A stretch of DNA of 64,000 bases from Oscillospiraceae bacterium (GCA_045628085.1 JAZQOZ010000147.1:3439-67438); one strand, 5' to 3'; shown: positions 1 to 64,000, counted from the stretch's first letter. Numbers and translations: made by a program. Notes: generated by a model from the letters alone, not told the origin.

Positions 1-686
1 TAGCTGATCGCGCGCTTGATCGCATCGATCGAGTTCATGTTCTTCATTTCCGTGCGGACACCGAGTTTGTCACTGCCTTCCGGACGAACAGAAAGGTTTA
101 CGTCGCAGCGCATTGTACCATGCTCCATTGCGCATTCTGCAACCTTTGCATAGCGCAGCAGGCTCTTCAGGCGCTCCAGATATGCTTCGACTTCTTCCGC
201 ACTGGAAAGATCCGGCTGGCTGACGATCTCGATCAGCGGCACGCTGGTACGGTTGAAGTCTACGCAGCTTACATCTGCTGCACCGATATCATGCACGAGT
301 TTGCCGGCATCTTCTTCCATGTGGATCTGCTTGATGCGGACATTTTTCTTGCCCTTGGAAGTTTCGATCTCGACCAGACCGTTGACGGCAACCGGTGCAA
401 ACCACTGTGTCGTCTGATATGCACACGGCAGATCGGGATAATAGTAGCTTTTTTTATCGAAAGTCGTTGTGCGGTTGATGGTGCAGTTGAGCATCATACC
501 GGCTTTCATGCCAAAATCGACAACGCGCTTATTTGTGACAGGCAGCATACCCGGCATACCGCAGCAGGCAGGGCAAACGTGTTCATTCGGACCTGCACCG
601 TATTTTGCATGGCAGGAGCAGAAGATCTTGGACTGTGTCGCAAGCTCGACATGAACTTCAAGACCAATGACTGTTTCGTATCTCAT
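1..686 (-). CDS. gatB: Asp/Glu-tRNA(Asn/Gln) amidotransferase subunit B, N-terminal part (3' end runs off the window)
   Basis: It is missing from the ORF track because the frame stays open to position 1. My reverse-strand translation from ATG at 686 reads MRYETVIGLEVHVELATQSKIFCSCHAKYGAGPNEHVCPACCGMPGMLPV...QIHMEEDAGKLVH, the conserved GatB N-terminus. It lies 15 nt downstream of gatA, in gatC-gatA-gatB order. Confidence 0.9.
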   Translation of the reverse strand, partial: MRYETVIGLEVHVELATQSKIFCSCHAKYGAGPNEHVCPACCGMPGMLPVTNKRVVDFGMKAGMMLNCTINRTTTFDKKSYYYPDLPCAYQTTQWFAPVAVNGLVEIETSKGKKNVRIKQIHMEEDAGKLVHDIGAADVSCVDFNRTSVPLIEIVSQPDLSSAEEVEAYLERLKSLLRYAKVAECAMEHGTMRCDVNLSVRPEGSDKLGVRTEMKNMNSIDAIKRAIS

Positions 687-701
687 TTTCATTCACCATC
701 C

Positions 702-1892
702 TTATTCATAGAGCTTTGCTGCTTCAAACAGTGCATTCTCGGAGAAAGCCTTTCCGATCAGCTGTACGCCGCCTGCGGTCACAGTCGGCAGACCGGTCAG
801 AGATGCAGGCGCAGTATAGAGATTCTCAGAGAATGTGATATACTGATCAGCCTTGACATCTTCCTCGGTATAAGCAGCCTTTGAGCAGGCAGGAATGAGA
901 ATTGCGTCATACTGTTCAAACAGCTTTGCAAAGCATTCTGAAACAAGGCGGCGGATTCGCAGTGCCTTGTCATATTCTCTCATATAGTTATCGGTCGAAA
1001 GCACATCCGAACCGAACAGGATCGCTGTTTTCAGCAGGAAACCGAATGCCTCTGTACGGGTATTCGTATAGAGATCGTCGATGCAGGTGTAATTTTCTGT
1101 GCGGTAGCCGTACTTGACACCGTCATAACGGGATACGTTGTTGCACAGTTCCGCGCTCATCAGAATATTCCATGCGATCCTTGCGGATGCGAGCAGCGGT
1201 TCACTGATCTCCGTAACGGTCACACCGTTTGCCGTCAGCTTTTCCTTTGCGGCACTGAGTTTCGCGGATGTTTCAGCATCAATACCTGCGGTCAGCTCAG
1301 AGATCACAGCAACGCGGCGAACCGTATCTGCGGAAGCATTGCTTTTCAGGCGGCTGCATTCTGCTTCGGAAAGGCTTGTGCCGTCCTTATCATCGTGACC
1401 GGTCAGAACATCCAGAACCTCACGGCAGTCAGCGGAATTCTTTGCGGTCACGCAGACCGTTTCACCGGAACAGGCAACAGGGATCGTACCGTAACGGGAA
1501 ACCGTGCCATAGGTCGGCTTTACGCTGACCAAACCGCTCTGTGCGGCTGCGCGGCGGATCGAGCCGTTGACATCCAGTCCGACGGCTGCCATAGCACTAC
1601 CCTCTTTGACGATCTCAGCGGCAGCATTTACCAGCTTACCGTCTGCTGTCGGTGCGCCGTAATAAGATGTTTCACCGAGCAGGTCGATCGCAAATTCACC
1701 GACATCGGCTTTTCCGCAAATGCCGTATCCGGCGGCAGAAAGTCTTGTAATTGCTTCTGCTTCCAGTAAGCTCATATAACCGTCCAGCATCTTGGAACCG
1801 GCTGCTGTCGGCATATCCTTTGTCAGCATCATATCATCTGCGACGATCTTCTTTGCGCAGGTTGTTTCAGTTTGTGCAGTAAAAAGTTTCAT
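702..1892 (-). CDS. gatA: Glu-tRNA(Gln) amidotransferase subunit A (amidase-signature family)
   Basis: 396-aa ORF with amidase/GatA-like sequence (AAGSKMLDGY, GGSIRRAAAQSGLVSVKPTYG-type signature). RBS GGAAGGAG upstream. It sits between gatC and gatB. Confidence 0.9.
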   Translation of the reverse strand: MKLFTAQTETTCAKKIVADDMMLTKDMPTAAGSKMLDGYMSLLEAEAITRLSAAGYGICGKADVGEFAIDLLGETSYYGAPTADGKLVNAAAEIVKEGSAMAAVGLDVNGSIRRAAAQSGLVSVKPTYGTVSRYGTIPVACSGETVCVTAKNSADCREVLDVLTGHDDKDGTSLSEAECSRLKSNASADTVRRVAVISELTAGIDAETSAKLSAAKEKLTANGVTVTEISEPLLASARIAWNILMSAELCNNVSRYDGVKYGYRTENYTCIDDLYTNTRTEAFGFLLKTAILFGSDVLSTDNYMREYDKALRIRRLVSECFAKLFEQYDAILIPACSKAAYTEEDVKADQYITFSENLYTAPASLTGLPTVTAGGVQLIGKAFSENALFEAAKLYE

Positions 1893-1907
1893 AGTATCTC
1901 CTTCCCG

Positions 1908-2189
1908 TTATTCCACGACACGCGGTACACACCAGTAACCCTGATCGGTCTCAGGCGCACCCTTTTGCAGATCGTCACGGGAGAAGGGCTGTGAAGCCAC
2001 ATCATCACGGACAACAGTCATGATCGGCATAACATGAACCATTCGCTCGATATTATCAGTATTGACCGCATTCAAAACAGAGAGTTCCTGCTCGCGGTTA
2101 TCAAAAAACGCGAGAACATCATTTTTTTGTGTTTCGTTCAGGCTGAGCTGATTGAGCAGCTCCAGCTTTCGCAGCGTTTCTTTATCCAT
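1908..2189 (-). CDS. gatC: Glu-tRNA(Gln) amidotransferase subunit C
   Basis: I trimmed the track ORF to the internal ATG (MDKETLRKLELLNQLSL...), which is preceded by AAAGGAG. The result is 93 aa, typical GatC size, and sits directly upstream of gatA. Confidence 0.85.
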   Translation of the reverse strand: MDKETLRKLELLNQLSLNETQKNDVLAFFDNREQELSVLNAVNTDNIERMVHVMPIMTVVRDDVASQPFSRDDLQKGAPETDQGYWCVPRVVE

Positions 2190-2258
2190 AAATATAGCTC
2201 CTTTACAGTCAGAAAAAGCGCATGATATCCGGCTTCTCCTCACAATTATATAGCATAA

Positions 2259-2287
2259 ATTATATCACATAATCCATTTCATGTCAA
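2259..2287 (-). promoter_or_regulatory. sigma-A type promoter for gatCAB
   Basis: Reverse strand reads TTGACA-17 nt-TATAAT, about 70 nt upstream of the gatC start. Confidence 0.6.
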
Positions 2288-2355
2288 GGGATGGAGCTTA
2301 CCAAAATTGATTCGCATAATGCAGCTGTATTTGTTAAACAAAGCGCACATCCTGC

Positions 2356-2384
2356 TTGACACGATTTCTGAATCATGCTATAAT
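2356..2384 (+). promoter_or_regulatory. sigma-A type promoter for the MATE gene
   Basis: TTGACA (2356-2361), 17-nt spacer, TATAAT (2379-2384). Confidence 0.6.
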
Positions 2385-2416
2385 GAAATCAAATAATTGT
2401 ATTTACAACACTGGAG

Positions 2417-3781
2417 ATGAATCCTATGTCACTGGACCGTTCACTTTATAAAAAGCTGTTCACGGTCGTTGCGCCGATCGCATTTCAATATCTGACCGCA
2501 TCTCTTGTCAGTGCAAGCGATGCTTTTATGCTCGGATTTCTTGATCAGGATGCGCTTTCTGCGTCATCTCTTGCCGGACAGATCGCCTTTGTATTCAGCC
2601 TGTTTTACGGTGCATTTGTTGCCGGTCTGACCGTTCTTGCATCGCAATACTGGGGAAAAAATGACCGTCAGACCGCAGAGGAAGTCCTTGCCTGTACGAT
2701 GCGCTACTGTCTGCTGGCAGGACTCATTTTTACGCTTGCCGCAGCCCTGATACCGGAACGCATCATGCTTTTTTTCACCGCGGATGATGCACTGATCGCG
2801 GCAGGCGCAAGGTATCTGCGGACAGTATCCGCATCCTATCTGCTGACTGCCTTCACGCAGACCTATTACGGCATCATGAAGATCTGTGACAGGGCAAAGC
2901 TCAGCTCGATCATCGGATCCCTGTCTGTTGTCCTGAATATTGTGCTGAATGCAATGCTGATCTTCGGCTTCGGCATCTGCCCGAAAATGGGCATAGAGGG
3001 TGCGGCGCTTGCAACGGTTCTGGCACGGATATTTGAAACAGTCATGGTCATCATTGCGATCATCCGCAAGGACTGTCCGCCGTTCCGTTTCCAACTGATC
3101 CTGCATCTGCCTGACAAAACGCTCCATCGCGATTACTGGAAATACACCATTCCCCTTTTCATCAATCAGATCGGATGGGGCGGCGGCGTGACCATGTATT
3201 CTGTCATTATGGGGCATCTCGGCTCGGATGCGGTCGCTGCCAATTCGATCGCAAGCATTGTCAGAAGCCTGATCGCAAGTCTTTGCTGGGGCATTGCATC
3301 GGGTGTCGGCATCATTCTCGGCGGAATGCTCGGCAGAAAAGAACTGGATGAAGCGAAAAAAGCAGGCGGCAGCTTCGTCCGTTTCTCCATTTTCATCGGT
3401 GTCATGTCGGGACTTGTCATTCTGGCAGTCACGCCGCTTGTGCTGCGTGTCATTCATCTTGCACCGCAGGCACAGCATTATCTGAAATATATGATGCTCA
3501 TGGCAGCGTATTATATTATTGGAAATTCACTCAATTCTACGATCATTTCCGGAATTTTCCCATCCGGCGGCGATACGAAATTCGGAATGTGGTGCGACCT
3601 CATCACGCTGTGGGCGGTTGTTGTTCCGCTTGGCGCGATCGGCGCATTTTGGCTGAAACTGCCTGTTCTGGCGGTCGCATTCATCCTCACGCTCGATGAA
3701 TTCGTAAAAATACCGGCAGTCTATAAGCACTATATGAAGTATCAATGGGTGAAAAACATCACAAAAGAGGATTCTGTCTGA
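2417..3781 (+). CDS. MATE family efflux transporter
   Basis: 454-aa polytopic membrane ORF with a MATE-like N-terminus (LFTVVAPIAFQYL...SQYWGKND). An alternative start at ATG 2426 has better spacing to GGAG. Confidence 0.85.
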   Translation: MNPMSLDRSLYKKLFTVVAPIAFQYLTASLVSASDAFMLGFLDQDALSASSLAGQIAFVFSLFYGAFVAGLTVLASQYWGKNDRQTAEEVLACTMRYCLLAGLIFTLAAALIPERIMLFFTADDALIAAGARYLRTVSASYLLTAFTQTYYGIMKICDRAKLSSIIGSLSVVLNIVLNAMLIFGFGICPKMGIEGAALATVLARIFETVMVIIAIIRKDCPPFRFQLILHLPDKTLHRDYWKYTIPLFINQIGWGGGVTMYSVIMGHLGSDAVAANSIASIVRSLIASLCWGIASGVGIILGGMLGRKELDEAKKAGGSFVRFSIFIGVMSGLVILAVTPLVLRVIHLAPQAQHYLKYMMLMAAYYIIGNSLNSTIISGIFPSGGDTKFGMWCDLITLWAVVVPLGAIGAFWLKLPVLAVAFILTLDEFVKIPAVYKHYMKYQWVKNITKEDSV

Positions 3782-3897
3782 TCGGCACATACGCTGTATA
3801 TGCACGATCGACTGTCCAACAATTATATAGATTGCCGCAGCGCAAATCGTATATTATCACTAATTTTCTGCATTTCGAGGTTTCAGCTTGACAAAAA

Positions 3898-3926
3898 CTA
3901 TGCTCCATAGTATAATAAATAGAGTA
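3898..3926 (+). promoter_or_regulatory. sigma-A type promoter
   Basis: TTGACA-17 nt-TATAAT, 55 nt upstream of the ATP-grasp gene start. Confidence 0.6.
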
Positions 3927-3980
3927 TAGACTCATGTTATACTATAAAATCTTGATGATGAGTCAGGAAAGGAAATAAAC

Positions 3981-5195
3981 ATGAAAAAATTGCTTTTGCT
4001 TGGCGGTTCCCGTTACTTGATCCCTGTCATTGAAGCAGCACACAAGCTCGGCTGCTATGTTATCACCTGCGATTACCTGCCGGACAATACTGCACACAAG
4101 TTTGCAGATGAATACGTAAATGTCAGCATCATTGATAAGGATGCAACACTTGCGGCAGCGCAGAAACTCGAAATCGACGGCATTATGTCCTTTGCCTGTG
4201 ATCCGGGCGTTGTGACCGCTGCATACGTTGCCGAAAAAATGGGACTTCCCTTCCAGGGCTCCTATGAAGCAACCAGCATTTTACAGGACAAGGGTCTGTT
4301 CAGACAGTTCCTGACTGATAACGGCTTCAATGTTCCGCACGCAAAAAGATATACCGATAAGAAAGCACCGTATCAGGATGTTGATTTCTTCAACTGGCCT
4401 GTTATCGTAAAGCCGGTCGATTCGGCAGGCAGCAAGGGTGTCACAAAGGTTGAAACGCCGGATGACCTCGCAGAAGCAATCGAGACCGCAGTCGGCGGTT
4501 CGCATAATGCTGCATTTATCATCGAAGATTTCCTGACCTTCAAGGGCTATCATTCCAGCGCCGATCCGTTTACTGTTGACGGTAAATTGCAGTTTGTCAC
4601 TTATTCCGACCAGTTGTTTGACAAGGAAGCTGAAAATCCCTATACGCCGGCAAAGATCATCTGGCCGTCTACCATGAGCCAGAGCGATCAGGATTACCTG
4701 ACCGCCGAAACACAGCGCCTGATGGATCTGCTGAATATGGGTACCGGTATCTATAATATCGAAACCTGCGTCGGCAGCGACGGCAAACCGTATCTCATGG
4801 AAGTATCTCCGAGAGGCGGCGGCTGCAAGATCGCAGAGCTTCAGCGCATGGCATTCGGTGTTGATCTGATCGAAAATGAGGTTCGCAAAGCGATCGGTAT
4901 GCCTGTTGAAAATGTCCGTCAGACCGAATGTGACGGCTACTGGTGTGAAATGATCATTCATGCAAGACCGGGACAGAGCGGTACCTTTAAGGCTTTGAAA
5001 ATTGATCCGGAGATCGAGAAGAATCATGTCCAGTTAATTGATATGACCACAAAGCCGGGCGATTTTGTCCATCCGTTTACCGGCGCAAATATGTCGCTCG
5101 GCGATATGTTCCTGCGCTTCGATTCACGCGAGCAGCTCGATGAGACAATGGATCGCGTGAATGAATGGCTCACGATCGAATTAGAGGGTGAATGA
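3981..5195 (+). CDS. ATP-grasp domain ligase (carboxylate-amine ligase type)
   Basis: 404 aa. It has a pre-ATP-grasp N-terminus MKKLLLLGGSRYLIPVIEAA and the core WPVIVKPVDSAGSKGV. RBS AAAGGA. It shares architecture with the second ATP-grasp at 12710-13942. Confidence 0.8.
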   Translation: MKKLLLLGGSRYLIPVIEAAHKLGCYVITCDYLPDNTAHKFADEYVNVSIIDKDATLAAAQKLEIDGIMSFACDPGVVTAAYVAEKMGLPFQGSYEATSILQDKGLFRQFLTDNGFNVPHAKRYTDKKAPYQDVDFFNWPVIVKPVDSAGSKGVTKVETPDDLAEAIETAVGGSHNAAFIIEDFLTFKGYHSSADPFTVDGKLQFVTYSDQLFDKEAENPYTPAKIIWPSTMSQSDQDYLTAETQRLMDLLNMGTGIYNIETCVGSDGKPYLMEVSPRGGGCKIAELQRMAFGVDLIENEVRKAIGMPVENVRQTECDGYWCEMIIHARPGQSGTFKALKIDPEIEKNHVQLIDMTTKPGDFVHPFTGANMSLGDMFLRFDSREQLDETMDRVNEWLTIELEGE

Positions 5196-5196
5196 A

Positions 5197-5649
5197 ATGG
5201 CTTCATCATGCTCCATCTGTGAAGTAAAAAGTGCAGATCAGATTTTTGAAATACTATCTGACTTTCAGGACGCTTTGCCAATTCTTGGCTCAAGTACTGC
5301 ATTCCGAAAAGAAATGGCTGAAAAGCTTTCAAAATACGCTTTCGTTTTCCTATTGCAGATTGACCATGAAAATGCCGGTTTTGCTTCGATATATGCCAAC
5401 GACACAACTTCAAAAACCGGTTATATTTCATTTATTGCAATCGCTTCTAAATACAGAAAAATGCATTTGGGAACGCAGTTAATGAACACCTTGTTTTCGG
5501 CAGCAAAACAGAATCAAATGCAGTATGTGAAGCTCGAGGTCGCAAAAACCAATACGGTCGCACAGAGCTTTTATTCAAAATACGGTTTTCAATATCAATC
5601 TGAAGCAAGTGCTGACTCAATATATATGATAAAACAGATCGACGATTAA
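5197..5649 (+). CDS. GNAT family N-acetyltransferase
   Basis: Acetyl-CoA-binding-type motif IAIASKYRKMHLGTQLM...YSKYGF. The start is set at ATG 5197, with GAGGG 8 nt upstream. The track ORF begins at GTG 5188, overlapping the ATP-grasp stop. Confidence 0.75.
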   Translation: MASSCSICEVKSADQIFEILSDFQDALPILGSSTAFRKEMAEKLSKYAFVFLLQIDHENAGFASIYANDTTSKTGYISFIAIASKYRKMHLGTQLMNTLFSAAKQNQMQYVKLEVAKTNTVAQSFYSKYGFQYQSEASADSIYMIKQIDD

Positions 5650-5656
5650 AAGGACA

Positions 5657-5695
5657 CAGCCATGCGAACACAATTCGCATGGCTGTATCTTTTAT
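5657..5695 (+). terminator. rho-independent terminator after the ATP-grasp/GNAT pair
   Basis: 13-bp stem ACAGCCATGCGAA / TTCGCATGGCTGT with a 5-nt loop, followed by ATCTTTTA. Confidence 0.7.
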
Positions 5696-5699
5696 CCGC

Positions 5700-5739
5700 A
5701 TAAAAACAGAAAAGGCTGTCAGGATATATGACAGCCTTT
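5700..5739 (-). terminator. rho-independent terminator ending the long minus-strand operon
   Basis: 11-bp stem AAAGGCTGTCA / TGACAGCCTTT, followed on the minus strand by TCTGTTTTTAT. Confidence 0.65.
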
Positions 5740-5761
5740 ATGATCGTATATGTGTGACGGT

Positions 5762-6622
5762 TCAGCCAAGTTCAACAGTCGCAATACGCGGTTCAAAACA
5801 GCAGCAAGGTCTGACGCAGACAATGCGCACGCCGCTTGCTCTCTGCGGACCGACTTTCATAAATGTTGCGATAACGCTTGTTTTGCCGCCTAGTCCAAGC
5901 GGACCGATATTGGCTTCATTCACCCGTCTGGTGATCTCCTGCTCCATTTCAGACTGCACATCATAACAGCCGTCAGTCTGCGCCTGAAGCATCATGGATG
6001 CCGCCTCAAAATGCGAGCGTCCGACACCGACCGCGAGCGTACACGGTGAACAGCCAAGCTGTGAAACAGCCTCTTTGGACCAGTTCACGATTTCATCCAG
6101 TACCACCTGCGTATCATGTTTATGAAATACACGGTAAGTCTTTGCACGGATCGCAGGGCCGCCGCCAAACATCAGAATATGCAGACGGATAACATTCTCT
6201 TTGCATCTGCGCAGCAGGATCGGTGCAGGCTCAACACCTGCCGAATCCGGATTCAGTCCGCCGGACTGATCGATCCGCTGGCTGTCATTGCCCATAATCC
6301 CCATCGGACGTCCGGGCAGCTTGCGCAATCCCTCAACAATGCCCTCTTTGACTGCATCAAGCATTTTACCGGTCACAGGTGTATCTTCACCGATTTCCAG
6401 CACCAGATGCGGTATACCGGAATCATCGCAAAGCGGACTGCGGTTCTGTTCCGCTGCCTCTGCATTTTCCAGAACGGTTTCCAGAACCCATTTTGCTTTT
6501 TCGTTCGTTTCGGCAGCAGCCGCACGCTGATATGCATTCTTTTTATCCTGACGGAATGTTGAGCCGGCTTCCACGAGTGTATCTCTGACAAGCGAAACGA
6601 TCTCCTCATAGCTCTTACTCAT
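5762..6622 (-). CDS. Fe-S type hydro-lyase, alpha (catalytic N-terminal) subunit, of the tartrate/fumarate/mesaconate hydratase class I family
   Basis: MSKSYEEIVSLVRD...PLCDDSGIPHLVLEIGED is typical of TtdA / FumA N-terminal domains. Start trimmed to ATG 6622, which overlaps the stop of the beta gene by 8 nt (ATGAGTAA). Confidence 0.8.
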   Translation of the reverse strand: MSKSYEEIVSLVRDTLVEAGSTFRQDKKNAYQRAAAAETNEKAKWVLETVLENAEAAEQNRSPLCDDSGIPHLVLEIGEDTPVTGKMLDAVKEGIVEGLRKLPGRPMGIMGNDSQRIDQSGGLNPDSAGVEPAPILLRRCKENVIRLHILMFGGGPAIRAKTYRVFHKHDTQVVLDEIVNWSKEAVSQLGCSPCTLAVGVGRSHFEAASMMLQAQTDGCYDVQSEMEQEITRRVNEANIGPLGLGGKTSVIATFMKVGPQRASGVRIVCVRPCCCFEPRIATVELG

Positions 6623-7124
6623 AAATACTCCTCCCGTGTGCCGCGCCGATGATCGCAGGATATTCATTTACCTTTATGAGATGCAGTGCCTCCATGCCAA
6701 GCTCCGGAAACGCAATAACACGCTGCTCAGTCGTCTTTGCACCGAGCAAAGCCGTCACAGGCGGAATAACTGCATAGACTGCGTTATACTGATCGAGTGC
6801 TGCAACAGTTTCCGGATGCAGCGCACCCTTTCCGAGATGCAACTTGATACCGGCAGCCGAAAGCGGCGCGATGCTGCTCTCGATCTCCAGTTTATTACTG
6901 GAAGTCGGGCCGACACCGGCAGGACTGACCGCCGTGTGAAAGATCACCTGACCGTGCAGATCAACGCCGAGTTCCCCGACTGTGCCGTCCTCGATCATTT
7001 TCAGCACTTTCGGCAGAACGGCATCCCGTCCGCAAAGAATATATCCTGAAATCGTCACCGTATCACCGACTTGCAGACGATCAATGTCTGCATCCGTGAT
7101 CGGAGTAGTTAATGCAACTGCCAT
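6615..7124 (-). CDS. Fe-S type hydro-lyase, beta subunit (fumarase C-terminal domain family)
   Basis: 169 aa with GDTVTISGYILCGRDAVLPKV...LHLGKGAL, typical of TtdB / FumA C-terminal domains. The gene order here is beta then alpha. Confidence 0.8.
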   Translation of the reverse strand: MAVALTTPITDADIDRLQVGDTVTISGYILCGRDAVLPKVLKMIEDGTVGELGVDLHGQVIFHTAVSPAGVGPTSSNKLEIESSIAPLSAAGIKLHLGKGALHPETVAALDQYNAVYAVIPPVTALLGAKTTEQRVIAFPELGMEALHLIKVNEYPAIIGAAHGRSIYE

Positions 7125-7136
7125 ATAGCGCCTCGC

Positions 7137-8282
7137 TTACCAGTTGACCGCAAACAGTTTGACATAAGCGCCTTCATTTTCGATGACACCAAATGCCTTT
7201 GCGCGGTTGAGAATTTTCTTTGCCCAGTTTGTATGCGGTTTGATCTCATTCATCTTGTTGCCGCCTGAGCCTTTCACGACACCGCCCGATGTACCGAGGA
7301 TCTGGCAGGCATCGTTATACTCTTCCTTTGTGACCGCCATCATCGCATTCACAAACTTAACGTGTGTCGGATGGATAACGGTTCTGCCGATAAAGCCGTT
7401 CGCCTTATCCAGAATGACCTCACGCAGCAGACCGTCGATCTCATTGTTTACAAGCGGAATTCTGCGCATCAGATAGTCTTCCAGACCATGTTTCGGCAGT
7501 TCCTCAAACATCAATTCCTTCGGCGCACGGAAGTATTCCCAGACTGGTCCGGAGATCACATAATCATTATTTCTGCCGCAGACATTGACAATGTCACTGA
7601 GGCACTCGCGGACGGTCATAATATCATAAAGTGAATAATCAACACCACGGCGCACACCGAATACAGACGAGAAATCCGTACCGCCGACACGCACCTGCAA
7701 AACCAGATCATGATACTTGTCGAGGATCTTCTTGATGCCGACAAGCTCTGCCATTCTGGTTTCCTTGTAAGCGACCTCCGGATCTTCAATGATCGGCATA
7801 CCGTACAGGACTTCATCGAACCGTTCGTTCAGGTCCTCCAGAAATGCGAAATACTCATAGCCGTTTTCAGCATTGAATTTCGGGAAATTGACACCGCAGA
7901 GTGAACGAACCTGTTTCTTTGTCAGTCCTGCTGCAAAATGCTTGAACTGCGCAAGATTACGGATTCGCACAAAGATCAGCGGCACATATTCCGGTGCAAG
8001 TTCACCGCTGTCCACAGCATCCGTGACTGTATCGAGCAGATTATATACATTTTCCTCAGCTTCCGGTACGCGCTCCTCCGGACAAGCATCCTCAAAGCAC
8101 AAAACGATCGTTGTCAGACCGGGCATAACATGAGAAAGGATCTTCGGAGCAAAGTCCTTTGTTCCCGGCATATACATTGTTGCACCGAGACAGTATTGCA
8201 GCAGTTCACGATCGGTATACTTATTGAAAGTCTGCGGTTCTACAACGAATTTAAAATCAGGATTATACAGATGATGTCTCAT
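7137..8282 (-). CDS. CitE / HpcH-HpaI-like C-C lyase (citrate-lyase beta / acyl-CoA lyase fold), long 381-aa form
   Basis: Motifs are in CitE-like order: VLCFEDAC (DLEDA-like), IFVRIRN, MPIIEDPE, VGGTDFSSVFG, RTVIHPTHV (IHPxQ-like). RBS GAAGGAA. Confidence 0.6.
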   Translation of the reverse strand: MRHHLYNPDFKFVVEPQTFNKYTDRELLQYCLGATMYMPGTKDFAPKILSHVMPGLTTIVLCFEDACPEERVPEAEENVYNLLDTVTDAVDSGELAPEYVPLIFVRIRNLAQFKHFAAGLTKKQVRSLCGVNFPKFNAENGYEYFAFLEDLNERFDEVLYGMPIIEDPEVAYKETRMAELVGIKKILDKYHDLVLQVRVGGTDFSSVFGVRRGVDYSLYDIMTVRECLSDIVNVCGRNNDYVISGPVWEYFRAPKELMFEELPKHGLEDYLMRRIPLVNNEIDGLLREVILDKANGFIGRTVIHPTHVKFVNAMMAVTKEEYNDACQILGTSGGVVKGSGGNKMNEIKPHTNWAKKILNRAKAFGVIENEGAYVKLFAVNW

Positions 8283-8300
8283 GGAGATTCCTTCTTTCTA

Positions 8301-9203
8301 TCAGATGAGGCTGCCCTTCGGCGACCATACAGCCTCCGGATAGTATTCATCAATCATACGCTTTACAAGACTGCACTGCTTTGCACGCTTTCTTGCATCA
8401 TCCTCCGTGCTGTCCCAGCTATGCGTTGCAGCAACAGAACCGCCGGTCTTGAGGTAAAGCGGTGCAGCAACACGGATCATCTCCGGCACTTCATAGTGAC
8501 GGATAAAGCCGCCGGTAGACTTCGGGTTTTCCGTATGAATGTCGATCGGGCAGTCTACAGCCTGTCGCATTGCAGCGAGCATCTGGAGCTGAATATCACG
8601 AACAGGATTGATCGAATCCGCGCCGTTCAGTTCGAGCAGCTTTGCAGAACAGGGGTTGCCGTGACCTGCGTGTGCAGAGATCTTGAAATGGCAGTCAGCC
8701 GGGATCTCGCCTGCCTTGCGCATTTCGTTCAGCGCCCAGAGGCATCCCTCATCATAGACAAGGAAACCGCGGCAGCCGAGTCTTGCGGCACGCTTCACAT
8801 CCTCGATCGCACGGACGATCTGTTCCTGACCGCGCAGACGATAGCCCATGCGCACGCCTTCCTCGGTATGAACAGAAGCAGAAGTATCCGTTGTTGCACG
8901 CGGACCGACTGCAAGGATCAGGTCAGTCTGCCACTGATGTGCCAGCTCGACCATTTTGCTGATCTCCTCATCGGTCAGGCGCATAATGCCCTGTGTCTGT
9001 GTAACACGGTGCAGATAAAGACCATAGCCGTCCATTGCCTCAAGCAATGCCTTCATAACCTTCGGTCCCTGAATGCCCGGCACCTCAAAACGGTACTGAC
9101 CGCCGTCCTTGAAGCGTTTTTCTGAGGTCGGCATATCATAGGCATCTCCGCCCGGCAGACCGATCGACTTCAGAAATTCTCTCGTTTGTTCCATGCTGTT
9201 CAT
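8301..9203 (-). CDS. hypothetical protein, 300 aa, family not recognised (alternating beta/alpha pattern, possibly a TIM-barrel enzyme)
   Basis: Strong RBS AAGGAGG. It is packed tightly between the ThDP decarboxylase and the CitE-like gene (gaps of 15 and 18 nt). No signal peptide or TM segment. No motif I can assign. Confidence 0.7.
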   Translation of the reverse strand: MNSMEQTREFLKSIGLPGGDAYDMPTSEKRFKDGGQYRFEVPGIQGPKVMKALLEAMDGYGLYLHRVTQTQGIMRLTDEEISKMVELAHQWQTDLILAVGPRATTDTSASVHTEEGVRMGYRLRGQEQIVRAIEDVKRAARLGCRGFLVYDEGCLWALNEMRKAGEIPADCHFKISAHAGHGNPCSAKLLELNGADSINPVRDIQLQMLAAMRQAVDCPIDIHTENPKSTGGFIRHYEVPEMIRVAAPLYLKTGGSVAATHSWDSTEDDARKRAKQCSLVKRMIDEYYPEAVWSPKGSLI

Positions 9204-9218
9204 AGCTGTGATTCCTCC

Positions 9219-10352
9219 TTAGGTTTCGTTCAGATCGTCGATCAATGCATTGATCGCTGCATTGTGATCAAAAATGATCGGCGGCAGCTTACTGTTAAGC
9301 CCTTTATGGATCCGGCAGTCAATAAACGCTGCCTTGCCGCAGTCTTTCAGCTTTGCGATCGCTTCGATCAGCTCCTGCTCATTTTCAACAGCCTTACCGA
9401 CGGTTGCATAGCCGCACGCCTCTGCGATCTTCGTAAAATCAACCTTATGACCGGCAGAAGGCTGTCCGCCGACTGATTCATGTGCGCCGTTATTCAGGAC
9501 AACGTGCAGGAAATTCGGCACATTGTATTTGCTGACCATTGTCATTGCACCCATGTGCATCATACAGGCAGAATCGCCGTCCAGACAGACAACATTCCGC
9601 TGCGGTTTTTCCATTGCAATGCCGAGGGCAACGGATGACGCGTGTCCCATTGAACCGACATTCAGATAATCATGTGCTTTGGTCTCATTCCGGCGTTCGC
9701 GCAGGAAAAACAGTTCTCTTGTAGCACGTCCGGTCGTCGCAGAATAGATCGTATCTGCCGGCATCTGATCGAGAATAACCTCGATTGCTTCTTCGCGGCT
9801 CATCGGATATACTGCATCAACATTATTCGCCTTTTCCGCTGCCGCCATCACGCCTTTCGGGGCGATCAGCGCATAGGAACGGCGATTCTCACGGCAATAG
9901 GCAGCCGCCTTTGCGATTTCAGTCTGAAAATCCGCATCATCATCCTTGAGGATGCTGTAGGGAATATGCATCACATCGAGCAGACCGGGCGTGATCTCGC
10001 CCTGAAGCCGGTGCTGCGGATGATTCGGCTCAGTATTGCCCTGACCGCGCCAGCCGATCAGCAGAATCATCGGAACGGCATAGACATCATGCTCCGCAAG
10101 GGATGCAAGCGGATTGATCGTGTTGCCGAGTCCGCTGTTCTGCATATAAACGAGCGGGATTTCTTTTGTTGCAAAATAATGACCGCAGGCAATGCCGACC
10201 GCATTTCCCTCATTTGCTGCAATGACATTTCGCTCCGGCATATTCGCAAGCGCATAATTGCAGAAGCCGTTGAGGTAAGAATCCGGCACACCGGTAAAGA
10301 AGGTAATGCCTTGTTCTGCAAGTGCTTCAAAAACAAGTTTCTGATCTAACAT
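9219..10352 (-). CDS. phosphonopyruvate / sulfopyruvate decarboxylase family ThDP enzyme (fused alpha-beta form)
   Basis: 377 aa. The N-terminus FFTGVPDSYLNGFCNY...IAANEGNAVGIACGHYFATKEIPLVYMQNSGLGNTINPL...LLIGWRG closely mirrors AepY/Ppd-type decarboxylases. The C-terminal ThDP motif is CLDGDSACMMHMGAM...NNGAHESVGGQ. Confidence 0.8.
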   Translation of the reverse strand: MLDQKLVFEALAEQGITFFTGVPDSYLNGFCNYALANMPERNVIAANEGNAVGIACGHYFATKEIPLVYMQNSGLGNTINPLASLAEHDVYAVPMILLIGWRGQGNTEPNHPQHRLQGEITPGLLDVMHIPYSILKDDDADFQTEIAKAAAYCRENRRSYALIAPKGVMAAAEKANNVDAVYPMSREEAIEVILDQMPADTIYSATTGRATRELFFLRERRNETKAHDYLNVGSMGHASSVALGIAMEKPQRNVVCLDGDSACMMHMGAMTMVSKYNVPNFLHVVLNNGAHESVGGQPSAGHKVDFTKIAEACGYATVGKAVENEQELIEAIAKLKDCGKAAFIDCRIHKGLNSKLPPIIFDHNAAINALIDDLNET

Positions 10353-10361
10353 ACTGACTCC

Positions 10362-11327
10362 TTACTGTTTGGGCGACGGCTTGAACAGCGTGAAATATCC
10401 AGGACTGTCCGCATGGGTGATCCCCCATGCCTGCTCAAATGCAGCAACGATCTCCTCAGGCAGCGGACCTGCCTTGATCGTATCCATATTCTGCTGCAAA
10501 TGATGCAGTTTTGATGCACCGATAATAACCGCATCGCCGCGGTCCGCATTCAACATGGAATGATAGGCAAGCCAGCGATAGGTTGCCTCGATCGTTGTGA
10601 TACCGTACTTTTCGCAGACAGATTTCAGCAGATCAACTGCATCGAAAAAGCTCTTTTTCCAGTAGCGGTTCTGATAATTCGGGCGATGCGTGAATCTGCC
10701 GTCGGTCGGTGCATCCTCAAATTTCCCGTAACGTCCGGTCAGCAGACCGCCTGCCATCGGATTATAGGCACAGAAACGCATCCCGAAGTGATCGAGACAG
10801 GCATTCAATTCTCTTTCCGCCCTTCTGGTCAGCGGATTGTAGATGCCCTCAAAAACAGTCGGCTTCACCCAGCCGTTTTTATCGCAGAGATGCCAGACAT
10901 CAGCGACCATCCATGCAGGGAAATTGGAAAGACCAAGCTCCTTGAATTTGCCCTGTTCATGCAAATCTGCGCAGGCAGCCAGTACAGATTCAACGGGTGT
11001 TGCAGGATCGGGAAAATGCAGATAGAACGTATCCACATAATCGACCTGCAAGCGTTCAAGCGATTCATTGAGCTGCATATACGCCGCATCGCCGTCCAGT
11101 CTGCCCGTAATACGCGGATTGACCTTCGTTGCGATCTTCACACGCTCTCTGCCGATCGTTTTCAAAGCCTGACCGATCAGCTTTTCGCTTTGACCTTCAT
11201 TATAGACATAAGCCGTGTCCAGTTCATCATATCCTGCATCAAGAAATGCCTGAATAAATGCTTCAGAATCCGGTGCAAAGACCGATTCTCCAAAGGTCAT
11301 CGTACCCAGGATCAGTTTCATGCTCAT
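10362..11327 (-). CDS. aldo/keto reductase
   Basis: MSMKLILGTMTFGE...LDTAYVYNEGQSEKLIGQAL is the classic AKR N-terminus. The start is set at the ATG with GAGGGA 7 nt upstream. The track ORF extends 5 codons further. Confidence 0.85.
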   Translation of the reverse strand: MSMKLILGTMTFGESVFAPDSEAFIQAFLDAGYDELDTAYVYNEGQSEKLIGQALKTIGRERVKIATKVNPRITGRLDGDAAYMQLNESLERLQVDYVDTFYLHFPDPATPVESVLAACADLHEQGKFKELGLSNFPAWMVADVWHLCDKNGWVKPTVFEGIYNPLTRRAERELNACLDHFGMRFCAYNPMAGGLLTGRYGKFEDAPTDGRFTHRPNYQNRYWKKSFFDAVDLLKSVCEKYGITTIEATYRWLAYHSMLNADRGDAVIIGASKLHHLQQNMDTIKAGPLPEEIVAAFEQAWGITHADSPGYFTLFKPSPKQ

Positions 11328-11344
11328 TGCGTTTTCCCTCATAA

Positions 11345-12688
11345 TTATAAATATTGCAGCAGTTCAGGAACGGTTGAATCAGTTTCTTGCACCAGTGCAA
11401 ATACCTTTTCACCGGATGCTTCACTGATGCCCGCATACGCCATCAGATCGAGATATCTTTCATGGAATTCCGCATCATTCAGCGGATTTTCCGGCTCTCC
11501 CTTCGGGAAGTCCACACGTTCGGTATAGCTTTGTGCAGCCGTCCTGATCGTGACAACTGCGGTCTGTTCGGCAGGGAATGCCGCGCTCATTTTCTCATCC
11601 GCCGCAACTTTCACCTTTGCAGTCAGCCCGAGGATTTCCTGATCCTTTACCATATCCTCACTGAATTCCTGCAAGCCTGCCTTACCGTAGATCAATGCAG
11701 CAGCGGTGCTGTACGGAATGCTCATCTTTGCAGAATAAGAACCGGGGATCTCCGTATGATCGTGACCGGAGACTGCCAGAGAATAGGTCTGAATGTCGAT
11801 CTGCTCCACATCAGCAGCCTTGATGCCGTACTGATTGCGCAGATGGATCGCCGCCTCAACAGACGGATGCGTATAGCGGCAGGATGCATAGGGCTTTGTA
11901 TAGCTCTTGGAGATCGCGTATGTGCCGTTGAGCAGGAACGGCTTCATTTCAACATCTGCACTGCCGGTCATCATTTTCAGATAGCCGCGCGGCGCACCAA
12001 GCGGATCCGGATGTCCTTTGAAGCCCGATTTTGCAAGCTGAACTGCCGTCAGTGCAAGCAGTGCGCTCTTTGCAACATTATAAGGCTTCAGCTCAGAACC
12101 GTCATCCAGAACAAGCAGCATACCGGATGCCGAAACACACGCAGCAGCAAACGCCTGCTCACGTTCTTCCTCAGTAAATCCAAGCAGATAAGATGCCGCG
12201 ATCGCCGCACCAAGTACACCGCAGGTACCGGTCGCATGATAGCCCAATGCTTTATGTCCGGGCTGAATCGATACTGCCATTGTATATGATGTTTCATAGC
12301 CGATGATTGCTGCACGGAGAACTGCATCGACCGTATAGCCGTAACGCTGTGCAAGCGGAAGCAGCAGCGAAAAAATCGGTGAACCGAGATGAATGATACC
12401 GGAGTTTGTTCCGTCATCAAAATCAAGCGCATGACCGTTCAGACCGTTCAGGAAAACAGCTTCCTTGAGCGTATAGGATCTTCCTGTTCCGATTGCTTTG
12501 AATGCGCCCTGTTCCGGCTCTGCAAAATCATAATATTTTGCAAGCTTTTCAGCCTGAAAGCGGCTGCCTGCGCAGGCAACTGCAAGGTAATCAAGCAGCG
12601 AACGCTTTGCTCTTGCATAAACAGCATCCGGAATCGGCTGTGCTGCAAGAGTGCGGATATTCTGCAAATATGCCTCGGTCTTTGTCAT
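11345..12688 (-). CDS. MmgE/PrpD family protein (2-methylcitrate dehydratase / cis-aconitate decarboxylase superfamily)
   Basis: 447 aa with RAKRSLLDYLAVACAGS...LNGHALDFDD...HLGSPIF, characteristic of MmgE/PrpD. Confidence 0.85.
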   Translation of the reverse strand: MTKTEAYLQNIRTLAAQPIPDAVYARAKRSLLDYLAVACAGSRFQAEKLAKYYDFAEPEQGAFKAIGTGRSYTLKEAVFLNGLNGHALDFDDGTNSGIIHLGSPIFSLLLPLAQRYGYTVDAVLRAAIIGYETSYTMAVSIQPGHKALGYHATGTCGVLGAAIAASYLLGFTEEEREQAFAAACVSASGMLLVLDDGSELKPYNVAKSALLALTAVQLAKSGFKGHPDPLGAPRGYLKMMTGSADVEMKPFLLNGTYAISKSYTKPYASCRYTHPSVEAAIHLRNQYGIKAADVEQIDIQTYSLAVSGHDHTEIPGSYSAKMSIPYSTAAALIYGKAGLQEFSEDMVKDQEILGLTAKVKVAADEKMSAAFPAEQTAVVTIRTAAQSYTERVDFPKGEPENPLNDAEFHERYLDLMAYAGISEASGEKVFALVQETDSTVPELLQYL

Positions 12689-12709
12689 TGTACACCATCC
12701 TTTTTCGTA

Positions 12710-13942
12710 TTAGTTCATTTCAAGCGGCGGGAGCAGATCATGCCGCATCATATCATTGCCGTTTTCGTCAATGACCTTCACATGATCCGAAATATATTGC
12801 TGTTTGGCGTTAAATTCCTCAACAGATGCAGCAAGAATATTCATGCCGGCAACACGGTCGCTGCTGCTTGTTACACCGCGGATCACCGTGCCCTTGCTGC
12901 GGACAGGATGGAATTCATGAATGATTCCCTCTTTTTCGAGTTCTTCAAATCCTTCAAAATGATCGAGAACACCCGGCTGACAGTAGATAAAGTCATTGAC
13001 AACAACCTTATTTCCGGTATCACGCTTTGTCAGATCGGGCACCTTGCCGAGGGTAATGTCGATTGCAGCGGTGATGACATCCACACCGCTGGAATATTTG
13101 ATGAGCAGCCATTTCATATTGCCGCCGGTTCGCGCACAAAATTCCAGAACAGAAATACGGCTGCCGTTATGCAGAAGCTGCACAAGCAGCGGAGAATTGA
13201 CAAGGCCGAACGCATCTGCGATCTTCTGCGTCACAGTTTCGATCTGCTCCATGATCGTATCCGGCACACAAACCGGATATCTGCCGCGGAAAATAACGAA
13301 ACGGTCATCACTCTTGACCTTGTCGCTGTTGGAAACGCAAAGGATCTTTGCCTTGCCGTTTACAACAAAAGCATCGACGCTGATCTCCTCACCGGCAAAA
13401 AATTCTTCCACAATGACACCGCCGGTACGGCTGATCTGTGCAGCCTCATGATAATACTGCACAAGCTCCTCATGCGTGGATGCCTTACGGACACCCTTTG
13501 AGCTGTATGCATCCACGGGCTTGATCACAAGCGGATACTGAAGCTGGCTGATCTTTTCCTCATCGAGCTCCGGCATTTCGATATAACGGGTAGACGGAAT
13601 GCCGTTCTCATGGAAGATACGCTTCATGCGGATCTTATCCGATACATTCATACCGGTTTCATAATCAATGTAGCACGGAAGACCGAGTGCCTCCGATACC
13701 TGTGCAACGACCAGAAGTACCTGATCGGCACAGACCGTGATCAGAAAATCAACTTTTTCATCCAGCGCGATCTTCTTCACCGCTTCAATATCAAAAATAT
13801 CAACCTGATAAAAAATATCAGCAAAGGATTTGGCGATCGGCGTAGCGCTGCCGTCCGCCAGAACAGTTGTGATATTTCGTTCCCGAAGCTGCCGCAGCAG
13901 CTCAGCCTGCGGTACACCGCCTGCAAGTACAAGAGCTTTCAA
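12710..13942 (-). CDS. ATP-grasp domain ligase (second copy)
   Basis: 410 aa with MKALVLAGG...YPLVIKPVDAYSSKGV. TTG start with GGGAGG 6 nt upstream. Same architecture as the 3981-5195 protein. Confidence 0.8.
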   Translation of the reverse strand: MKALVLAGGVPQAELLRQLRERNITTVLADGSATPIAKSFADIFYQVDIFDIEAVKKIALDEKVDFLITVCADQVLLVVAQVSEALGLPCYIDYETGMNVSDKIRMKRIFHENGIPSTRYIEMPELDEEKISQLQYPLVIKPVDAYSSKGVRKASTHEELVQYYHEAAQISRTGGVIVEEFFAGEEISVDAFVVNGKAKILCVSNSDKVKSDDRFVIFRGRYPVCVPDTIMEQIETVTQKIADAFGLVNSPLLVQLLHNGSRISVLEFCARTGGNMKWLLIKYSSGVDVITAAIDITLGKVPDLTKRDTGNKVVVNDFIYCQPGVLDHFEGFEELEKEGIIHEFHPVRSKGTVIRGVTSSSDRVAGMNILAASVEEFNAKQQYISDHVKVIDENGNDMMRHDLLPPLEMN

Positions 13943-14020
13943 TTCGATCCTCCCGATTCTCTCTGCATGGATCTGACCGCTGCCTTCGCATCGGCATATC
14001 CATGATAATTGGCTTTTCGA

Positions 14021-14665
14021 TTATTTTTTGCTTGTCAGTTCGTCTTCTTTTTTGAATTCGATTTTTTCGCGTTTCAATACAACTGCAACCGTTTTGAACA
14101 TGATCTTCAAATCAAACCACAGGCTGAATTTGTCAACATATTCCACGTCGTATGCAATTTTTTCTGTCCAGGTCAGATTGTTTCTGCCGTTGACCTGTGC
14201 CCAGCCGGTCAGACCGGGCTTCATGTCCAGTCTTCTGCGCTGCTCATCGTTATATTTCTCCGCCTGATACGGCAAAGTCGGTCGGGGACCGACAAAGCTC
14301 ATCGTACCTTCCAGAATATTGAAAAGCTGCATCAGCTCATCCAGACTGGTTTTCCGGAGAAATGCGCCGAGTTTCGTGATACGGGTGCTGGAAGGCTCCA
14401 GAATGTCGCCGTTCGGCTTATGCAGAACACCATTGACGCTGTATGTTCCTTCCGGCGGCTGCCGCATGGTACGAAACTTATAGATCTTGAATATTTTGCC
14501 GTTCTTTCCGACTCTCTCCTGCTTGAATACGGCACCGCCCTTGGATTCCAGAACGATCGCGATCGGAATCACGATCAGAACCGGTATCACAGTCAGAAGC
14601 AGGATCAGAATAAGGGATACAATGATATCAAACAGACGCTTGACCGCTAATTGAAACGCTTTCAT
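14021..14665 (-). CDS. small (PglC/WcaJ C-terminal-type) undecaprenyl-phosphate sugar-phosphate transferase (Bac_transf family)
   Basis: 214 aa with one N-terminal TM segment, then KIYKFRTM...[21 protein letters not shown]...[13 protein letters not shown]. Confidence 0.9.
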
Positions 14666-14668
14666 TTA

Positions 14669-15697
14669 TTACACCTCTGCACGATTTCCGTACATTTTCT
14701 CATAATAATTTCTGTACTCACCGGAGATGATGGTTTCCCACCATTCCTTATTGTCCAGATACCACTTGATCGTCTTTTTGATACCGTCAGCAAATTTTGT
14801 TTCCGGCAGCCAGCCAAGCTCATTATGGATCTTTGTCGGATCGATCGCATAACGCATATCGTGACCTTTTCTGTCCTCAACATGAATAATGAGCGATTCC
14901 GGCTTGCCAAGTTCCTTACAGATCAGCTTCACGATATCGATATTCTTCATCTCATTGTGACCGCCGACATTATAGACCTCGCCGACCTTTCCCTTATGGA
15001 TGATGAGGTCGATCGCACGGCAATGATCCTCGACATAGAGCCAGTCGCGGACATTCAGTCCCTCACCGTAAACCGGAAGCGGCTTATCATTCAGCGCATT
15101 TGCGATCATCAGCGGGATCAGCTTTTCCGGAAAATGATACGGTCCGTAGTTGTTGGAGCAGCGGCTGATCGTAACAGGCAAACCATAGGTACGATGATAT
15201 GCCAGAACGAGCAGATCAGCACCTGCCTTGGACGAGCTGTAAGGGCTGCTTGTATGGATCGGCGTTGTTTCGGTAAAGAACAGGTCAGGTCTGTCCAGCG
15301 GAAGATCGCCGTAAACCTCATCCGTTGAAACCTGATGATAACGCTGAATGCCGTACTTCCGGCAGGCATCCATCAGCGTTGCAGTACCGATGATATTCGT
15401 CTGAAGGAAGATCTCCGGATTCTCAATGCTGCGGTCAACATGAGATTCTGCCGCAAAATTGACAACGATATCCGGCTTTTCCTCCTCAAAGAGCTGATAT
15501 ACACCTTCACGGTCGCAGATATCCAGCTTGACAAAGCGGAAATTCGGATTCTGCATGACCGGTGCAAGCGTTGAAAGGTTGCCTGCATAGGTCAGCTTAT
15601 CCAGACAGATGATTCGGTAATCCGGATATGTGTTCAGCATATGGAACACAAAGTTTGCGCCGATAAAGCCTGCGCCGCCTGTTACGATAATGGTCAT
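14669..15697 (-). CDS. rfbB: dTDP-glucose 4,6-dehydratase
   Basis: MTIIVTGGAGFIGANFV...YSSSKAGADLL. Start trimmed to ATG 15697, which overlaps the rfbA stop by 4 nt (ATGA). The N-terminal 35 codons of the track ORF lie inside rfbA. Confidence 0.92.
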   Translation of the reverse strand: MTIIVTGGAGFIGANFVFHMLNTYPDYRIICLDKLTYAGNLSTLAPVMQNPNFRFVKLDICDREGVYQLFEEEKPDIVVNFAAESHVDRSIENPEIFLQTNIIGTATLMDACRKYGIQRYHQVSTDEVYGDLPLDRPDLFFTETTPIHTSSPYSSSKAGADLLVLAYHRTYGLPVTISRCSNNYGPYHFPEKLIPLMIANALNDKPLPVYGEGLNVRDWLYVEDHCRAIDLIIHKGKVGEVYNVGGHNEMKNIDIVKLICKELGKPESLIIHVEDRKGHDMRYAIDPTKIHNELGWLPETKFADGIKKTIKWYLDNKEWWETIISGEYRNYYEKMYGNRAEV

Positions 15698-16572
15698 GCT
15701 TCTTCCTCCGCAAGTGAAATCAGATACTTTCCGTAATCTGTCATTGACAATTCTTCTCCGCACTGACGAAGCTGCTCTCTGGAAATAAAGCCTCTGCGCC
15801 ATGCGATCTCCTCAATGCAGGAGATATAGAATCCCTGCATTTCCTGCACGGTCTTTACAAAATCGCCTGCCTTGAGCATTCCTTCCGGTGTGCCGGTGTC
15901 GAGCCATGAAATGCCTCTGCCCATCAGCGTTACCTTGAGACTGCCGGCATCCAGATAATGGTTATTGACCGATGTGATCTCAATTTCGCCGCGTGCAGAC
16001 GGCTTGACGTTCTTTGCGATCTGCACAACATCATTATTATAGAAATACAGTCCCGGAACAGCATAATTGGATTTCGGCTGTGCCGGCTTTTCTTCAATGG
16101 AGATCACGCGGTTCTGATCGTCAAATTCGACCACACCGAATGCCTTGGGATTCTTCACAGGGAATCCGAAGATCGCAGCACCGAATGTTTCAGCCTGCTG
16201 CTTTGCATCATTGAGCATCCGTGTCAGATCTTTTCCATAGAATACATTGTCGCCGAGTACCAGACATACGCTGTCATCTCCGATAAAATCAGCACCGAGG
16301 ATAAACGCATCTGCAAGTCCGCGCGGTGTATCCTGCACCTTATACTCGATATGCACGCCGATACGGCTGCCGTCACCGAGCAGCTTACGATAATTCGGCG
16401 TATCATCCGGTGTCGAAATGACAAGGATATCACGGATACCGGCAAGCAGAAGGACGGAAAGCGGATAATAAACCAGCGGCTTATCATAAATCGGGAGGAG
16501 CTGCTTGCTGACAGCGATCGTATTCGGATAAAGGCGAGTGCCTTTACCGCCTGCAAGAATAATTCCTTTCAT
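15694..16572 (-). CDS. rfbA: glucose-1-phosphate thymidylyltransferase
   Basis: MKGIILAGGKGTRLYPNTIAVSKQLLPIYDKPLVYYPLSVL is the canonical RmlA N-terminus. 292 aa. Confidence 0.95.
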   Translation of the reverse strand: MKGIILAGGKGTRLYPNTIAVSKQLLPIYDKPLVYYPLSVLLLAGIRDILVISTPDDTPNYRKLLGDGSRIGVHIEYKVQDTPRGLADAFILGADFIGDDSVCLVLGDNVFYGKDLTRMLNDAKQQAETFGAAIFGFPVKNPKAFGVVEFDDQNRVISIEEKPAQPKSNYAVPGLYFYNNDVVQIAKNVKPSARGEIEITSVNNHYLDAGSLKVTLMGRGISWLDTGTPEGMLKAGDFVKTVQEMQGFYISCIEEIAWRRGFISREQLRQCGEELSMTDYGKYLISLAEEEA

Positions 16573-16582
16573 GATGATTCCC

Positions 16583-17695
16583 TCACTTTTTACAGGACAG
16601 GATCACATCGCAGATACGCTGTACATCCGACGGTGCCAGTTCCTCATAAAGCGGCAGAGTCAGGACGCGCAGACTGATCCGGAGTGCGATCGGCGTTTCA
16701 TTTGCATCGAATGCGCCGTGGAAACAGTCAAAAGTATTCGTCAGCGGATAGAAGTATTTACGTGCGCCGATGCCGTTCTGATCGAGCTTTTCCATAACAT
16801 CATCACGGCTTGCACCAAATACGGTTTCATCAAAGACCGCAGGGAAATAAGCGTAATTGGATTCGACATCTTCCTGAATCGGGCTCAGCTGAATACCTGC
16901 TACGCCTTCCAGATTCGCTCTGTAAACCTCGACAGCTTTCTTTCTGCGTTCGATCGCGGTATCAAGATGCCGCAGATTACAGATACCCATAGCTGCCTGA
17001 AATTCATTCATTTTGGCATTTCCGCCGACATAAGGCACATATTCAGGACCTTCAATGCCAAAGTTTTTCAGATCATTCAAACGCTGAACAAGCGCATCGT
17101 CATGGAAACAGACAGAGCCGCCCTCGATCGTATTGAATACCTTCGTTGCGTGGAAGCTGAACATTGCGGCATCACCGTAGCAGGCGGAGCTTTTTCCCTT
17201 ATAGCGGACTCCGAACGCGTGTGCGGCATCATATACGACTTTCAGACCGTATTTATCAGCAATGCGGCTGATCTCCTCAACATCGCACATATTGCCGTAA
17301 ACATGGACCGGAACGATTGCACAAGTCTTTTCCGTGATCAGCGCCTCGATCTTTGCTGTATCAATCGTAAAGGTCAGCGGATCAATGTCACAGAAAACAG
17401 GTTTCAGGCGGTTTCTTACAATCGCGTGCGTTGTAGAAGCAAAGGTAAAGGGCGTAGTGATCACCTCGCCGCCTTCCGGCAAATCAAGCGCAGAAAGGAT
17501 ATGCTCCAGTGCGAGATGTCCGTTCGTATACAGTACAACGTGCGGCACATCGAGAAGCTGCTCCAGATCAGCCTGAAGTTTCTGATGCTTGACACCCATA
17601 TTGGTCAGCCAATGGCTGTCCCAAAGCTCTTTGATTTCCTCACAATACTCCTGATAATCAGGCATAGAAGAACGGGTAACTAATATTCTCTCCAT
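16583..17695 (-). CDS. DegT/DnrJ/EryC1/StrS family sugar aminotransferase, probably acting on dTDP-4-keto-6-deoxyhexose
   Basis: PLP-lysine motif SFHATKVFNTIEGG. It lies immediately upstream of rfbA and rfbB. ATG 17695 has AGGTGG 5 nt upstream. The track ORF starts at GTG 17704. Confidence 0.85.
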   Translation of the reverse strand: MERILVTRSSMPDYQEYCEEIKELWDSHWLTNMGVKHQKLQADLEQLLDVPHVVLYTNGHLALEHILSALDLPEGGEVITTPFTFASTTHAIVRNRLKPVFCDIDPLTFTIDTAKIEALITEKTCAIVPVHVYGNMCDVEEISRIADKYGLKVVYDAAHAFGVRYKGKSSACYGDAAMFSFHATKVFNTIEGGSVCFHDDALVQRLNDLKNFGIEGPEYVPYVGGNAKMNEFQAAMGICNLRHLDTAIERRKKAVEVYRANLEGVAGIQLSPIQEDVESNYAYFPAVFDETVFGASRDDVMEKLDQNGIGARKYFYPLTNTFDCFHGAFDANETPIALRISLRVLTLPLYEELAPSDVQRICDVILSCKK

Positions 17696-17826
17696 GACAA
17701 CCACCTACATTTACATAATGTTTTATGCGGTTGATTCCGCAAATTTGCAACTTGCCTGTACAGCCTGCTGTCCGACCGAACGCTGTATTCCCGATCATGT
17801 CCGTATCCTGCTACGGCAGAAAGGCT

Positions 17827-19293
17827 TTATTCAGCCGCCGCAGCCTTACTGTGCTTGAATTTTTTCAGCATTGCTTTACCGGTATCAAGCAGATAGGTAA
17901 AGCTGTCGATTTTCAGAATCTTTGAAAGTCCGAAATAGATCACGATACCGGCAGTAAACTGAACCAGCAGCAGCGGAAGATCGCTCATGCCGGTCAGGCT
18001 GATAAGGCACACGCAGATTCCCATAAAAACAGACAGACCGATCTGCGGCAGCATATCTTTGAACTGCTCAAAAAAGCTGTAATTCAGGAGTTTTTTATTC
18101 GGCCATGAATTGATGATCTGGCTGATCACAGATGAAACCAGCAGACTGTATGCCATTGCCATAACGCTGATCGGCAGCGTAACTGCAAGCAGCAGAACGC
18201 CGACTGCCTTCTTGATGATCTCCAGTTTCAGGAACAGATCGCTGCGTCCCATTGCCTTGATCGCGTTGAGATTCGCAGTATGGATCGGCCAGAATGCATA
18301 GGAGAAACAGAAGATCCGAAGATACGGTACACAAGGAAGCCATTTTTCTTTCAGAACAAGCCGTACAAGCGGTTCAGCACAAACGGCAAGTCCGACCATG
18401 ATCGGCATAATGAGATATGTACTTGTTTTGATCGCACGGCGCGTCATATTCTTTACGGCATTCACGCTGTCCTGTGCGCGTGCCATTGTCGGAAGCAAAA
18501 CGCTGTCGATCGAGGTATTGATATTCGTAACAACAAGATGCGGAACCTTCTGTCCCTGATTATAAAACGCCAGATCAGATTTCGTATATGTTTTACCGAT
18601 CACGAGCTGACTGAGCTGATTGTAGATCGTATCCAGCAAAGAGGAGATCAGCAGTTTCCAGCCGAAAGAAAACAGCGTTTTCAGGCGCTCAAAGGAAAAC
18701 ATCTTTTTCGGACGCCATTTGACCGTAACCCATAGAAGCAATGTGTCAACTGCTGCATTAAAGAGCATCTGTGCCACAAGCGCCCACACACCGAAGCCCA
18801 TATATGCCATTGCGATACCGATAATTGCTGCACCGATCGTACCGCCGAGTGTCGCAAAGAAGAAACGCTTGAACAGCATATGACGTGTTACATAAGCCTG
18901 CTGCACATTTTTTACACCGGAAATCAATATCATGATACTGACAACACGAATAACCGGCGTCAGCTCCGGACTGTTGTAAAATGCAGCAATCAGCGGCGCG
19001 ATCAGGAACATCAAAAGGTACAGCACAGTGCAGATCGTCATGTTAAAATAGAACACGCTCGAAAAATCCAGATCATCTGCATCTTTTTTCTGGATCAGCG
19101 CATTGCCCATACCACTGTCCACAAATACCTGCATGATCGTTGTAAAGACCGTTACGAGTGCGATTGTTCCGAACAGATCCGGATCCAGCTTTCGTGCAAG
19201 TACAAGCTGCACAATAAACGTAACACCCTGCGCACCGCAGCGTTCCGCGAACCGCCAGAGGAAATTAACAGACACATCCTTTTTGCTTACCAC
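17827..19293 (-). CDS. wzx: Wzx-type oligosaccharide flippase (MOP superfamily polysaccharide biosynthesis protein)
   Basis: 488 aa and polytopic. N-terminus FLWRFAERCGAQGVTFIVQLVLARKLDPDLFG...NALIQKKD is typical of Wzx/PST proteins. GTG start. The RBS spacing is long, so the exact start is uncertain. Confidence 0.85.
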   Translation of the reverse strand: MVSKKDVSVNFLWRFAERCGAQGVTFIVQLVLARKLDPDLFGTIALVTVFTTIMQVFVDSGMGNALIQKKDADDLDFSSVFYFNMTICTVLYLLMFLIAPLIAAFYNSPELTPVIRVVSIMILISGVKNVQQAYVTRHMLFKRFFFATLGGTIGAAIIGIAMAYMGFGVWALVAQMLFNAAVDTLLLWVTVKWRPKKMFSFERLKTLFSFGWKLLISSLLDTIYNQLSQLVIGKTYTKSDLAFYNQGQKVPHLVVTNINTSIDSVLLPTMARAQDSVNAVKNMTRRAIKTSTYLIMPIMVGLAVCAEPLVRLVLKEKWLPCVPYLRIFCFSYAFWPIHTANLNAIKAMGRSDLFLKLEIIKKAVGVLLLAVTLPISVMAMAYSLLVSSVISQIINSWPNKKLLNYSFFEQFKDMLPQIGLSVFMGICVCLISLTGMSDLPLLLVQFTAGIVIYFGLSKILKIDSFTYLLDTGKAMLKKFKHSKAAAAE

Positions 19294-19347
19294 TTGACGT
19301 TTTCAACCTCCATCACTTATCTGATATCTTTTCGACGAAAACGGTCA

Positions 19348-20316
19348 TCATTCTGACCGTTTCAACAGTTTATTCACCATGTAATATAATTTCGGTGATG
19401 CACAATGCAGCCTGTCGGATATCCGGTAGATCAATCCTCTGCTGCGGTATCTCTCATAAAGCTGCGGATCCTTGCGGATCGCCTGAAAATCGTGGCTCAG
19501 CAGGGCATCCGTATAGCGGTGACGCAGAATGCGCTGATTGATGAGCTTCTCATATTTGCCGCCTGTGGTGCGGTTCATATTCTCAAGACCTTTTATCATC
19601 TGCTCATTCGTGCGCCTGCGCTGCTCATCACCCTGCATTCGCTGTGTCCACGAACCGGCTGCATGATAGCGGTACGTACACATCGAATCGGCGAGCATAT
19701 GGATCTTGCCGTTCATCGCAGCATGAACGGCAAACGGATAGTCACCGATCGGGAATCCCCAGTCCGGAAGCGTATCAACGCATTCCTTTCTGACGAAATC
19801 AGATACAAAGAGAAAGATTCTGCCGTTCTTTTCAAGGATCATTTCTTCAAGTGAAATATCCTTGTCATGATCGACAACGCCCTGCGATCCGATCTTGCCG
19901 GAAAGCTGATCGAGCCATTTTGACGAACAGCAGCAGAGCGAATAATCCGGATGCGATTCCATGAAATCATACTGCTTCTGGAGTTTCAGCGGATCCGTCC
20001 AGTAATCGTCGCCCTCACAGAACGCGAAATATTTTCCGCGTCCGTATTCCCGACAGACACCCCAGAAAAACTGCTTATTCTTCTGATACTGATTTTCCGT
20101 CCGCAGGATCGGGCGGATCAGATCAGGATATTTTTCTGCATATTCACGAATGATATCCGCAGTACCATCCGGAGAAGCATCATCATGAACAACGATCTCA
20201 AAACGAAAATTCGTTTTCTGTGAAACCAGTCCGTCCAGCATATCACGCACATAATTTTCCTGATTATATGTTGCGCAAATCACGCTGACTGCAATATTCT
20301 CATTCTGAGTATCCAT
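19348..20316 (-). CDS. family 2 glycosyltransferase
   Basis: VSVICATYNQENYVRDMLDGL...IVVHDDASPDGT. The start is set at the third ATG, 9 nt from GAGAAGG. Confidence 0.88.
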   Translation of the reverse strand: MDTQNENIAVSVICATYNQENYVRDMLDGLVSQKTNFRFEIVVHDDASPDGTADIIREYAEKYPDLIRPILRTENQYQKNKQFFWGVCREYGRGKYFAFCEGDDYWTDPLKLQKQYDFMESHPDYSLCCCSSKWLDQLSGKIGSQGVVDHDKDISLEEMILEKNGRIFLFVSDFVRKECVDTLPDWGFPIGDYPFAVHAAMNGKIHMLADSMCTYRYHAAGSWTQRMQGDEQRRRTNEQMIKGLENMNRTTGGKYEKLINQRILRHRYTDALLSHDFQAIRKDPQLYERYRSRGLIYRISDRLHCASPKLYYMVNKLLKRSE

Positions 20317-20334
20317 TCTCATCATCCTTCTCTG

Positions 20335-21555
20335 TTAAAATATACCGAATTGATACGGATATGTCTGGCTTGCATTTCTGTAAATATAGATATATCCCCA
20401 GTAAAGCAGGGCGAAAGCGATCACCGTAATCGTCACCAATATCCGCTTGTCGCGTTTCGGGCTTGCGCTGACCATCAAAGACAGCGTCAGCAGATTCAGC
20501 AAAGAGAAGCTGCCGGCGATTCGCTTTCCATAAGCCATCTGCGAACTGAGCTGCTGAAATGCCAGATCAGTGATCGTACACATCAGCCAGAAAGTCGCAC
20601 GCGGATTTTTCGCACGCATATCCTTCCAGAGCAGCAGCACGCCGCACAGTTCGATCAGGAGCATACCCGTCACGATGATTCCGGCAGAAGCCTCTCGGCT
20701 GTCCAGATAATAAGAATACTTATCATTCAGATAGCCCATGCTGATGAGGATCGACATTGCCGTTGTAAAGAGCATTTCTCCGACAAAAATACAGCCGCAA
20801 AGAACGATCTTCTTTGTAAAGGAAGCGTCCTGCATCGTCAGGCGCTCGATCGTTCCGGTCTTATCAGCAGCAGCGAGCCGCTGAATCAACTTCGACAGGC
20901 TCTTGTTTTTCACTCGGCGCTTTTTTTTCGGCTGCCAGTCATACAGAATAATATAGTAGCCCATCGGCAGGATCATCAAAATCGCTGAGGTATGGATCAG
21001 CATTGCGATCAGAACCGCAATCGAATAGCGGACATACCTTCGCTGCTCGATATCCGCAAAAAATGCGAACAGAATCGACATTGCGATATACTGCCGCATG
21101 ATATTCATGGAATGCGAGAAAAACAGCAGACAGAAAAACAGCGGCACAAATTCAAACCGGATATACTTCCGTTCTCGTACCGCTCCGATATAAACACAGG
21201 TCACTATGATCGTATGCGCCAAGAACAGGAAAACCCGATATTCTCCCGTGATCTTGGCAACCAGCCCGATCATCAGTGCAAACAGGATTTCCTTGTTGCC
21301 GTCGGCCAGATAATACCTCAAATACTCAGAAAGTGTGCCAAAATGTGTCGCACCTCTCCAATACACCAGAAAATTATAATAGTTCTTTACATCAATGCCG
21401 ATGCTGTAATCACGCAGACCTGCAAGCAGTATAAGCAGTATTATGCTGAGAAAGGAAAATACGTAAAAACCGGCTTTTCCATGTTTTCCGGAGCATTTAT
21501 CTGCGAGAAACGCAAAAAGAAAAGACGCTGAAAAGGTTGCCAAATATATGAGCAT
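20335..21555 (-). CDS. EpsG-family / Wzy-like repeat-unit polymerase
   Basis: 406 aa with about 10 or more hydrophobic segments. The EpsG-like N-terminus is LLAGLRDYSIGIDVKNYYNF. RBS AAGGAAG. Confidence 0.75.
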   Translation of the reverse strand: MLIYLATFSASFLFAFLADKCSGKHGKAGFYVFSFLSIILLILLAGLRDYSIGIDVKNYYNFLVYWRGATHFGTLSEYLRYYLADGNKEILFALMIGLVAKITGEYRVFLFLAHTIIVTCVYIGAVRERKYIRFEFVPLFFCLLFFSHSMNIMRQYIAMSILFAFFADIEQRRYVRYSIAVLIAMLIHTSAILMILPMGYYIILYDWQPKKKRRVKNKSLSKLIQRLAAADKTGTIERLTMQDASFTKKIVLCGCIFVGEMLFTTAMSILISMGYLNDKYSYYLDSREASAGIIVTGMLLIELCGVLLLWKDMRAKNPRATFWLMCTITDLAFQQLSSQMAYGKRIAGSFSLLNLLTLSLMVSASPKRDKRILVTITVIAFALLYWGYIYIYRNASQTYPYQFGIF

Positions 21556-21601
21556 GAATGATCTTCCTTGCTTTCTGGCTCACATAAACAGAGCCTTACT
21601 T

Positions 21602-22153
21602 TCACTTCTTTCCGCTGTCAGTTTTACTTTTCCTGTTTCGGAATGCTGACCACAATTCTTCATTGTTTTTCGGTTTGAATGCATCAGCATCCGGATAACG
21701 CTTGGACAGGAAATCATCAATACTGCAAATATACCTTGCCGGAACACCTGCATAAACGCCCTCTGCAATATCATGATTGACAAGCGAACAAGCGCCGATG
21801 ATCACATTCGGTCCGACAGACACATTCGGCAAAATCGTCGTATTTGCACCGACAAAGACGTTGTCTTTCAGTTCGATGCATCCCTTGAATTCCGGATACG
21901 GCGGCTGCGGTGCATACTTTGTATTCAGCATTTTATGGATTACATCATGCGTAACAAGTGTGACATTCGATGCGATCCGGACATTATTTCCGAAAGAGAT
22001 CAGCTTCGGACAAAGCGGTACTTTCCGGAACATCAGCAGACAATCATCGCCCATGTTCGCAAAGACATGATGTTTTTTACAATATGCCGCACGTTTTCCA
22101 GCCGTCCGAATCAGACAGAGTGCCAGCGTATGCCGTATCCGTGACCAATCCAT
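21602..22153 (-). CDS. hexapeptide-repeat (left-handed beta-helix) acetyltransferase
   Basis: VGANTTILPNVSVGPNVIIGACSLVNHDIAEGVYAGVPARY are hexapeptide repeats. 183 aa. Confidence 0.8.
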   Translation of the reverse strand: MDWSRIRHTLALCLIRTAGKRAAYCKKHHVFANMGDDCLLMFRKVPLCPKLISFGNNVRIASNVTLVTHDVIHKMLNTKYAPQPPYPEFKGCIELKDNVFVGANTTILPNVSVGPNVIIGACSLVNHDIAEGVYAGVPARYICSIDDFLSKRYPDADAFKPKNNEELWSAFRNRKSKTDSGKK

Positions 22154-22172
22154 TGATCCCTGTTCCTTTCAA

Positions 22173-23450
22173 TTATTCAAAGCAGCTCCGGATGATCTCG
22201 ATAATGATATCCTGCTGCTCCGCTGTCATTTTGTTATCACTCGGCAGGCAAAGACCGCGCTCGAAAATATCCGCACCGACATCTGTTGCCGCACCTTTAT
22301 CAATATATGCATTGGACTGTCCTCTGCCGTTGCCTTCTGCCGTAACAAAGCCGTTCATGCGATAGATCGGCTGCATATGCATCGGTTTCCAGATCGGTCT
22401 GCCCTCTGCATTGTACTGCATCAGCTTTTCAAGGATCTCGGTCGGGCAGGACTTGCCCTTCTCATGGATATAAAGCGGCTGATTTTCACCGCGTACCTGT
22501 CTGCACATCGCTTCACGGTCGATCAGCAGGCAGGAAAGCCAGTAATTCGGAACAGAAGTTTCCGCATCAAACGGATTCATTGTAACAGGCAGTCCCTTGA
22601 AGCCTTCACGATAGCGCTCATAGATCGCTTTTTTCTGTGCGATATGCTCATCCAGATAGGGCATCTGACCGCGCACAACACCTGCAATGATATTGCTCAT
22701 GCGGTAATTGTAGCCGATCTCCTCATGCTGATACCACGGTGCTGCCTCACGCGACTGCGTAGACCATTTGCGGATCTTGTCCGCATCGTCCTTGGAATCA
22801 GTCAGGAACATACCGCCGGATGAACCGGTGATGATCTTGTTGCCGTTGAAGCTGATCGCACCATAATCGCCGAATCCGCCGGTCTGCTTGCCCTTATAGG
22901 TCGCGCCGAAAGATTCTGCTGCATCCTCAACGATCAAAGCGCCGTGCCGATCGCAGATCTTCCGCAGCTCGTCGATCTTGCCCGGTGTGCCGTAGAGATG
23001 TGCGACCACAACCAGACGAACATCCGGATAGATCTCAAATGCTTTTTCCAACGCTTTCGGACACATATTCCATGTATCACGCTCTGTATCAATGAATACC
23101 GCTTCTCCGTCCTCGTAGGCGATCGGATTGACGGTCGCATCAAAGGTCATATCCGAAGCAAAGACTTTATGTCCCTGCAAGGTACCCTGATTCGGCTTCG
23201 CCTGCCCATACAGACGTTCACCGGCGAGTTTCACAGCAAGATGCAGCGCAGCCGTGCCGCAGGAAAGAGCAACTGCGTATTTCACGCCTGCATATTCCGC
23301 GACCATGCGCTCGACCTCATTGATATTCTCACCGGCTGTTGTGATCCAATTCTTTATAAAAGCGTCATTGACCCATTTCTGTTCGTCCCCATGCATGGTG
23401 GGCGAAGATAACCATACCTTACTTTCAAACGGCTTGATCATTCGTTCCAT
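22173..23450 (-). CDS. DegT/EpsN/PglE-like PLP-dependent sugar aminotransferase (long form)
   Basis: 425 aa with SSPTMHGDEQKWV...ALSCGTAALHLA...ISFNGNKIITGSSGGMF. It is the first gene after the operon promoter. Confidence 0.85.
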   Translation of the reverse strand: MERMIKPFESKVWLSSPTMHGDEQKWVNDAFIKNWITTAGENINEVERMVAEYAGVKYAVALSCGTAALHLAVKLAGERLYGQAKPNQGTLQGHKVFASDMTFDATVNPIAYEDGEAVFIDTERDTWNMCPKALEKAFEIYPDVRLVVVAHLYGTPGKIDELRKICDRHGALIVEDAAESFGATYKGKQTGGFGDYGAISFNGNKIITGSSGGMFLTDSKDDADKIRKWSTQSREAAPWYQHEEIGYNYRMSNIIAGVVRGQMPYLDEHIAQKKAIYERYREGFKGLPVTMNPFDAETSVPNYWLSCLLIDREAMCRQVRGENQPLYIHEKGKSCPTEILEKLMQYNAEGRPIWKPMHMQPIYRMNGFVTAEGNGRGQSNAYIDKGAATDVGADIFERGLCLPSDNKMTAEQQDIIIEIIRSCFE

Positions 23451-23546
23451 TCACCTGCTCTCAAATAATTGATGAAACACAACCGGCCGGAAGCCGAAAG
23501 CGTCCCAACACACCAACATTTTCCCACTACATTCTTGGCTGATTAT

Positions 23547-23575
23547 ATTATAGCACGAGTAATCTCGTTTGTCAA
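23547..23575 (-). promoter_or_regulatory. sigma-A type promoter of the minus-strand polysaccharide operon
   Basis: Reverse strand TTGACA-17 nt-TATAAT, about 95 nt upstream of ATG 23450. Confidence 0.6.
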
Positions 23576-23769
23576 TACCAAACAAAAAATTCAAGTCTCA
23601 TTTGTAGAAGAAGACCAATATTCAAATTTACTTTTAGTTATTTTTCCGTATTGATATTACATAACGTCTAGTTTTTGCATATTTGATGGTATCAGCCTGT
23701 CGTTTTCCGCGGCGGAGGATCCTGCTGATTTTGCGCGCAGAAGCGGCATATCATCCTATTTTTATAGTA

Positions 23770-23798
23770 TTGACAAATATAATCCGGCATGATATAAT
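23770..23798 (+). promoter_or_regulatory. sigma-A type promoter for galE
   Basis: TTGACA-17 nt-TATAAT, 60 nt upstream of ATG 23859. Confidence 0.6.
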
Positions 23799-23858
23799 AT
23801 GATATCGGATCCAATGTCCGGTTTATGTCATTACTGCATTTTTACTGAGGTGATAAAC

Positions 23859-24884
23859 ATGGCAGCAATCCTGCTTGCAGGCGGTGCGGGATATATCGGC
23901 TCCCATACTGCCGTTGAACTGCTGAATGCCGGCTATGAGGTGATCGCGGCAGATAATTTTGTCAACAGCACACCCGAAGCGATCAGCATAGTTGAAAGAA
24001 TTACCGGTAAGCAAGTGAAACTCTATGAAACGGATATCCGCGATACAGAAAAGCTTTCAGAGATCTTCTCTGAAAACCGGATCGACGCAGTCATTCATTT
24101 TGCCGGGCTGAAAGCAGTCGGTGAATCTGTCCAAAAGCCGCTGATGTATTACAGAAACAATCTCGATACCACGCTTTCCCTGCTGGAAACGATGCAGAAA
24201 GCAGATATCAAAAATATCATCTTTTCCTCCAGCGCAACTGTTTACGGTGAGCAGAATCCTGTTCCGTATACCGAAGATATGCAGCGCGGTGTCTGCTCAA
24301 ATCCCTACGGCTGGACAAAGGCGATGAGCGAACAGATCTTTGAGGATGCCGCCAAAGCAGATCCGGAACTTTCTGTCGTACTGCTGCGGTACTTCAACCC
24401 CATCGGTGCGCATCCGTCCGGAATGATCGGAGAAGATCCCCTCGGTATTCCGAATAACCTGATGCCGTTCATCACGCAGGTCGCCGTCGGAAAACGTGAA
24501 TGCCTGACGATCTTCGGAAAAGATTACCCGACAAAAGACGGCACCTGCACACGGGATTATATCCACGTTGTCGATCTTGCAAAAGGTCATGTAAAAGCTG
24601 TCGATTATGTGCTGAACCACAAAGGAACGGAGATCTTTAATCTCGGGACAGGTACGCCTTACAGCGTAACGGAGATCGTCCGGACCTTTGAACGGGTAAA
24701 CGGCGTGAGCGTACCCCATGTATACGGCAGCAGACGCGCAGGCGATCTGCCGGAATTCTTTGCAAATGCAGATAAAGCGAAAAAAACACTCGGCTGGGAA
24801 ACCGAAAAAACGCTTGAGGATATGTGCAGAGATGCATGGACATGGCAAAAGCAGAATCCGGACGGATACCGGAAACCGGAATAG
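23859..24884 (+). CDS. galE: UDP-glucose 4-epimerase
   Basis: MAAILLAGGAGYIGSHTAVELL...SSSATVYG...YGWTKAM. Start trimmed to the ATG preceded by GAGGTGA. Confidence 0.92.
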   Translation: MAAILLAGGAGYIGSHTAVELLNAGYEVIAADNFVNSTPEAISIVERITGKQVKLYETDIRDTEKLSEIFSENRIDAVIHFAGLKAVGESVQKPLMYYRNNLDTTLSLLETMQKADIKNIIFSSSATVYGEQNPVPYTEDMQRGVCSNPYGWTKAMSEQIFEDAAKADPELSVVLLRYFNPIGAHPSGMIGEDPLGIPNNLMPFITQVAVGKRECLTIFGKDYPTKDGTCTRDYIHVVDLAKGHVKAVDYVLNHKGTEIFNLGTGTPYSVTEIVRTFERVNGVSVPHVYGSRRAGDLPEFFANADKAKKTLGWETEKTLEDMCRDAWTWQKQNPDGYRKPE

Positions 24885-24950
24885 AATTTCAAGAAAAGGT
24901 CAGCGACCGTTGTGCCGGCTGACTTTTTTGATTGCAGAGGAGAAATATGT

Positions 24951-26054
24951 GTGGATATCACGGCTTATCGAAAAAATGCGGCAGATATGATCGCTCTGGT
25001 CCGCTGTGCTGTCAATGAAGAAAAACCGGATGCCAAACTGATCGAACAGCTTGATCTGCCGGCGCTGTTTGAGATCTGTCAGGCCCACATTCTGACCGCG
25101 TGTACCGCCTATGCATTGGAATCTGCCGGTATTCATGATGCAGCATTCACAGAAGAAAAAAACAAAGCGATCCGTAAAAATCTCATTCTGGATTCGGAAC
25201 GCGCCAAGATCCTGAACCGGCTGGAGCAGGAAAAGATCTGGTATATGCCGCTGAAAGGCGCTGTCATGAAAGACTGGTATCCGCGGCTTGGAATGCGGCA
25301 GATGTCGGATAATGATATTCTCTTTGACAGTTCCGCACGGAAGCGTGTCCGTGCAGTCATGGAAGAACTCGGCTTTTCCTGTGACGAATTCGGAAAGGGC
25401 AAAGATGACAGCTATAAAAAGCTGCCTGTCAGCAACTTTGAAATGCATAATTCCCTGTTTTCCGCTGTCCATCCGGACAAATTGCAGACATACTATGAAG
25501 ATGTCACGCCGCTGATGCAGCCGATCGAGGGAACTTCATACGGCAGATGCTTTGGGAATGAAGACTTCTATCTATATGTACTCGCGCATACATATAAACA
25601 TTATGTTTACGGCGGAACCGGTGTCCGTTCTTTGCTTGATATTGAGATCATTTTGCGGAAAATCGGCAGCAATCTTGATCGTACATATCTGGAACGTGAA
25701 CTGGATAAGCTCGGTCTGACGGAATTTGAGGAGCAGAACCGTCTGCTTGCCGCAAAGCTGTTCCGCGACGGCACAGAGCTGTCAGACTCCGAAAAAGAGA
25801 AACTCGATTATTATGTGACCTCCGGCGTATACGGCAGCAGCATACATTTGCAGGAGAACCGCATCCAACAGCAGAACGGCTCCCGTTTGCGTTACATCTT
25901 TCACCGTATTTTTCCGCCGATGGATCAGGTCAAGGTCACAGATCCGTTTTTCTACCGGCATAAGCTGCTCATGCCGATCCTTTGGATATGGCGGCCGATT
26001 CGCAGCTGGAAACTTGTATTTGCGGAATTGAAGCAACTGTTGAAGAAAAAATAG
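24951..26054 (+). CDS. uncharacterised nucleotidyltransferase family protein (NTP_transf_5-like)
   Basis: WYMPLKGAVMKDWYPRLGMRQMSDNDILFD resembles the KG...R..DxDxL core of that family. The probable start is GTG 24951, with AGAGGAGAA 6 nt upstream. The track ORF begins at GTG 24912. Confidence 0.6.
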   Translation: MDITAYRKNAADMIALVRCAVNEEKPDAKLIEQLDLPALFEICQAHILTACTAYALESAGIHDAAFTEEKNKAIRKNLILDSERAKILNRLEQEKIWYMPLKGAVMKDWYPRLGMRQMSDNDILFDSSARKRVRAVMEELGFSCDEFGKGKDDSYKKLPVSNFEMHNSLFSAVHPDKLQTYYEDVTPLMQPIEGTSYGRCFGNEDFYLYVLAHTYKHYVYGGTGVRSLLDIEIILRKIGSNLDRTYLERELDKLGLTEFEEQNRLLAAKLFRDGTELSDSEKEKLDYYVTSGVYGSSIHLQENRIQQQNGSRLRYIFHRIFPPMDQVKVTDPFFYRHKLLMPILWIWRPIRSWKLVFAELKQLLKKK

Positions 26055-26138
26055 ATTGATTGCGCTTCACACAAAAGATCCGCAGAGCATCCCTGCAAAG
26101 CAGAATTTGTCAAATGTGCGGATATCAACTGATATAAA

Positions 26139-26173
26139 AATACCGGCAGCAACGCAATGTTACTGCCGGTATT
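26139..26173. terminator. bidirectional terminator between convergent genes
   Basis: 11-bp stem AATACCGGCAG / CTGCCGGTATT, with an A-run before it and a T-rich tail after it. Confidence 0.6.
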
Positions 26174-26177
26174 ACTA

Positions 26178-26459
26178 TTACTTCTTTTCTATTTTCGCAA
26201 AGGGATTCTTCCACTTTGCATTGCCGTTAAAATACTGAAGCAGGAAACAGGCAAGCGTCGTGATCGTGGAAGCCTTGATAAGATAAACATAGTATGTTTT
26301 AGAAAGGAATGTGCAGATATTTGCAGCAGTGTCACCGCCAACACAGAAAGCTACAACAAAACCGAAAAATCCAAGTCCGCCGAGGAACAGGCAAAGTGCA
26401 AGTGCGATTCCGATACACCATTCCAGCACGGATGCAATTTTTTGACATACGTTTTTCAT
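26178..26459 (-). CDS. small hydrophobic protein (93 aa, 2-3 predicted TM segments), unknown function
   Basis: RBS AAGGGGG. It starts 12 nt downstream of the DctM-like gene. Hydrophobic stretches: IGIALALCLFLGGLGFFGFVVAFCV and ITTLACFLLQYF. Confidence 0.6.
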   Translation of the reverse strand: MKNVCQKIASVLEWCIGIALALCLFLGGLGFFGFVVAFCVGGDTAANICTFLSKTYYVYLIKASTITTLACFLLQYFNGNAKWKNPFAKIEKK

Positions 26460-26471
26460 ATCTGCACCCCC

Positions 26472-27869
26472 TTATGCGCCCAGAATCGGCAGCCAGCCAA
26501 GCAGCACGATGACTTCCATCAGATACTGCACTGCAACCCACCACAGGTCATTCTTGATCGTTTTGCCCGGATCAGATTCCGCAATGGACATACCGGCATA
26601 CATACCAAGTGCAAGCGGCGGTGTGATTCCGCACATAACGCCGCAGAAACACGGCAGCATTGCGGCAACAACGACCGGATCTGCGCCCTGTGTATAGAAC
26701 AGGCTGATAAACAATGTTCCGAAAATCGAAACCAGCGACGATCCCGGAATGACCATGCCCATAAAGCAGGTAATGAACGGGATGACAAATGCCAGTCCGA
26801 CACGTCCCATCTGAAGAGATTCAAGGTATGCACCAAGCTCGGTTGTTGCTTCGATCTCGGTAAAAAGTGCGCCGATCATGTAACCGAACAGACAGGTGCC
26901 GACAGTTGATGCGATACCGTTTGTGCTGCTGCTCAGCATCTTGATAATGTTCTTCGGGGTGACTGTTTTCTTATCCTTAAAGAGCATAACAATGATCGCA
27001 TAGATTGCAGCAATACCGGCAACAAAATACAGAAGTGCGCTGGAATAAGCCTTTGCGCCGTCCTTGCCCAGACGATCGACAAAAATCGCCATATCCGGAA
27101 AAGACGTTGCATTATTGAAGAAGAAGTCAATGATAAACGGAGCAAGAATAATCAGCGGAAGGAGAAGTCCCTGCCAGTTATTCTTAAAGGTATCCTTCAT
27201 GCTCGGGATCTTGGATCCTTCCATCGGTCTGATCTTGTAATATTTTACAAAGACAAAGACCGTGATCAGACGAGCAAGGATGAACCACAGGGAGCATCCC
27301 CAGCAGACCATCCAGAATGAACCGATCGACATGGTATCCTCTACACCCTGCGCAGCCCAGAATGCTGTTAATGCACCGAGTGCCGCAACGATATTCGAGG
27401 ACGGCGGGATCATGTTTCCGAGATAGCTTGCATTACTCTCAACATTCGCAGCAAGCTCAGGCGGATAACCGGATTCCTTCATTGCCTTGATCGTGATAAC
27501 GCCGGTAGACATGACATTACCGGGACCGGAACCGGACAATGCACCCATAAATCCGGACGCAACAACAGCAGCATAGCCTGCACCGCCCGGCAGTTTGCCA
27601 AGCAGAGCAAGAATAAAATTAACAGCGCCGTCAATGATCTTTGTCTTGGTCATGATCGCGGACATTCCGATAAATACGATCATCGAATAAAGCAAAGATG
27701 TTGACAAGCCCTTGTCAATGAAGCTGCCCAGAGAGCCCCATGTTCCGGATACTGCGACCAGTATCAGAAATGCAAGTCCCATTGACTCCCAGATCGGTCT
27801 TTTGAACAGCATGAACCAGATGCAGATCACAGCCAGCATGATCAAAAGATAAACAAGTGATATTGGCAT
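26472..27869 (-). CDS. TRAP-type transporter large permease (DctM family)
   Basis: GGAGYAAVVASGFMGALSGSGPGNVMSTGVITIKAMKESGYP...GNMIPPSSN matches the DctM consensus. Start trimmed to ATG 27869 (MPISLVY), with GGGGAAG 7 nt upstream. Confidence 0.8.
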   Translation of the reverse strand: MPISLVYLLIMLAVICIWFMLFKRPIWESMGLAFLILVAVSGTWGSLGSFIDKGLSTSLLYSMIVFIGMSAIMTKTKIIDGAVNFILALLGKLPGGAGYAAVVASGFMGALSGSGPGNVMSTGVITIKAMKESGYPPELAANVESNASYLGNMIPPSSNIVAALGALTAFWAAQGVEDTMSIGSFWMVCWGCSLWFILARLITVFVFVKYYKIRPMEGSKIPSMKDTFKNNWQGLLLPLIILAPFIIDFFFNNATSFPDMAIFVDRLGKDGAKAYSSALLYFVAGIAAIYAIIVMLFKDKKTVTPKNIIKMLSSSTNGIASTVGTCLFGYMIGALFTEIEATTELGAYLESLQMGRVGLAFVIPFITCFMGMVIPGSSLVSIFGTLFISLFYTQGADPVVVAAMLPCFCGVMCGITPPLALGMYAGMSIAESDPGKTIKNDLWWVAVQYLMEVIVLLGWLPILGA

Positions 27870-27927
27870 ATTTGACTTCCCCTTTTCAGTATTTATATTC
27901 ATCCGGACGCATCCGGAAAAATACAAC

Positions 27928-27952
27928 AGAAAAAATCAGCGGATCACCGCTG
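27928..27952 (-). terminator. terminator-like hairpin inside the 5' leader of the DctM-like gene (possible attenuator)
   Basis: Minus strand reads CAGCGG-TGAT-CCGCTG followed by ATTTTTTCTGTTGTATTTTT. It lies between promoter 28021-28049 and the RBS. Confidence 0.45.
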
Positions 27953-28020
27953 CGATCAATATAATATGTCAATCAGATATCATTTTGTATAGAAATGTAA
28001 ATAAGCACAGTAACATTACC

Positions 28021-28049
28021 ATTATATCACCGTATCATATAATTGTCAA
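28021..28049 (-). promoter_or_regulatory. sigma-A type promoter upstream of the DctM-like gene
   Basis: Reverse strand TTGACA-17 nt-TATAAT. Confidence 0.55.
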
Positions 28050-28121
28050 TAGGAAAATCAAATAAAATCTGCATATATTCTGAAAAGATCATAAACCCGC
28101 TATTTCATCAGATTCCCCTAT

Positions 28122-28150
28122 TGCATTCACTGCATCTATATGATATAATA
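28122..28150 (+). promoter_or_regulatory. sigma-A type promoter for the dockerin-peptidase gene
   Basis: TTGCAT-17 nt-TATAAT, 45 nt upstream of ATG 28196. Confidence 0.5.
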
Positions 28151-28195
28151 GATAATAGGTTCATTTCACCATACTTTCAGACGAGGTATATTACT

Positions 28196-29431
28196 ATGAT
28201 ACATCCACTCAGAAAACTCCTGTCAGCCGGTGCCGCATTCGTCATGATGCTCGGCAGCATTCCGGCGATACCGGCAGCCGCAGCTGATGCGGTCACGCTG
28301 AAAAGCGGCATCTGGATGCTCGAAAAAGGCACGGACAAACTCTATTACCTGCTCAAAGAAGACGGAAAAGGTGAGATCTGCGCCGGCAAAAAGCATTCCC
28401 CCATTGCATATACACAGGCAGACAGCAAAGTCACGATCTCCTATTTACAGGAAAACCGGATCCCGGAACAGCTTTCTCTGCGTATACAGGATGATACATA
28501 TTATGCACAGATCGCTGACAGCGAATACCGGATGATCTATCTCCAGCCCGTGACCGAAGCGGACAGCACACGCTGTTTCACACCCGGCGACATGACACAG
28601 GACGGAAACTTCTCGATTTACGATTCTACGTTGGTTCTGCGGTATCTGATCGGGACATATCCGATGTCGAATGTGCAGATGACACTTGCAGATTTTAACA
28701 ACGATCATGTTGTCAACGCGACTGATCTCACACTGATCAAGCAGGCTTTGATTGATCCCTCAAAGCAGCCGGATGAACCGGACGAGCCTGATGAACCGGA
28801 TGTCCCCGATGAGCCCGACGAGCCAGTGATCGAACAGAAGGTCATGCTGAACGCGATCGAATATAATCAGCATCCCGCCTATCCGACCGGATGCGAAAGC
28901 ATCGCGCTTTACATCCTGCTGAAATACTATGACACGGATGTCACACCTGCGCAGATCATCGAGGCACTGCCAAAAGGACCGCTGCCTTCTCAAAGCAACG
29001 GCGCGTTGTACGGTGCAAATCCGGAGCGTGAATTTGTCGGTGATCCGACTACAAATTATTCCTACGGCGTATTCAATGCACCGATCGCACAGACGGCAGA
29101 GCTGTTCCGCGCCGGTGTCATTACCGAAAAGAACGTACCTTTAGAAGCGATTTTTCCGATCATCAGCAGCGGACAGCCTGTGATCGCGTGGTACACCACA
29201 ACACCGGACCGCGATATCATATACAAAAACTCGTGGTACGATTACGAGACAGGCGAACTCATCAAATGGCCGGGCGGTGAACACGCTGTCGTGGTCTGCG
29301 GATACGATCTGGATGCAGGAACACTCACCTATCGCGATCCGAATACAGGCGGAAGCAACACGCTCCCGATCGAGAAATTCCGAAAAATCTACGACGAACT
29401 CGGCGGCAGGATCGTATATTACAATGAATAA
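28196..29431 (+). CDS. secreted dockerin-containing C39-like (Peptidase_C39_2 type) cysteine peptidase
   Basis: Start trimmed to MIHPLRKLLSAGAAFVMMLGSIPAIPAAAADA, a signal peptide. The dockerin duplicated Ca-binding segments are DMTQDGNFSIYDSTLVLRYL and DFNNDHVVNATDLTLIKQAL. A PDEPDEPDEPDVPDEPDEP linker follows. The C-terminal domain has YPTGCESIALY (Cys) and GGEHAVVVCGYD (His). Confidence 0.8.
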   Translation: MIHPLRKLLSAGAAFVMMLGSIPAIPAAAADAVTLKSGIWMLEKGTDKLYYLLKEDGKGEICAGKKHSPIAYTQADSKVTISYLQENRIPEQLSLRIQDDTYYAQIADSEYRMIYLQPVTEADSTRCFTPGDMTQDGNFSIYDSTLVLRYLIGTYPMSNVQMTLADFNNDHVVNATDLTLIKQALIDPSKQPDEPDEPDEPDVPDEPDEPVIEQKVMLNAIEYNQHPAYPTGCESIALYILLKYYDTDVTPAQIIEALPKGPLPSQSNGALYGANPEREFVGDPTTNYSYGVFNAPIAQTAELFRAGVITEKNVPLEAIFPIISSGQPVIAWYTTTPDRDIIYKNSWYDYETGELIKWPGGEHAVVVCGYDLDAGTLTYRDPNTGGSNTLPIEKFRKIYDELGGRIVYYNE

Positions 29432-29436
29432 AATGA

Positions 29437-29469
29437 ACGGAGTCTGTGATAAAACAGACTCCGTTTTTC
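29437..29469. terminator. bidirectional terminator
   Basis: 10-bp stem ACGGAGTCTG / CAGACTCCGT plus TTTTT, between convergent genes. Confidence 0.7.
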
Positions 29470-29478
29470 ATAGATGAT

Positions 29479-29988
29479 TCAATTTCGCCAAGCCTTTGCA
29501 ACATCAGCAGCCTTATGCAGACGATTGCCGAGTGCATAGATATTATCATAGAAAACCGTCAGGCTTTCACCGCCGGAACGTACAAAATCCGTAATCAGAG
29601 TGCCGTAGCACTGCGTGGTCATAACCTTCAGCGAAGCCGCACCGCGTTCGCAGATGTCATAAACATCGTGGATCAGAATAGAGGACAGAAACTTTCGTCT
29701 GTTCATTTCAAATTTCAGCCAGCGGACAGCGAAATCCCATTCCTTTTCACAGCCGTATTTCTCAGCTGCATAAGGTGTATCATTCAGCGCAGCATCCACA
29801 AGGCTTGCATACAGCCAAACGGAAGCAGCCAGCGACATATCGCTGCGGTCGCGTGCAGAGATGTTTTCTTCCTTGTACGCCTTGAAAAACAAGTTGTCTA
29901 TCTCCGTCAGAAGTGTTTTTTTCTTCACAGATTGCGGAATAACCGTTTGAATGGTCTGTATTACATTCGGTACCTGAAATATAGTCAT
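29479..29988 (-). CDS. hypothetical cytoplasmic protein, 169 aa
   Basis: RBS AAAGGGGAA. It has its own promoter at 30028-30056. No recognisable motif, signal peptide or TM segment. Confidence 0.6.
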   Translation of the reverse strand: MTIFQVPNVIQTIQTVIPQSVKKKTLLTEIDNLFFKAYKEENISARDRSDMSLAASVWLYASLVDAALNDTPYAAEKYGCEKEWDFAVRWLKFEMNRRKFLSSILIHDVYDICERGAASLKVMTTQCYGTLITDFVRSGGESLTVFYDNIYALGNRLHKAADVAKAWRN

Positions 29989-30027
29989 AACGATTCCCCT
30001 TTCATGTTGAGAAAATGATCCACAATC

Positions 30028-30056
30028 AGCATATCACATATTTGGTAAATTGTCAA
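30028..30056 (-). promoter_or_regulatory. sigma-A type promoter for the 29479-29988 gene
   Basis: Reverse strand TTGACA-17 nt-TATGCT. Confidence 0.5.
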
Positions 30057-30093
30057 TGTGCATTTTTAACAAAACACAGTACATCCGTTTGGG

Positions 30094-30137
30094 CAAAAAA
30101 ATACGCCCTCCTGCGGGCAGAGAGGTACACGCAGGAG
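30094..30137 (-). terminator. rho-independent terminator with no annotated gene upstream of it
   Basis: Minus strand reads CTCCTGCG-14 nt loop-CGCAGGAG, then GGCGTATTTTTTTGCC. Confidence 0.6.
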
Positions 30138-30487
30138 AGCTGTTCCGATTGACCGGCATACCCGGCACTGAGAAAGGATGTAATCCAACACCTTTGTATG
30201 TGCATCTACAAAGATGTTCTGTACAATATAAATATAGCATATCTGCTGAATAAAATCTAGTTCAAAATTGCGGTATTCGAGTTGTTCGGCGGAAGAAAAA
30301 CGCAGTGAAAACAAAGGATCAATCATGATGCATAGTGTCAATAATCGCGTATCTGCGCAGCTTTCGCAATCAAGTGCCTTGTACACACAGATTCGGCAAA
30401 TATTACAAATCACAATTATTGAGCAAACCACAGCATATTGCACATATTCGCAACCTGTATGCGCAGGATATTCGTTTGTATATACTT

Positions 30488-30535
30488 AAAAATGAGATCC
30501 GTGTTCAGCACATCTGCACACCGGATCTCATTTTC
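30488..30535. terminator. bidirectional hairpin terminator
   Basis: AAAAATGAGATCCG...CGGATCTCATTTT, an 11-bp stem flanked by an A-run and a T-run. Confidence 0.55.
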
Positions 30536-30580
30536 TATAAAAGCACCCAACCCGTCTGACGCAGCATTCAGACGGGTTGG
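30536..30580 (-). terminator. rho-independent terminator of the sugar ABC operon
   Basis: 13-bp stem CCAACCCGTCTGA / TCAGACGGGTTGG, followed on the minus strand by GTGCTTTTATAG. It is 65 nt after the permease stop. Confidence 0.7.
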
Positions 30581-30644
30581 AAACATGGAAATGAAGTAGA
30601 GAGGGGGAAACTTACCAGATTACTGGTATATGAAGGAATAGGGA

Positions 30645-31496
30645 TTATTCCTTGACACCACCGAGAGCTACACCCGCGATGATATACTTCGAGAGAAGGA
30701 AGTAGATCACGAAAATCGGGAGAACTGTCAGCAGAAGTCCGAGGTAAACTGCGCCGTACTCAGTCTTATACATATCACCGTTGAGCTGGGCGACCATCAT
30801 CGGCATTGTCCACTTGTTCTTATCAGTGAGAAGAATCATCGGGATGAACAGGTTATTCCACTGGGAAACGAAAATGAAGATAGCCTGTGTTGCCATGCCG
30901 GGCTTACAAAGCGGAAGTACGATCTTATTGAAGGTCAGGAATTCTCCTGCACCGTCAATACGCGCAGACTGTACGATCTCCATCGGCAGAGCCGGGATCA
31001 TGTATTGCCGCATGAAGAATACCGTCGCAGGCGCGGCGATCGCAGGCAGGATCAGCGCTGCAAAATTATTCGTCATACCGATCTTATACATGAACTGGTA
31101 GAAACCGATCGAAGAAACAGTTGCCGGGATCATCATGATTGCCATAATCATTGCGAAGAAAGCCTTTTTCACTTTCCAGTCATAAGCAACGACTGCATAA
31201 GCGGTCAGCGTCGAGAAATAGACGCTCAGAAGGGTTGCACAGACAGCAATAATTGCGGAATTGAAGAAACCAGACAGCGGGTGGAACGTTTTTGTCGTCA
31301 GAACGTGCATATTGTTCATCAGATACTTAGAAGGGATGAACGAGATCGCGTGTGCCTGAATCTGCGCGGAACTTCTCGTTGCATTCACGATCATAACGAT
31401 GAACGGGAACAGGCTCAGAATAGCCAGAAGAATACAGACAACATACTGAAAAATTCTGTATGCAAGGGCGCCGTTACGGTTTGATGCTTTGCTCAT
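30645..31496 (-). CDS. carbohydrate ABC transporter permease (MalG/BPD_transp_1 type)
   Basis: 283 aa with 6 hydrophobic segments and an EAA-like loop SARIDGAGEFLTFNKIVLPL. ATGA overlap with the upstream permease gene. Confidence 0.88.
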   Translation of the reverse strand: MSKASNRNGALAYRIFQYVVCILLAILSLFPFIVMIVNATRSSAQIQAHAISFIPSKYLMNNMHVLTTKTFHPLSGFFNSAIIAVCATLLSVYFSTLTAYAVVAYDWKVKKAFFAMIMAIMMIPATVSSIGFYQFMYKIGMTNNFAALILPAIAAPATVFFMRQYMIPALPMEIVQSARIDGAGEFLTFNKIVLPLCKPGMATQAIFIFVSQWNNLFIPMILLTDKNKWTMPMMVAQLNGDMYKTEYGAVYLGLLLTVLPIFVIYFLLSKYIIAGVALGGVKE

Positions 31497-32470
31497 ATCA
31501 CGGACATCCCCTTTCTTCTTTTCTTCATATCAGCCTTCTTGAGCTTTTCTGCAGCGATCGCGTCCTTATCACGCATGATATAGAACAGAATAGCAGAGCA
31601 TACGCTGATAATGATGAACATGATGATACTTGCAGCAGCAGCCTGACCAAAGAGCTGCTTGCCGGTAAATGCCTTATCGTAGATAAAGACACTTGTTGTG
31701 GTGGTTGCCATGTCAGGACCGCCGCGGTTAAACAGCTTCGGAACGTCGAACATATTCAGACCGCCGATGAGGCTCGTAACAAGCGTATAGAGCAGAACGG
31801 TCTTGAGGTTCGGAATTGTGATCTTGAAGAAGATCTGCGCACTGTTCGCGCCGTCAATATCCGCTGCCTCGTAGATATCAGGGCTGATACCGAGAACACC
31901 GGAGATCAGGACGATCATCGTATTGCCGTACCAGATCCAGAACTGGATGAATGCAACGATGAGCTGAGAAGCAGTCTTATTGACAATGAAGTTATAAGTT
32001 GTTTCAATAATGCCTGCGCCCTTCAGGATCTCGTTGATCGGGCCGTTCGGATAACCGAACAATGCATTAAAGAGAATTGCTATGGTTGCAGCCGTAATGA
32101 TATTCGGCATATAGAACAGGACTTTGAAGAAGCCCTGTCCCTTGATGGTCACACGGCGTGCGGTAAACCACGCAGTCAGCACCATTGCAAGTGTGATCTG
32201 CGGGATAAAATTCATAATCCAGAGTTTCACCGTATTCTTGAGGCTGGTGAGAAATGTCTGGTTTGTCAGAATTTTTCTGAAATTACCAAACGGTTCCTCA
32301 AGAAGCTTGATTTCATTTCCGACACCGTGTGCATCCGTAAATGCAAGCACGAACGTATATACGGTCGGATACAGCGTAAATATCAAGAAGATAATAACAA
32401 ACGGAAGTGCAAATAAATAGCCGTACTTGGCATAAGACATTCCTTTGAGATGCTTTTGGCTACCAGTCAA
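31493..32470 (-). CDS. carbohydrate ABC transporter permease (MalF type)
   Basis: EAA loop AADIDGANSAQIFFKITIPNL. The likely start is TTG 32470, with AAAGGAGG 8 nt upstream. The track ORF (to 32515) would run through an intercistronic hairpin. Confidence 0.85.
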   Translation of the reverse strand: MTGSQKHLKGMSYAKYGYLFALPFVIIFLIFTLYPTVYTFVLAFTDAHGVGNEIKLLEEPFGNFRKILTNQTFLTSLKNTVKLWIMNFIPQITLAMVLTAWFTARRVTIKGQGFFKVLFYMPNIITAATIAILFNALFGYPNGPINEILKGAGIIETTYNFIVNKTASQLIVAFIQFWIWYGNTMIVLISGVLGISPDIYEAADIDGANSAQIFFKITIPNLKTVLLYTLVTSLIGGLNMFDVPKLFNRGGPDMATTTTSVFIYDKAFTGKQLFGQAAAASIIMFIIISVCSAILFYIMRDKDAIAAEKLKKADMKKRRKGMSVI

Positions 32471-32500
32471 AGTAAATGCCTCCTTTCGGAAGCTGCTTCC

Positions 32501-32532
32501 GGAGCGGAGCGCCATTAGGGTGACGCTCCGCC
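32501..32532 (-). other. intercistronic GC-rich stem-loop between the binding-protein gene and the permease gene
   Basis: GCGGAGCG / CGCTCCGC, an 8-bp stem with a 12-nt loop and no T-run. This fits an mRNA-stabilising or processing element, as is common after SBP genes. Confidence 0.4.
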
Positions 32533-32586
32533 CTCAGCAGCGAATTTATGCTAAGGTTTCAGGATCAAACGTGCAATTTGGAAAAA

Positions 32587-33987
32587 TTACTCAGCAGCTT
32601 CGATATCGAGCTTGTCAGAAACAGCCTGCTTGAAGTCCTTGATTGCATCTTCACGGGACTTGTTGCCTGCGGTGTACTGACGAACCTGATCACGCCACTC
32701 AGCGTTGATAGCCTCATCATACGGAGTGAGGTTCTTACCGTTTGCGTTGTCGTTCGCCGGAACGAATACGTCAAACATATTCTGACCGCCGAGGATCTCA
32801 ACTTCACCGTTGGACTTCTCCATGACGACAGAGGAAGCAACTGCGTCCTTTGTACCGCCTTCGCCGTACAGAGTGCCGTTTGCCCACATATACTGGAGGC
32901 CATCTTCATCAGTGTTCAGGGTGATCCACTCGATGATCTTACCGACAGCTTCCTTCTTGTCGCTGTCCTTGCAGCCGAGAACCCATGTGCCGCCCCAGAA
33001 GAAGCCGACAGGCGGTTCGCAGACTGCCCAGTCACCGAATGTATCGTGGACGTTGTCCTTCATGGTGTAGTTGATCAGCCATGCCGGGCCGAAGAAGCCG
33101 AGGATACCCTTATCGCCGGTACCAGCCATATCAGCATACCAGCTGTCGGTCCAGTCCTGAGTATCGTTGTGGTAGCCGTTGTCCTTCAGAGTCTTGGACA
33201 GATCGAGGAATGCCTCACGCTTTGCGTCGATGACGAGCTTGTCATCAACAACCCACGGCTGATCGGAGCTGTTCTCAACAGCGTGCCACATATCGCCGTC
33301 ACCGGAGCAGATGCCGTAGCCCTTTGCCTTCAGCTTCTCAGCTGCCTCAAAGAACTTCTCCCAGCCCGGTCCGATTTCCTTCTGGACGGTAGCCGGATCA
33401 TCAGAACCGAAAACGTCCTTAGCGATGGAACGACGATAGATGAAAGCACCGCCGGTTGCCTGATAGCCCAGACCAACGAGCTTGCCGTCATTGTTGGTAC
33501 CGATATCAACAGTGTACTGTGCGATACCAGCAGACTCAACCTGGCTGATATCAATGCCGAGGTCCTCATACGGAGCAACGTACTTGGAGCCTTCGCCCTG
33601 AGTGTACTTCTTTACGAATGCAGCTTCTGCAGCGAACATATCAACGCTGCCGTCTGCCAGAGCCTGATCCAGAGCCGGCTGATATTCCTGGTTCGTGGTC
33701 GGGATCTGAGTATCATTGATGGTGTAACCGAAATCCGGGTGCAGCTCAACATACTTCTTGACCATGTCCGGAACTTCGTTTGTGAAAGCGTACAGGTTGA
33801 TAACGCCCTTTTCACCCTCAGCAACGGACTCGGACTCAGATTCAGATTCTGCTTCAGAAGAAGATTCTGCCTCAGAAGAAGACTGTGCCTCAGAGCTGGA
33901 GCTGTCAGCTGTGCTGGTGGAATCACCGCAAGCGGTGAAGCTGAGCATAAGGCTCAGAGCTGCGATAAGAGAAAGTGCCTTTTTCAT
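32587..33987 (-). CDS. ABC transporter extracellular solute-binding lipoprotein (sugar family 1)
   Basis: Lipobox LMLSFTAC, then an acidic Ser/Glu linker, then an SBP_bac_1-like body. RBS AGGAGGA. Confidence 0.88.
   Translation of the reverse strand: MKKALSLIAALSLMLSFTACGDSTSTADSSSSEAQSSSEAESSSEAESESESESVAEGEKGVINLYAFTNEVPDMVKKYVELHPDFGYTINDTQIPTTNQEYQPALDQALADGSVDMFAAEAAFVKKYTQGEGSKYVAPYEDLGIDISQVESAGIAQYTVDIGTNNDGKLVGLGYQATGGAFIYRRSIAKDVFGSDDPATVQKEIGPGWEKFFEAAEKLKAKGYGICSGDGDMWHAVENSSDQPWVVDDKLVIDAKREAFLDLSKTLKDNGYHNDTQDWTDSWYADMAGTGDKGILGFFGPAWLINYTMKDNVHDTFGDWAVCEPPVGFFWGGTWVLGCKDSDKKEAVGKIIEWITLNTDEDGLQYMWANGTLYGEGGTKDAVASSVVMEKSNGEVEILGGQNMFDVFVPANDNANGKNLTPYDEAINAEWRDQVRQYTAGNKSREDAIKDFKQAVSDKLDIEAAE
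33848..33901. repeat. three tandem 18-nt units encoding the SSSEA(Q/E) linker of the lipoprotein
   Basis: TCTGCTTCAGAAGAAGAT / TCTGCCTCAGAAGAAGAC / TGTGCCTCAGAGCTGGAG on the plus strand. Confidence 0.7.
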
Positions 33988-34074
33988 AATTCATCCTCCT
34001 AGTGCTGTATAAAGCAAATTTATACGGGGTTTCCGCCGGTCAGGTCAGCGGAAATATTTGCACAGCCTGCCTGA

Positions 34075-35397
34075 TTACAGGCTGAACAAGACGTTGTTTA
34101 CGATGGATTCGAGAAGTTCCTGTCTGCCGCTTGTGAGGGAATCCGTGACCTCACCCTTCTTGATTGCGTAGTCGCTCAGTGCCTTGAGATCAACCTTGCC
34201 GTCGATAATATCCTTACCGATGCCGGTTGTCCAGCTTGCATAACGGTCTGCAACGAACTTATCAAGTCTGCCGTCTGCGATCAGAGCGCGTGCAGCCTTG
34301 AAGCCGAGTGCGAATGCATCCATACCTGCGATGTAGGAGAGGAAGATATCTTCCGGAGTGAAGCTGCCGCGGCGAGCCTTTGCATCGAAGTTCAGACCGC
34401 CGTTGGTGAAGCCGCCTGCCTTGATGACCTCATACATACAGAGTGTGGTGTCATAGACATTGGTCGGGAACTGGTCGGTATCCCAGCCGAGGAGCGGATC
34501 GCCCTGGTTTGCGTCGATCGAACCGAAGAAGCCGTTGACACGGGCAACATCAAGTTCATGCTGGAAGGTATGCTGTGCAAGTGTTGCGTGGTTTGCCTCA
34601 ATGTTCATCTTGAAGTCCTTATCAAGACCGTACTTTCTGAGGAAGCCCATAACAGTTGCGGTATCAAAATCATACTGATGCTTGGTCGGCTCCTTCGGCT
34701 TCGGCTCGATGTAGAAATCGCCGTCGAAACCAATGCTTCTGCCGTAATCAACAGCCAGATGCATCAGACGAGCCATATTGTCAAGCTCAAGTCCCATATC
34801 GGTGTTCAGCAGTGTCTCATAGCCCTCACGGCCGCCCCAGAACACATAGCCCTTACCGCCGAGCTGAACGGTTGCGTCGAGCGCAGCCTTGATCTGTGCA
34901 GCAGCATAAGCAAAGACATCAGCGGACGGAGAAGTGCCTGCACCGTGCATATAGCGCGGATGATCGAAGCACTTTGCAGTACCCCAGAGGAGCTTTTTGC
35001 CGGTTTCCTTCTGCTTCTTTTCGAGGTAATCAACGATGACCTGGAGCTTCTCGTTGGATTCGCCGAGATTTGCGTACTCCGGAGAGAGGTCACGGTCATG
35101 GAAGCAGTAGTAGTCAATGGAGAGCTTATCCATGATCTCGAAAGCGGCATCGACCTTTGCCTTTGCTCTTGCATCCGGATCAGACTCACCCCAAGTCTTG
35201 TCAGCAGTACCGACACCGAACATATCTGTGCCGTCGCCGCCCATTGTATGCCACCAGCTCAGTGCAAACTTCAGATGCTCACGCATCGGCTTGCCGTCGA
35301 TGATCTCATCGGGGTTGTAGTACTTGAATGCAAGGTCATTCTTGGAATCCTTGCCCTCAAAGGGGATCTTGCCGATATTCGGGAAAAATTCGCTCAT
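34075..35397 (-). CDS. xylA: xylose isomerase
   Basis: 440 aa with [29 protein letters not shown]...FCFHDRD...[18 protein letters not shown], the canonical XylA sequence. Confidence 0.95.
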
Positions 35398-35421
35398 GAT
35401 AAAGTTCCTCCGTTCAAAAAA

Positions 35422-37524
35422 TTAAAGGGAAATTGTTTTGCTCAGACACGCAGTTCCGGTGAGCTGTTCGCTCAGCGGATCGGGCTGACACGTTCCGGCA
35501 TACAGCACGTAGTTTTTGCCGCGTACTGCACGAACGCCGTTCTCATCCACAGATGTGAATGCGATTTCAGGGATCTCAGCAGATACTGTCTGCGTTTCGC
35601 CGGCTGCAAGATGGACGCGGACGAATCCGCAGAGCGCCGGATATTTCACAGCACATTCGCTGTCATCCTTCAGATAGAACTGCACAACATCATCGGTATC
35701 GGTCTTGCCGGTGTTTGTGATCTGAAGCGTGACCTTTTTCCCGTCAACAGCAAGATCGGAGCAGGCTGTTTTGGAATAGGTCAGACCGTATCCGAACGGA
35801 TACAGAATATTATCTCTGGTATAGCGGTAGGTACGTCCTGCCATGCTGTAATCCTCGAATGCAGGAAGTTTATCTGCATTCTCATAGAACGTGACAGGCA
35901 GCTTGCCGGACGGTGAAACTTTGCCGAACAGGATATCTGCCAGCGCCTTACCGCCGCTTTGACCGGGATACCATGTGTGGATCAGAGCATCGCAGTCCGC
36001 TTCTACATTGATCGCACTGCCGACAGCCGATACAATGATAACGGGCTTGCCCTTTTCCATGACCTTCTTTACAAGCAGGCGTTGCGGATCAGGCAGACGA
36101 AGGTCAATTTTATCGCCGGATGCAAATTCGTTTCCGGCATCGCCTTCTTCACCCTCGATATACGCATCCAGACCGACGCAGAGAATCACGAGATCGGATT
36201 GTTCTGCAACGGTTTCTGCTTCAGCAAGGCGGTCATTTTCTCTTGCGAGTCCGCTGACGCGGTCTTTATAGAGGTGACATCCTTCTGCACAAAGCACTCT
36301 GCCTTCAAATGCATCCTGAATGCCCTCAAGGAATGTGATATAACGGTCAGCCGTACCGCAGTAGTTGCCTTCCAGCGCCGCGCGGCTGTTTGCATTCGGG
36401 CCGATCACGCCGATCGTCTGATACTTCGATGCATCCAGCGGAAGAATACCGTTGTTTTTCAGAAGCACCATTGATTTGCGTGCATATTCAAGTGCAAGGT
36501 CTTTATGCTCCTTGCAGGCGACAACCGAATACGGAATATCGTCATAAGGTGTATGTTCATCGAGCATACCGAGACGGATCCTCGAACGCATCACATTGAT
36601 GCAGGCTTTCCGGATATCCTCTGCGGTAATCATTCCGGCATTGAGTGCATCCATGAGCTTGTCATAAACTCTGCCTGCATTGAGATCGCAGCCGCTTTTG
36701 ATCGCTGCTGCGGCAGTTTCCTCGGCTGACGCAGTCAAACCGTGATTTGTATGGAAATCTTCGAGTGCGCCGTAATCGGATACGAAGTGTCCGTCAAAGC
36801 CCCATTCTTTCAGTTTTGCCTGAAGGAATGTACTTGCGCACGAGCCTTCGCCGTTGACACGGTTATAAGCGCCCATGACGCTCTCGACATTTGCATCCTG
36901 CACCAGCGCACGGAACGCCGGAATGTAGGTATCCTCAATATCGTGTGCATTTGCTCTTGCATCGAACGAATGCCGGATCGCTTCCGGTCCGCTGTGTACT
37001 GCAAAATGCTTTGCGCAGGCTGACGTCCGGAGATGCTCCTTATCATCACCCTGCAAACCGCTGACAAATGCTTTTCCAAGCTCAGCGGTCAGGAACGGAT
37101 CTTCGCCGTATGTTTCCTGTCCTCTGCCCCAGCGGGGATCGCGGAAAATATTGATATTCGGCGACCAGATCGAAAGACCTTTGTAAATATCGCGGTCACC
37201 GTGCTTTGCAAATTCGTTGTGTTTTGCACGCTGCTCAGTCGAAACGACCTCACCTGCGCGTTTGACTGCATTCTGATCGAACATTGCGGCCATTGCGATC
37301 GCCTGCGGGAACATGGTCGCTACACCGGCACGCGCCGCGCCGTGCAGACCTTCATTCCACCAGTTATAAGCAGGGATACCGAGCCGTTCGACTGCCGGTG
37401 CATCGTAAATAAGCTGTGCAGCCTGTTCGGCGGTTGTGAGCCGATCGACCAGATCCTCTGCACGTTCCTGCGCAGTCAGCGTAACATCACGGAATTTTTC
37501 CAATACAGAATACCTCCGTTTCAT
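35422..37524 (-). CDS. glycoside hydrolase family 3 (beta-xylosidase / beta-glucosidase)
   Basis: GH3 motifs: RDPRWGRGQETYGEDP and GHFVSDYGAL (nucleophile region). Three starts are possible: TTG 37542, ATG 37524 and TTG 37503. The last has GGAGG 9 nt upstream and gives a family-typical (M)EKFRDVTLTAQERAEDLV N-terminus. Confidence 0.88.
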   Translation of the reverse strand: MKRRYSVLEKFRDVTLTAQERAEDLVDRLTTAEQAAQLIYDAPAVERLGIPAYNWWNEGLHGAARAGVATMFPQAIAMAAMFDQNAVKRAGEVVSTEQRAKHNEFAKHGDRDIYKGLSIWSPNINIFRDPRWGRGQETYGEDPFLTAELGKAFVSGLQGDDKEHLRTSACAKHFAVHSGPEAIRHSFDARANAHDIEDTYIPAFRALVQDANVESVMGAYNRVNGEGSCASTFLQAKLKEWGFDGHFVSDYGALEDFHTNHGLTASAEETAAAAIKSGCDLNAGRVYDKLMDALNAGMITAEDIRKACINVMRSRIRLGMLDEHTPYDDIPYSVVACKEHKDLALEYARKSMVLLKNNGILPLDASKYQTIGVIGPNANSRAALEGNYCGTADRYITFLEGIQDAFEGRVLCAEGCHLYKDRVSGLARENDRLAEAETVAEQSDLVILCVGLDAYIEGEEGDAGNEFASGDKIDLRLPDPQRLLVKKVMEKGKPVIIVSAVGSAINVEADCDALIHTWYPGQSGGKALADILFGKVSPSGKLPVTFYENADKLPAFEDYSMAGRTYRYTRDNILYPFGYGLTYSKTACSDLAVDGKKVTLQITNTGKTDTDDVVQFYLKDDSECAVKYPALCGFVRVHLAAGETQTVSAEIPEIAFTSVDENGVRAVRGKNYVLYAGTCQPDPLSEQLTGTACLSKTISL

Positions 37525-37570
37525 CGAAGCGGCATCCGCCAATCTTCGAGGAACTTTTATATGGAACGGA

Positions 37571-38464
37571 TCACCGTTCCTGTATCAGGGATGCGAACGT
37601 CTGCTCCGGTGTCAGATCAGTCTCACGGATCTCCCATGTTTCCTCAATGACAGCCGATTCGCCGGGCTGATATTCGCGCAGCGCACCAAGCAGTTCGCAT
37701 TCCAGAAAATGCTTATTTGTATAAGTTTCAAAATTGCAGGCGAAATCCGGATAGCTGACCGAATCATCATATCCGCCGAATTTCAATGTAAAGACCTGAT
37801 TGCCGGCGCAGTAAACTGCGAAGCCGTCCGTCACATTAAAACCTGCCTTGAACGCCGTTTCCGCTTTTGTATCATGCAGAAGTGACGCATAGGAATCCGT
37901 CAGCGCAAAGCGCGGATCCCTGATATCGGAATAGCTCCAGAGTGCCATTGTCCGGTTCGGTAGAAAGCCTGTCTGTGCGCGGTTCAGCGGAACGAACTCC
38001 GTACCGCCGCCTGCAAGTCCCGTTACCGACCACGGCGCAAATTTCGCCGGTCCATCCGAAATATTGCGGATCTCATTCCGGATGCGAACGGAATTGCCGT
38101 CAGACATTGTCACGGAAAGAGAAAACTGTTTGCCGAAGGGTGTTGCTTTCGGTGTCAGCGTCAGAACGCCGTCCGTAAAGTCCCATTCAACACGGCTGTT
38201 ATCGGGATAGTATGTTTCCGGCATGATCTCCGGTGCTGACCAGAGACGGTGTCCGCCATAGGCATACCACGTACCGTAACCCTTTGTCAGTTCACAGAAA
38301 TCTCTGCGCACATCTTCAAAGAGGATATTCTCATTTCCTCTGGTTGAGAAGTAGATGATGCGCGGTCCGACATCGAGTGTTGCGATGAGCCTGATGACGC
38401 CGTTTTCCAGACAGATGCATCTGCCGAAATTCTGGTAGGAAATCTCATGGCATTGAATCGTCAT
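37571..38464 (-). CDS. hypothetical protein, possibly galactose-mutarotase-like / DUF4380-type (tentative)
   Basis: 297 aa and all-beta-looking, with GGHRLWSAPE. RBS AAAGGAG. It is the first gene of the GH3-xylA-ABC operon. Confidence 0.6.
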   Translation of the reverse strand: MTIQCHEISYQNFGRCICLENGVIRLIATLDVGPRIIYFSTRGNENILFEDVRRDFCELTKGYGTWYAYGGHRLWSAPEIMPETYYPDNSRVEWDFTDGVLTLTPKATPFGKQFSLSVTMSDGNSVRIRNEIRNISDGPAKFAPWSVTGLAGGGTEFVPLNRAQTGFLPNRTMALWSYSDIRDPRFALTDSYASLLHDTKAETAFKAGFNVTDGFAVYCAGNQVFTLKFGGYDDSVSYPDFACNFETYTNKHFLECELLGALREYQPGESAVIEETWEIRETDLTPEQTFASLIQER

Positions 38465-38580
38465 ATATTGCTCCTTTCCGCTTTACAAGTATTATAGCTT
38501 ATGTACAAAAAATAGGCTAATCAAAAATTGCGACATTCTCCTTGATTTTTGCGCACTCATCACAAAATAGCGAAAACTCC

Positions 38581-38609
38581 TTTACAAAATTGTTGCTTTG
38601 CGCTATAAT
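38581..38609 (+). promoter_or_regulatory. sigma-A type promoter for the AraC-family gene
   Basis: TTTACA-17 nt-TATAAT. Confidence 0.55.
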
Positions 38610-38683
38610 ATAGACATGGAAGATGAAGCAGAACAAGCCAAGACCGCAAATTCTGAATGATTATTTCGGAAAGGAGAACCGAG

Positions 38684-39592
38684 ATGATTAAAAATCTATC
38701 CGGTGACTATGAAACCGTTGAGTACGAAAACAAACGGTTTGTCATGCTTTATGACAACAACGAAACCGAATTTTATCCGATGCATTGGCACAATGCTGTT
38801 GAGATCATCATGCCGATCGAGAATCCGTTTACGGTCAAGACCGGCGATACGGAATTCGTCCTTCAGGAGCGGGATATCATCATTATTCCGCCCGGCGAAC
38901 TGCATACCCTGCCGCCGCAGGCAGGCAGACGCATCATTTTCCAGTGTGACAACAGTGTGATCAGCAACGTTTCCGCATTGGAAGCGATCTTGCCGGTATT
39001 TCAGACTACACTGCTCATTACGCCCGATACCAACCGCGATCTCTATCTTCTGGCGAAAAAGCAGATCCTCGATATCTATTCCGAATATTACGCAAATACG
39101 GAGATTTCCGATGTCCGTATCTACATGAATCTCATCAATCTGCTCGTGGCAGTACGCGAGCATCAGATCGAGATGAGCCGGCAGTCGCTCGCCTGTGCAA
39201 AGGAGAAAATTCTCCAGTACAGCGAGAAATTCAAGCTCGTGATGAAGTATATCGACCAAAACTATATGTACGATATTTCGCTTGATAAACTCGCGGATAT
39301 TGCCGGTTACAGCAAGTTCCATTTCTCGCGTATTTTCAAGCAGTATAATTCCATGTCGTATATCCAGTACATCAATATGCGCAGGACACGCGCCGCAGAG
39401 ATGCTTCTGCTTGATCCTTCCATTCCGATCACAGAAGTCGCAATGCGTGCAGGTTTTTCCAGTCTGTCAACTTTTAACCGTATTTTTAAGGAATTCAAGC
39501 ACTGCACGCCGTCAAGCTATCAGCGTTTTTACTGTTCAACGGGCGAACTGCCGATCGCAGAACAAAGTCCGGATGTGCAAACCGATGAATAA
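38684..39592 (+). CDS. AraC family transcriptional regulator (cupin sensor + HTH)
   Basis: N-terminal cupin FYPMHWHNAVEIIMP. C-terminal HTH LADIAGYSKFHFSRIFKQ...VAMRAGFSSLSTFNRIFK. The start is ATG 38684, after AAAGGAGAA. It is divergent from the xylose operon. Confidence 0.88.
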   Translation: MIKNLSGDYETVEYENKRFVMLYDNNETEFYPMHWHNAVEIIMPIENPFTVKTGDTEFVLQERDIIIIPPGELHTLPPQAGRRIIFQCDNSVISNVSALEAILPVFQTTLLITPDTNRDLYLLAKKQILDIYSEYYANTEISDVRIYMNLINLLVAVREHQIEMSRQSLACAKEKILQYSEKFKLVMKYIDQNYMYDISLDKLADIAGYSKFHFSRIFKQYNSMSYIQYINMRRTRAAEMLLLDPSIPITEVAMRAGFSSLSTFNRIFKEFKHCTPSSYQRFYCSTGELPIAEQSPDVQTDE

Positions 39593-39886
39593 GCCGTTCT
39601 GTTTTTTGTTCAATCCGCGCAATATCTGCACTTTGCAAAAATTGCGCCGCAATTTATGATGAATCGCAATGATTTCTGCTGTATTTTGACAGGATGTGCA
39701 AATTCTTCCGCATTAAATGAGAAACGGCGATTGATCCGCCGCCGCATTTCCAAATATACTATATGTTATAGAATGACCGCCGAACGCAGGCTGATTGCCT
39801 GAATCCGGCGGTCATTTTGCTGATACGATCCATTACACAAAGCGAACAGAACAGCGCAGACTTCACTGTTTACCCTGCAAACACAC

Positions 39887-40663
39887 TCATTGAAGCGAAC
39901 CCATTCCGTCCTGCCAGTGCGGCGTATTGCCTGCCAGCGTTTCGGAATAGTACAGCAGGATCGCCTGCGCATCTTCCGCATCCAGTCTGCCGTCTCCGCT
40001 GATATCACAGGCGGCTGATGCGGCAGGCACGATCTCCGCAGGTTTGTCCGAAAGCAATTCGGCATAAGCATTCAGCGTTTGCTGTGCATCACTGACATCC
40101 ACTGTGCCGTCACCGTCAAAATCCCCGCGTATGCGCTGATATCGCGGGAATCCGATCTCTGCTGCCTGCTGTTTTACACCGTCTGCATATTCCGTATTTG
40201 CGGAAAGCTGCTCCGGTGCGGCAATTTCGGTATCCTTTGCCTGTAAATACGAACCTGTAAAGCATACTTCCGTTTTTTCATACTGCGGTGCATCGGAATA
40301 ATCTGCATTGTCAATGGTGAATTTCTGCGTATATGTGCTGACTGCCGCACCGCCCGATACGGTCGGCGTGCTGACCGTGATTGTGTAATCACCCGGTTCG
40401 GCACGAAAAATATAATTATGCTCCGGCTCACTTTGCAGTTCGGTATCATACAGCAAAAGATTCTCGCGCTCCGGTGAATGCTGCACAATGCGGATCTGCA
40501 CCCTGTTGTTCTCCAGACCGCTGAACCGGATGATGTCCTCGCTCAGCGGCTCAAAATCCGGACAGACCGTTTCAATACAGACTGTCTGCTCCGCTGCCTG
40601 TACAGGCAATGCGAAAAACGAAATACAGCAGCCAAGCGCTGTCAATATGATCCCTGTTTTCAT
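39887..40663 (-). CDS. secreted protein with C-terminal dockerin, N-terminal domain unknown
   Basis: Signal peptide MKTGIILTALGCCISFFALPVQAAE. Dockerin segments GDFDGDGTVDVSDAQQTLNAY and DISGDGRLDAEDAQAILLYY. Confidence 0.8.
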   Translation of the reverse strand: MKTGIILTALGCCISFFALPVQAAEQTVCIETVCPDFEPLSEDIIRFSGLENNRVQIRIVQHSPERENLLLYDTELQSEPEHNYIFRAEPGDYTITVSTPTVSGGAAVSTYTQKFTIDNADYSDAPQYEKTEVCFTGSYLQAKDTEIAAPEQLSANTEYADGVKQQAAEIGFPRYQRIRGDFDGDGTVDVSDAQQTLNAYAELLSDKPAEIVPAASAACDISGDGRLDAEDAQAILLYYSETLAGNTPHWQDGMGSLQ

Positions 40664-40838
40664 TTTGATTCTCCTTTTTCTTCGCAGAATGCTGTTTTCA
40701 GTATAGCATAAGACTGCTCTTTTGTCAAATCGTCAGTACGAACGCAAAATATCAAGCAGAGGCGAGAGAATCCCCTGCAGAACTTCTGCAATCCCCGAAA
40801 AACAGCCGAATCCGACACGGACAGGCCGAAAACAGGAC

Positions 40839-40867
40839 TTGATTTTTTCTGCGGAATGTATTATAAT
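40839..40867 (+). promoter_or_regulatory. sigma-A type promoter for the CNNM/HlyC-type gene
   Basis: TTGATT-17 nt-TATAAT. Confidence 0.5.
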
Positions 40868-40905
40868 AGTCCTGATATGCTTATGGCATCAGAAAGGAAA
40901 TATAC

Positions 40906-42186
40906 ATGATCTATCTCATAGTGATACTGGTTCTGCTCGTCTGCTCCGCACTGTTTTCTGCCAGTGAAACGGCATTTTCCAGTGTCAATAAGATTCGCCT
41001 GAAATCCGATGCGATGCAGGGCAATGTCCGTGCTGCAAAAGCGCTCAAACTCGCGGATTCCTTTGAACGCGCACTGACGGCGATTCTGATCGGCAACAAT
41101 CTCGTGAATATTCTTTCGGCTTCTCTCGGTACGATCCTTTTTACAGAGTGGTTCGGTGAGGGCGGTGTCGGCATCTCGACAATGGTGATGACCGTTCTCG
41201 TCCTGATCTTTGGTGAGATCCTGCCGAAAAGCTATGCAAAAAATCACGCCGAACAGCTTACGCTCCTGCTTGCTGCGCCGCTGAACGGTCTGATCTGGAT
41301 TTTGACACCGCTCGTTTTTCTGTTCAATCAGCTTGCAAAGCTCGTGACGAAAAAGGGCGCTGCACCTTCCGTGACGGAGGATGAACTCAAAGTCATTGTC
41401 GATCAGATCGAGGAGGAAGGCGTTCTGGAGGAACAGGAAAGCGCACTTGTTCGTTCAGCACTGGAATTTGATGAAATATCGGTCGATGAGGTACTTGTTC
41501 CGCGTGTGCGTGTCACGGCGATTCCGAAGGATACGCCCATCAGCGAGATCAAGCAGATCTTCCTCTCGGAGCGTTATTCCCGTCTGCCGGTCTACGACAA
41601 TACCATTGATGATATCATCGGCTTCATCACCGAAAAGGATTTCTTCGGTCTGCTCGAAAGCGGCGGAAAAGAACTTGCTCCGATCATCAAAAATGTTCTG
41701 CGTTTGCCTGAATTTGCACGTATCAGCGAAGCTATGAAGCAGATGCAGCGTGCAAAATCCCATATCGCCATTGTGGTCGATCAGTACGGCGGCACAAAGG
41801 GTATCGTCACACTGGAGGATATCATTGAGGAGCTTGTCGGCGAGATCTACGATGAAGCAGATGAGGTCGTTCCGATGCTGACAAAATGCGGAGAAGATCG
41901 CTATGAGGTTTCCGGTGAGCTTTCGATCGCCGATCTCTGCGATGCGCTCGGTCTTTCGGAAGATCGTATTGTGACGGACTGCACCTCGGTCGGCGGCTGG
42001 CTGACGGAGCTTGCAGGACATATCGCAGAGAAAAATGAAACCGTCAGCGGCGACTGGTTTCGCATGACCGTTTTGCAGATGCAGGAGCAGCGCGTGCAGC
42101 GCATTCTCCTCGAACTGACTGCGGCGGAATCCGATTCCGCAAATGCCGGCGAAACGGCGGAAATGACCGCAGGCAGCGTCCGGTGA
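40906..42186 (+). CDS. hemolysin-family / CNNM (DUF21)-CBS-CorC_HlyC domain membrane protein
   Basis: N-terminus LLVCSALFSASETAFSSVNKIRLK (DUF21), then a CBS pair, then a C-terminal CorC/HlyC-like domain. 426 aa. Confidence 0.85.
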   Translation: MIYLIVILVLLVCSALFSASETAFSSVNKIRLKSDAMQGNVRAAKALKLADSFERALTAILIGNNLVNILSASLGTILFTEWFGEGGVGISTMVMTVLVLIFGEILPKSYAKNHAEQLTLLLAAPLNGLIWILTPLVFLFNQLAKLVTKKGAAPSVTEDELKVIVDQIEEEGVLEEQESALVRSALEFDEISVDEVLVPRVRVTAIPKDTPISEIKQIFLSERYSRLPVYDNTIDDIIGFITEKDFFGLLESGGKELAPIIKNVLRLPEFARISEAMKQMQRAKSHIAIVVDQYGGTKGIVTLEDIIEELVGEIYDEADEVVPMLTKCGEDRYEVSGELSIADLCDALGLSEDRIVTDCTSVGGWLTELAGHIAEKNETVSGDWFRMTVLQMQEQRVQRILLELTAAESDSANAGETAEMTAGSVR

Positions 42187-42232
42187 GCAGATATCTGCAC
42201 ATAAGCTGTTAAAACAATAGAAAATATCAGGA

Positions 42233-42268
42233 AAGTTGTACGGAAACGTGCAACTTTTTTGTTTTTTT
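42233..42268 (+). terminator. rho-independent terminator
   Basis: AAGTTGTACG-GAAA-CGTGCAACTT (one G-U pair), followed by TTTTTTGTTTTTTT. Confidence 0.7.
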
Positions 42269-42370
42269 CGGCTATTATCGGGAGCAGTTGGTATCCGGCA
42301 GGGATCGGCGGTGCATACCGCAGAGGGAGCGATCCACTGTCAGCCAATGAAAAAGGAGGTGCAATGCAAA

Positions 42371-42847
42371 ATGGAAATACCGGTCAGGATCCGGCAGCTT
42401 CATGCAGAAACCGTATCACATGACGTATTCGGCGTATGCGGAAACAGCGGCGATACGATCCGGTTCGATTTCGATGCGGAATGGGATGCGTACCCTGACA
42501 AAACCGCCTGTATGGTCATTGTATCGCCGCAGGGCAGAACTGTAACGGAGATCCCGTTTCAGGGGAATGTCTGCACGCTGCCCCCTGTCCGCCGTACGGC
42601 TGCGATATCGGTCGGTGTCTGCGCAGGCTCGCTGCACACTGCAGCTTCTGCAAGCATTCCGTATCGGGAATGTATCACAGACATCTTTGCAGAAGAATTT
42701 TTCCCGAAAGCGGATATCTGCAATAAAGTGCTTGCAGAACTGATGCATCAGGATATGCAGGATGAATGCAGCGGCAGATATCTTGTCAGCGCAGATGATG
42801 ACTATATCGCAACACAGGCAGGCGACTATCTTTTGTCAAAGGAGTGA
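42371..42847 (+). CDS. hypothetical phage-like protein, paralog of the 43532-44011 product
   Basis: The start is set at the in-frame ATG 11 nt after AAGGAGG. It shares VCGNS..., FDxDAEWDAYP and F(Q/E)GN...LPPV.R blocks with the second copy. Confidence 0.65.
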   Translation: MEIPVRIRQLHAETVSHDVFGVCGNSGDTIRFDFDAEWDAYPDKTACMVIVSPQGRTVTEIPFQGNVCTLPPVRRTAAISVGVCAGSLHTAASASIPYRECITDIFAEEFFPKADICNKVLAELMHQDMQDECSGRYLVSADDDYIATQAGDYLLSKE

Positions 42848-42851
42848 TTGA

Positions 42852-43532
42852 ATGGCAGACAGAAAAATCAATACCGGACTGACAGAAACGGAGATCCGGA
42901 CAGCTTTTTCCCGTGCGCTGAATGATATGACGGATGCGGAGATCAGGGCGCTTGTATCAGAAGAAACTGTCAGCCGGCAGCAGGCAGATGCACAGCTTCA
43001 TAATGCACTTGCTGCGGAAACAACAGCTCGGCAGACCGCTGATACCGCCATACAGTCAGATGCAGCAAAGCAGCTGAATGCATTGACCGCACAGATCAAC
43101 GGCGGTGCAAAGAACCGAATGCCTGTCGAATCGGGAACGGCATCATCAAGTGTATCATGGTTTCAGGCAAACGGTCTGTCAATTCCGGCAGGGCAGTATA
43201 TCGTGTTCTTCCGAAACATGGAGTCCGATGATACGGATGCAGCAACGTGCAGAGGAATCTTTTTTGATGCAAACGGCGGCAATGCGTCCTCATATTTCCA
43301 GATCCCGCGCGGTCAGGATGTCTTTGCTGAGGTTACGATCACTACAGATGCAAAATCGCTTAGAATCAATCAATCCGATACGGTAGGCCACAGCGCAGGC
43401 GATACGATGTCATTCAGCGGTGCGATGATTTGCAGAAAATCCGATTGGGATATCTCGCATGATTTTGTGCCGTATTGTCCGACCATGCCGGAATTGTATC
43501 AGATGATCCTTTCGCTGAACGGAGGCTGCTGA
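42852..43532 (+). CDS. phage tail-fibre-like protein (Ala/Gln-rich coiled-coil N-terminus, globular C-terminus)
   Basis: RQQADAQLHNALAAETTARQTADTAIQSDAAKQLNALTAQ is a heptad-like segment typical of fibre shafts. 226 aa. Confidence 0.55.
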   Translation: MADRKINTGLTETEIRTAFSRALNDMTDAEIRALVSEETVSRQQADAQLHNALAAETTARQTADTAIQSDAAKQLNALTAQINGGAKNRMPVESGTASSSVSWFQANGLSIPAGQYIVFFRNMESDDTDAATCRGIFFDANGGNASSYFQIPRGQDVFAEVTITTDAKSLRINQSDTVGHSAGDTMSFSGAMICRKSDWDISHDFVPYCPTMPELYQMILSLNGGC

Positions 43533-44011
43533 TGCGTGAGATTTCAATTACGGTGCGTGACCGTGTTGCGGCGGTTTCCGGTTCGCCGGAGATCGTCTGC
43601 GGAAACAGTGATTATACGGCGGTATTCGATCTGGATGCAGAATGGGACGCTTATCCCGTTAAGATCGCGCGTGTTGTCTGGAAGGACGAAGATACAGGGA
43701 AAATGCTGTATCAGGATGTGCTTTTTGAAGGCAATCGTGCAGTTCTGCCGCCTGTTTCACGCACAACACAGATTTGGCTCGGCATCTTTTCCGGTGATAT
43801 CCGGACAACAACACCCGTGCGGATCCCGTGCTGTGCATCCGAATCCGGCAGCAATGCGGTGCATCCTGAACCGGAATCGGAAATTTATATCCAGCTTCTG
43901 CGTTATCTGGAGTACCTGCATACAAAAGGAATTCATGCCGGAGCAGAAAAGGAGATCTGCTGCGGCGCAGAAGGAATCTGCGGAATACCGATCACTGAGG
44001 AGGAGATTTAA
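43532..44011 (+). CDS. hypothetical phage-like protein, paralog of the 42371-42847 product
   Basis: ATG overlaps the upstream stop (TGATG), with GGAGG 7 nt upstream. MREISITVRDRVAAVSGSPEIVCGNSDYTAVFDLDAEWDAYP. Confidence 0.65.
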   Translation: MREISITVRDRVAAVSGSPEIVCGNSDYTAVFDLDAEWDAYPVKIARVVWKDEDTGKMLYQDVLFEGNRAVLPPVSRTTQIWLGIFSGDIRTTTPVRIPCCASESGSNAVHPEPESEIYIQLLRYLEYLHTKGIHAGAEKEICCGAEGICGIPITEEEI

Positions 44012-44013
44012 AA

Positions 44014-44601
44014 ATGGAAGCAAGAAATATCGGAAGTGCGGCTGATATTTATCAGACGCTTACGGACAGCAGGCTTTTCAGCAGAGTGGAACTTTCCGGT
44101 ACAGTGACGAATTGCTATGACAGCGAAGGCAATCTGATCGTAAAAGCAGACGGAAACGTCAATCTCTATGGCTATGCAGATGCAGAGCATTCCATTCCGA
44201 ACAATTCGCTCGGTTCGATCACGCACGCTTATTTATGCCAAAAAGGCGTGATCCTTGCAAAATACTATAGCAATCATTTGAACCGGATCTTTGTTCTGAC
44301 AAAGACCAATACCGGCAATGCGGCAATGGTTTTTCTGGATGTAGGAAACAGCGAATGGAATGCCGTGACATGGGGCGACGTTTTGCCGCTGACCGGCAAA
44401 GAAATGATCGCTGTGCAGTCCAATCAGTATGCACTGCTCCCCTTCGTGACAAATGCGGCGCTCGGCGTGGAATCCTTCACGCCGGACGCATTCTACAGTG
44501 CGGTCAATACCGGTAATCTTCTGCCGCGCAGTTTTACGATCCGCAATGAGCGATGGTTTGCGATCGGAAATGCTGTTCTGCGCGATAATCCGGAAAATTA
44601 A
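44014..44601 (+). CDS. hypothetical phage-like protein (195 aa)
   Basis: RBS GAGGAGG. It starts 2 nt after the preceding gene. No recognisable motif. Confidence 0.6.
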   Translation: MEARNIGSAADIYQTLTDSRLFSRVELSGTVTNCYDSEGNLIVKADGNVNLYGYADAEHSIPNNSLGSITHAYLCQKGVILAKYYSNHLNRIFVLTKTNTGNAAMVFLDVGNSEWNAVTWGDVLPLTGKEMIAVQSNQYALLPFVTNAALGVESFTPDAFYSAVNTGNLLPRSFTIRNERWFAIGNAVLRDNPEN

Positions 44602-44690
44602 ATATATTTGTCGCAATCTGCATTATGCCTGCATATCATGAAATACGGAATCATAAGGATTCCGGAAGTGATACGGAAAGGATGAGCAGA

Positions 44691-45395
44691 ATGTTCAAAC
44701 CACGAATGACAAAGCCGGAAAACGGCAATCGCTACTATAATACGATTGCAAACGGCGGCGTTTCTACGGCGATCATCGGCAGACCGCGTGACAGCGGATG
44801 CAATGTGCTTGCAAATTGTGTCGGGTATGTGACCGGAAGATTCAATGAGATCATCGGCAGCGGAAATTTCGTATATTTCAATTATCCGCCGAATGCAGAG
44901 GATCTGTATGAAGCTGCCCGTTCACAGGGATTGGCAGTCGGGAATGTACCGCGGCTCGGTGCAATGATCGTATGGGCAAAGGGAAAAACGACAGTCTCCG
45001 CTGACGGTGCAGGCCATGCCGCTATTGTTGAGCAGATCCATGCGGACGGCAGTATCATAACATCGGAAAGCGGCTACGATGCAGCAGTGCCCTTCTGGCT
45101 CTCAAAGCGCAGCAATCAGGACGGAAACTGGGGACAGAACAATGCGTATCGTTATCTCGGCTTTGTCTATCAGCCGGAAATCGTGCCGGAAGGTCTGATC
45201 CGAAAAGGTGATTTCGGCGATGCAGTCTGGTGGATGCAGGAACAGCTTGCAGCGCAGGGATATCTGCGGAGAAATGAGATCGACGGTTATTTCGGTATCA
45301 TTACGCTTGGCGGTCTGCTCGCATTTCAGTTTGAGAAAAAACTGATCGTTGACGGGATTTGCGGTGCTGCAACAAAAGCCGCACTGCTCAGATAG
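44691..45395 (+). CDS. CHAP-domain peptidoglycan hydrolase with C-terminal PG_binding_1 domain (endolysin-like)
   Basis: Cys region SGCNVLANCVGYVTGRF and His region GAGHAAIVEQIHADGSIITSESGYD. The C-terminus is GDAVWWMQEQLAAQGYL...DGYFGIITLGGLLAFQ...DGICGAATKAAL. No signal peptide. The start is set at the ATG 9 nt after GGAAAGG. Confidence 0.75.
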   Translation: MFKPRMTKPENGNRYYNTIANGGVSTAIIGRPRDSGCNVLANCVGYVTGRFNEIIGSGNFVYFNYPPNAEDLYEAARSQGLAVGNVPRLGAMIVWAKGKTTVSADGAGHAAIVEQIHADGSIITSESGYDAAVPFWLSKRSNQDGNWGQNNAYRYLGFVYQPEIVPEGLIRKGDFGDAVWWMQEQLAAQGYLRRNEIDGYFGIITLGGLLAFQFEKKLIVDGICGAATKAALLR

Positions 45396-45581
45396 GCTGC
45401 GCGTGATCGGACTCAACACAAAACGGCGATGCTGAAAAATTGCGCTAATATAGAAGTATTCCAAAACTATTATGTAAAGACCTATACAGCAAGCTACAAC
45501 AACAAAAGGACAGATACTTCTATTGACCTACCCCCATCAAGTCGATAACGCAAAAACAAAAAATAATCCATGATGTGACTA

Positions 45582-45621
45582 AAAGCAGTCTGTGCAATTT
45601 GCGCAGGCTGCTTTGTTGTTT
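45582..45621 (+). terminator. rho-independent terminator
   Basis: AAAGCAGTCTG...CAGGCTGCTTT, then GTTGTTT. Confidence 0.55.
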
Positions 45622-45735
45622 ACGCGACGCCAGTCCGACCGATCATTCAGCATACGCTTCATGAAATGAATTGTATGGAGAAAACATATCTTTTGACCGA
45701 AATTGCAATCAGCGGACAGGAACACTGCGCATCCC

Positions 45736-45764
45736 TTGACTTTCGCCCGAACATCCGATATAAT
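45736..45764 (+). promoter_or_regulatory. sigma-A type promoter for the ABC exporter pair
   Basis: TTGACT-17 nt-TATAAT. It lies inside the N-terminal extension of the track ORF, which argues for the downstream start. Confidence 0.6.
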
Positions 45765-45821
45765 ATAATAGTTATATTATGGGGCTTTCTCCACAGTCTG
45801 ATTATGGAGGTTCTCATTTCA

Positions 45822-47561
45822 ATGAAAAAACTGCTGCACTTTCTTGCGGATTACAAAAAAGAATGCATCTTGGGACCGCTGTTCAAAATGCTCGAAGCAG
45901 CATTTGAACTGCTTGTTCCGCTTGTCGTGAAATCCATGATCGACAAAGGCATTGCAGCCGGTGACACCGGACATATTATCCGAATGTGCCTGCTCATGGC
46001 GCTCTTTGCCGCGATCGGTCTGACAAGTACACTCTTTGCACAGTATTTCGCCGCAAAAGCCGCTACCGGATTTTCTGCGAAACTCCGTCACGCCCTCATG
46101 GATCACATTCAGCACATGACCTATACCGATCTGGATACACTCGGCACGTCTTCCCTCATTACGCGCATGACCAGCGACATCAATCAGGTGCAGACCGGTG
46201 TCAACATGACGATCCGCCTGCTCCTGCGCTCCCCGTTTATCGTGTTCGGCGCAATGATCATGGCATTCACGGTCGATGTCAAAGCTGCACTGATCTTTGT
46301 CGCGGCGATCCCCCTGCTTTCGGTCGTTGTATTCGGCATCATGCTCGTGACCATCCCCATGTATAAAAAAGTGCAGGAACGGCTCGATTCGCTCACCGAA
46401 ACCACACGCGAAAATCTGACAGGTGTCCGCGTCATCCGCGCATTCCGGAATGAAAAGGCGGAAGCTGAAAAGTTCCGCACCGAAAATCTTGCACTCGTCC
46501 ATGTTCAGAAAGCAGTCGGCAGTATATCTGCGCTGATGAATCCGGTCACTTATGTGATCGTCAATCTTGCTGTCGCAGCACTGATCTATGTCGGTGCGCT
46601 GCGCGTTGATTCCGGCGCTCTGACGCAGGGCGCAGTCATTGCGCTGTATAATTATATGTCGCAGATCCTCGTGGAACTGATCAAATTTGCAAATCTGATC
46701 ATCACTATCACAAAGGCGGCTGCCTGCGCAAACCGCATTGAAGCTGTTCTGGAATCCGGCACGCTGATTCCGGAAAATGATTCTGAACCGGAGATACCGG
46801 AAAACAGCCGCGGAACGATCTGCTTCGATCATGTGTCATTCACCTATCAGAATGCGGCAGAACCATCTCTTTCGGACATCAGTTTCACCGCCGCACGCGG
46901 CGATACAATCGGCATCATCGGCGGTACGGGCGCAGGCAAATCCACGCTCATCAGCCTCATTCCGCGATTTTATGAGCCGACTTCCGGCAGTATCACCATC
47001 GACGGTATCGCAAGCACCGATTTTCCGCATCATGCACTGCGAAAACGGATCGGAACCGTTCCGCAGAAGGCCGTGCTGTTTCACGGAACGATCCGGCAAA
47101 ATCTGCAATGGGGCTGTGCGGATGCATCCGATGCAGAACTCGAATCTGCACTGAAAACGGCGCAGGCACTCGATGTTGTGCAGTCAAAAGCAAACGGTCT
47201 GGATGAAATGATCGCTGAGGGCGGACAGAATTTCTCCGGCGGACAGCGGCAGCGCCTGACGATCGCACGCGCACTCGTCCGCAAACCGGAATTCCTGATC
47301 CTCGATGACAGCGCTTCTGCTCTGGATTACGCAACAGATGCCGCACTCCGGCATTCCCTGCGTGAACTCCCCGACCGTCCGACCGTTTTCATCGTATCAC
47401 AGCGAACAGCATCCATTCAGCACGCAGATAAGATTCTCGTTCTGGATGACGGTCAGCTTGCCGGAATCGGCACACATCAGGAACTGCTCGATTCCTGCGC
47501 GGTCTATCAGGAGATCTACGCTTCTCAGTTTCCGAAAGAGGGGGTGCGGCAGAATGGCTGA
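45822..47561 (+). CDS. ABC exporter, fused permease/ATPase (type I exporter half-transporter)
   Basis: The start is MKKLLHFLADYKKE, after GGAGG. Walker A GGTGAGKST, signature FSGGQRQRL, Walker B FLILDDS. Confidence 0.9.
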   Translation: MKKLLHFLADYKKECILGPLFKMLEAAFELLVPLVVKSMIDKGIAAGDTGHIIRMCLLMALFAAIGLTSTLFAQYFAAKAATGFSAKLRHALMDHIQHMTYTDLDTLGTSSLITRMTSDINQVQTGVNMTIRLLLRSPFIVFGAMIMAFTVDVKAALIFVAAIPLLSVVVFGIMLVTIPMYKKVQERLDSLTETTRENLTGVRVIRAFRNEKAEAEKFRTENLALVHVQKAVGSISALMNPVTYVIVNLAVAALIYVGALRVDSGALTQGAVIALYNYMSQILVELIKFANLIITITKAAACANRIEAVLESGTLIPENDSEPEIPENSRGTICFDHVSFTYQNAAEPSLSDISFTAARGDTIGIIGGTGAGKSTLISLIPRFYEPTSGSITIDGIASTDFPHHALRKRIGTVPQKAVLFHGTIRQNLQWGCADASDAELESALKTAQALDVVQSKANGLDEMIAEGGQNFSGGQRQRLTIARALVRKPEFLILDDSASALDYATDAALRHSLRELPDRPTVFIVSQRTASIQHADKILVLDDGQLAGIGTHQELLDSCAVYQEIYASQFPKEGVRQNG

Positions 47562-49341
47562 ACAGAATCAAAGCGGCGGAATGCTGACGATCCGGCGCAT
47601 CCTGCACGACCTCACCCGCTATTCAAAATGGCTTATCCTGACGCTCCTGCTTGCAGTCGTGACCGTTGCACTGACTTTACTCGTCCCGATCCTCATCGGA
47701 AAGGCGATCGACTGCATCATCTCCGCCGGGAATGTCGATCTGGATGCAGTGACGAAAATTCTGCTGACAGTCGGTGTATCCGTTGCCGTGACCGCACTTG
47801 CACAGTGGATCATGAGCATCATTCACAATAAGATCACATACGAAGTGATCGAAGATATCCGCAACCGTGCGATCGACCGCATTGAGCATCTGCCGCTTGC
47901 CTATCTGGACCGTCAGCCGACCGGCGTTACAGTCAGCCGCATGATCTCTGATGTAGACCAGTTCGCGGACGGACTGCTCATGGGCTTCACACAGCTATTT
48001 ACAGGTATTCTGACGATCCTCGGTACATTGATCTTTATGCTGAATATCCATCCTGCGATCACACTGGTTGTAATTGTTATGACACCGCTTTCCCTGTTTG
48101 CGGCGGCGTTCATTTCCAAACGGACATATTCCATGTTCCGCGTTCAGGCAGAAACACGCGCAGAACAGACCGCGATCATCAATGAAACCATTACCAATCA
48201 AAAAGTGATTCAAGCATTCGCACATGAAGCGGAAACCATGCGCGATTTTGATGAGATCAACGGCCGCCTTGCCGATGCATCTCTGAAAGCAACATTTTTC
48301 TCCTCGCTGACGAATCCCTGCACGCGCTTTGTCAATGCACTGATCTATGCCGCAGTCGGTCTGACAGGCGCATTGGCGGCGATCCGCGGCACGATCAGCA
48401 TCGGACAGCTCTCGTGCTTCCTCAGCTACGCAAATCAGTATACAAAACCGTTCAATGAGATCTCCGGTGTCATCACCGAACTGCAAAATGCACTTGCCTG
48501 CGCCGACCGCATTTTCGCACTGATCGACGAAGCGGCAGAGATCCCGGATGCGCCGGATGCCGCCGAACTCACGCAGGCAAAGGGAAATGTCGAATTTCAG
48601 GATATCTCGTTCTCGTATGTGCCGGAACGCCCGCTGATCTCGCATTGCTCGATCTCGGTGCAGTCCGGACAGCGCGTTGCGATCGTCGGGCCGACCGGAT
48701 GCGGCAAAACCACTCTCATCAATCTCATCATGCGGTTTTACGATGTCAATGACGGTGCGATCTGCATTGACGGAAACGATATCCGTCATCTCACACGGGA
48801 CAGTCTGCGGCAGAATCTCGGAATGGTCTTGCAGGAAACATGGCTCAAAAATGCGACCGTCCGTGATAATATCCGCATGGGCAAGCCGGATGCAGACGAT
48901 GCGGAGATCATCGCGGCGGCAAAAGCGGCACACGCTCACAGCTTCATCAAACGTCTGCCGCAGGGCTATGATACCGTCATCAGCGACAAAAACGGCGCTC
49001 TTTCGCAGGGACAGCGGCAGCTGCTCTGTATTGCGCGGCTGATGCTCTGTCTGCCGCCGATGCTCATTCTCGATGAAGCAACTTCCTCGATCGACACACG
49101 CACGGAACTGAAAATTCAGTCCGCATTCGGAAAAATGATGCAGGGACGCACATCCTTCATCGTTGCACACCGGCTTTCTACCGTTCAGGAAGCCGACCTC
49201 ATTCTCGTCATGAAGGACGGGCAGATCATTGAGCAGGGAAATCACGATTCTCTGCTGCAAAAAAACGGATTTTACGCGAAACTTTTCAAAAGTCAATTTT
49301 CAGAAAGCACGCTTCTGCGTGAAAATCAAAGCAATATATAA
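47554..49341 (+). CDS. ABC exporter, fused permease/ATPase (partner half-transporter)
   Basis: ATG 47554 overlaps the upstream stop by 8 nt (ATGGCTGA). Walker A GPTGCGKTT, signature LSQGQRQLL, Walker B MLILDEAT. It is the likely heterodimer partner of the preceding gene. Confidence 0.9.
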   Translation: MAEQNQSGGMLTIRRILHDLTRYSKWLILTLLLAVVTVALTLLVPILIGKAIDCIISAGNVDLDAVTKILLTVGVSVAVTALAQWIMSIIHNKITYEVIEDIRNRAIDRIEHLPLAYLDRQPTGVTVSRMISDVDQFADGLLMGFTQLFTGILTILGTLIFMLNIHPAITLVVIVMTPLSLFAAAFISKRTYSMFRVQAETRAEQTAIINETITNQKVIQAFAHEAETMRDFDEINGRLADASLKATFFSSLTNPCTRFVNALIYAAVGLTGALAAIRGTISIGQLSCFLSYANQYTKPFNEISGVITELQNALACADRIFALIDEAAEIPDAPDAAELTQAKGNVEFQDISFSYVPERPLISHCSISVQSGQRVAIVGPTGCGKTTLINLIMRFYDVNDGAICIDGNDIRHLTRDSLRQNLGMVLQETWLKNATVRDNIRMGKPDADDAEIIAAAKAAHAHSFIKRLPQGYDTVISDKNGALSQGQRQLLCIARLMLCLPPMLILDEATSSIDTRTELKIQSAFGKMMQGRTSFIVAHRLSTVQEADLILVMKDGQIIEQGNHDSLLQKNGFYAKLFKSQFSESTLLRENQSNI

Positions 49342-49426
49342 ATTAAATGAAAAACCTTGTTCATTATGTGTAACCTTTTTCTGCGGATCAGGTCATAATG
49401 AGTGAAGGCAAAAAACGCGAAAGGCG

Positions 49427-49993
49427 GTGGATGCCACGAACGACAATATGATTATTTCGATGTTTGAGGATCGGAATGAGCAGGCGCTGCTTGAAACGAC
49501 CGGCCGCTACGGCACGATATGCCGTTCCGTTGCACGGAATATCCTCGGAACGGAGGAGGATGCAGAGGAATGTCTCAATGATGCACTGCTCGGCGCATGG
49601 AATGCGATTCCGCCTGCCCGTCCTCAGAACTTCGGTGCATATTTTCTGACACTGGTACGTAATTTTGCCCTCAAGAAATACGCGGCTGCCCGTGCCGAAA
49701 AGCGCGGCGGCGGTCAGATGACAGCGGCTCTTGACGAGATCTCTGAGATCATTTCTTCCGGTGAAAATGTAGAACATGAGGTTGATAAGCGGGCAATGCT
49801 CAATGCTGTTACAGATTTCCTCGGAACACTTCCCGACAATCAGCGGAATTTGTTTGTCCGGCGCTATTATCATGCATCCTCTGTTACTGAACTTTCAGAG
49901 ATGTTTGGTATGTCGGAAAGTAATGTCAAAACAACGCTGTCACGCATCCGGAAACGGCTCTGCGATCATTTGCGGAAGGAGGGATTGCTGTGA
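49427..49993 (+). CDS. ECF-type sigma-70 family RNA polymerase sigma factor
   Basis: Region 2-like AEECLNDALLGAWNAI...FGAYFLTLVRN. Region 4 HTH LFVRRYYHASSVTELSEMFGMSESNVKTTLSRIRKRL. The start is uncertain: GTG 49427, or ATG 49448 / 49460. Confidence 0.8.
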   Translation: MDATNDNMIISMFEDRNEQALLETTGRYGTICRSVARNILGTEEDAEECLNDALLGAWNAIPPARPQNFGAYFLTLVRNFALKKYAAARAEKRGGGQMTAALDEISEIISSGENVEHEVDKRAMLNAVTDFLGTLPDNQRNLFVRRYYHASSVTELSEMFGMSESNVKTTLSRIRKRLCDHLRKEGLL

Positions 49994-51267
49994 AAGAACT
50001 GGAATTTATGGAGCTGCTCGGTGAACTCCCGGCGGAGTACATTGAAGCTGCATCCAAACCGCAGAAAAAAGAACGGCGTTTTGCATGGCTGCGCTACGGC
50101 GTGCCTGCTCTTGCAGCCTGCTTCGCCGTTGTGATCTTCGCGGCAGTCTATCCGCGTCTCAAATCGCCGGATATCCCCTCTGTAGACAGTCAGCCGGATA
50201 TCACGGTCATCACAACAGCCGATACTGCCAATGCGGGAACCGGCTTAACAGACGGAACTGTAACGATCCTGTCAGAGCAGACCGGTTTATCGGGGCATCG
50301 TACAACGCAGACGCTCACCGTCAGCAGCGGACGAGATAAAACGGATTCTGACCATACAACGCAGGAACAGCACACGGATCAAACGGATCCATCCGCAGAA
50401 GGAACGGCGCATTCTTCCGAATCGACAGCACACACTGACGAAACAGATAAGACAGATCCGCATTCGGTAACCACCGGCCGAACGACACACAGCTCTGCAA
50501 AAACATCAAATGCAACGACAGCAAAGACAACAACCACAAAGCCCAAAACATCAACAACCCCAACAAGTTCAACGGCAAAACCCAGAACAACCACCAAAAC
50601 AGGCACAACGACAAGAGCCGTAACAACTACCAGAACCGGCACAACGACAAGAGCAAGATATTCGACAACGTTCACTACAACAACGGCTGCATTGACGACA
50701 ACAGGCGGAACAACAGGTACGACAGCAGCTTATTCTACAACAGAACCTCCGATGGCCTCAAGCAATACATACAGCGCGCAGACAGAAATATCTGCTTCTT
50801 CTGACGGCGGTTCATCCGCACATTCAACGACCGCACCTGTGCCGTCGCAGGATGAACGCGAAGTCATCAAATGGCAGATCTATGATCCTGATCCGCTCTA
50901 TAGTGACTGGGAAACCGACTACTTTATCATCGACGGTATGCCGACATGGGATGAAGACAATTATCAGCAGCTCCGCGATTTTGATTTTGACCGCTACAAC
51001 TGTTTGGTCATGCATCTCCGGACAAATGCGACCGATGCAGTATTGACAACACTGAATCTGAGTCCTGATTACAGCACGATCAACAGCATGATCTTCCGTC
51101 AGCCGACAGATCCGACAACACGGCATTTCGTCTTTGCCGTCGCTGTCCCGAAAGATTTTGAGCTCCGTTATGATCCTGATTTCGTCTTTGAGGCGACGGA
51201 CGATGCCTCCTTCTATTATTCAGCAGTTCCAAGCGAATCGGATGTGTATTATGAAGGAGAATGGTGA
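49990..51267 (+). CDS. single-pass membrane protein translationally coupled to the sigma gene (putative anti-sigma / sensor) with a long Thr/Ser-rich linker
   Basis: GTGA start/stop overlap with the sigma gene. A short cytoplasmic N-terminus is followed by the TM segment YGVPALAACFAVVIFAAVY. Next come about 190 aa of T/S-rich low complexity and a roughly 150-aa C-terminal domain. No HxxxCxxC zinc motif. Confidence 0.65.
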   Translation: MKELEFMELLGELPAEYIEAASKPQKKERRFAWLRYGVPALAACFAVVIFAAVYPRLKSPDIPSVDSQPDITVITTADTANAGTGLTDGTVTILSEQTGLSGHRTTQTLTVSSGRDKTDSDHTTQEQHTDQTDPSAEGTAHSSESTAHTDETDKTDPHSVTTGRTTHSSAKTSNATTAKTTTTKPKTSTTPTSSTAKPRTTTKTGTTTRAVTTTRTGTTTRARYSTTFTTTTAALTTTGGTTGTTAAYSTTEPPMASSNTYSAQTEISASSDGGSSAHSTTAPVPSQDEREVIKWQIYDPDPLYSDWETDYFIIDGMPTWDEDNYQQLRDFDFDRYNCLVMHLRTNATDAVLTTLNLSPDYSTINSMIFRQPTDPTTRHFVFAVAVPKDFELRYDPDFVFEATDDASFYYSAVPSESDVYYEGEW

Positions 51268-51349
51268 CAGCTTTGCATAACAAACACTTCTGACAGTATC
51301 ACAAGACATGATCTATTGACAGCTTTGTCTGACTGATTTCCCTTGACAG
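51265..51349 (+). repeat. four phased TGACAG hexamers in the intergenic region upstream of the dockerin gene
   Basis: TGACAG begins at 51265, 51291, 51317 and 51344, giving spacings of 26, 26 and 27 nt. Copies 1 and 3 extend to TGACAGCTTTG. Confidence 0.6.
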
Positions 51350-51405
51350 TTCCCCTCTGTTAACATTATCTTCATACTTTACGCAATTCAGAAAGGATGG
51401 TATTT

Positions 51406-52902
51406 ATGAAAGAAACAAAACTGACACTCGCCATGACCGCCGGCGTATGTGCGCTGACAGTGCTTGCAGGGCAGAGTATCTCACCGCTTTCTATGACGAT
51501 CGCCGCTGAAACACATCCGCTTACCACCATTGTATCAACCGGAACAGCGATTGATACTGCAACATCATGGAACACCGGCGTTCCCAATACCACAATGACA
51601 ACCACAGGATCGTCTTTCGATGTCGGTATCACAAGAATCTATCCCGACTTCAATAAGACAGACTATGCGCTCGGTGAGGCGCTCGACCTTGCCGGCGGTA
51701 CATTCCAGTTCAAAGTATATGAAACGTATGACAATGTCACCTATCAGGAAGGCGGCGACTCCGATATTGATGTCGGAAAGCTTGATTCCTACAAGTATGA
51801 TTTTGCCGGTCATGAGATCACGTTCAAGCTGAATACCGCAGAGGTCAATCCCGATAAGCCCGGCACATATCCCATCTATATTGATATCTATGTTGACGGC
51901 AAATCCTATGATTTTGTCGAAGCAGGCTATGTCACATATCATGATTATTCCGTTACAACAATGACCGATAAAAAGGGCAGACTACTTGACGAAAACGGCG
52001 AAGTCCTGATCGTCAACGACACATCTGCTGTCATGTCCGGCAAAGCAGGACAGACGACCGCTACAACTGCGCCGTATCAATCCATCACAACCTACACAAC
52101 GATCAAATCGTCCGTTGACGTTTCCCTGCAAGGAACTGCCAATATCAAAGTATATTTCAACTCCGTGCGCGGTGTGGATACATACGGTCTGGACTGTGAA
52201 GTATTCAATGTTGAGACCGGTGAGGTCATTCTCCAATGGAATACTGCTGACGCAGATACTGTACTGATCGAGGATCTGCCGTACTCGTTCAAGTCATTTG
52301 ACATGAATGAGCGCGGTGATATCGTCTATGCGCTCCGCATTAACAATCTGCCGGAAAATGTCGTATTCGCAGATACAAACAGCCGTGAGCCGCTTGAAAT
52401 TTTCGGCAAGTCCGTTCTGGGTATTTCCGGCGGTACAAACCTCTATGCCGATGTCACGCTCCGCAATCTGGACTATGTTCCGGACTTCCATGATACGACC
52501 GGGATCCCGACTGTTAAGAATGCCGAATATACAACCGAAACAGCGACACATATCGACTGGATGACCGTCATTACAAGCAGCAAGACTGCCGGTACAACCG
52601 CAACCGATCGAGAGGGCAGACTGCTTGACGAAAACGGTGAAGTCCTGATCGTCAACGGCACATCTGCTGTCATGTCCGGTAAACAGGGAACCGGCGGCGG
52701 CAATATCTACCGCGGCGATGTCAACTGTAAAGACGGCGTTGACGTTTCCGATGCCGTCCTGCTCGCAAGACTCATTGCCGAGGACAGCACCGTGATCGTC
52801 ACCGAGCAAGGTCTGAAAAATGCCGATGCCGACCGTGACGGAAAACTTTCTTCCAATGATGTCATTACCATTCTCCGCATCATCGCAAAGATCCCCGATT
52901 AA
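51406..52902 (+). CDS. secreted protein with C-terminal dockerin and an internally duplicated GRLLDENGEVLIVN motif
   Basis: The start is MKETKLTLAMTAGVCALTVLAG, after GAAAGGA. The C-terminal dockerin is GDVNCKDGVDVSDAVLLARLI...DADRDGKLSSNDVITILRII. Confidence 0.8.
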   Translation: MKETKLTLAMTAGVCALTVLAGQSISPLSMTIAAETHPLTTIVSTGTAIDTATSWNTGVPNTTMTTTGSSFDVGITRIYPDFNKTDYALGEALDLAGGTFQFKVYETYDNVTYQEGGDSDIDVGKLDSYKYDFAGHEITFKLNTAEVNPDKPGTYPIYIDIYVDGKSYDFVEAGYVTYHDYSVTTMTDKKGRLLDENGEVLIVNDTSAVMSGKAGQTTATTAPYQSITTYTTIKSSVDVSLQGTANIKVYFNSVRGVDTYGLDCEVFNVETGEVILQWNTADADTVLIEDLPYSFKSFDMNERGDIVYALRINNLPENVVFADTNSREPLEIFGKSVLGISGGTNLYADVTLRNLDYVPDFHDTTGIPTVKNAEYTTETATHIDWMTVITSSKTAGTTATDREGRLLDENGEVLIVNGTSAVMSGKQGTGGGNIYRGDVNCKDGVDVSDAVLLARLIAEDSTVIVTEQGLKNADADRDGKLSSNDVITILRIIAKIPD

Positions 52903-52947
52903 AACCGGAACAACGTAATATCTGCCTGATCCTGCATCAGGCAGATA

Positions 52948-52994
52948 CAGCCCCGAACCCGCGGCGTATGCTTTGGGTTCGGGGCTGTTTTTTT
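52948..52994 (+). terminator. rho-independent terminator, preceded by a second hairpin at 52919-52947 that may serve convergent clpB
   Basis: CAGCCCCGAACCC...GGGTTCGGGGCTG, followed by TTTTTTT. Confidence 0.75.
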
Positions 52995-52995
52995 A

Positions 52996-55587
52996 TTATT
53001 CACAGATAAATGCGCCGTTCCGGAAATCGACCGTGACGGTACTCCCCTGCGTCAACGGCTCTGCAAGCAGTTTTTTCGCAAGGAGCGTTTCGATCTTCCG
53101 CTGCATGAGCCGCTTCAAAGGTCTTGCTCCGAAATTCGGATCATAGCCCTGCTCAATAACAGCATCCTTTGCAGCATCGGTCAGCTTTACATGAATCTGC
53201 TGCGCCGCAAGACGCTTTTGCAGATTGACGATCAGCAGATCGACAATGCCGCCGATCTCCTGCTTTGTCAGCGGCTTATAGAGGATGATCTCATCCAGAC
53301 GGTTCAGAAATTCCGGCCGGAATCGCTGATGCAAAAGTGCATCGGTCTGCTTTTTTGCCTGCTCGGAGATCGTGCCGTCCGGCTGAATGCCTTCCAGCAA
53401 TGCATCTGCGCCGAGATTCGAGGTCAGGATCAGAATTGTATTCTTGAAATCGACCGTTCTGCCCTGTGAATCGGTAATTCTGCCGTCATCCAGGACTTGC
53501 AGCAGAAGATTGAATACATCCGGATGCGCTTTCTCAATTTCATCGAGCAGGACAACGCTGTAGGGCTTTCTGCGGACGGCTTCCGTCAGCTGACCGCCTT
53601 CCTCATAGCCGACATATCCGGGAGGCGCTCCGATCAGACGGCTGACGCTGAATTTCTCCATATATTCAGACATATCAATGCGAATGAGATTGCGTTCGTC
53701 ATCAAAGAGCGCTTCTGCAAGCGTTTTCGCAAGTTCGGTCTTGCCGACACCGGTCGGGCCGAGGAACAGGAATGAGCCGATCGGACGGTTCGGATCCTGA
53801 ATGCCGGCGCGTGAACGCAGAATCGCCTCGCTGACCTTTTCGACCGCTTCATCCTGACCGATCACGCGCTGATGCAGCGTTTCATCGAGATGGAGCAGCT
53901 TTTCACGGTCGCCTTCCATCAGCTTTGTCACGGGGATACCCGTCCAGCGTGCAACGATCCGCGCAATTTCATCCTCTGTTACTGCATCACGGAGCAGCTT
54001 TGCCGTACCGTTCTGCGCAGAATTTTCTGCTTCGGCAAGCTGTTTCTGGAGTTCAGGCAGTCTGCCGTATTTCAGTTCTGCCGCCTTATTCAGATCATAC
54101 TGACGCTCGGCTGTCTCGATCTCGGCTTTGAGCTGTTCGAGCTGTGCGCGGAGTTCCTGTACCTTGCTGATGCCGCCCTTTTCATTCTCCCACTGTGCTT
54201 TCATCTGCGCAAAAGTATCCCGATAGTCTGCAAGTTCCTTTTGCAGATCGGAAAGATGCGCTGCCGATACAGCATCCGTTTCCTTTTTCAGCGCAGCTTC
54301 TTCAATTTCGAGCTGCATAATTTTTCTTGAGATCTCGTCCATTTCGGTCGGCATCGAATCCATTTCCGTGCGGATCATCGCGCAGGCCTCATCCACAAGG
54401 TCGATCGCCTTATCCGGCAGAAAACGGTCGGAAATATAGCGGTTGGAAAGTGTCGCGGCGGCGATCAGTGCCGTATCATGGATCCTGACACCGTGATAGA
54501 CCTCATAGCGTTCTTTCAGTCCGCGCAGAATCGAGATCGAGTCCTCAACAGTCGGCTCACCGACCTGCACCGGCTGAAAACGGCGTTCCAGTGCCGCATC
54601 CTTTTCAATATATTTGCGGTATTCATCGAGTGTCGTTGCGCCGATGCAGTGCAGTTCGCCGCGCGCAAGCATTGGCTTCAGCAGATTTCCGGCATCCATT
54701 GCGCCGTCTGTTTTGCCTGCGCCGACGATCGTATGCAGTTCGTCAATAAACAGCAGAATTTTGCCGTCAGATTTCTTGATCTCCTGCAAAACAGCTTTCA
54801 GACGCTCCTCAAATTCACCGCGATACTTTGCACCGGCAACCAATGCGCCCAGATCCAGCGAGAAAACCGTGCGGTCACGCAGCGATTCCGGAACATCGCC
54901 GCGTGCGATACGCTGTGCAAGTCCCTCTGCGATCGCGGTCTTGCCGACACCCGGTTCTCCGATCAGCACCGGATTGTTCTTCGTTTTACGGGATAGAATA
55001 CGGATGACATTGCGGATCTCCGCATCTCTGCCGATGACCGGATCAAGCTGATGTTTCTGCGCACGCTCCGTGAGATCCTGACCGTATTTTTTCAGTGCAT
55101 CATAAGTTGCTTCGGGTGTTACATTCGTAATGCGCGTATTTCCGCGAATTTCTTTCAGCGCATTCAGCACCTTTGTTTCATTGACCGAGAATTGCTGAAA
55201 CAGCTTTTTCAGCGTGGAATCGCTGCTGCGGAGCATCGCCAGAAAAACGTGCTCCACCGATACATATTCATCCTGCATCTGTCCGGCGATCTGTTCCGCC
55301 TGATGATAGAGCATTTCTGTTTCATTGGAAATATAGACCATGCCTGCCTGTCTGCCGCTGCCGGTCACATGAGGCAAAGCGGCAACTTCTCTTTCAGCGG
55401 CTTTGGCAAATCCCTGCGGACTGATACCGATGCGCTGCAAAAGCTGCGGAATCAGTCCGTCTGCCTGCTGAACCAATGCCGCGAGGATATGCACCGGCTC
55501 GACGGCATTGTTCTGATACCCCGTGCAGAGCGACTGCGCATTCTGCATGGCTTCAAGTGTTTTCTGTGTCATTTTATTCGCATTCAT
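52996..55587 (-). CDS. clpB: ATP-dependent chaperone / disaggregase ClpB
   Basis: 863 aa with a Clp N-domain, NBD1 GEPGVGKT, a long coiled-coil middle domain and NBD2 [19 protein letters not shown]. Confidence 0.95.
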
Positions 55588-55617
55588 TTGGAATACCTCC
55601 TCCGTCGTGATGATTGG

Positions 55618-56010
55618 TCACTCGATATCGCTTAGCTCCGGCAGAAATAAGCCGACCAGATGCGCTGCGTCAAACAGGATCGCAAGCCGTCGGACGCCTG
55701 CTGCAATCTGATTGCGGCTATAATGCCGCGCTTCGAGAAAATCGTCCTCCTGCTGCGCAAGATACTGGTAAAACGAATAGCCTTTCAGCAGATTGTCTGC
55801 GGTTTTCGACTGCATATTTTCATAGAGCAGCGCTTCCGCTTCCGCAATCTGTCCGTTCTCAATCATGCGATACAGCGTCATATCGCTTTCGCTGTTCTGC
55901 TGATATGCGTCCAGCTCGTCCGCAGAACGCAGCTTCTCTCTGAAAAGCAATTTCATCATAAACGCAATAAATTCCTTGATCTGCCGCAGCAGATAATCCT
56001 GCTCAATCAT
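55618..56010 (-). CDS. small helical protein of unknown function (130 aa), co-operonic with clpB
   Basis: RBS AAAGGAG. It ends 30 nt upstream of the clpB ATG. No TM segment or signal peptide. Confidence 0.65.
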   Translation of the reverse strand: MIEQDYLLRQIKEFIAFMMKLLFREKLRSADELDAYQQNSESDMTLYRMIENGQIAEAEALLYENMQSKTADNLLKGYSFYQYLAQQEDDFLEARHYSRNQIAAGVRRLAILFDAAHLVGLFLPELSDIE

Positions 56011-56026
56011 GCAGCGTATCTCCTTT

Positions 56027-56647
56027 CTATTGGCTGAAAAATTGTATTACGGCGTCCTTTGCCGCATTGTGATCGGGCAGCGCCGCGAAATATGCCTTCA
56101 GCGCCGCATCAACACGCTTGATATATTGTCCGATCGCCGCGCCGATCGCCTGCGCAGATGCATCCTGCCCTGCCCGAATGCGGAAGCGCCGGTTCCAGCA
56201 CCCCGACTCTACCTGAGCATCCTCCGGCTGACACATCCCGTATGCGCATTCCGTCTGCGACCAAAGCGTAAAGAATATTTCCGCTTCATCCAGCAGCGAT
56301 TGATTCTGCGTCCGGAACGACGCGTGTATCACGCCGATCGCCTGCTCCGGCTGACGGAACAGCTCCACGCGATAGCGTATGGTCGGCTTATAGCGATACC
56401 GCAGCGGACTGCGGATAATCAGCATACCGTCCGTCGCCTGTTCCTGAAGCTGAAACAGTCCCGTCATCTGCTCGGAAAGTGTTTGCAGAATATCTGCCAT
56501 ACGGCGTTCCGGCGTAACATAGCCGACCGCCTCTGCCAAAAGCTGATTGATCAGATTGGAACGGCTCGTGCCGCGTGCATACGCCATGCGGTCAACGGCT
56601 TCCACCACATCTTCGGATAACACAAGGCTGTATACTGCCTTCTTCAT
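56027..56647 (-). CDS. ribbon-helix-helix (CopG/Arc-like) N-terminal domain protein with an unknown 150-aa C-terminal domain
   Basis: KKAVYSLVLSEDVVEAVDRMAYARGTSRSNLINQLLAEAV fits a beta-strand / helix / helix RHH pattern. GAGGTGG RBS. It is the first gene after promoter 56681-56708. Confidence 0.65.
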   Translation of the reverse strand: MKKAVYSLVLSEDVVEAVDRMAYARGTSRSNLINQLLAEAVGYVTPERRMADILQTLSEQMTGLFQLQEQATDGMLIIRSPLRYRYKPTIRYRVELFRQPEQAIGVIHASFRTQNQSLLDEAEIFFTLWSQTECAYGMCQPEDAQVESGCWNRRFRIRAGQDASAQAIGAAIGQYIKRVDAALKAYFAALPDHNAAKDAVIQFFSQ

Positions 56648-56680
56648 CACCCTGCCACCTCTTTTCTATGTTCTAATAAC

Positions 56681-56708
56681 ATTATACTCGGATTATAGAA
56701 CTTGTCAA
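56681..56708 (-). promoter_or_regulatory. sigma-A type promoter for the RHH gene / small gene / clpB operon
   Basis: Reverse strand TTGACA-16 nt-TATAAT. It is flanked by an imperfect inverted repeat, GTTCTAAT...ATTATAGAAC. Confidence 0.55.
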
Positions 56709-56747
56709 TAGGATTATATAATATTTCACACAAGTTTCACATAAGGA

Positions 56748-56776
56748 TTGACGTTTGCAGGATTTTGTGGTATACT
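56748..56776 (+). promoter_or_regulatory. sigma-A type promoter (extended -10) for the alaX-like gene
   Basis: TTGACG-17 nt-(TGG)TATACT. Confidence 0.55.
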
Positions 56777-56831
56777 ATATAAGGTTATAAAGATTACAGT
56801 CCCGTTTGCAGGGCAGAAAAGAGGTTTCTTC

Positions 56832-58007
56832 ATGCAAACTGAAAAACTATACGATAAAGACGCTTATCTGCGTAATTTTACTGCAACAGTTCTCTCCTGT
56901 GAACCGATTGCCGATGCAAAAAAACGTACCGATGATGCCGAATATGCCGTAATTCTCGACCGTACTGCTTTCTTTCCGGAAGGCGGCGGTCAGACTGCCG
57001 ATACCGGCAATCTCGGGAATGCCGTTGTCTGCGATGTGCAGGAGATCAACGGCGAGATCGTGCATTTCGTAGATGTTCCGCTGCCCGTCGGTGAGGAGCT
57101 TGCCGCCGAACTCGACTGGGAAGAACGCTTCCGCAAAATGCAGAATCATACCGGTGAACATCTGATCTCCGGCATCGTACACAATCAATTCGGGCTGGAT
57201 AATGTCGGCTTTCATCTCGGCACAGACGGCGTGACCGTTGATTTCAGCGGCGTTCTGACTGCTGCCGAACTCGAATTCGTTGAATACATCGCAAACCGCG
57301 TGGTCGGACTGAATGTCCCTGTAACGGTCAGCTACCCGACACCGGAAGAATGTGCCGCTATGGAATATCGTTCCAAACTCGACCTGAAAGAGAATATCCG
57401 CATCGTGACGATCGAGGGCTGGGATGTCTGTGCCTGCTGTGCGCCGCACGTTGCACATACCGGTGCGGTCGGCGGCATCAAGATCCTCTCCTGCGAAAAC
57501 TGGAAAGGCGGCATCCGCATCCGGATGCTCTGCGGAATGGATGCGCGTGACGATTATCATAAACGTCTTACCCAGACTGTCCGCATCTCGAATCTGCTCT
57601 CCTGCAAACAGCTCGAAGCTGCCGATGCCGTTGAGCGCCTGATGAAACAGTCGCAGGCAGAGCGTGAAGAAACTGCAAAACTGCGCCGTGCGCTTCTGGA
57701 CAGCAAAATTGCCGCCCTGAATGAAACGGACGGCAATCTGGTCATATTTGATGATATGCTTGATATGAATAATCTGCGCAATCTGGTCAATGCAGGAACA
57801 GAACGCTGCGGCGGTGTCTGCGCGGCATTTCAGGGCAATGATACGGACGGCTACCGCTATATCATCGGCAGTAAAAATGTGAAGCTGCGCGCATGGGCAA
57901 AAGATTTCAATTCTGCACTCAGCGGCAGAGGCGGCGGCTCTGAGGAAATGATCCAGGGTACTGTTACCGCCAAAGCAGACGATATCCGCGCTTTCCTCGC
58001 TGACTAA
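56832..58007 (+). CDS. AlaX-L type alanyl-tRNA editing protein (AlaRS second-additional-domain family)
   Basis: The start is MQTEKLYDKDAYL, after AAAAGAGG. Zinc and editing motifs HTGEHLISG and CCAPHV. 391 aa. Confidence 0.75.
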   Translation: MQTEKLYDKDAYLRNFTATVLSCEPIADAKKRTDDAEYAVILDRTAFFPEGGGQTADTGNLGNAVVCDVQEINGEIVHFVDVPLPVGEELAAELDWEERFRKMQNHTGEHLISGIVHNQFGLDNVGFHLGTDGVTVDFSGVLTAAELEFVEYIANRVVGLNVPVTVSYPTPEECAAMEYRSKLDLKENIRIVTIEGWDVCACCAPHVAHTGAVGGIKILSCENWKGGIRIRMLCGMDARDDYHKRLTQTVRISNLLSCKQLEAADAVERLMKQSQAEREETAKLRRALLDSKIAALNETDGNLVIFDDMLDMNNLRNLVNAGTERCGGVCAAFQGNDTDGYRYIIGSKNVKLRAWAKDFNSALSGRGGGSEEMIQGTVTAKADDIRAFLAD

Positions 58008-58452
58008 CGAACACCCTGCATAAACGCTTTTCCCCTGCCTGTTTGAAATGCTCAGATAATTTTAATCTGCACGCTCAATAGAACGGGAAGCGGAAATTGC
58101 ACCGCGCCCTGCGCGGCAGGAAGCAGAAATGGAAGCGGGCACTGCCCACAAAAAAAGTGGCTCCGCTGATGGCGCAGCAGAGCCGATTTCTTGAAGGTTG
58201 TAACAATGGATCAGTAAATGCACGTTCGATTGAAACACATTTCCACGTAAGATCTGCAATTCCTTTGCCGCGCCTGACTCGCTGCGCCGGTTTCGCTTCT
58301 CTTGACCATAGTATAACGGATACCGCCGCAAAAATCAATAGCAATCCATAATCTGTCAACGAAATCCCCCTGAATTGAGAGGAAGTTGTCACCCTTTTGC
58401 AACTTTTCCCGTAAGTTGTAACAAATCTATGATAAACGGGAGGCGTAAGCCT

Positions 58453-59385
58453 ATGATCCACATTTATAAAACCATTGACGGAAAGCTCTGTCAGCTTGAA
58501 AATGTCGAGGCAGGATGCTGGATTTCCTGCTATGAGCCGACACAGGATGAGATCCGGACACTCACCGAGACATTCGGTCTGGATACCGGCTTTGTCCGTT
58601 CATGTCTGGACGAGGAAGAATCTTCCCGTATCGAACGCGAGGACGGTCAGACACTGATCATCGTTGACACCGCCGTTGCCGAAAAACTTGAAAAAAGCGA
58701 TACGTTCCAGTTCTATACCGTTCCGCTTGGCATCATCAATACGGCTGACTGCGTGTTCACGATCTCTCTGCGCCGCAATCAGGTTCTCGGCGCAATGGCT
58801 GACGGCAAGATATCCAATATCCAGACACAGTTCCGGACACGGTTTATCCTGCAAATCCTCATGCAGATCTCCGCAGGCTTCGTCTTTTACCTCAAACAGA
58901 TCGACAAGATTTCCTATTCAATGGAACAAGGGCTGAGCGGTGCGATGAAGAATCAGGAGATCGTTCAGCTGATGGGACTGGAGAAATCTCTCGTTTACTT
59001 TACCACATCCCTGAAAGCCAATCTCGTCACGATCGAGAAGATCCAGCGCGGCAGAGCGCTTAAACTCTATCCCGAAGATGAAGACCTCATGGATGATGTC
59101 GGCATTGAGTTCCGGCAGGCAGTCGAGATGGCGACGATCTACAGCGGTGTTATTTCCGCTATGATGGATGCATTTTCCTATGTCATTGCCAATAATCAGA
59201 ATACTGTTATGTGGCGCTTGACAGTCATCACCGTTATCATTGAAATTCCGAATATTATCTTCGCATTCTACGGCATCAACACCGATACGCTGCCGCTGAA
59301 AAGCAGTTGGGTTTATTCGATCATCATTACGCTGATCCTGACCTCGATCGTAGCATTCTTCCTGCTGCGAAAAAAGAAATTCTGA
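58453..59385 (+). CDS. corA: CorA-family divalent cation transporter (2-TM GxN type, motif YGIN)
   Basis: The start is MIHIYKTIDGK, after GGGAGG. The C-terminal two TM segments carry FAFYGINTD in place of the canonical YGMN. Confidence 0.8.
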   Translation: MIHIYKTIDGKLCQLENVEAGCWISCYEPTQDEIRTLTETFGLDTGFVRSCLDEEESSRIEREDGQTLIIVDTAVAEKLEKSDTFQFYTVPLGIINTADCVFTISLRRNQVLGAMADGKISNIQTQFRTRFILQILMQISAGFVFYLKQIDKISYSMEQGLSGAMKNQEIVQLMGLEKSLVYFTTSLKANLVTIEKIQRGRALKLYPEDEDLMDDVGIEFRQAVEMATIYSGVISAMMDAFSYVIANNQNTVMWRLTVITVIIEIPNIIFAFYGINTDTLPLKSSWVYSIIITLILTSIVAFFLLRKKKF

Positions 59386-59430
59386 TAAAAACGGACACGC
59401 TGCATCTTCACAGCGTGTCCGTTTGGTTTT
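59386..59430. terminator. bidirectional terminator between corA and thrS
   Basis: 14-bp stem AAACGGACACGCTG / CAGCGTGTCCGTTT, with an A-run and a T-run on either side. Confidence 0.75.
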
Positions 59431-61363
59431 ATTTCGCTTTCGTAATAACCTCAGTGTTCAGCTTTGTGAATACATCATCCAGCTTCAGGCAGCCGAGTTC
59501 GCCCTCTTTACGGGAACGAACCGTCACGCCGTTCTCCTTGACCTCATTGTCACCGATGATAAGCATATACGGAATGCGGTCAAAACGTGCATTCTTGATC
59601 TTTGTTCCGATGTTTCTGTCCTCGGTATCGACCGTTACACGCATTCCGGCAGCAGTCAGCCTGTCCGCAAATGCCTTTGCGTATGCAGCGTGTTCATCAC
59701 CGATCGGCAGCAGACGAACCTGCTCCGGTGCAAGCCACAGCGGCAGAACACCAGCATATTTTTCAAGCATATATGCAAGTGTACGCTCAAAGCAGCCGAG
59801 CGATGTTCTGTGAATGATATACGGCAGCTTCTTCTGACCGTCCTTATCAATATAGTACATACCGAAACGCTCTGCAAGCAGCATATCGATCTGAATGGTA
59901 ACAAGCGTATCTTCCTTGCCGAATACGTTCTTGTACTGAACATCGAGCTTCGGACCGTAGAATGCAGCCTCGTCAATACCGACTTCATAATCCAGACCAA
60001 GATCATCGAGGATCTTTGCCATTGTCGCCTGCGCAAACTCCCACTGCTCCGCAGTACCCTCATACTTGTTCTTCGGGTTTGCCGGATCCCACTGGGAGAA
60101 GCGGAATGTGCAGTCTTCGAGCAGTCCGACCGTATCAAGGAAATACTTTGCCATTTCAAGGCAGAACTGGAATTCTTCTTCGAGCTGATCCGGACGAAGA
60201 ATGAAATGGCCCTCGGAGATCGTGAACTGACGAACACGGATCAGTCCGTGCATCTCGCCGCTGTCCTCATTGCGGAACAAAGTCGAGGTTTCAGTCAGAC
60301 GCATCGGCAGTTCCTTGTAGGAACGCTGCTTATTCAGATAAACCTGATACTGGAACGGGCAGGTCATCGGACGGAGTGCAAAGCATTCCTTTTCTTCATC
60401 ATAAGGATCGCCCATGACGAACATACCGTCCAGATAGTGATCCCAGTGACCGGAGATCTTGTAGAGATCACGCTTTGCGAAAAGCGGTGTCTTGGTAAGC
60501 TGACAGCCCTTGGACTGCTCATAGTCCTCAACCCAGCGCTGGAGCAGCTGAATGACTCTTGCGCCCTTCGGCAGCATGATCGGAAGTCCCTGACCGATGT
60601 AATCAACCGTTGTGAAATAGCCAAGCTCTCTGCCGATCTTATTGTGATCGCGGTTCTTTGCTTCTTCGAGCATATCAAGATGCTCCTTGAGCTGCTCCTT
60701 CTTCGGGAATGCAACACCGTAAACACGGGTAAGCTGCTTGTTATTCTGATCGCCCTTCCAGTATGCACCGGTGCAGGAAGTCAGCTTGAATGCCTTGACA
60801 AGACCTGTTGCAAAGAGGTGCGGGCCGACACAGAGATCGGTATATTCGCCCTGCTTGTAGAAGCTGATCGTTTCGCCCTCCGGCAGTTCCTCAATAAGCT
60901 GAACCTTATACGATTCGCCGCGCTCCTGCATCAGCTTGATCGCCTCATCTCTCGGCAGTGTGAAGCGTTCAAGGCGCAGATTTTCCTTGACGATCTTCTT
61001 CATCTCGGCTTCCAGTGCAGTCAGCGTATCTGCATTGAACGGCTTATCGGTATCGAAATCATAATAGAATCCGCGGTCGATCGCCGGGCCGATCGTCAGC
61101 TTGACATCCGGATACAGACGCTTGACCGCCTGTGCAAGGATATGTGCAGCGGTATGATTGAAGATATGTCTGCCTTCCTTATCCTCAAAAGTAAGAAGCT
61201 GAACATCCGCATCAGCGGTCATTTCTGCGGTCAGATCGGCAGGCTGACCGTTAACGAGCGCCGCGATATGCTCGCGCTCGATCACACCGGCTTCCTTTGC
61301 CGCATCATAGACGGTCACGGGAGCAGCACTCTCAAAGCTGCCGTTTGCAAACGTGATTTTCAT
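59429..61363 (-). CDS. thrS: threonine--tRNA ligase
   Basis: MKITFANGSFE...(TGS domain)...HTAAHILAQAV...class II core. Start trimmed to ATG 61363, with GGAGGG upstream. 644 aa. Confidence 0.95.
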   Translation of the reverse strand: MKITFANGSFESAAPVTVYDAAKEAGVIEREHIAALVNGQPADLTAEMTADADVQLLTFEDKEGRHIFNHTAAHILAQAVKRLYPDVKLTIGPAIDRGFYYDFDTDKPFNADTLTALEAEMKKIVKENLRLERFTLPRDEAIKLMQERGESYKVQLIEELPEGETISFYKQGEYTDLCVGPHLFATGLVKAFKLTSCTGAYWKGDQNNKQLTRVYGVAFPKKEQLKEHLDMLEEAKNRDHNKIGRELGYFTTVDYIGQGLPIMLPKGARVIQLLQRWVEDYEQSKGCQLTKTPLFAKRDLYKISGHWDHYLDGMFVMGDPYDEEKECFALRPMTCPFQYQVYLNKQRSYKELPMRLTETSTLFRNEDSGEMHGLIRVRQFTISEGHFILRPDQLEEEFQFCLEMAKYFLDTVGLLEDCTFRFSQWDPANPKNKYEGTAEQWEFAQATMAKILDDLGLDYEVGIDEAAFYGPKLDVQYKNVFGKEDTLVTIQIDMLLAERFGMYYIDKDGQKKLPYIIHRTSLGCFERTLAYMLEKYAGVLPLWLAPEQVRLLPIGDEHAAYAKAFADRLTAAGMRVTVDTEDRNIGTKIKNARFDRIPYMLIIGDNEVKENGVTVRSRKEGELGCLKLDDVFTKLNTEVITKAK

Positions 61364-61399
61364 AATGAATCCCTCCGTATTGTATTTGGTTCGGATCAC

Positions 61400-61645
61400 G
61401 GGCATAAAAATAACCGCACACCGAACAGTCATCACCTGTTCGGGGTACGGGTTTGTCCAAGTATATTATGGTACAAACGCGCACGGTTCCACCCGAGCGT
61501 TTCCTCATTCCCATGCTCTTTCGCAGCAGCGGTGGTACCGGAAAAAAGATCATCGGATGCCTTTCAGCGAATCAGCATCCTCTCTGTCAGACGAGCGCTT
61601 TTTTTCGACTTGTCCTCTGCTTTCGTATGCGAAAGCCTCTGATTA
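61400..61645 (-). ncRNA. T-box leader (tRNA-sensing riboswitch) of thrS
   Basis: The minus strand carries AACGCTCGGGTGGAACCGTGCG, matching the T-box consensus AANNNGGGUGGNACCGCG. A terminator follows: CCGAACAG-GTGATGA-CTGTTCGG plus a T-rich tail. The Stem I base is AATCAG...CTGATT with AGAGG. ACA (Thr) triplets occur in both Stem I arms. I cannot assign the specifier by eye. Confidence 0.75.
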
Positions 61646-61650
61646 GTTTT

Positions 61651-61679
61651 ATTATACGCATCTGCATGAAATTTGTCAA
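61651..61679 (-). promoter_or_regulatory. consensus sigma-A promoter for the thrS leader
   Basis: Reverse strand TTGACA-17 nt-TATAAT. Confidence 0.7.
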
Positions 61680-61867
61680 GCTGTTTTGCTGCATTTTGAT
61701 ATTTTCGTGATTTTTCACAGATTCCTGCTGTATCATATTCTCACTTTATTATCATATTATGTTCACAAAATATTCAGCATCGTTTCAGTTATCTATTCTA
61801 TAATAGAAATTGGATAGAAAAAGATGATACAAAGATTCTGTATTTCCGCCATGAAAGGATGAATCGG

Positions 61868-64000
61868 ATGAAAAACAACAAGAAAAACAGAAAAGCACCG
61901 GCAGTCATTGCCGTTTCTGCATTGGCGCTGACGCTCTCTGTTCCGGTGGTTGCGGCAGTTGTCAAGGGCGATGTCAACGGGGACGGCAAAGTCAGCATCG
62001 CGGATATCGTCATGCTCTGCAAATATCTTGTGACAGACGGCACTGTTACGGACGAATCTGCTGCCGATTATAACGAGGACAGTCAGATCAACGCGGCTGA
62101 CCTCACAGGCTTGAAACGCGCAGTCATGAATACAGGTCAGCAGACATCATCTGACGGTCTTGTCACCGCTGTCACTTTTTCGGACAGCGCAGTGACGCTG
62201 ACAAATGCTGACGGCAAACAGATCTCTGCGGAACAGGCTGGAAATATCACTGTCACAGACGGCACGGTCATCACGATCACGCAGCCCTGCGAACTTGATA
62301 TTGACGGCGAATGTGCAAACGGTCAGATCTGCGTCAATGTTGATAAAACCGCATATCCGGACGGGCAGGTCACGCTGAATCTCCGCGGACTGACGCTCAC
62401 GAATCAGAAAGATTCTCCGGTCTATGTCGCATCCATTGCAGATGAATGCGTCATAACCGTGAAAAAGGATACCGTCAATACGCTCACGGACGGCAAGGAG
62501 TATCAGAACGCAGACGGTGACGCCGGCGTGATCTATTCCTGCGACGATCTCAAATTCAAGGGCAAGGGCACACTCATTATCAACGGTCAATGCGCAGACG
62601 GTATTGTATCCAAGGATGATATCAAGATCTGGAACGGCGATATCCAAGTCAATGCGCTTGATGACGGCATCCGCGGCAAGGACTCTGTCCGCATCGGCGA
62701 TCCGGATGCAAAGGAAGGCTATGACGATCTGAAACTGACCGTCAAAACCGAACAGGGTGACGGTATCAAATCCACAAGCACCACAACTGAGAAAACAGAC
62801 GGTACAGCAGTCAATCAGGGATTCGTCCGCATCAACGGCGGTACAGTCGATATCGACTCATATCTGGACGGTATTCAGGGTGAACAGTCTGTCGAGATCA
62901 ACGGCGGTGACATCACGATCAAAACCTATACCGGTTCTTCCTTTACCGGAAGCAGCACCGGCGGTCAGCAGCAGGGCGGCTGGGGCGGCTTCGGCGGCGG
63001 CGGCGGTTTCGGCGGAATGAATGACGGAAATCCCAATAAAACCGATGTTTCCGCAAAAGGAATCAAGGCAGTCGGTATCTTCGATGAAGCCGGTACAACA
63101 TGGCAAAGCGGCGGCGATATCATCGTCACGGGCGGACATATCACAGTCGATTCCTCAGACGATGCGCTCCATTGCGGCGGCAGCATGACGCTGACCGGCG
63201 GCATTTTCAATATCGCATCCGCAGATGACGGTTTCCATTCCGATCACGATCTCACGATCGGCACGGAAAATGCCGGAACGTATGACGATGTGCAGATCTA
63301 TATTTCCAAAGGCTATGAGGGCATCGAGGGTGTCAATATCTATCAGAACAGCGGTACGGTCTATGTCGTTACGACCGATGACGGCTACAATGCGGCAGGC
63401 GGCGCGGACAGTTCCGGTCAGGGCGGCGGCAATCCGTGGGGCGGCGGCTTCATGAGCTCAACCTATGGTGAATTATGGCTGCGCGGCGGTCTGGTCGTGG
63501 TCAATTCGGCAAACGGCGACCATGACGGATTTGATTCCAACGGACCTATCAATATCTCCGGCGGCTATTATTTCTGCAACGGTCAGGATCCACTGGACAG
63601 CGGCGACGGCTATTCGATCACCCAGACCGGCGGCACGTATGTCACCATGACGGCAGGCAATACCAGCCTCGTCACAACTTATACCATTAAAGATGCATCC
63701 GGCAATGCCGTTGCAACATTCAAATGGGCTGGCGGTACGGCAGGCATTTCTTCAAAGGATAATTCGACTGCATATTCCGGTACAACGGTTTCCGGCGGTA
63801 CAGAGATCCTCTCCGACTGCCCATACGGTGTCACGCTCGGCGGTACGGTTTCCGGCGGTACACAGATCACCGCAGCAGCATCGTCCGGCGGAATGGGCGG
63901 TCCCGGCGGCAGACGGCGGCCGGATGAGATTCAGCCGGATGAGATATCTCCGGAAGATATGCCGTCTGACGAAATGCAGCCCGATGATATGCCGCCTGAC
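61868..64000 (+). CDS. secreted Cthe_2159-like beta-helix carbohydrate-binding protein with N-terminal dockerin (3' end beyond the window)
   Basis: It is missing from the ORF track because it has no stop before position 64000. My translation reads MKNNKKNRKAPAVIAVSALALTLSVPVVAAVVKGDVNGDGKVSIADIVMLCKYLV...NEDSQINAADLTGLKRAV (dockerin). Repetitive turns follow (GDGIKS, DGIQGE, DDALHCGG, DDGFHSD, DGFDSNG), with Gly-rich inserts and a C-terminal PDE/PDD-rich linker. Confidence 0.8.
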   Translation, partial: MKNNKKNRKAPAVIAVSALALTLSVPVVAAVVKGDVNGDGKVSIADIVMLCKYLVTDGTVTDESAADYNEDSQINAADLTGLKRAVMNTGQQTSSDGLVTAVTFSDSAVTLTNADGKQISAEQAGNITVTDGTVITITQPCELDIDGECANGQICVNVDKTAYPDGQVTLNLRGLTLTNQKDSPVYVASIADECVITVKKDTVNTLTDGKEYQNADGDAGVIYSCDDLKFKGKGTLIINGQCADGIVSKDDIKIWNGDIQVNALDDGIRGKDSVRIGDPDAKEGYDDLKLTVKTEQGDGIKSTSTTTEKTDGTAVNQGFVRINGGTVDIDSYLDGIQGEQSVEINGGDITIKTYTGSSFTGSSTGGQQQGGWGGFGGGGGFGGMNDGNPNKTDVSAKGIKAVGIFDEAGTTWQSGGDIIVTGGHITVDSSDDALHCGGSMTLTGGIFNIASADDGFHSDHDLTIGTENAGTYDDVQIYISKGYEGIEGVNIYQNSGTVYVVTTDDGYNAAGGADSSGQGGGNPWGGGFMSSTYGELWLRGGLVVVNSANGDHDGFDSNGPINISGGYYFCNGQDPLDSGDGYSITQTGGTYVTMTAGNTSLVTTYTIKDASGNAVATFKWAGGTAGISSKDNSTAYSGTTVSGGTEILSDCPYGVTLGGTVSGGTQITAAASSGGMGGPGGRRRPDEIQPDEISPEDMPSDEMQPDDMPPD

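Follow-up and report, generated by a model that had tools for sequence, protein, structure and literature searches.

An ATP-grasp ligase gene and a self-contained seven-gene small-molecule pathway, undescribed so far, were found at positions 5762–13942 of the window, the whole 64-kb stretch of DNA analyzed here. The module adds a new enzyme family, called Unk in this study, and a phosphonate-type decarboxylase without sign of its usual feeding enzyme. We give about an even chance that this is a small-acid pathway whose putative hydroxy product is ligated to the amino sugar of the locus. The sequence-only reading had not recognized the combination in a glycan locus as a described pathway, and no paper describing the module or its enzyme combination was found in the literature. 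The features of the locus are as follows:

3981–5195, plus strand: second ATP-grasp ligase, convergent (Pfam)
5188–5649, plus strand: GNAT acetyltransferase, convergent (Pfam), forming with the preceding gene the pair 3981–5649
5653–5689, either strand: second terminator-like hairpin, bidirectional, with a 17-pair stem
5711–5739, minus strand: intrinsic-terminator-like hairpin, operon end, with an 11-bp stem, 5 G-C pairs, and a T-rich tail
5762–6667, minus strand: Fe-S hydro-lyase alpha (PF05681 Fumerase, 169 bits)
6615–7124, minus strand: Fe-S hydro-lyase beta, class I fumarase/tartrate dehydratase superfamily (PF05683 Fumerase_C)
7137–8282, minus strand: C-C bond lyase/synthase (PF15617 C-C_Bond_Lyase, 382 bits)
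8301–9203, minus strand: Unk, (beta/alpha)8 TIM-barrel enzyme of a new family (AlphaFold2, pLDDT 93)
9219–10352, minus strand: Ppd-clade ThDP-dependent 2-oxo acid decarboxylase (TPP_enzyme N and C, TIGR03297)
10362–11342, minus strand: aldo-keto reductase (AKR), presumed aldehyde reductase after the decarboxylase (PF00248, 221 bits)
11345–12688, minus strand: MmgE/PrpD-family enzyme (Pfam PF03972 and PF19305, N and C domains)
12710–13942, minus strand: ATP-grasp ligase of the L-amino-acid-ligase/PurD type, presumed coupling enzyme (Pfam)
14021–14665, minus strand: Bac_transf initiating transferase (Pfam)
14669–15802, minus strand: RmlB (Pfam)
15694–16572, minus strand: RmlA (Pfam)
16583–17704, minus strand: DegT aminotransferase (Pfam), completing the upstream block 14021–17704 of the same operon

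The ORF check confirmed all eight minus-strand ORFs at 5762–13942, co-directional and tightly packed as first described. The intergenic gaps are 21, 2, 9, 15, 18, and 12 nt, and the hydro-lyase beta and alpha ORFs overlap by 53 nt, probably because the alpha start was called too far upstream. The order DegT, RmlA, RmlB, Bac_transf places the initiating sugar-phosphate transferase immediately upstream of the eight genes, in agreement with the earlier description. These four genes probably provide the amine acceptor. The hairpin at 5711–5739 is positioned right past the last stop codon of the run, and that at 5653–5689 is common to the eight-gene operon and the convergent ATP-grasp/GNAT genes. 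The convergent pair possibly belongs to the same decoration. Full-length homologues of its ATP-grasp ligase (55–58% identity) adjoin the module in loci L013 and L040, and several module loci have two ATP-grasp genes.

Profile searches returned the families that had been named for the eight genes, the 300-aa Unk being without one. Judged by their families and intact catalytic residues, all eight enzymes look functional. The ATP-grasp ligase, which lies outside the invariant seven-gene module, matched PF13535 ATP-grasp_4, GARS_A, and LAL_C2 in Pfam, and among solved structures it comes closest to a PurD-like protein and to the L-amino acid ligases 3vot and 4wd3. The MmgE/PrpD protein is nearer to IRG1/cis-aconitate decarboxylase and iminodisuccinate (IDS) epimerase than to PrpD (B. 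subtilis IRG1 2e-30, IDS epimerase 2e-29, and PrpD 5e-7 in the PDB). It scored 33 bits against the NCBIfam PrpD equivalog, whose cut-off is 575, and its H100, H151, K201, and K265 are conserved. D42, K73, and H109 are conserved in the aldo-keto reductase, whose gene always adjoins the decarboxylase. The C-C lyase, first read as CitE/HpcH-like, is a CitE/malyl-CoA-lyase-like PF15617 enzyme, remotely related to CitE, CLYBL, and malyl-CoA lyase. Its profile gave weak PDB matches to citrate lyase beta, CLYBL, and malyl-CoA lyase, with which it has in common an xxCEDxx metal motif and a GFxGxxxIHP motif. The predicted structure of this 7137–8282 product was of low confidence (pLDDT 60), and its top 25 Foldseek matches were all malyl-CoA lyase. 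The hydro-lyase beta subunit was far under the cut-off of every fumarase and TtdB equivalog in NCBIfam, and cysteines C80, C206, C209, C284, C289, and C290 of the alpha subunit were conserved in 77 homologues.

The seven genes occur in the fixed order MmgE-AKR-Ppd-Unk-CCL-FumB-FumA in about 70 independent loci, so the arrangement is not due to chance. Relatives of Unk were present in 392 species genomes of at least five phyla, spanning Bacillota, Bacteroidota, Spirochaetales, Victivallales, and Kiritimatiellae. Isolates that carry the module include Hungatella effluvii DSM 24995, Sarcina sp. DSM 11001, Lachnospiraceae bacterium NE2001, and Butyricimonas muris GBG-M4. The GC content of the module (0.38 to 0.65) follows that of the host (r = 0.94). 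Unk is the most conserved module gene, with 89–99% amino-acid identity across hosts (about 91%), while its third codon positions are only 47.5% identical, near saturation. The module is old and constrained, under strong purifying selection across hundreds of gut and rumen species.

Genomic context was tallied for the 57 loci with enough flank. The module was in a glycan locus only in 36, in stand-alone transporter/regulator operons in 13, and in mixed surroundings in 5. The first proposal, a module dedicated to glycan tailoring, is not supported by these counts. The stand-alone operons are of two types, both amid housekeeping genes: in one, a LysR regulator accompanies a DctM-type TRAP permease and a membrane protein of 96 aa, and in the other, a GPH symporter accompanies an AraC regulator. 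Outside glycan loci, the module is a regulated operon beside an organic-acid or glycoside-type transporter, but none of these is a known catabolic operon. An ATP-grasp gene was present in 37 of the 41 glycan-type loci and missing from the transporter-type loci. DegT was found in 15 of the 41, and DegT, RmlA/B, or FdtA accompany the module in some loci. A link to an amino-dideoxyhexose, as suggested earlier, is plausible on these counts.

Sister glycan cassettes have a PGDH-like D-2-hydroxyacid dehydrogenase (2-Hacid_dh) in place of the decarboxylase and aldo-keto reductase, which are lost together, and retain every other module gene. This dehydrogenase resembles PGDH and glyoxylate reductase (215 and 200 bits) more than VanH (113 bits). 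Every variant cassette seen was in a glycan locus, with amino-sugar genes nearby in at least three. They adjoin FdtA and DegT or DegT and RmlA/B, gene sets that make 3- or 4-amino-dideoxyhexoses. The exchange of one dehydrogenase for the decarboxylase and reductase indicates a 2-oxo acid intermediate.

The importers and LysR or AraC regulators make the stand-alone operons look catabolic rather than biosynthetic, which counts against a biosynthetic pathway. The module may then degrade or assimilate an organic acid or acid sugar from outside the cell, such as one of the tartrate, aconitate, citrate, or aldarate type, ending in CO2 and an excreted alcohol, with its placement in glycan loci due to co-transfer or precursor supply. 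We consider this unlikely. The succession of decarboxylase and reductase in the module is one that typically closes a fermentation, and distant Unk relatives sit in catabolic-looking clusters (GntR, TctABC, MmgE, and DHDPS; IclR, MR_MLE, and an ABC transporter; hydantoinase A/B). However, the 36 glycan loci are without a transporter, an ATP-grasp gene is present in most glycan-type loci, and the variant cassettes all lie in such loci. No module protein reached the NCBIfam equivalog models for tartrate dehydratase, fumarase, PrpD, CitE, or RipC. Cleavage of the CitE/malyl-CoA-lyase type also requires a thioester, and the Pfam assignments gave no CoA transferase or CoA ligase within the module; we infer that an acetyl-CoA-consuming, synthetic direction is favored.

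The decarboxylase scored 406.5 bits against TIGR03297 phosphonopyruvate decarboxylase (cut-off 312.5), and was under the cut-off of both the ComD and ComE models in NCBIfam. It is 40–42% identical to the aepX-adjacent AepY of Bacteroidota, above the 32–38% seen between AepY of different phyla, and has 50 invariant residues in common with AepY. Six residue switches are cassette-specific, including R->P358 and L->K174. On sequence comparison, the enzyme groups inside the genuine phosphonopyruvate decarboxylase clade, so the Ppd-type rather than acetolactate-synthase-type assignment was borne out. A phosphonate substrate would accordingly fit at least as well as a carboxylate. No PEP mutase was detected in the 64-kb window, as first noted, either by a six-frame scan for the EDKxxxxxNS motif or by tblastn with five PEP mutases (best E = 0.26), and none was found within about 10 kb in 85 of 86 module loci. 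In the one locus L034, a canonical aepX lies 3–6 kb from the module. The gene immediately after it is phosphonoacetaldehyde-reductase-like, without an intervening aepY, and the module's own decarboxylase is the sole Ppd-family gene in view.

The clade of the decarboxylase and the L034 locus would suit a conventional phosphonate pathway with its PEP mutase elsewhere in the genome, the search here having covered the 64-kb window. In such a pathway, the decarboxylase and reductase of the module would produce 2-hydroxyethylphosphonate (HEP) for the glycan, the other genes being unrelated neighbors. The chance of this is slight: aepX and aepY were neighbors in 5/5 reference loci examined, whereas PEP mutase is missing beside nearly all modules. 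The decarboxylase is in the middle of a seven-gene block that is inherited as a unit, the cassettes without decarboxylase keep the rest of the module except the reductase, and no cytidylyltransferase or LicD-type transferase was assigned by Pfam among the eight genes.

The predicted structure of Unk was a confident TIM barrel. Unk had no sequence match in Pfam, NCBIfam, or the PDB, including no ComA or ComB family match in Pfam, and Foldseek gave only generic TIM-barrel matches (TM about 0.5). Clustering at 50% identity gave 988 representatives for it. A C-P or C-S compound might still arise without a canonical PEP mutase if Unk acted on PEP, by mutase-like chemistry or ComA-like nucleophile addition, to give phosphonopyruvate, sulfopyruvate, or their lactate forms. 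The Ppd-clade enzyme with the reductase, or else the dehydrogenase of the PGDH-like type, would drive the reaction onward, and the ATP-grasp ligase would esterify the hydroxyl. We regard this as very unlikely. Consistent with it, Unk is a barrel of roughly 300 aa with invariant Arg, Lys, and acidic residues, always adjoining the decarboxylase where that is present; the gene of one relative shows translational coupling to that of a ComB-family 2-phosphosulfolactate phosphatase, and the gene of another sits after a phosphotransferase gene. The placement of the decarboxylase among AepY enzymes and the L034 locus point the same way, and both alternative downstream enzymes match the known phosphonopyruvate sinks, Ppd and VlpB-type reduction (PMC8942020).

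Against this, Unk showed no profile similarity to PEP mutase (hhalign probability 0.2%) and lacks the EDKxxxxxNS motif, and its Foldseek matches to ICL/PEPM-fold proteins were no better than to other TIM barrels. Most Unk relatives have no Ppd-type sink beside them. An Arg invariant in five diverse AepY is Pro in all cassette decarboxylases. A simple HEP or isethionate route would have no use for the MmgE protein, C-C lyase, and Fe-S hydro-lyase, and importers and regulators are unusual surroundings for phosphonate biosynthesis. For the C-P or C-S product first suggested, the decarboxylase family is the sole positive pointer, and the sister cassettes do without it. The analysis does not support a phosphonate or a sulfonate as the product.

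We return to the small hydroxy acid pathway. Unk, the malyl-CoA-lyase-like enzyme, the Fe-S hydro-lyase, and the MmgE/PrpD protein would produce a 2-oxo acid, X-CH2-CO-COOH, in which X would be anionic and most likely bear a carboxylate. Ppd and PGDH-like enzymes alike prefer 3-substituted pyruvates as substrates, in keeping with this shape. A similar partnership recurs around the closest outgroup of Unk (55% identity), which is found with an MmgE/PrpD enzyme and an aldolase, adjoining a TctABC transporter. The module has no oxidoreductase able to make the 2-oxo group, so its source would be a dehydration, the lyase step, or the substrate. The Ppd-clade enzyme would then release C1 as CO2, and the aldo-keto reductase would turn the resulting aldehyde into an omega-hydroxy compound; in the variant cassettes, the 2-oxo acid would instead be reduced to a D-2-hydroxy acid. 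In the window, RmlA, RmlB, and DegT imply a 4-amino-4,6-dideoxyhexose, to which the ATP-grasp ligase may finally join the product. The coupling may be an amide through the retained carboxylate, or may use the newly made hydroxyl as in VanH/VanA. An amide would require a carboxylate on X, as the main-type product would otherwise be left without one.

The AepX-AepY(-AepZ or phosphonoacetaldehyde reductase) phosphonoglycan loci, such as those of Segatella copri DSM 18205 and Bacteroides fragilis polysaccharide B, likewise combine a Ppd-family decarboxylase and an aldehyde-reducing enzyme in a surface-polysaccharide locus. Unlike them, the module has no PEP mutase, cytidylyltransferase, or LicD/CDP-alcohol transferase, its reductase is an aldo-keto reductase and not an Fe-ADH, it has five extra enzymes and an ATP-grasp ligase, and its sister cassettes dispense with the decarboxylase. 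The coenzyme M route (ComA-ComB-ComC-ComDE) is similar in opening with a TIM-barrel enzyme, in the option of a 2-hydroxyacid dehydrogenase, and in having a decarboxylase of the Ppd/ComDE superfamily whose substrate is a 3-substituted pyruvate, and a ComB-family phosphatase adjoins one Unk relative, but ComD/ComE models were under cut-off and no cassette protein matched the ComA or ComB family. The methylcitrate cycle and 2-oxoacid elongation (PrpC/PrpD/aconitase/PrpB; LeuA/LeuCD; phosphonate copies in FR-900098 and pantaphos biosynthesis) also join a C-C synthase/lyase, an MmgE/PrpD-type enzyme, and an Fe-S hydro-lyase on small polycarboxylates. There, however, the C-C enzyme is citrate-synthase or HMGL-like, the hydro-lyase is of the aconitase/LeuCD and not the fumarase/tartrate-dehydratase type, the MmgE protein is PrpD-like and not IRG1/IDS-epimerase-like, and the module has no counterpart of an isocitrate/isopropylmalate-type dehydrogenase. 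Like VanH-VanA, the variant cassettes pair a 2-oxo-acid-reducing D-2-hydroxyacid dehydrogenase with an ATP-grasp ligase, although VanH-VanA serves peptidoglycan precursor synthesis and not a glycan locus, the variant dehydrogenase is PGDH/glyoxylate-reductase-like, and the ligase is L-amino-acid-ligase/PurD-like. Vibrio cholerae O1 makes 3-deoxy-L-glycero-tetronyl perosamine, a locus-made hydroxy acid on a 4-amino-4,6-dideoxyhexose. Its tetronyl set (acyl carrier protein, AMP-ligase, Fe-ADH, and acyltransferase) is entirely different from the ThDP decarboxylase, AKR, Fe-S hydro-lyase, MmgE, C-C lyase, TIM barrel, and ATP-grasp enzymes here, but in both systems locus enzymes would make a small hydroxy acid for a 4-amino-4,6-dideoxyhexose.

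All eight ORFs of the sequence-only reading were confirmed at the same positions, on the minus strand.

Features of the eight-gene block and its 3′ end, with the basis of each assignment in brackets.
12710-13942, minus strand: ATP-grasp ligase (profile search)
11345-12688, minus strand: MmgE/PrpD protein, MmgE (profile search)
10362-11342, minus strand: aldo-keto reductase, AKR (profile search)
9219-10352, minus strand: ThDP enzyme, Ppd (NCBIfam phosphonopyruvate decarboxylase equivalog)
8301-9203, minus strand: 300-aa protein without a family, Unk (profile search)
7137-8282, minus strand: PF15617 C-C bond lyase, CCL (profile search)
6615-7124, minus strand: Fe-S hydro-lyase beta subunit, FumB (profile search, PF05683)
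5762-6667, minus strand: Fe-S hydro-lyase alpha subunit, FumA (profile search, PF05681)
5739-5711, minus strand: terminator-like hairpin, 3′ of the operon
5689-5653, both strands: bidirectional terminator-like hairpin, after the hairpin at 5739-5711

The intergenic gaps in the block were 21, 2, 9, 15, 18, and 12 nt, and the ORFs of the hydro-lyase beta and alpha subunits overlapped by 53 nt. Upstream of the block, on the same strand, were DegT, RmlA, RmlB, and the Bac_transf initiating transferase, and still further upstream were a flippase, GT2, an EpsG-type polymerase, an acetyltransferase, and a second DegT. As listed, the RmlB ORF (14669-15802, minus strand) shares 109 nt with the end of RmlA; since its Pfam match starts only at approximately residue 36, translation probably begins further downstream. 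Plus-strand ORFs of up to 395 aa lie antisense to the block (5762-13942), one of which (7938-9125) spans the Unk and CCL genes. Conservation of the DNA alone accounts for their counterparts in related loci, and these ORFs are most likely shadows that do not code for protein.

Further genes were observed on the plus strand of the window. A second ATP-grasp gene of the L-amino-acid-ligase type and a GNAT acetyltransferase gene (3981-5649) converge on the operon terminators. An uncharacterised nucleotidyltransferase of the PF14907 family is encoded just past the glycan operon (24912-26054), adjoining an NAD-dependent epimerase/dehydratase gene (23799-24884). In one gene-cluster family, genes of the PF14907 family unusually accompany PEP mutase (PMC8942020). 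The ORF at 28043-29431 has a type I dockerin and a C39-like peptidase domain, which suggests a cellulosome-bearing host of the Ruminococcus/Oscillospiraceae type.

Relatives of Unk were found in 392 species genomes (one genome per species), and the best 80 were 89-99% identical. The carriers belonged to Oscillospiraceae, Lachnospiraceae, Ruminococcus, Erysipelotrichaceae, Spirochaetales, Victivallales, and Kiritimatiellae (five or more phyla), and those with names included Hungatella effluvii DSM 24995, Sarcina sp. DSM 11001, Lachnospiraceae bacterium NE2001, and Butyricimonas muris. The gene order MmgE-AKR-Ppd-Unk-CCL-FumB-FumA, here called the module, was maintained in these loci. Conservation descended from Unk (89-99%) through CCL (~80-89%), the Fe-S subunits (70-90%), Ppd (70-92%), and AKR (66-88%) to MmgE (64-74%). 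The GC content of the module ranged from 0.38 to 0.65 and tracked that of the host flanks (r = 0.94). The median identities of the Unk gene were 91% for protein, 78% for DNA, and 47.5% for third codon positions. The host-tracking GC content and the near-saturated synonymous sites rule out recent horizontal transfer behind the high identity. The block therefore spread long ago and has since been under very strong purifying selection. Pfam searches of the flanks of two Kiritimatiellae loci (L084, L078) gave nothing useful; the ORF calls in this GC-rich DNA are probably wrong.

The genomic context was counted in 57 loci with sufficient flank. It was of glycan type only in 36, consisted of transporters and/or regulators only in 13, was mixed in 5, and was neither in 3. 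An ATP-grasp ligase was present in 37 of the 41 glycan-type loci, and several had two. Homologues of the second ligase of the window (55-58% identity over the full length in L013 and L040) adjoin the module in other loci, and several of these loci have two ATP-grasp genes. The decoration may therefore take two ligation steps. The non-glycan form had two arrangements upstream of MmgE: LysR, a DctM-type TRAP permease, and a 96-aa membrane protein, or an AraC regulator and GPH symporters. Its neighbours were housekeeping genes (for example YceG, U32, and a Cys/Met PLP enzyme) and a GH2 glycosidase. A TRAP permease and/or LysR was also seen beside the module in glycan-type loci (L046, L044, L026, L063/L065, and L067); in L046, a Bac_transf and an ATP-grasp gene accompany the transporter and regulator. 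These mixed loci suggest that the precursor may sometimes be imported for glycan decoration.

Eight loci, together with one further large clade found by protein search, lacked both Ppd and AKR. In these variant cassettes, a divergent MmgE (35-39% identity) has a D-2-hydroxyacid dehydrogenase resembling PGDH/glyoxylate reductase upstream of it. Compared with the main type, identity was 59% for the C-C lyase, 90-95% for Unk, and 72-86% for the Fe-S subunits. The variant cassettes adjoin FdtA and DegT, or DegT and RmlA/B.

The sequence-only reading had called the ThDP enzyme Ppd-type and had seen no recognisable PEP mutase, and both observations held. The enzyme scored 406.5 bits against TIGR03297, above the equivalog cut-off of 312.5, and kept the catalytic E48 and the ThDP motif G-D258-G...N288. 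It was 40-42% identical to the aepX-adjacent AepY of Fulvitalea and Segatella and 31-34% identical to the AepY of Mycetohabitans, Rhizobium, and Streptomyces; genuine AepY proteins across phyla are only 32-38% identical to each other. By its sequence, the cassette decarboxylase falls within the Ppd clade. The cassette enzymes had fifty invariant residues in common with five genuine AepY proteins. At six positions, all five AepY proteins agreed, and the cassettes had a different, conserved residue (L->K174, G->S261, A->T271, P->A341, R->P358, and P->H363). The enzyme did not reach ComDE identity (TIGR03846, 108.5 vs 221.5; TIGR03845, 87.6 vs 147.95), and profile searches found no ComA, ComB, or ComC family among the eight proteins.

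No PEP mutase was found in the 64-kb window, either by a six-frame scan for the EDKxxxxxNS motif or by tblastn with five PEP mutases (best E = 0.26). A rival reading, which a Ppd-clade enzyme would fit, is a conventional phosphonate route with the PEP mutase encoded elsewhere in the genome. The aepX gene adjoins aepY in 5/5 reference loci, and no module locus had an adjacent PEP mutase. PEP mutase was present in one of 86 related loci (L034), where it does not adjoin the decarboxylase; the genomic link is missing in the other 85. The interval L034:16040-19286 covers a canonical fusion of nucleotidyltransferase and PEP mutase, which shares 76% identity with aepX of Segatella copri, and directly after it a phosphonoacetaldehyde-reductase-like Fe-ADH (46% identity), without an intervening aepY. 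The fusion is 3-6 kb downstream from the module (L034:6494-13497). The sole Ppd-family gene in the 21-kb view of L034 is that of the module, 6 kb upstream. This single anecdotal case hints that the module enzyme may still decarboxylate phosphonopyruvate.

Catalytic residues were kept in all seven module enzymes. The closest matches of the MmgE protein were IRG1 of B. subtilis and iminodisuccinate epimerase (~1e-30), followed by cis-aconitate decarboxylase, and PrpD was distant. Assignment as the 2-methylcitrate dehydratase PrpD was rejected (33 and 24 bits vs cut-offs of 575 and 458), and the partners PrpB and PrpC were absent. The C-C lyase matched PF15617 with 382 bits and belongs to the CitE/malyl-CoA lyase/HpcH superfamily. 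It aligned weakly to citrate lyase beta, CLYBL, and malyl-CoA lyase, kept the acidic metal and C-terminal IHP motifs, and did not reach the CitE or RipC equivalogs. The top 25 fold matches of its model were malyl-CoA lyases, which serves as support only since the model was poor (pLDDT 60; shallow alignment). The hydro-lyase has the two-subunit fold of the class I fumarase/TtdAB type (PF05681 + PF05683), with six conserved cysteines in the alpha subunit. It was rejected as a fumarase equivalog (best 84-102 bits vs cut-offs of 238-276) and as L-tartrate dehydratase (TtdA, 59 vs 365; TtdB, 70 vs 264). The ATP-grasp ligase resembles L-amino acid ligases and PurD. No CoA-transferase or CoA-ligase family was detected in the module with Pfam.

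A purely catabolic role for the module would suit the operons flanked only by transporters and regulators. The sequence-only reading had named a known catabolic operon as the finding that would speak against it; equivalog models and the literature gave no match to the tartrate, citramalate/itaconate, or methylcitrate operons. Such an operon was rejected because no step had an equivalog and a CoA transferase/ligase was absent. The glycan setting of most loci also argues against a purely catabolic role.

Unk had no significant match in Pfam (E <= 10), NCBIfam, or PDB (phmmer and profile search). Among 90%-identity clusters it had 5,445 close relatives, the best 120 of which were at least 86% identical, and the family comprised 988 cluster representatives at 50% identity. 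Its AlphaFold2 model, built from a diverse alignment, was a (beta/alpha)8 barrel (pLDDT 93, pTM 0.91). Foldseek against PDB gave only generic TIM-barrel matches (TM ~0.5): U32 peptidase, class II aldolases, the ICL/PEPM fold, the transferase domain of pyruvate carboxylase, and DHDPS. The residues S27, F31, E40, G143, D151, S176, R213, R235, and P248 were invariant across the family, and the near-invariant residues included D33, R145, K174, N183, and K252. Most of the conserved charged residues lie on or beside the predicted barrel strands, a pattern that would be compatible with metal dependence and an anionic substrate. Comparison with the C-C lyase profile (hhalign) was negative. NCBI labels relatives of Unk as U32 peptidases. 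This label was rejected (PF01136 E = 0.18, 11.5 bits vs cut-off 22.4); the U32 structure 5d88 was the top Foldseek match, yet its TM was 0.41-0.49 and the Unk family has no invariant cysteines.

The nearest outgroup of Unk (55% identity) is found in the order GntR-Unk-TctCBA-MmgE/PrpD-DHDPS. The association of Unk with an MmgE enzyme and a C-C enzyme of the aldolase type is thus a recurring one. Other relatives are located beside hydantoinase A/B and DUF1989, or beside IclR, an enolase-superfamily dehydratase, ABC transporters, amidohydrolases, SDR, and AKR. One is beside asparagine-synthase-like, HpcH-like, and TauD-like genes, and another follows a phosphotransferase gene in an Enterobacter plasmid cluster. 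In the related locus L106 (L106:101-4384), a relative (42% identity) is translationally coupled to a ComB-family (PF04029) 2-phosphosulfolactate phosphatase, and an adenylation-carrier protein and a TylF-type methyltransferase gene come next. L106 hints at phosphorylated hydroxy acids as possible products or substrates of the Unk family. Together with the Enterobacter relative, it offers a lead that these proteins may work with three-carbon phosphorylated acids, PEP for example.

Another rival reading is a C-P or C-S route independent of PEP mutase. Unk would act on PEP, and the reaction would be drawn forward by Ppd plus the reductase or by the PGDH-like dehydrogenase. An enzyme pulling the mutase reaction forward, which is a criterion for phosphonate clusters, is present as Ppd here and as the PGDH-like reductase in the variant cassettes. 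The hhalign probability of Unk against the PEP mutase profile was 0.2%. We consider it very improbable that the module makes a C-P (or C-S) bond without a canonical PEP mutase.

The best-supported reading is a small-acid pathway with ligation of its product to an amino-dideoxyhexose. The pathway would yield a 2-oxo acid of the 3-substituted-pyruvate type. Decarboxylation and reduction would turn this acid into an omega-hydroxy compound, or reduction would give a D-2-hydroxy acid. The variant cassettes imply that Ppd is not the first step of the pathway but one of two alternative ways to process the 2-oxo acid. The malyl-CoA-lyase-like enzyme probably runs in the synthetic, acetyl-CoA-consuming direction because no CoA ligase/transferase accompanies it. 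In glycan loci, the ATP-grasp ligase would join the product to the amino-dideoxyhexose, and in stand-alone operons the same chemistry would use, or make, a transported acid. Pyruvate or oxaloacetate is unlikely as the 2-oxo acid because central metabolites would need no five dedicated enzymes. We considered 3-hydroxypropionate, D-malate, 2,4-dihydroxybutyrate from 4-hydroxy-2-oxoglutarate, itaconate/citramalate-derived acids, and aldarate-derived deoxy acids as products, and claim none of them.

Surface polysaccharides of gut and rumen bacteria affect phage, immune, and inter-species interactions, and their non-sugar decorations are mostly unknown. At least 392 species genomes carry the module, which is subject to purifying selection of unusual strength and has no published description. 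It includes a new TIM-barrel family of ~1,000 cluster representatives at 50% identity with no function assigned. Its dual context in glycan loci and a transporter-linked operon suggests that a single small acid serves in metabolism as well as in decorating the cell surface. Annotation pipelines will label the decarboxylase as phosphonopyruvate decarboxylase despite no PEP mutase nearby. Either this label is wrong for thousands of genes, or pepM-based surveys miss part of phosphonate biology. If the C-P/C-S reading were true, phosphonate- or sulfonate-decorated glycans would occur in hundreds of gut and rumen species, invisible to pepM-based mining.

The search of the paper library returned no description of the module and nothing relevant on PF15617 or on Ppd homologues without PEP mutase. 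We rate the region as locus-encoded synthesis of a non-sugar glycan substituent, which is of a known kind, with an unassigned enzyme family and an unusually wide distribution. AepXYZ loci share one enzyme family and the glycan setting with the module, but their defining feature is missing here. The methylcitrate and 2-oxoacid-elongation pathways and their phosphonate copies share its logic but not its enzyme families; of the phosphonate-copy routes, PMC8942020 treats only FrbC/FR-900098. The variant cassettes echo VanH/VanA.
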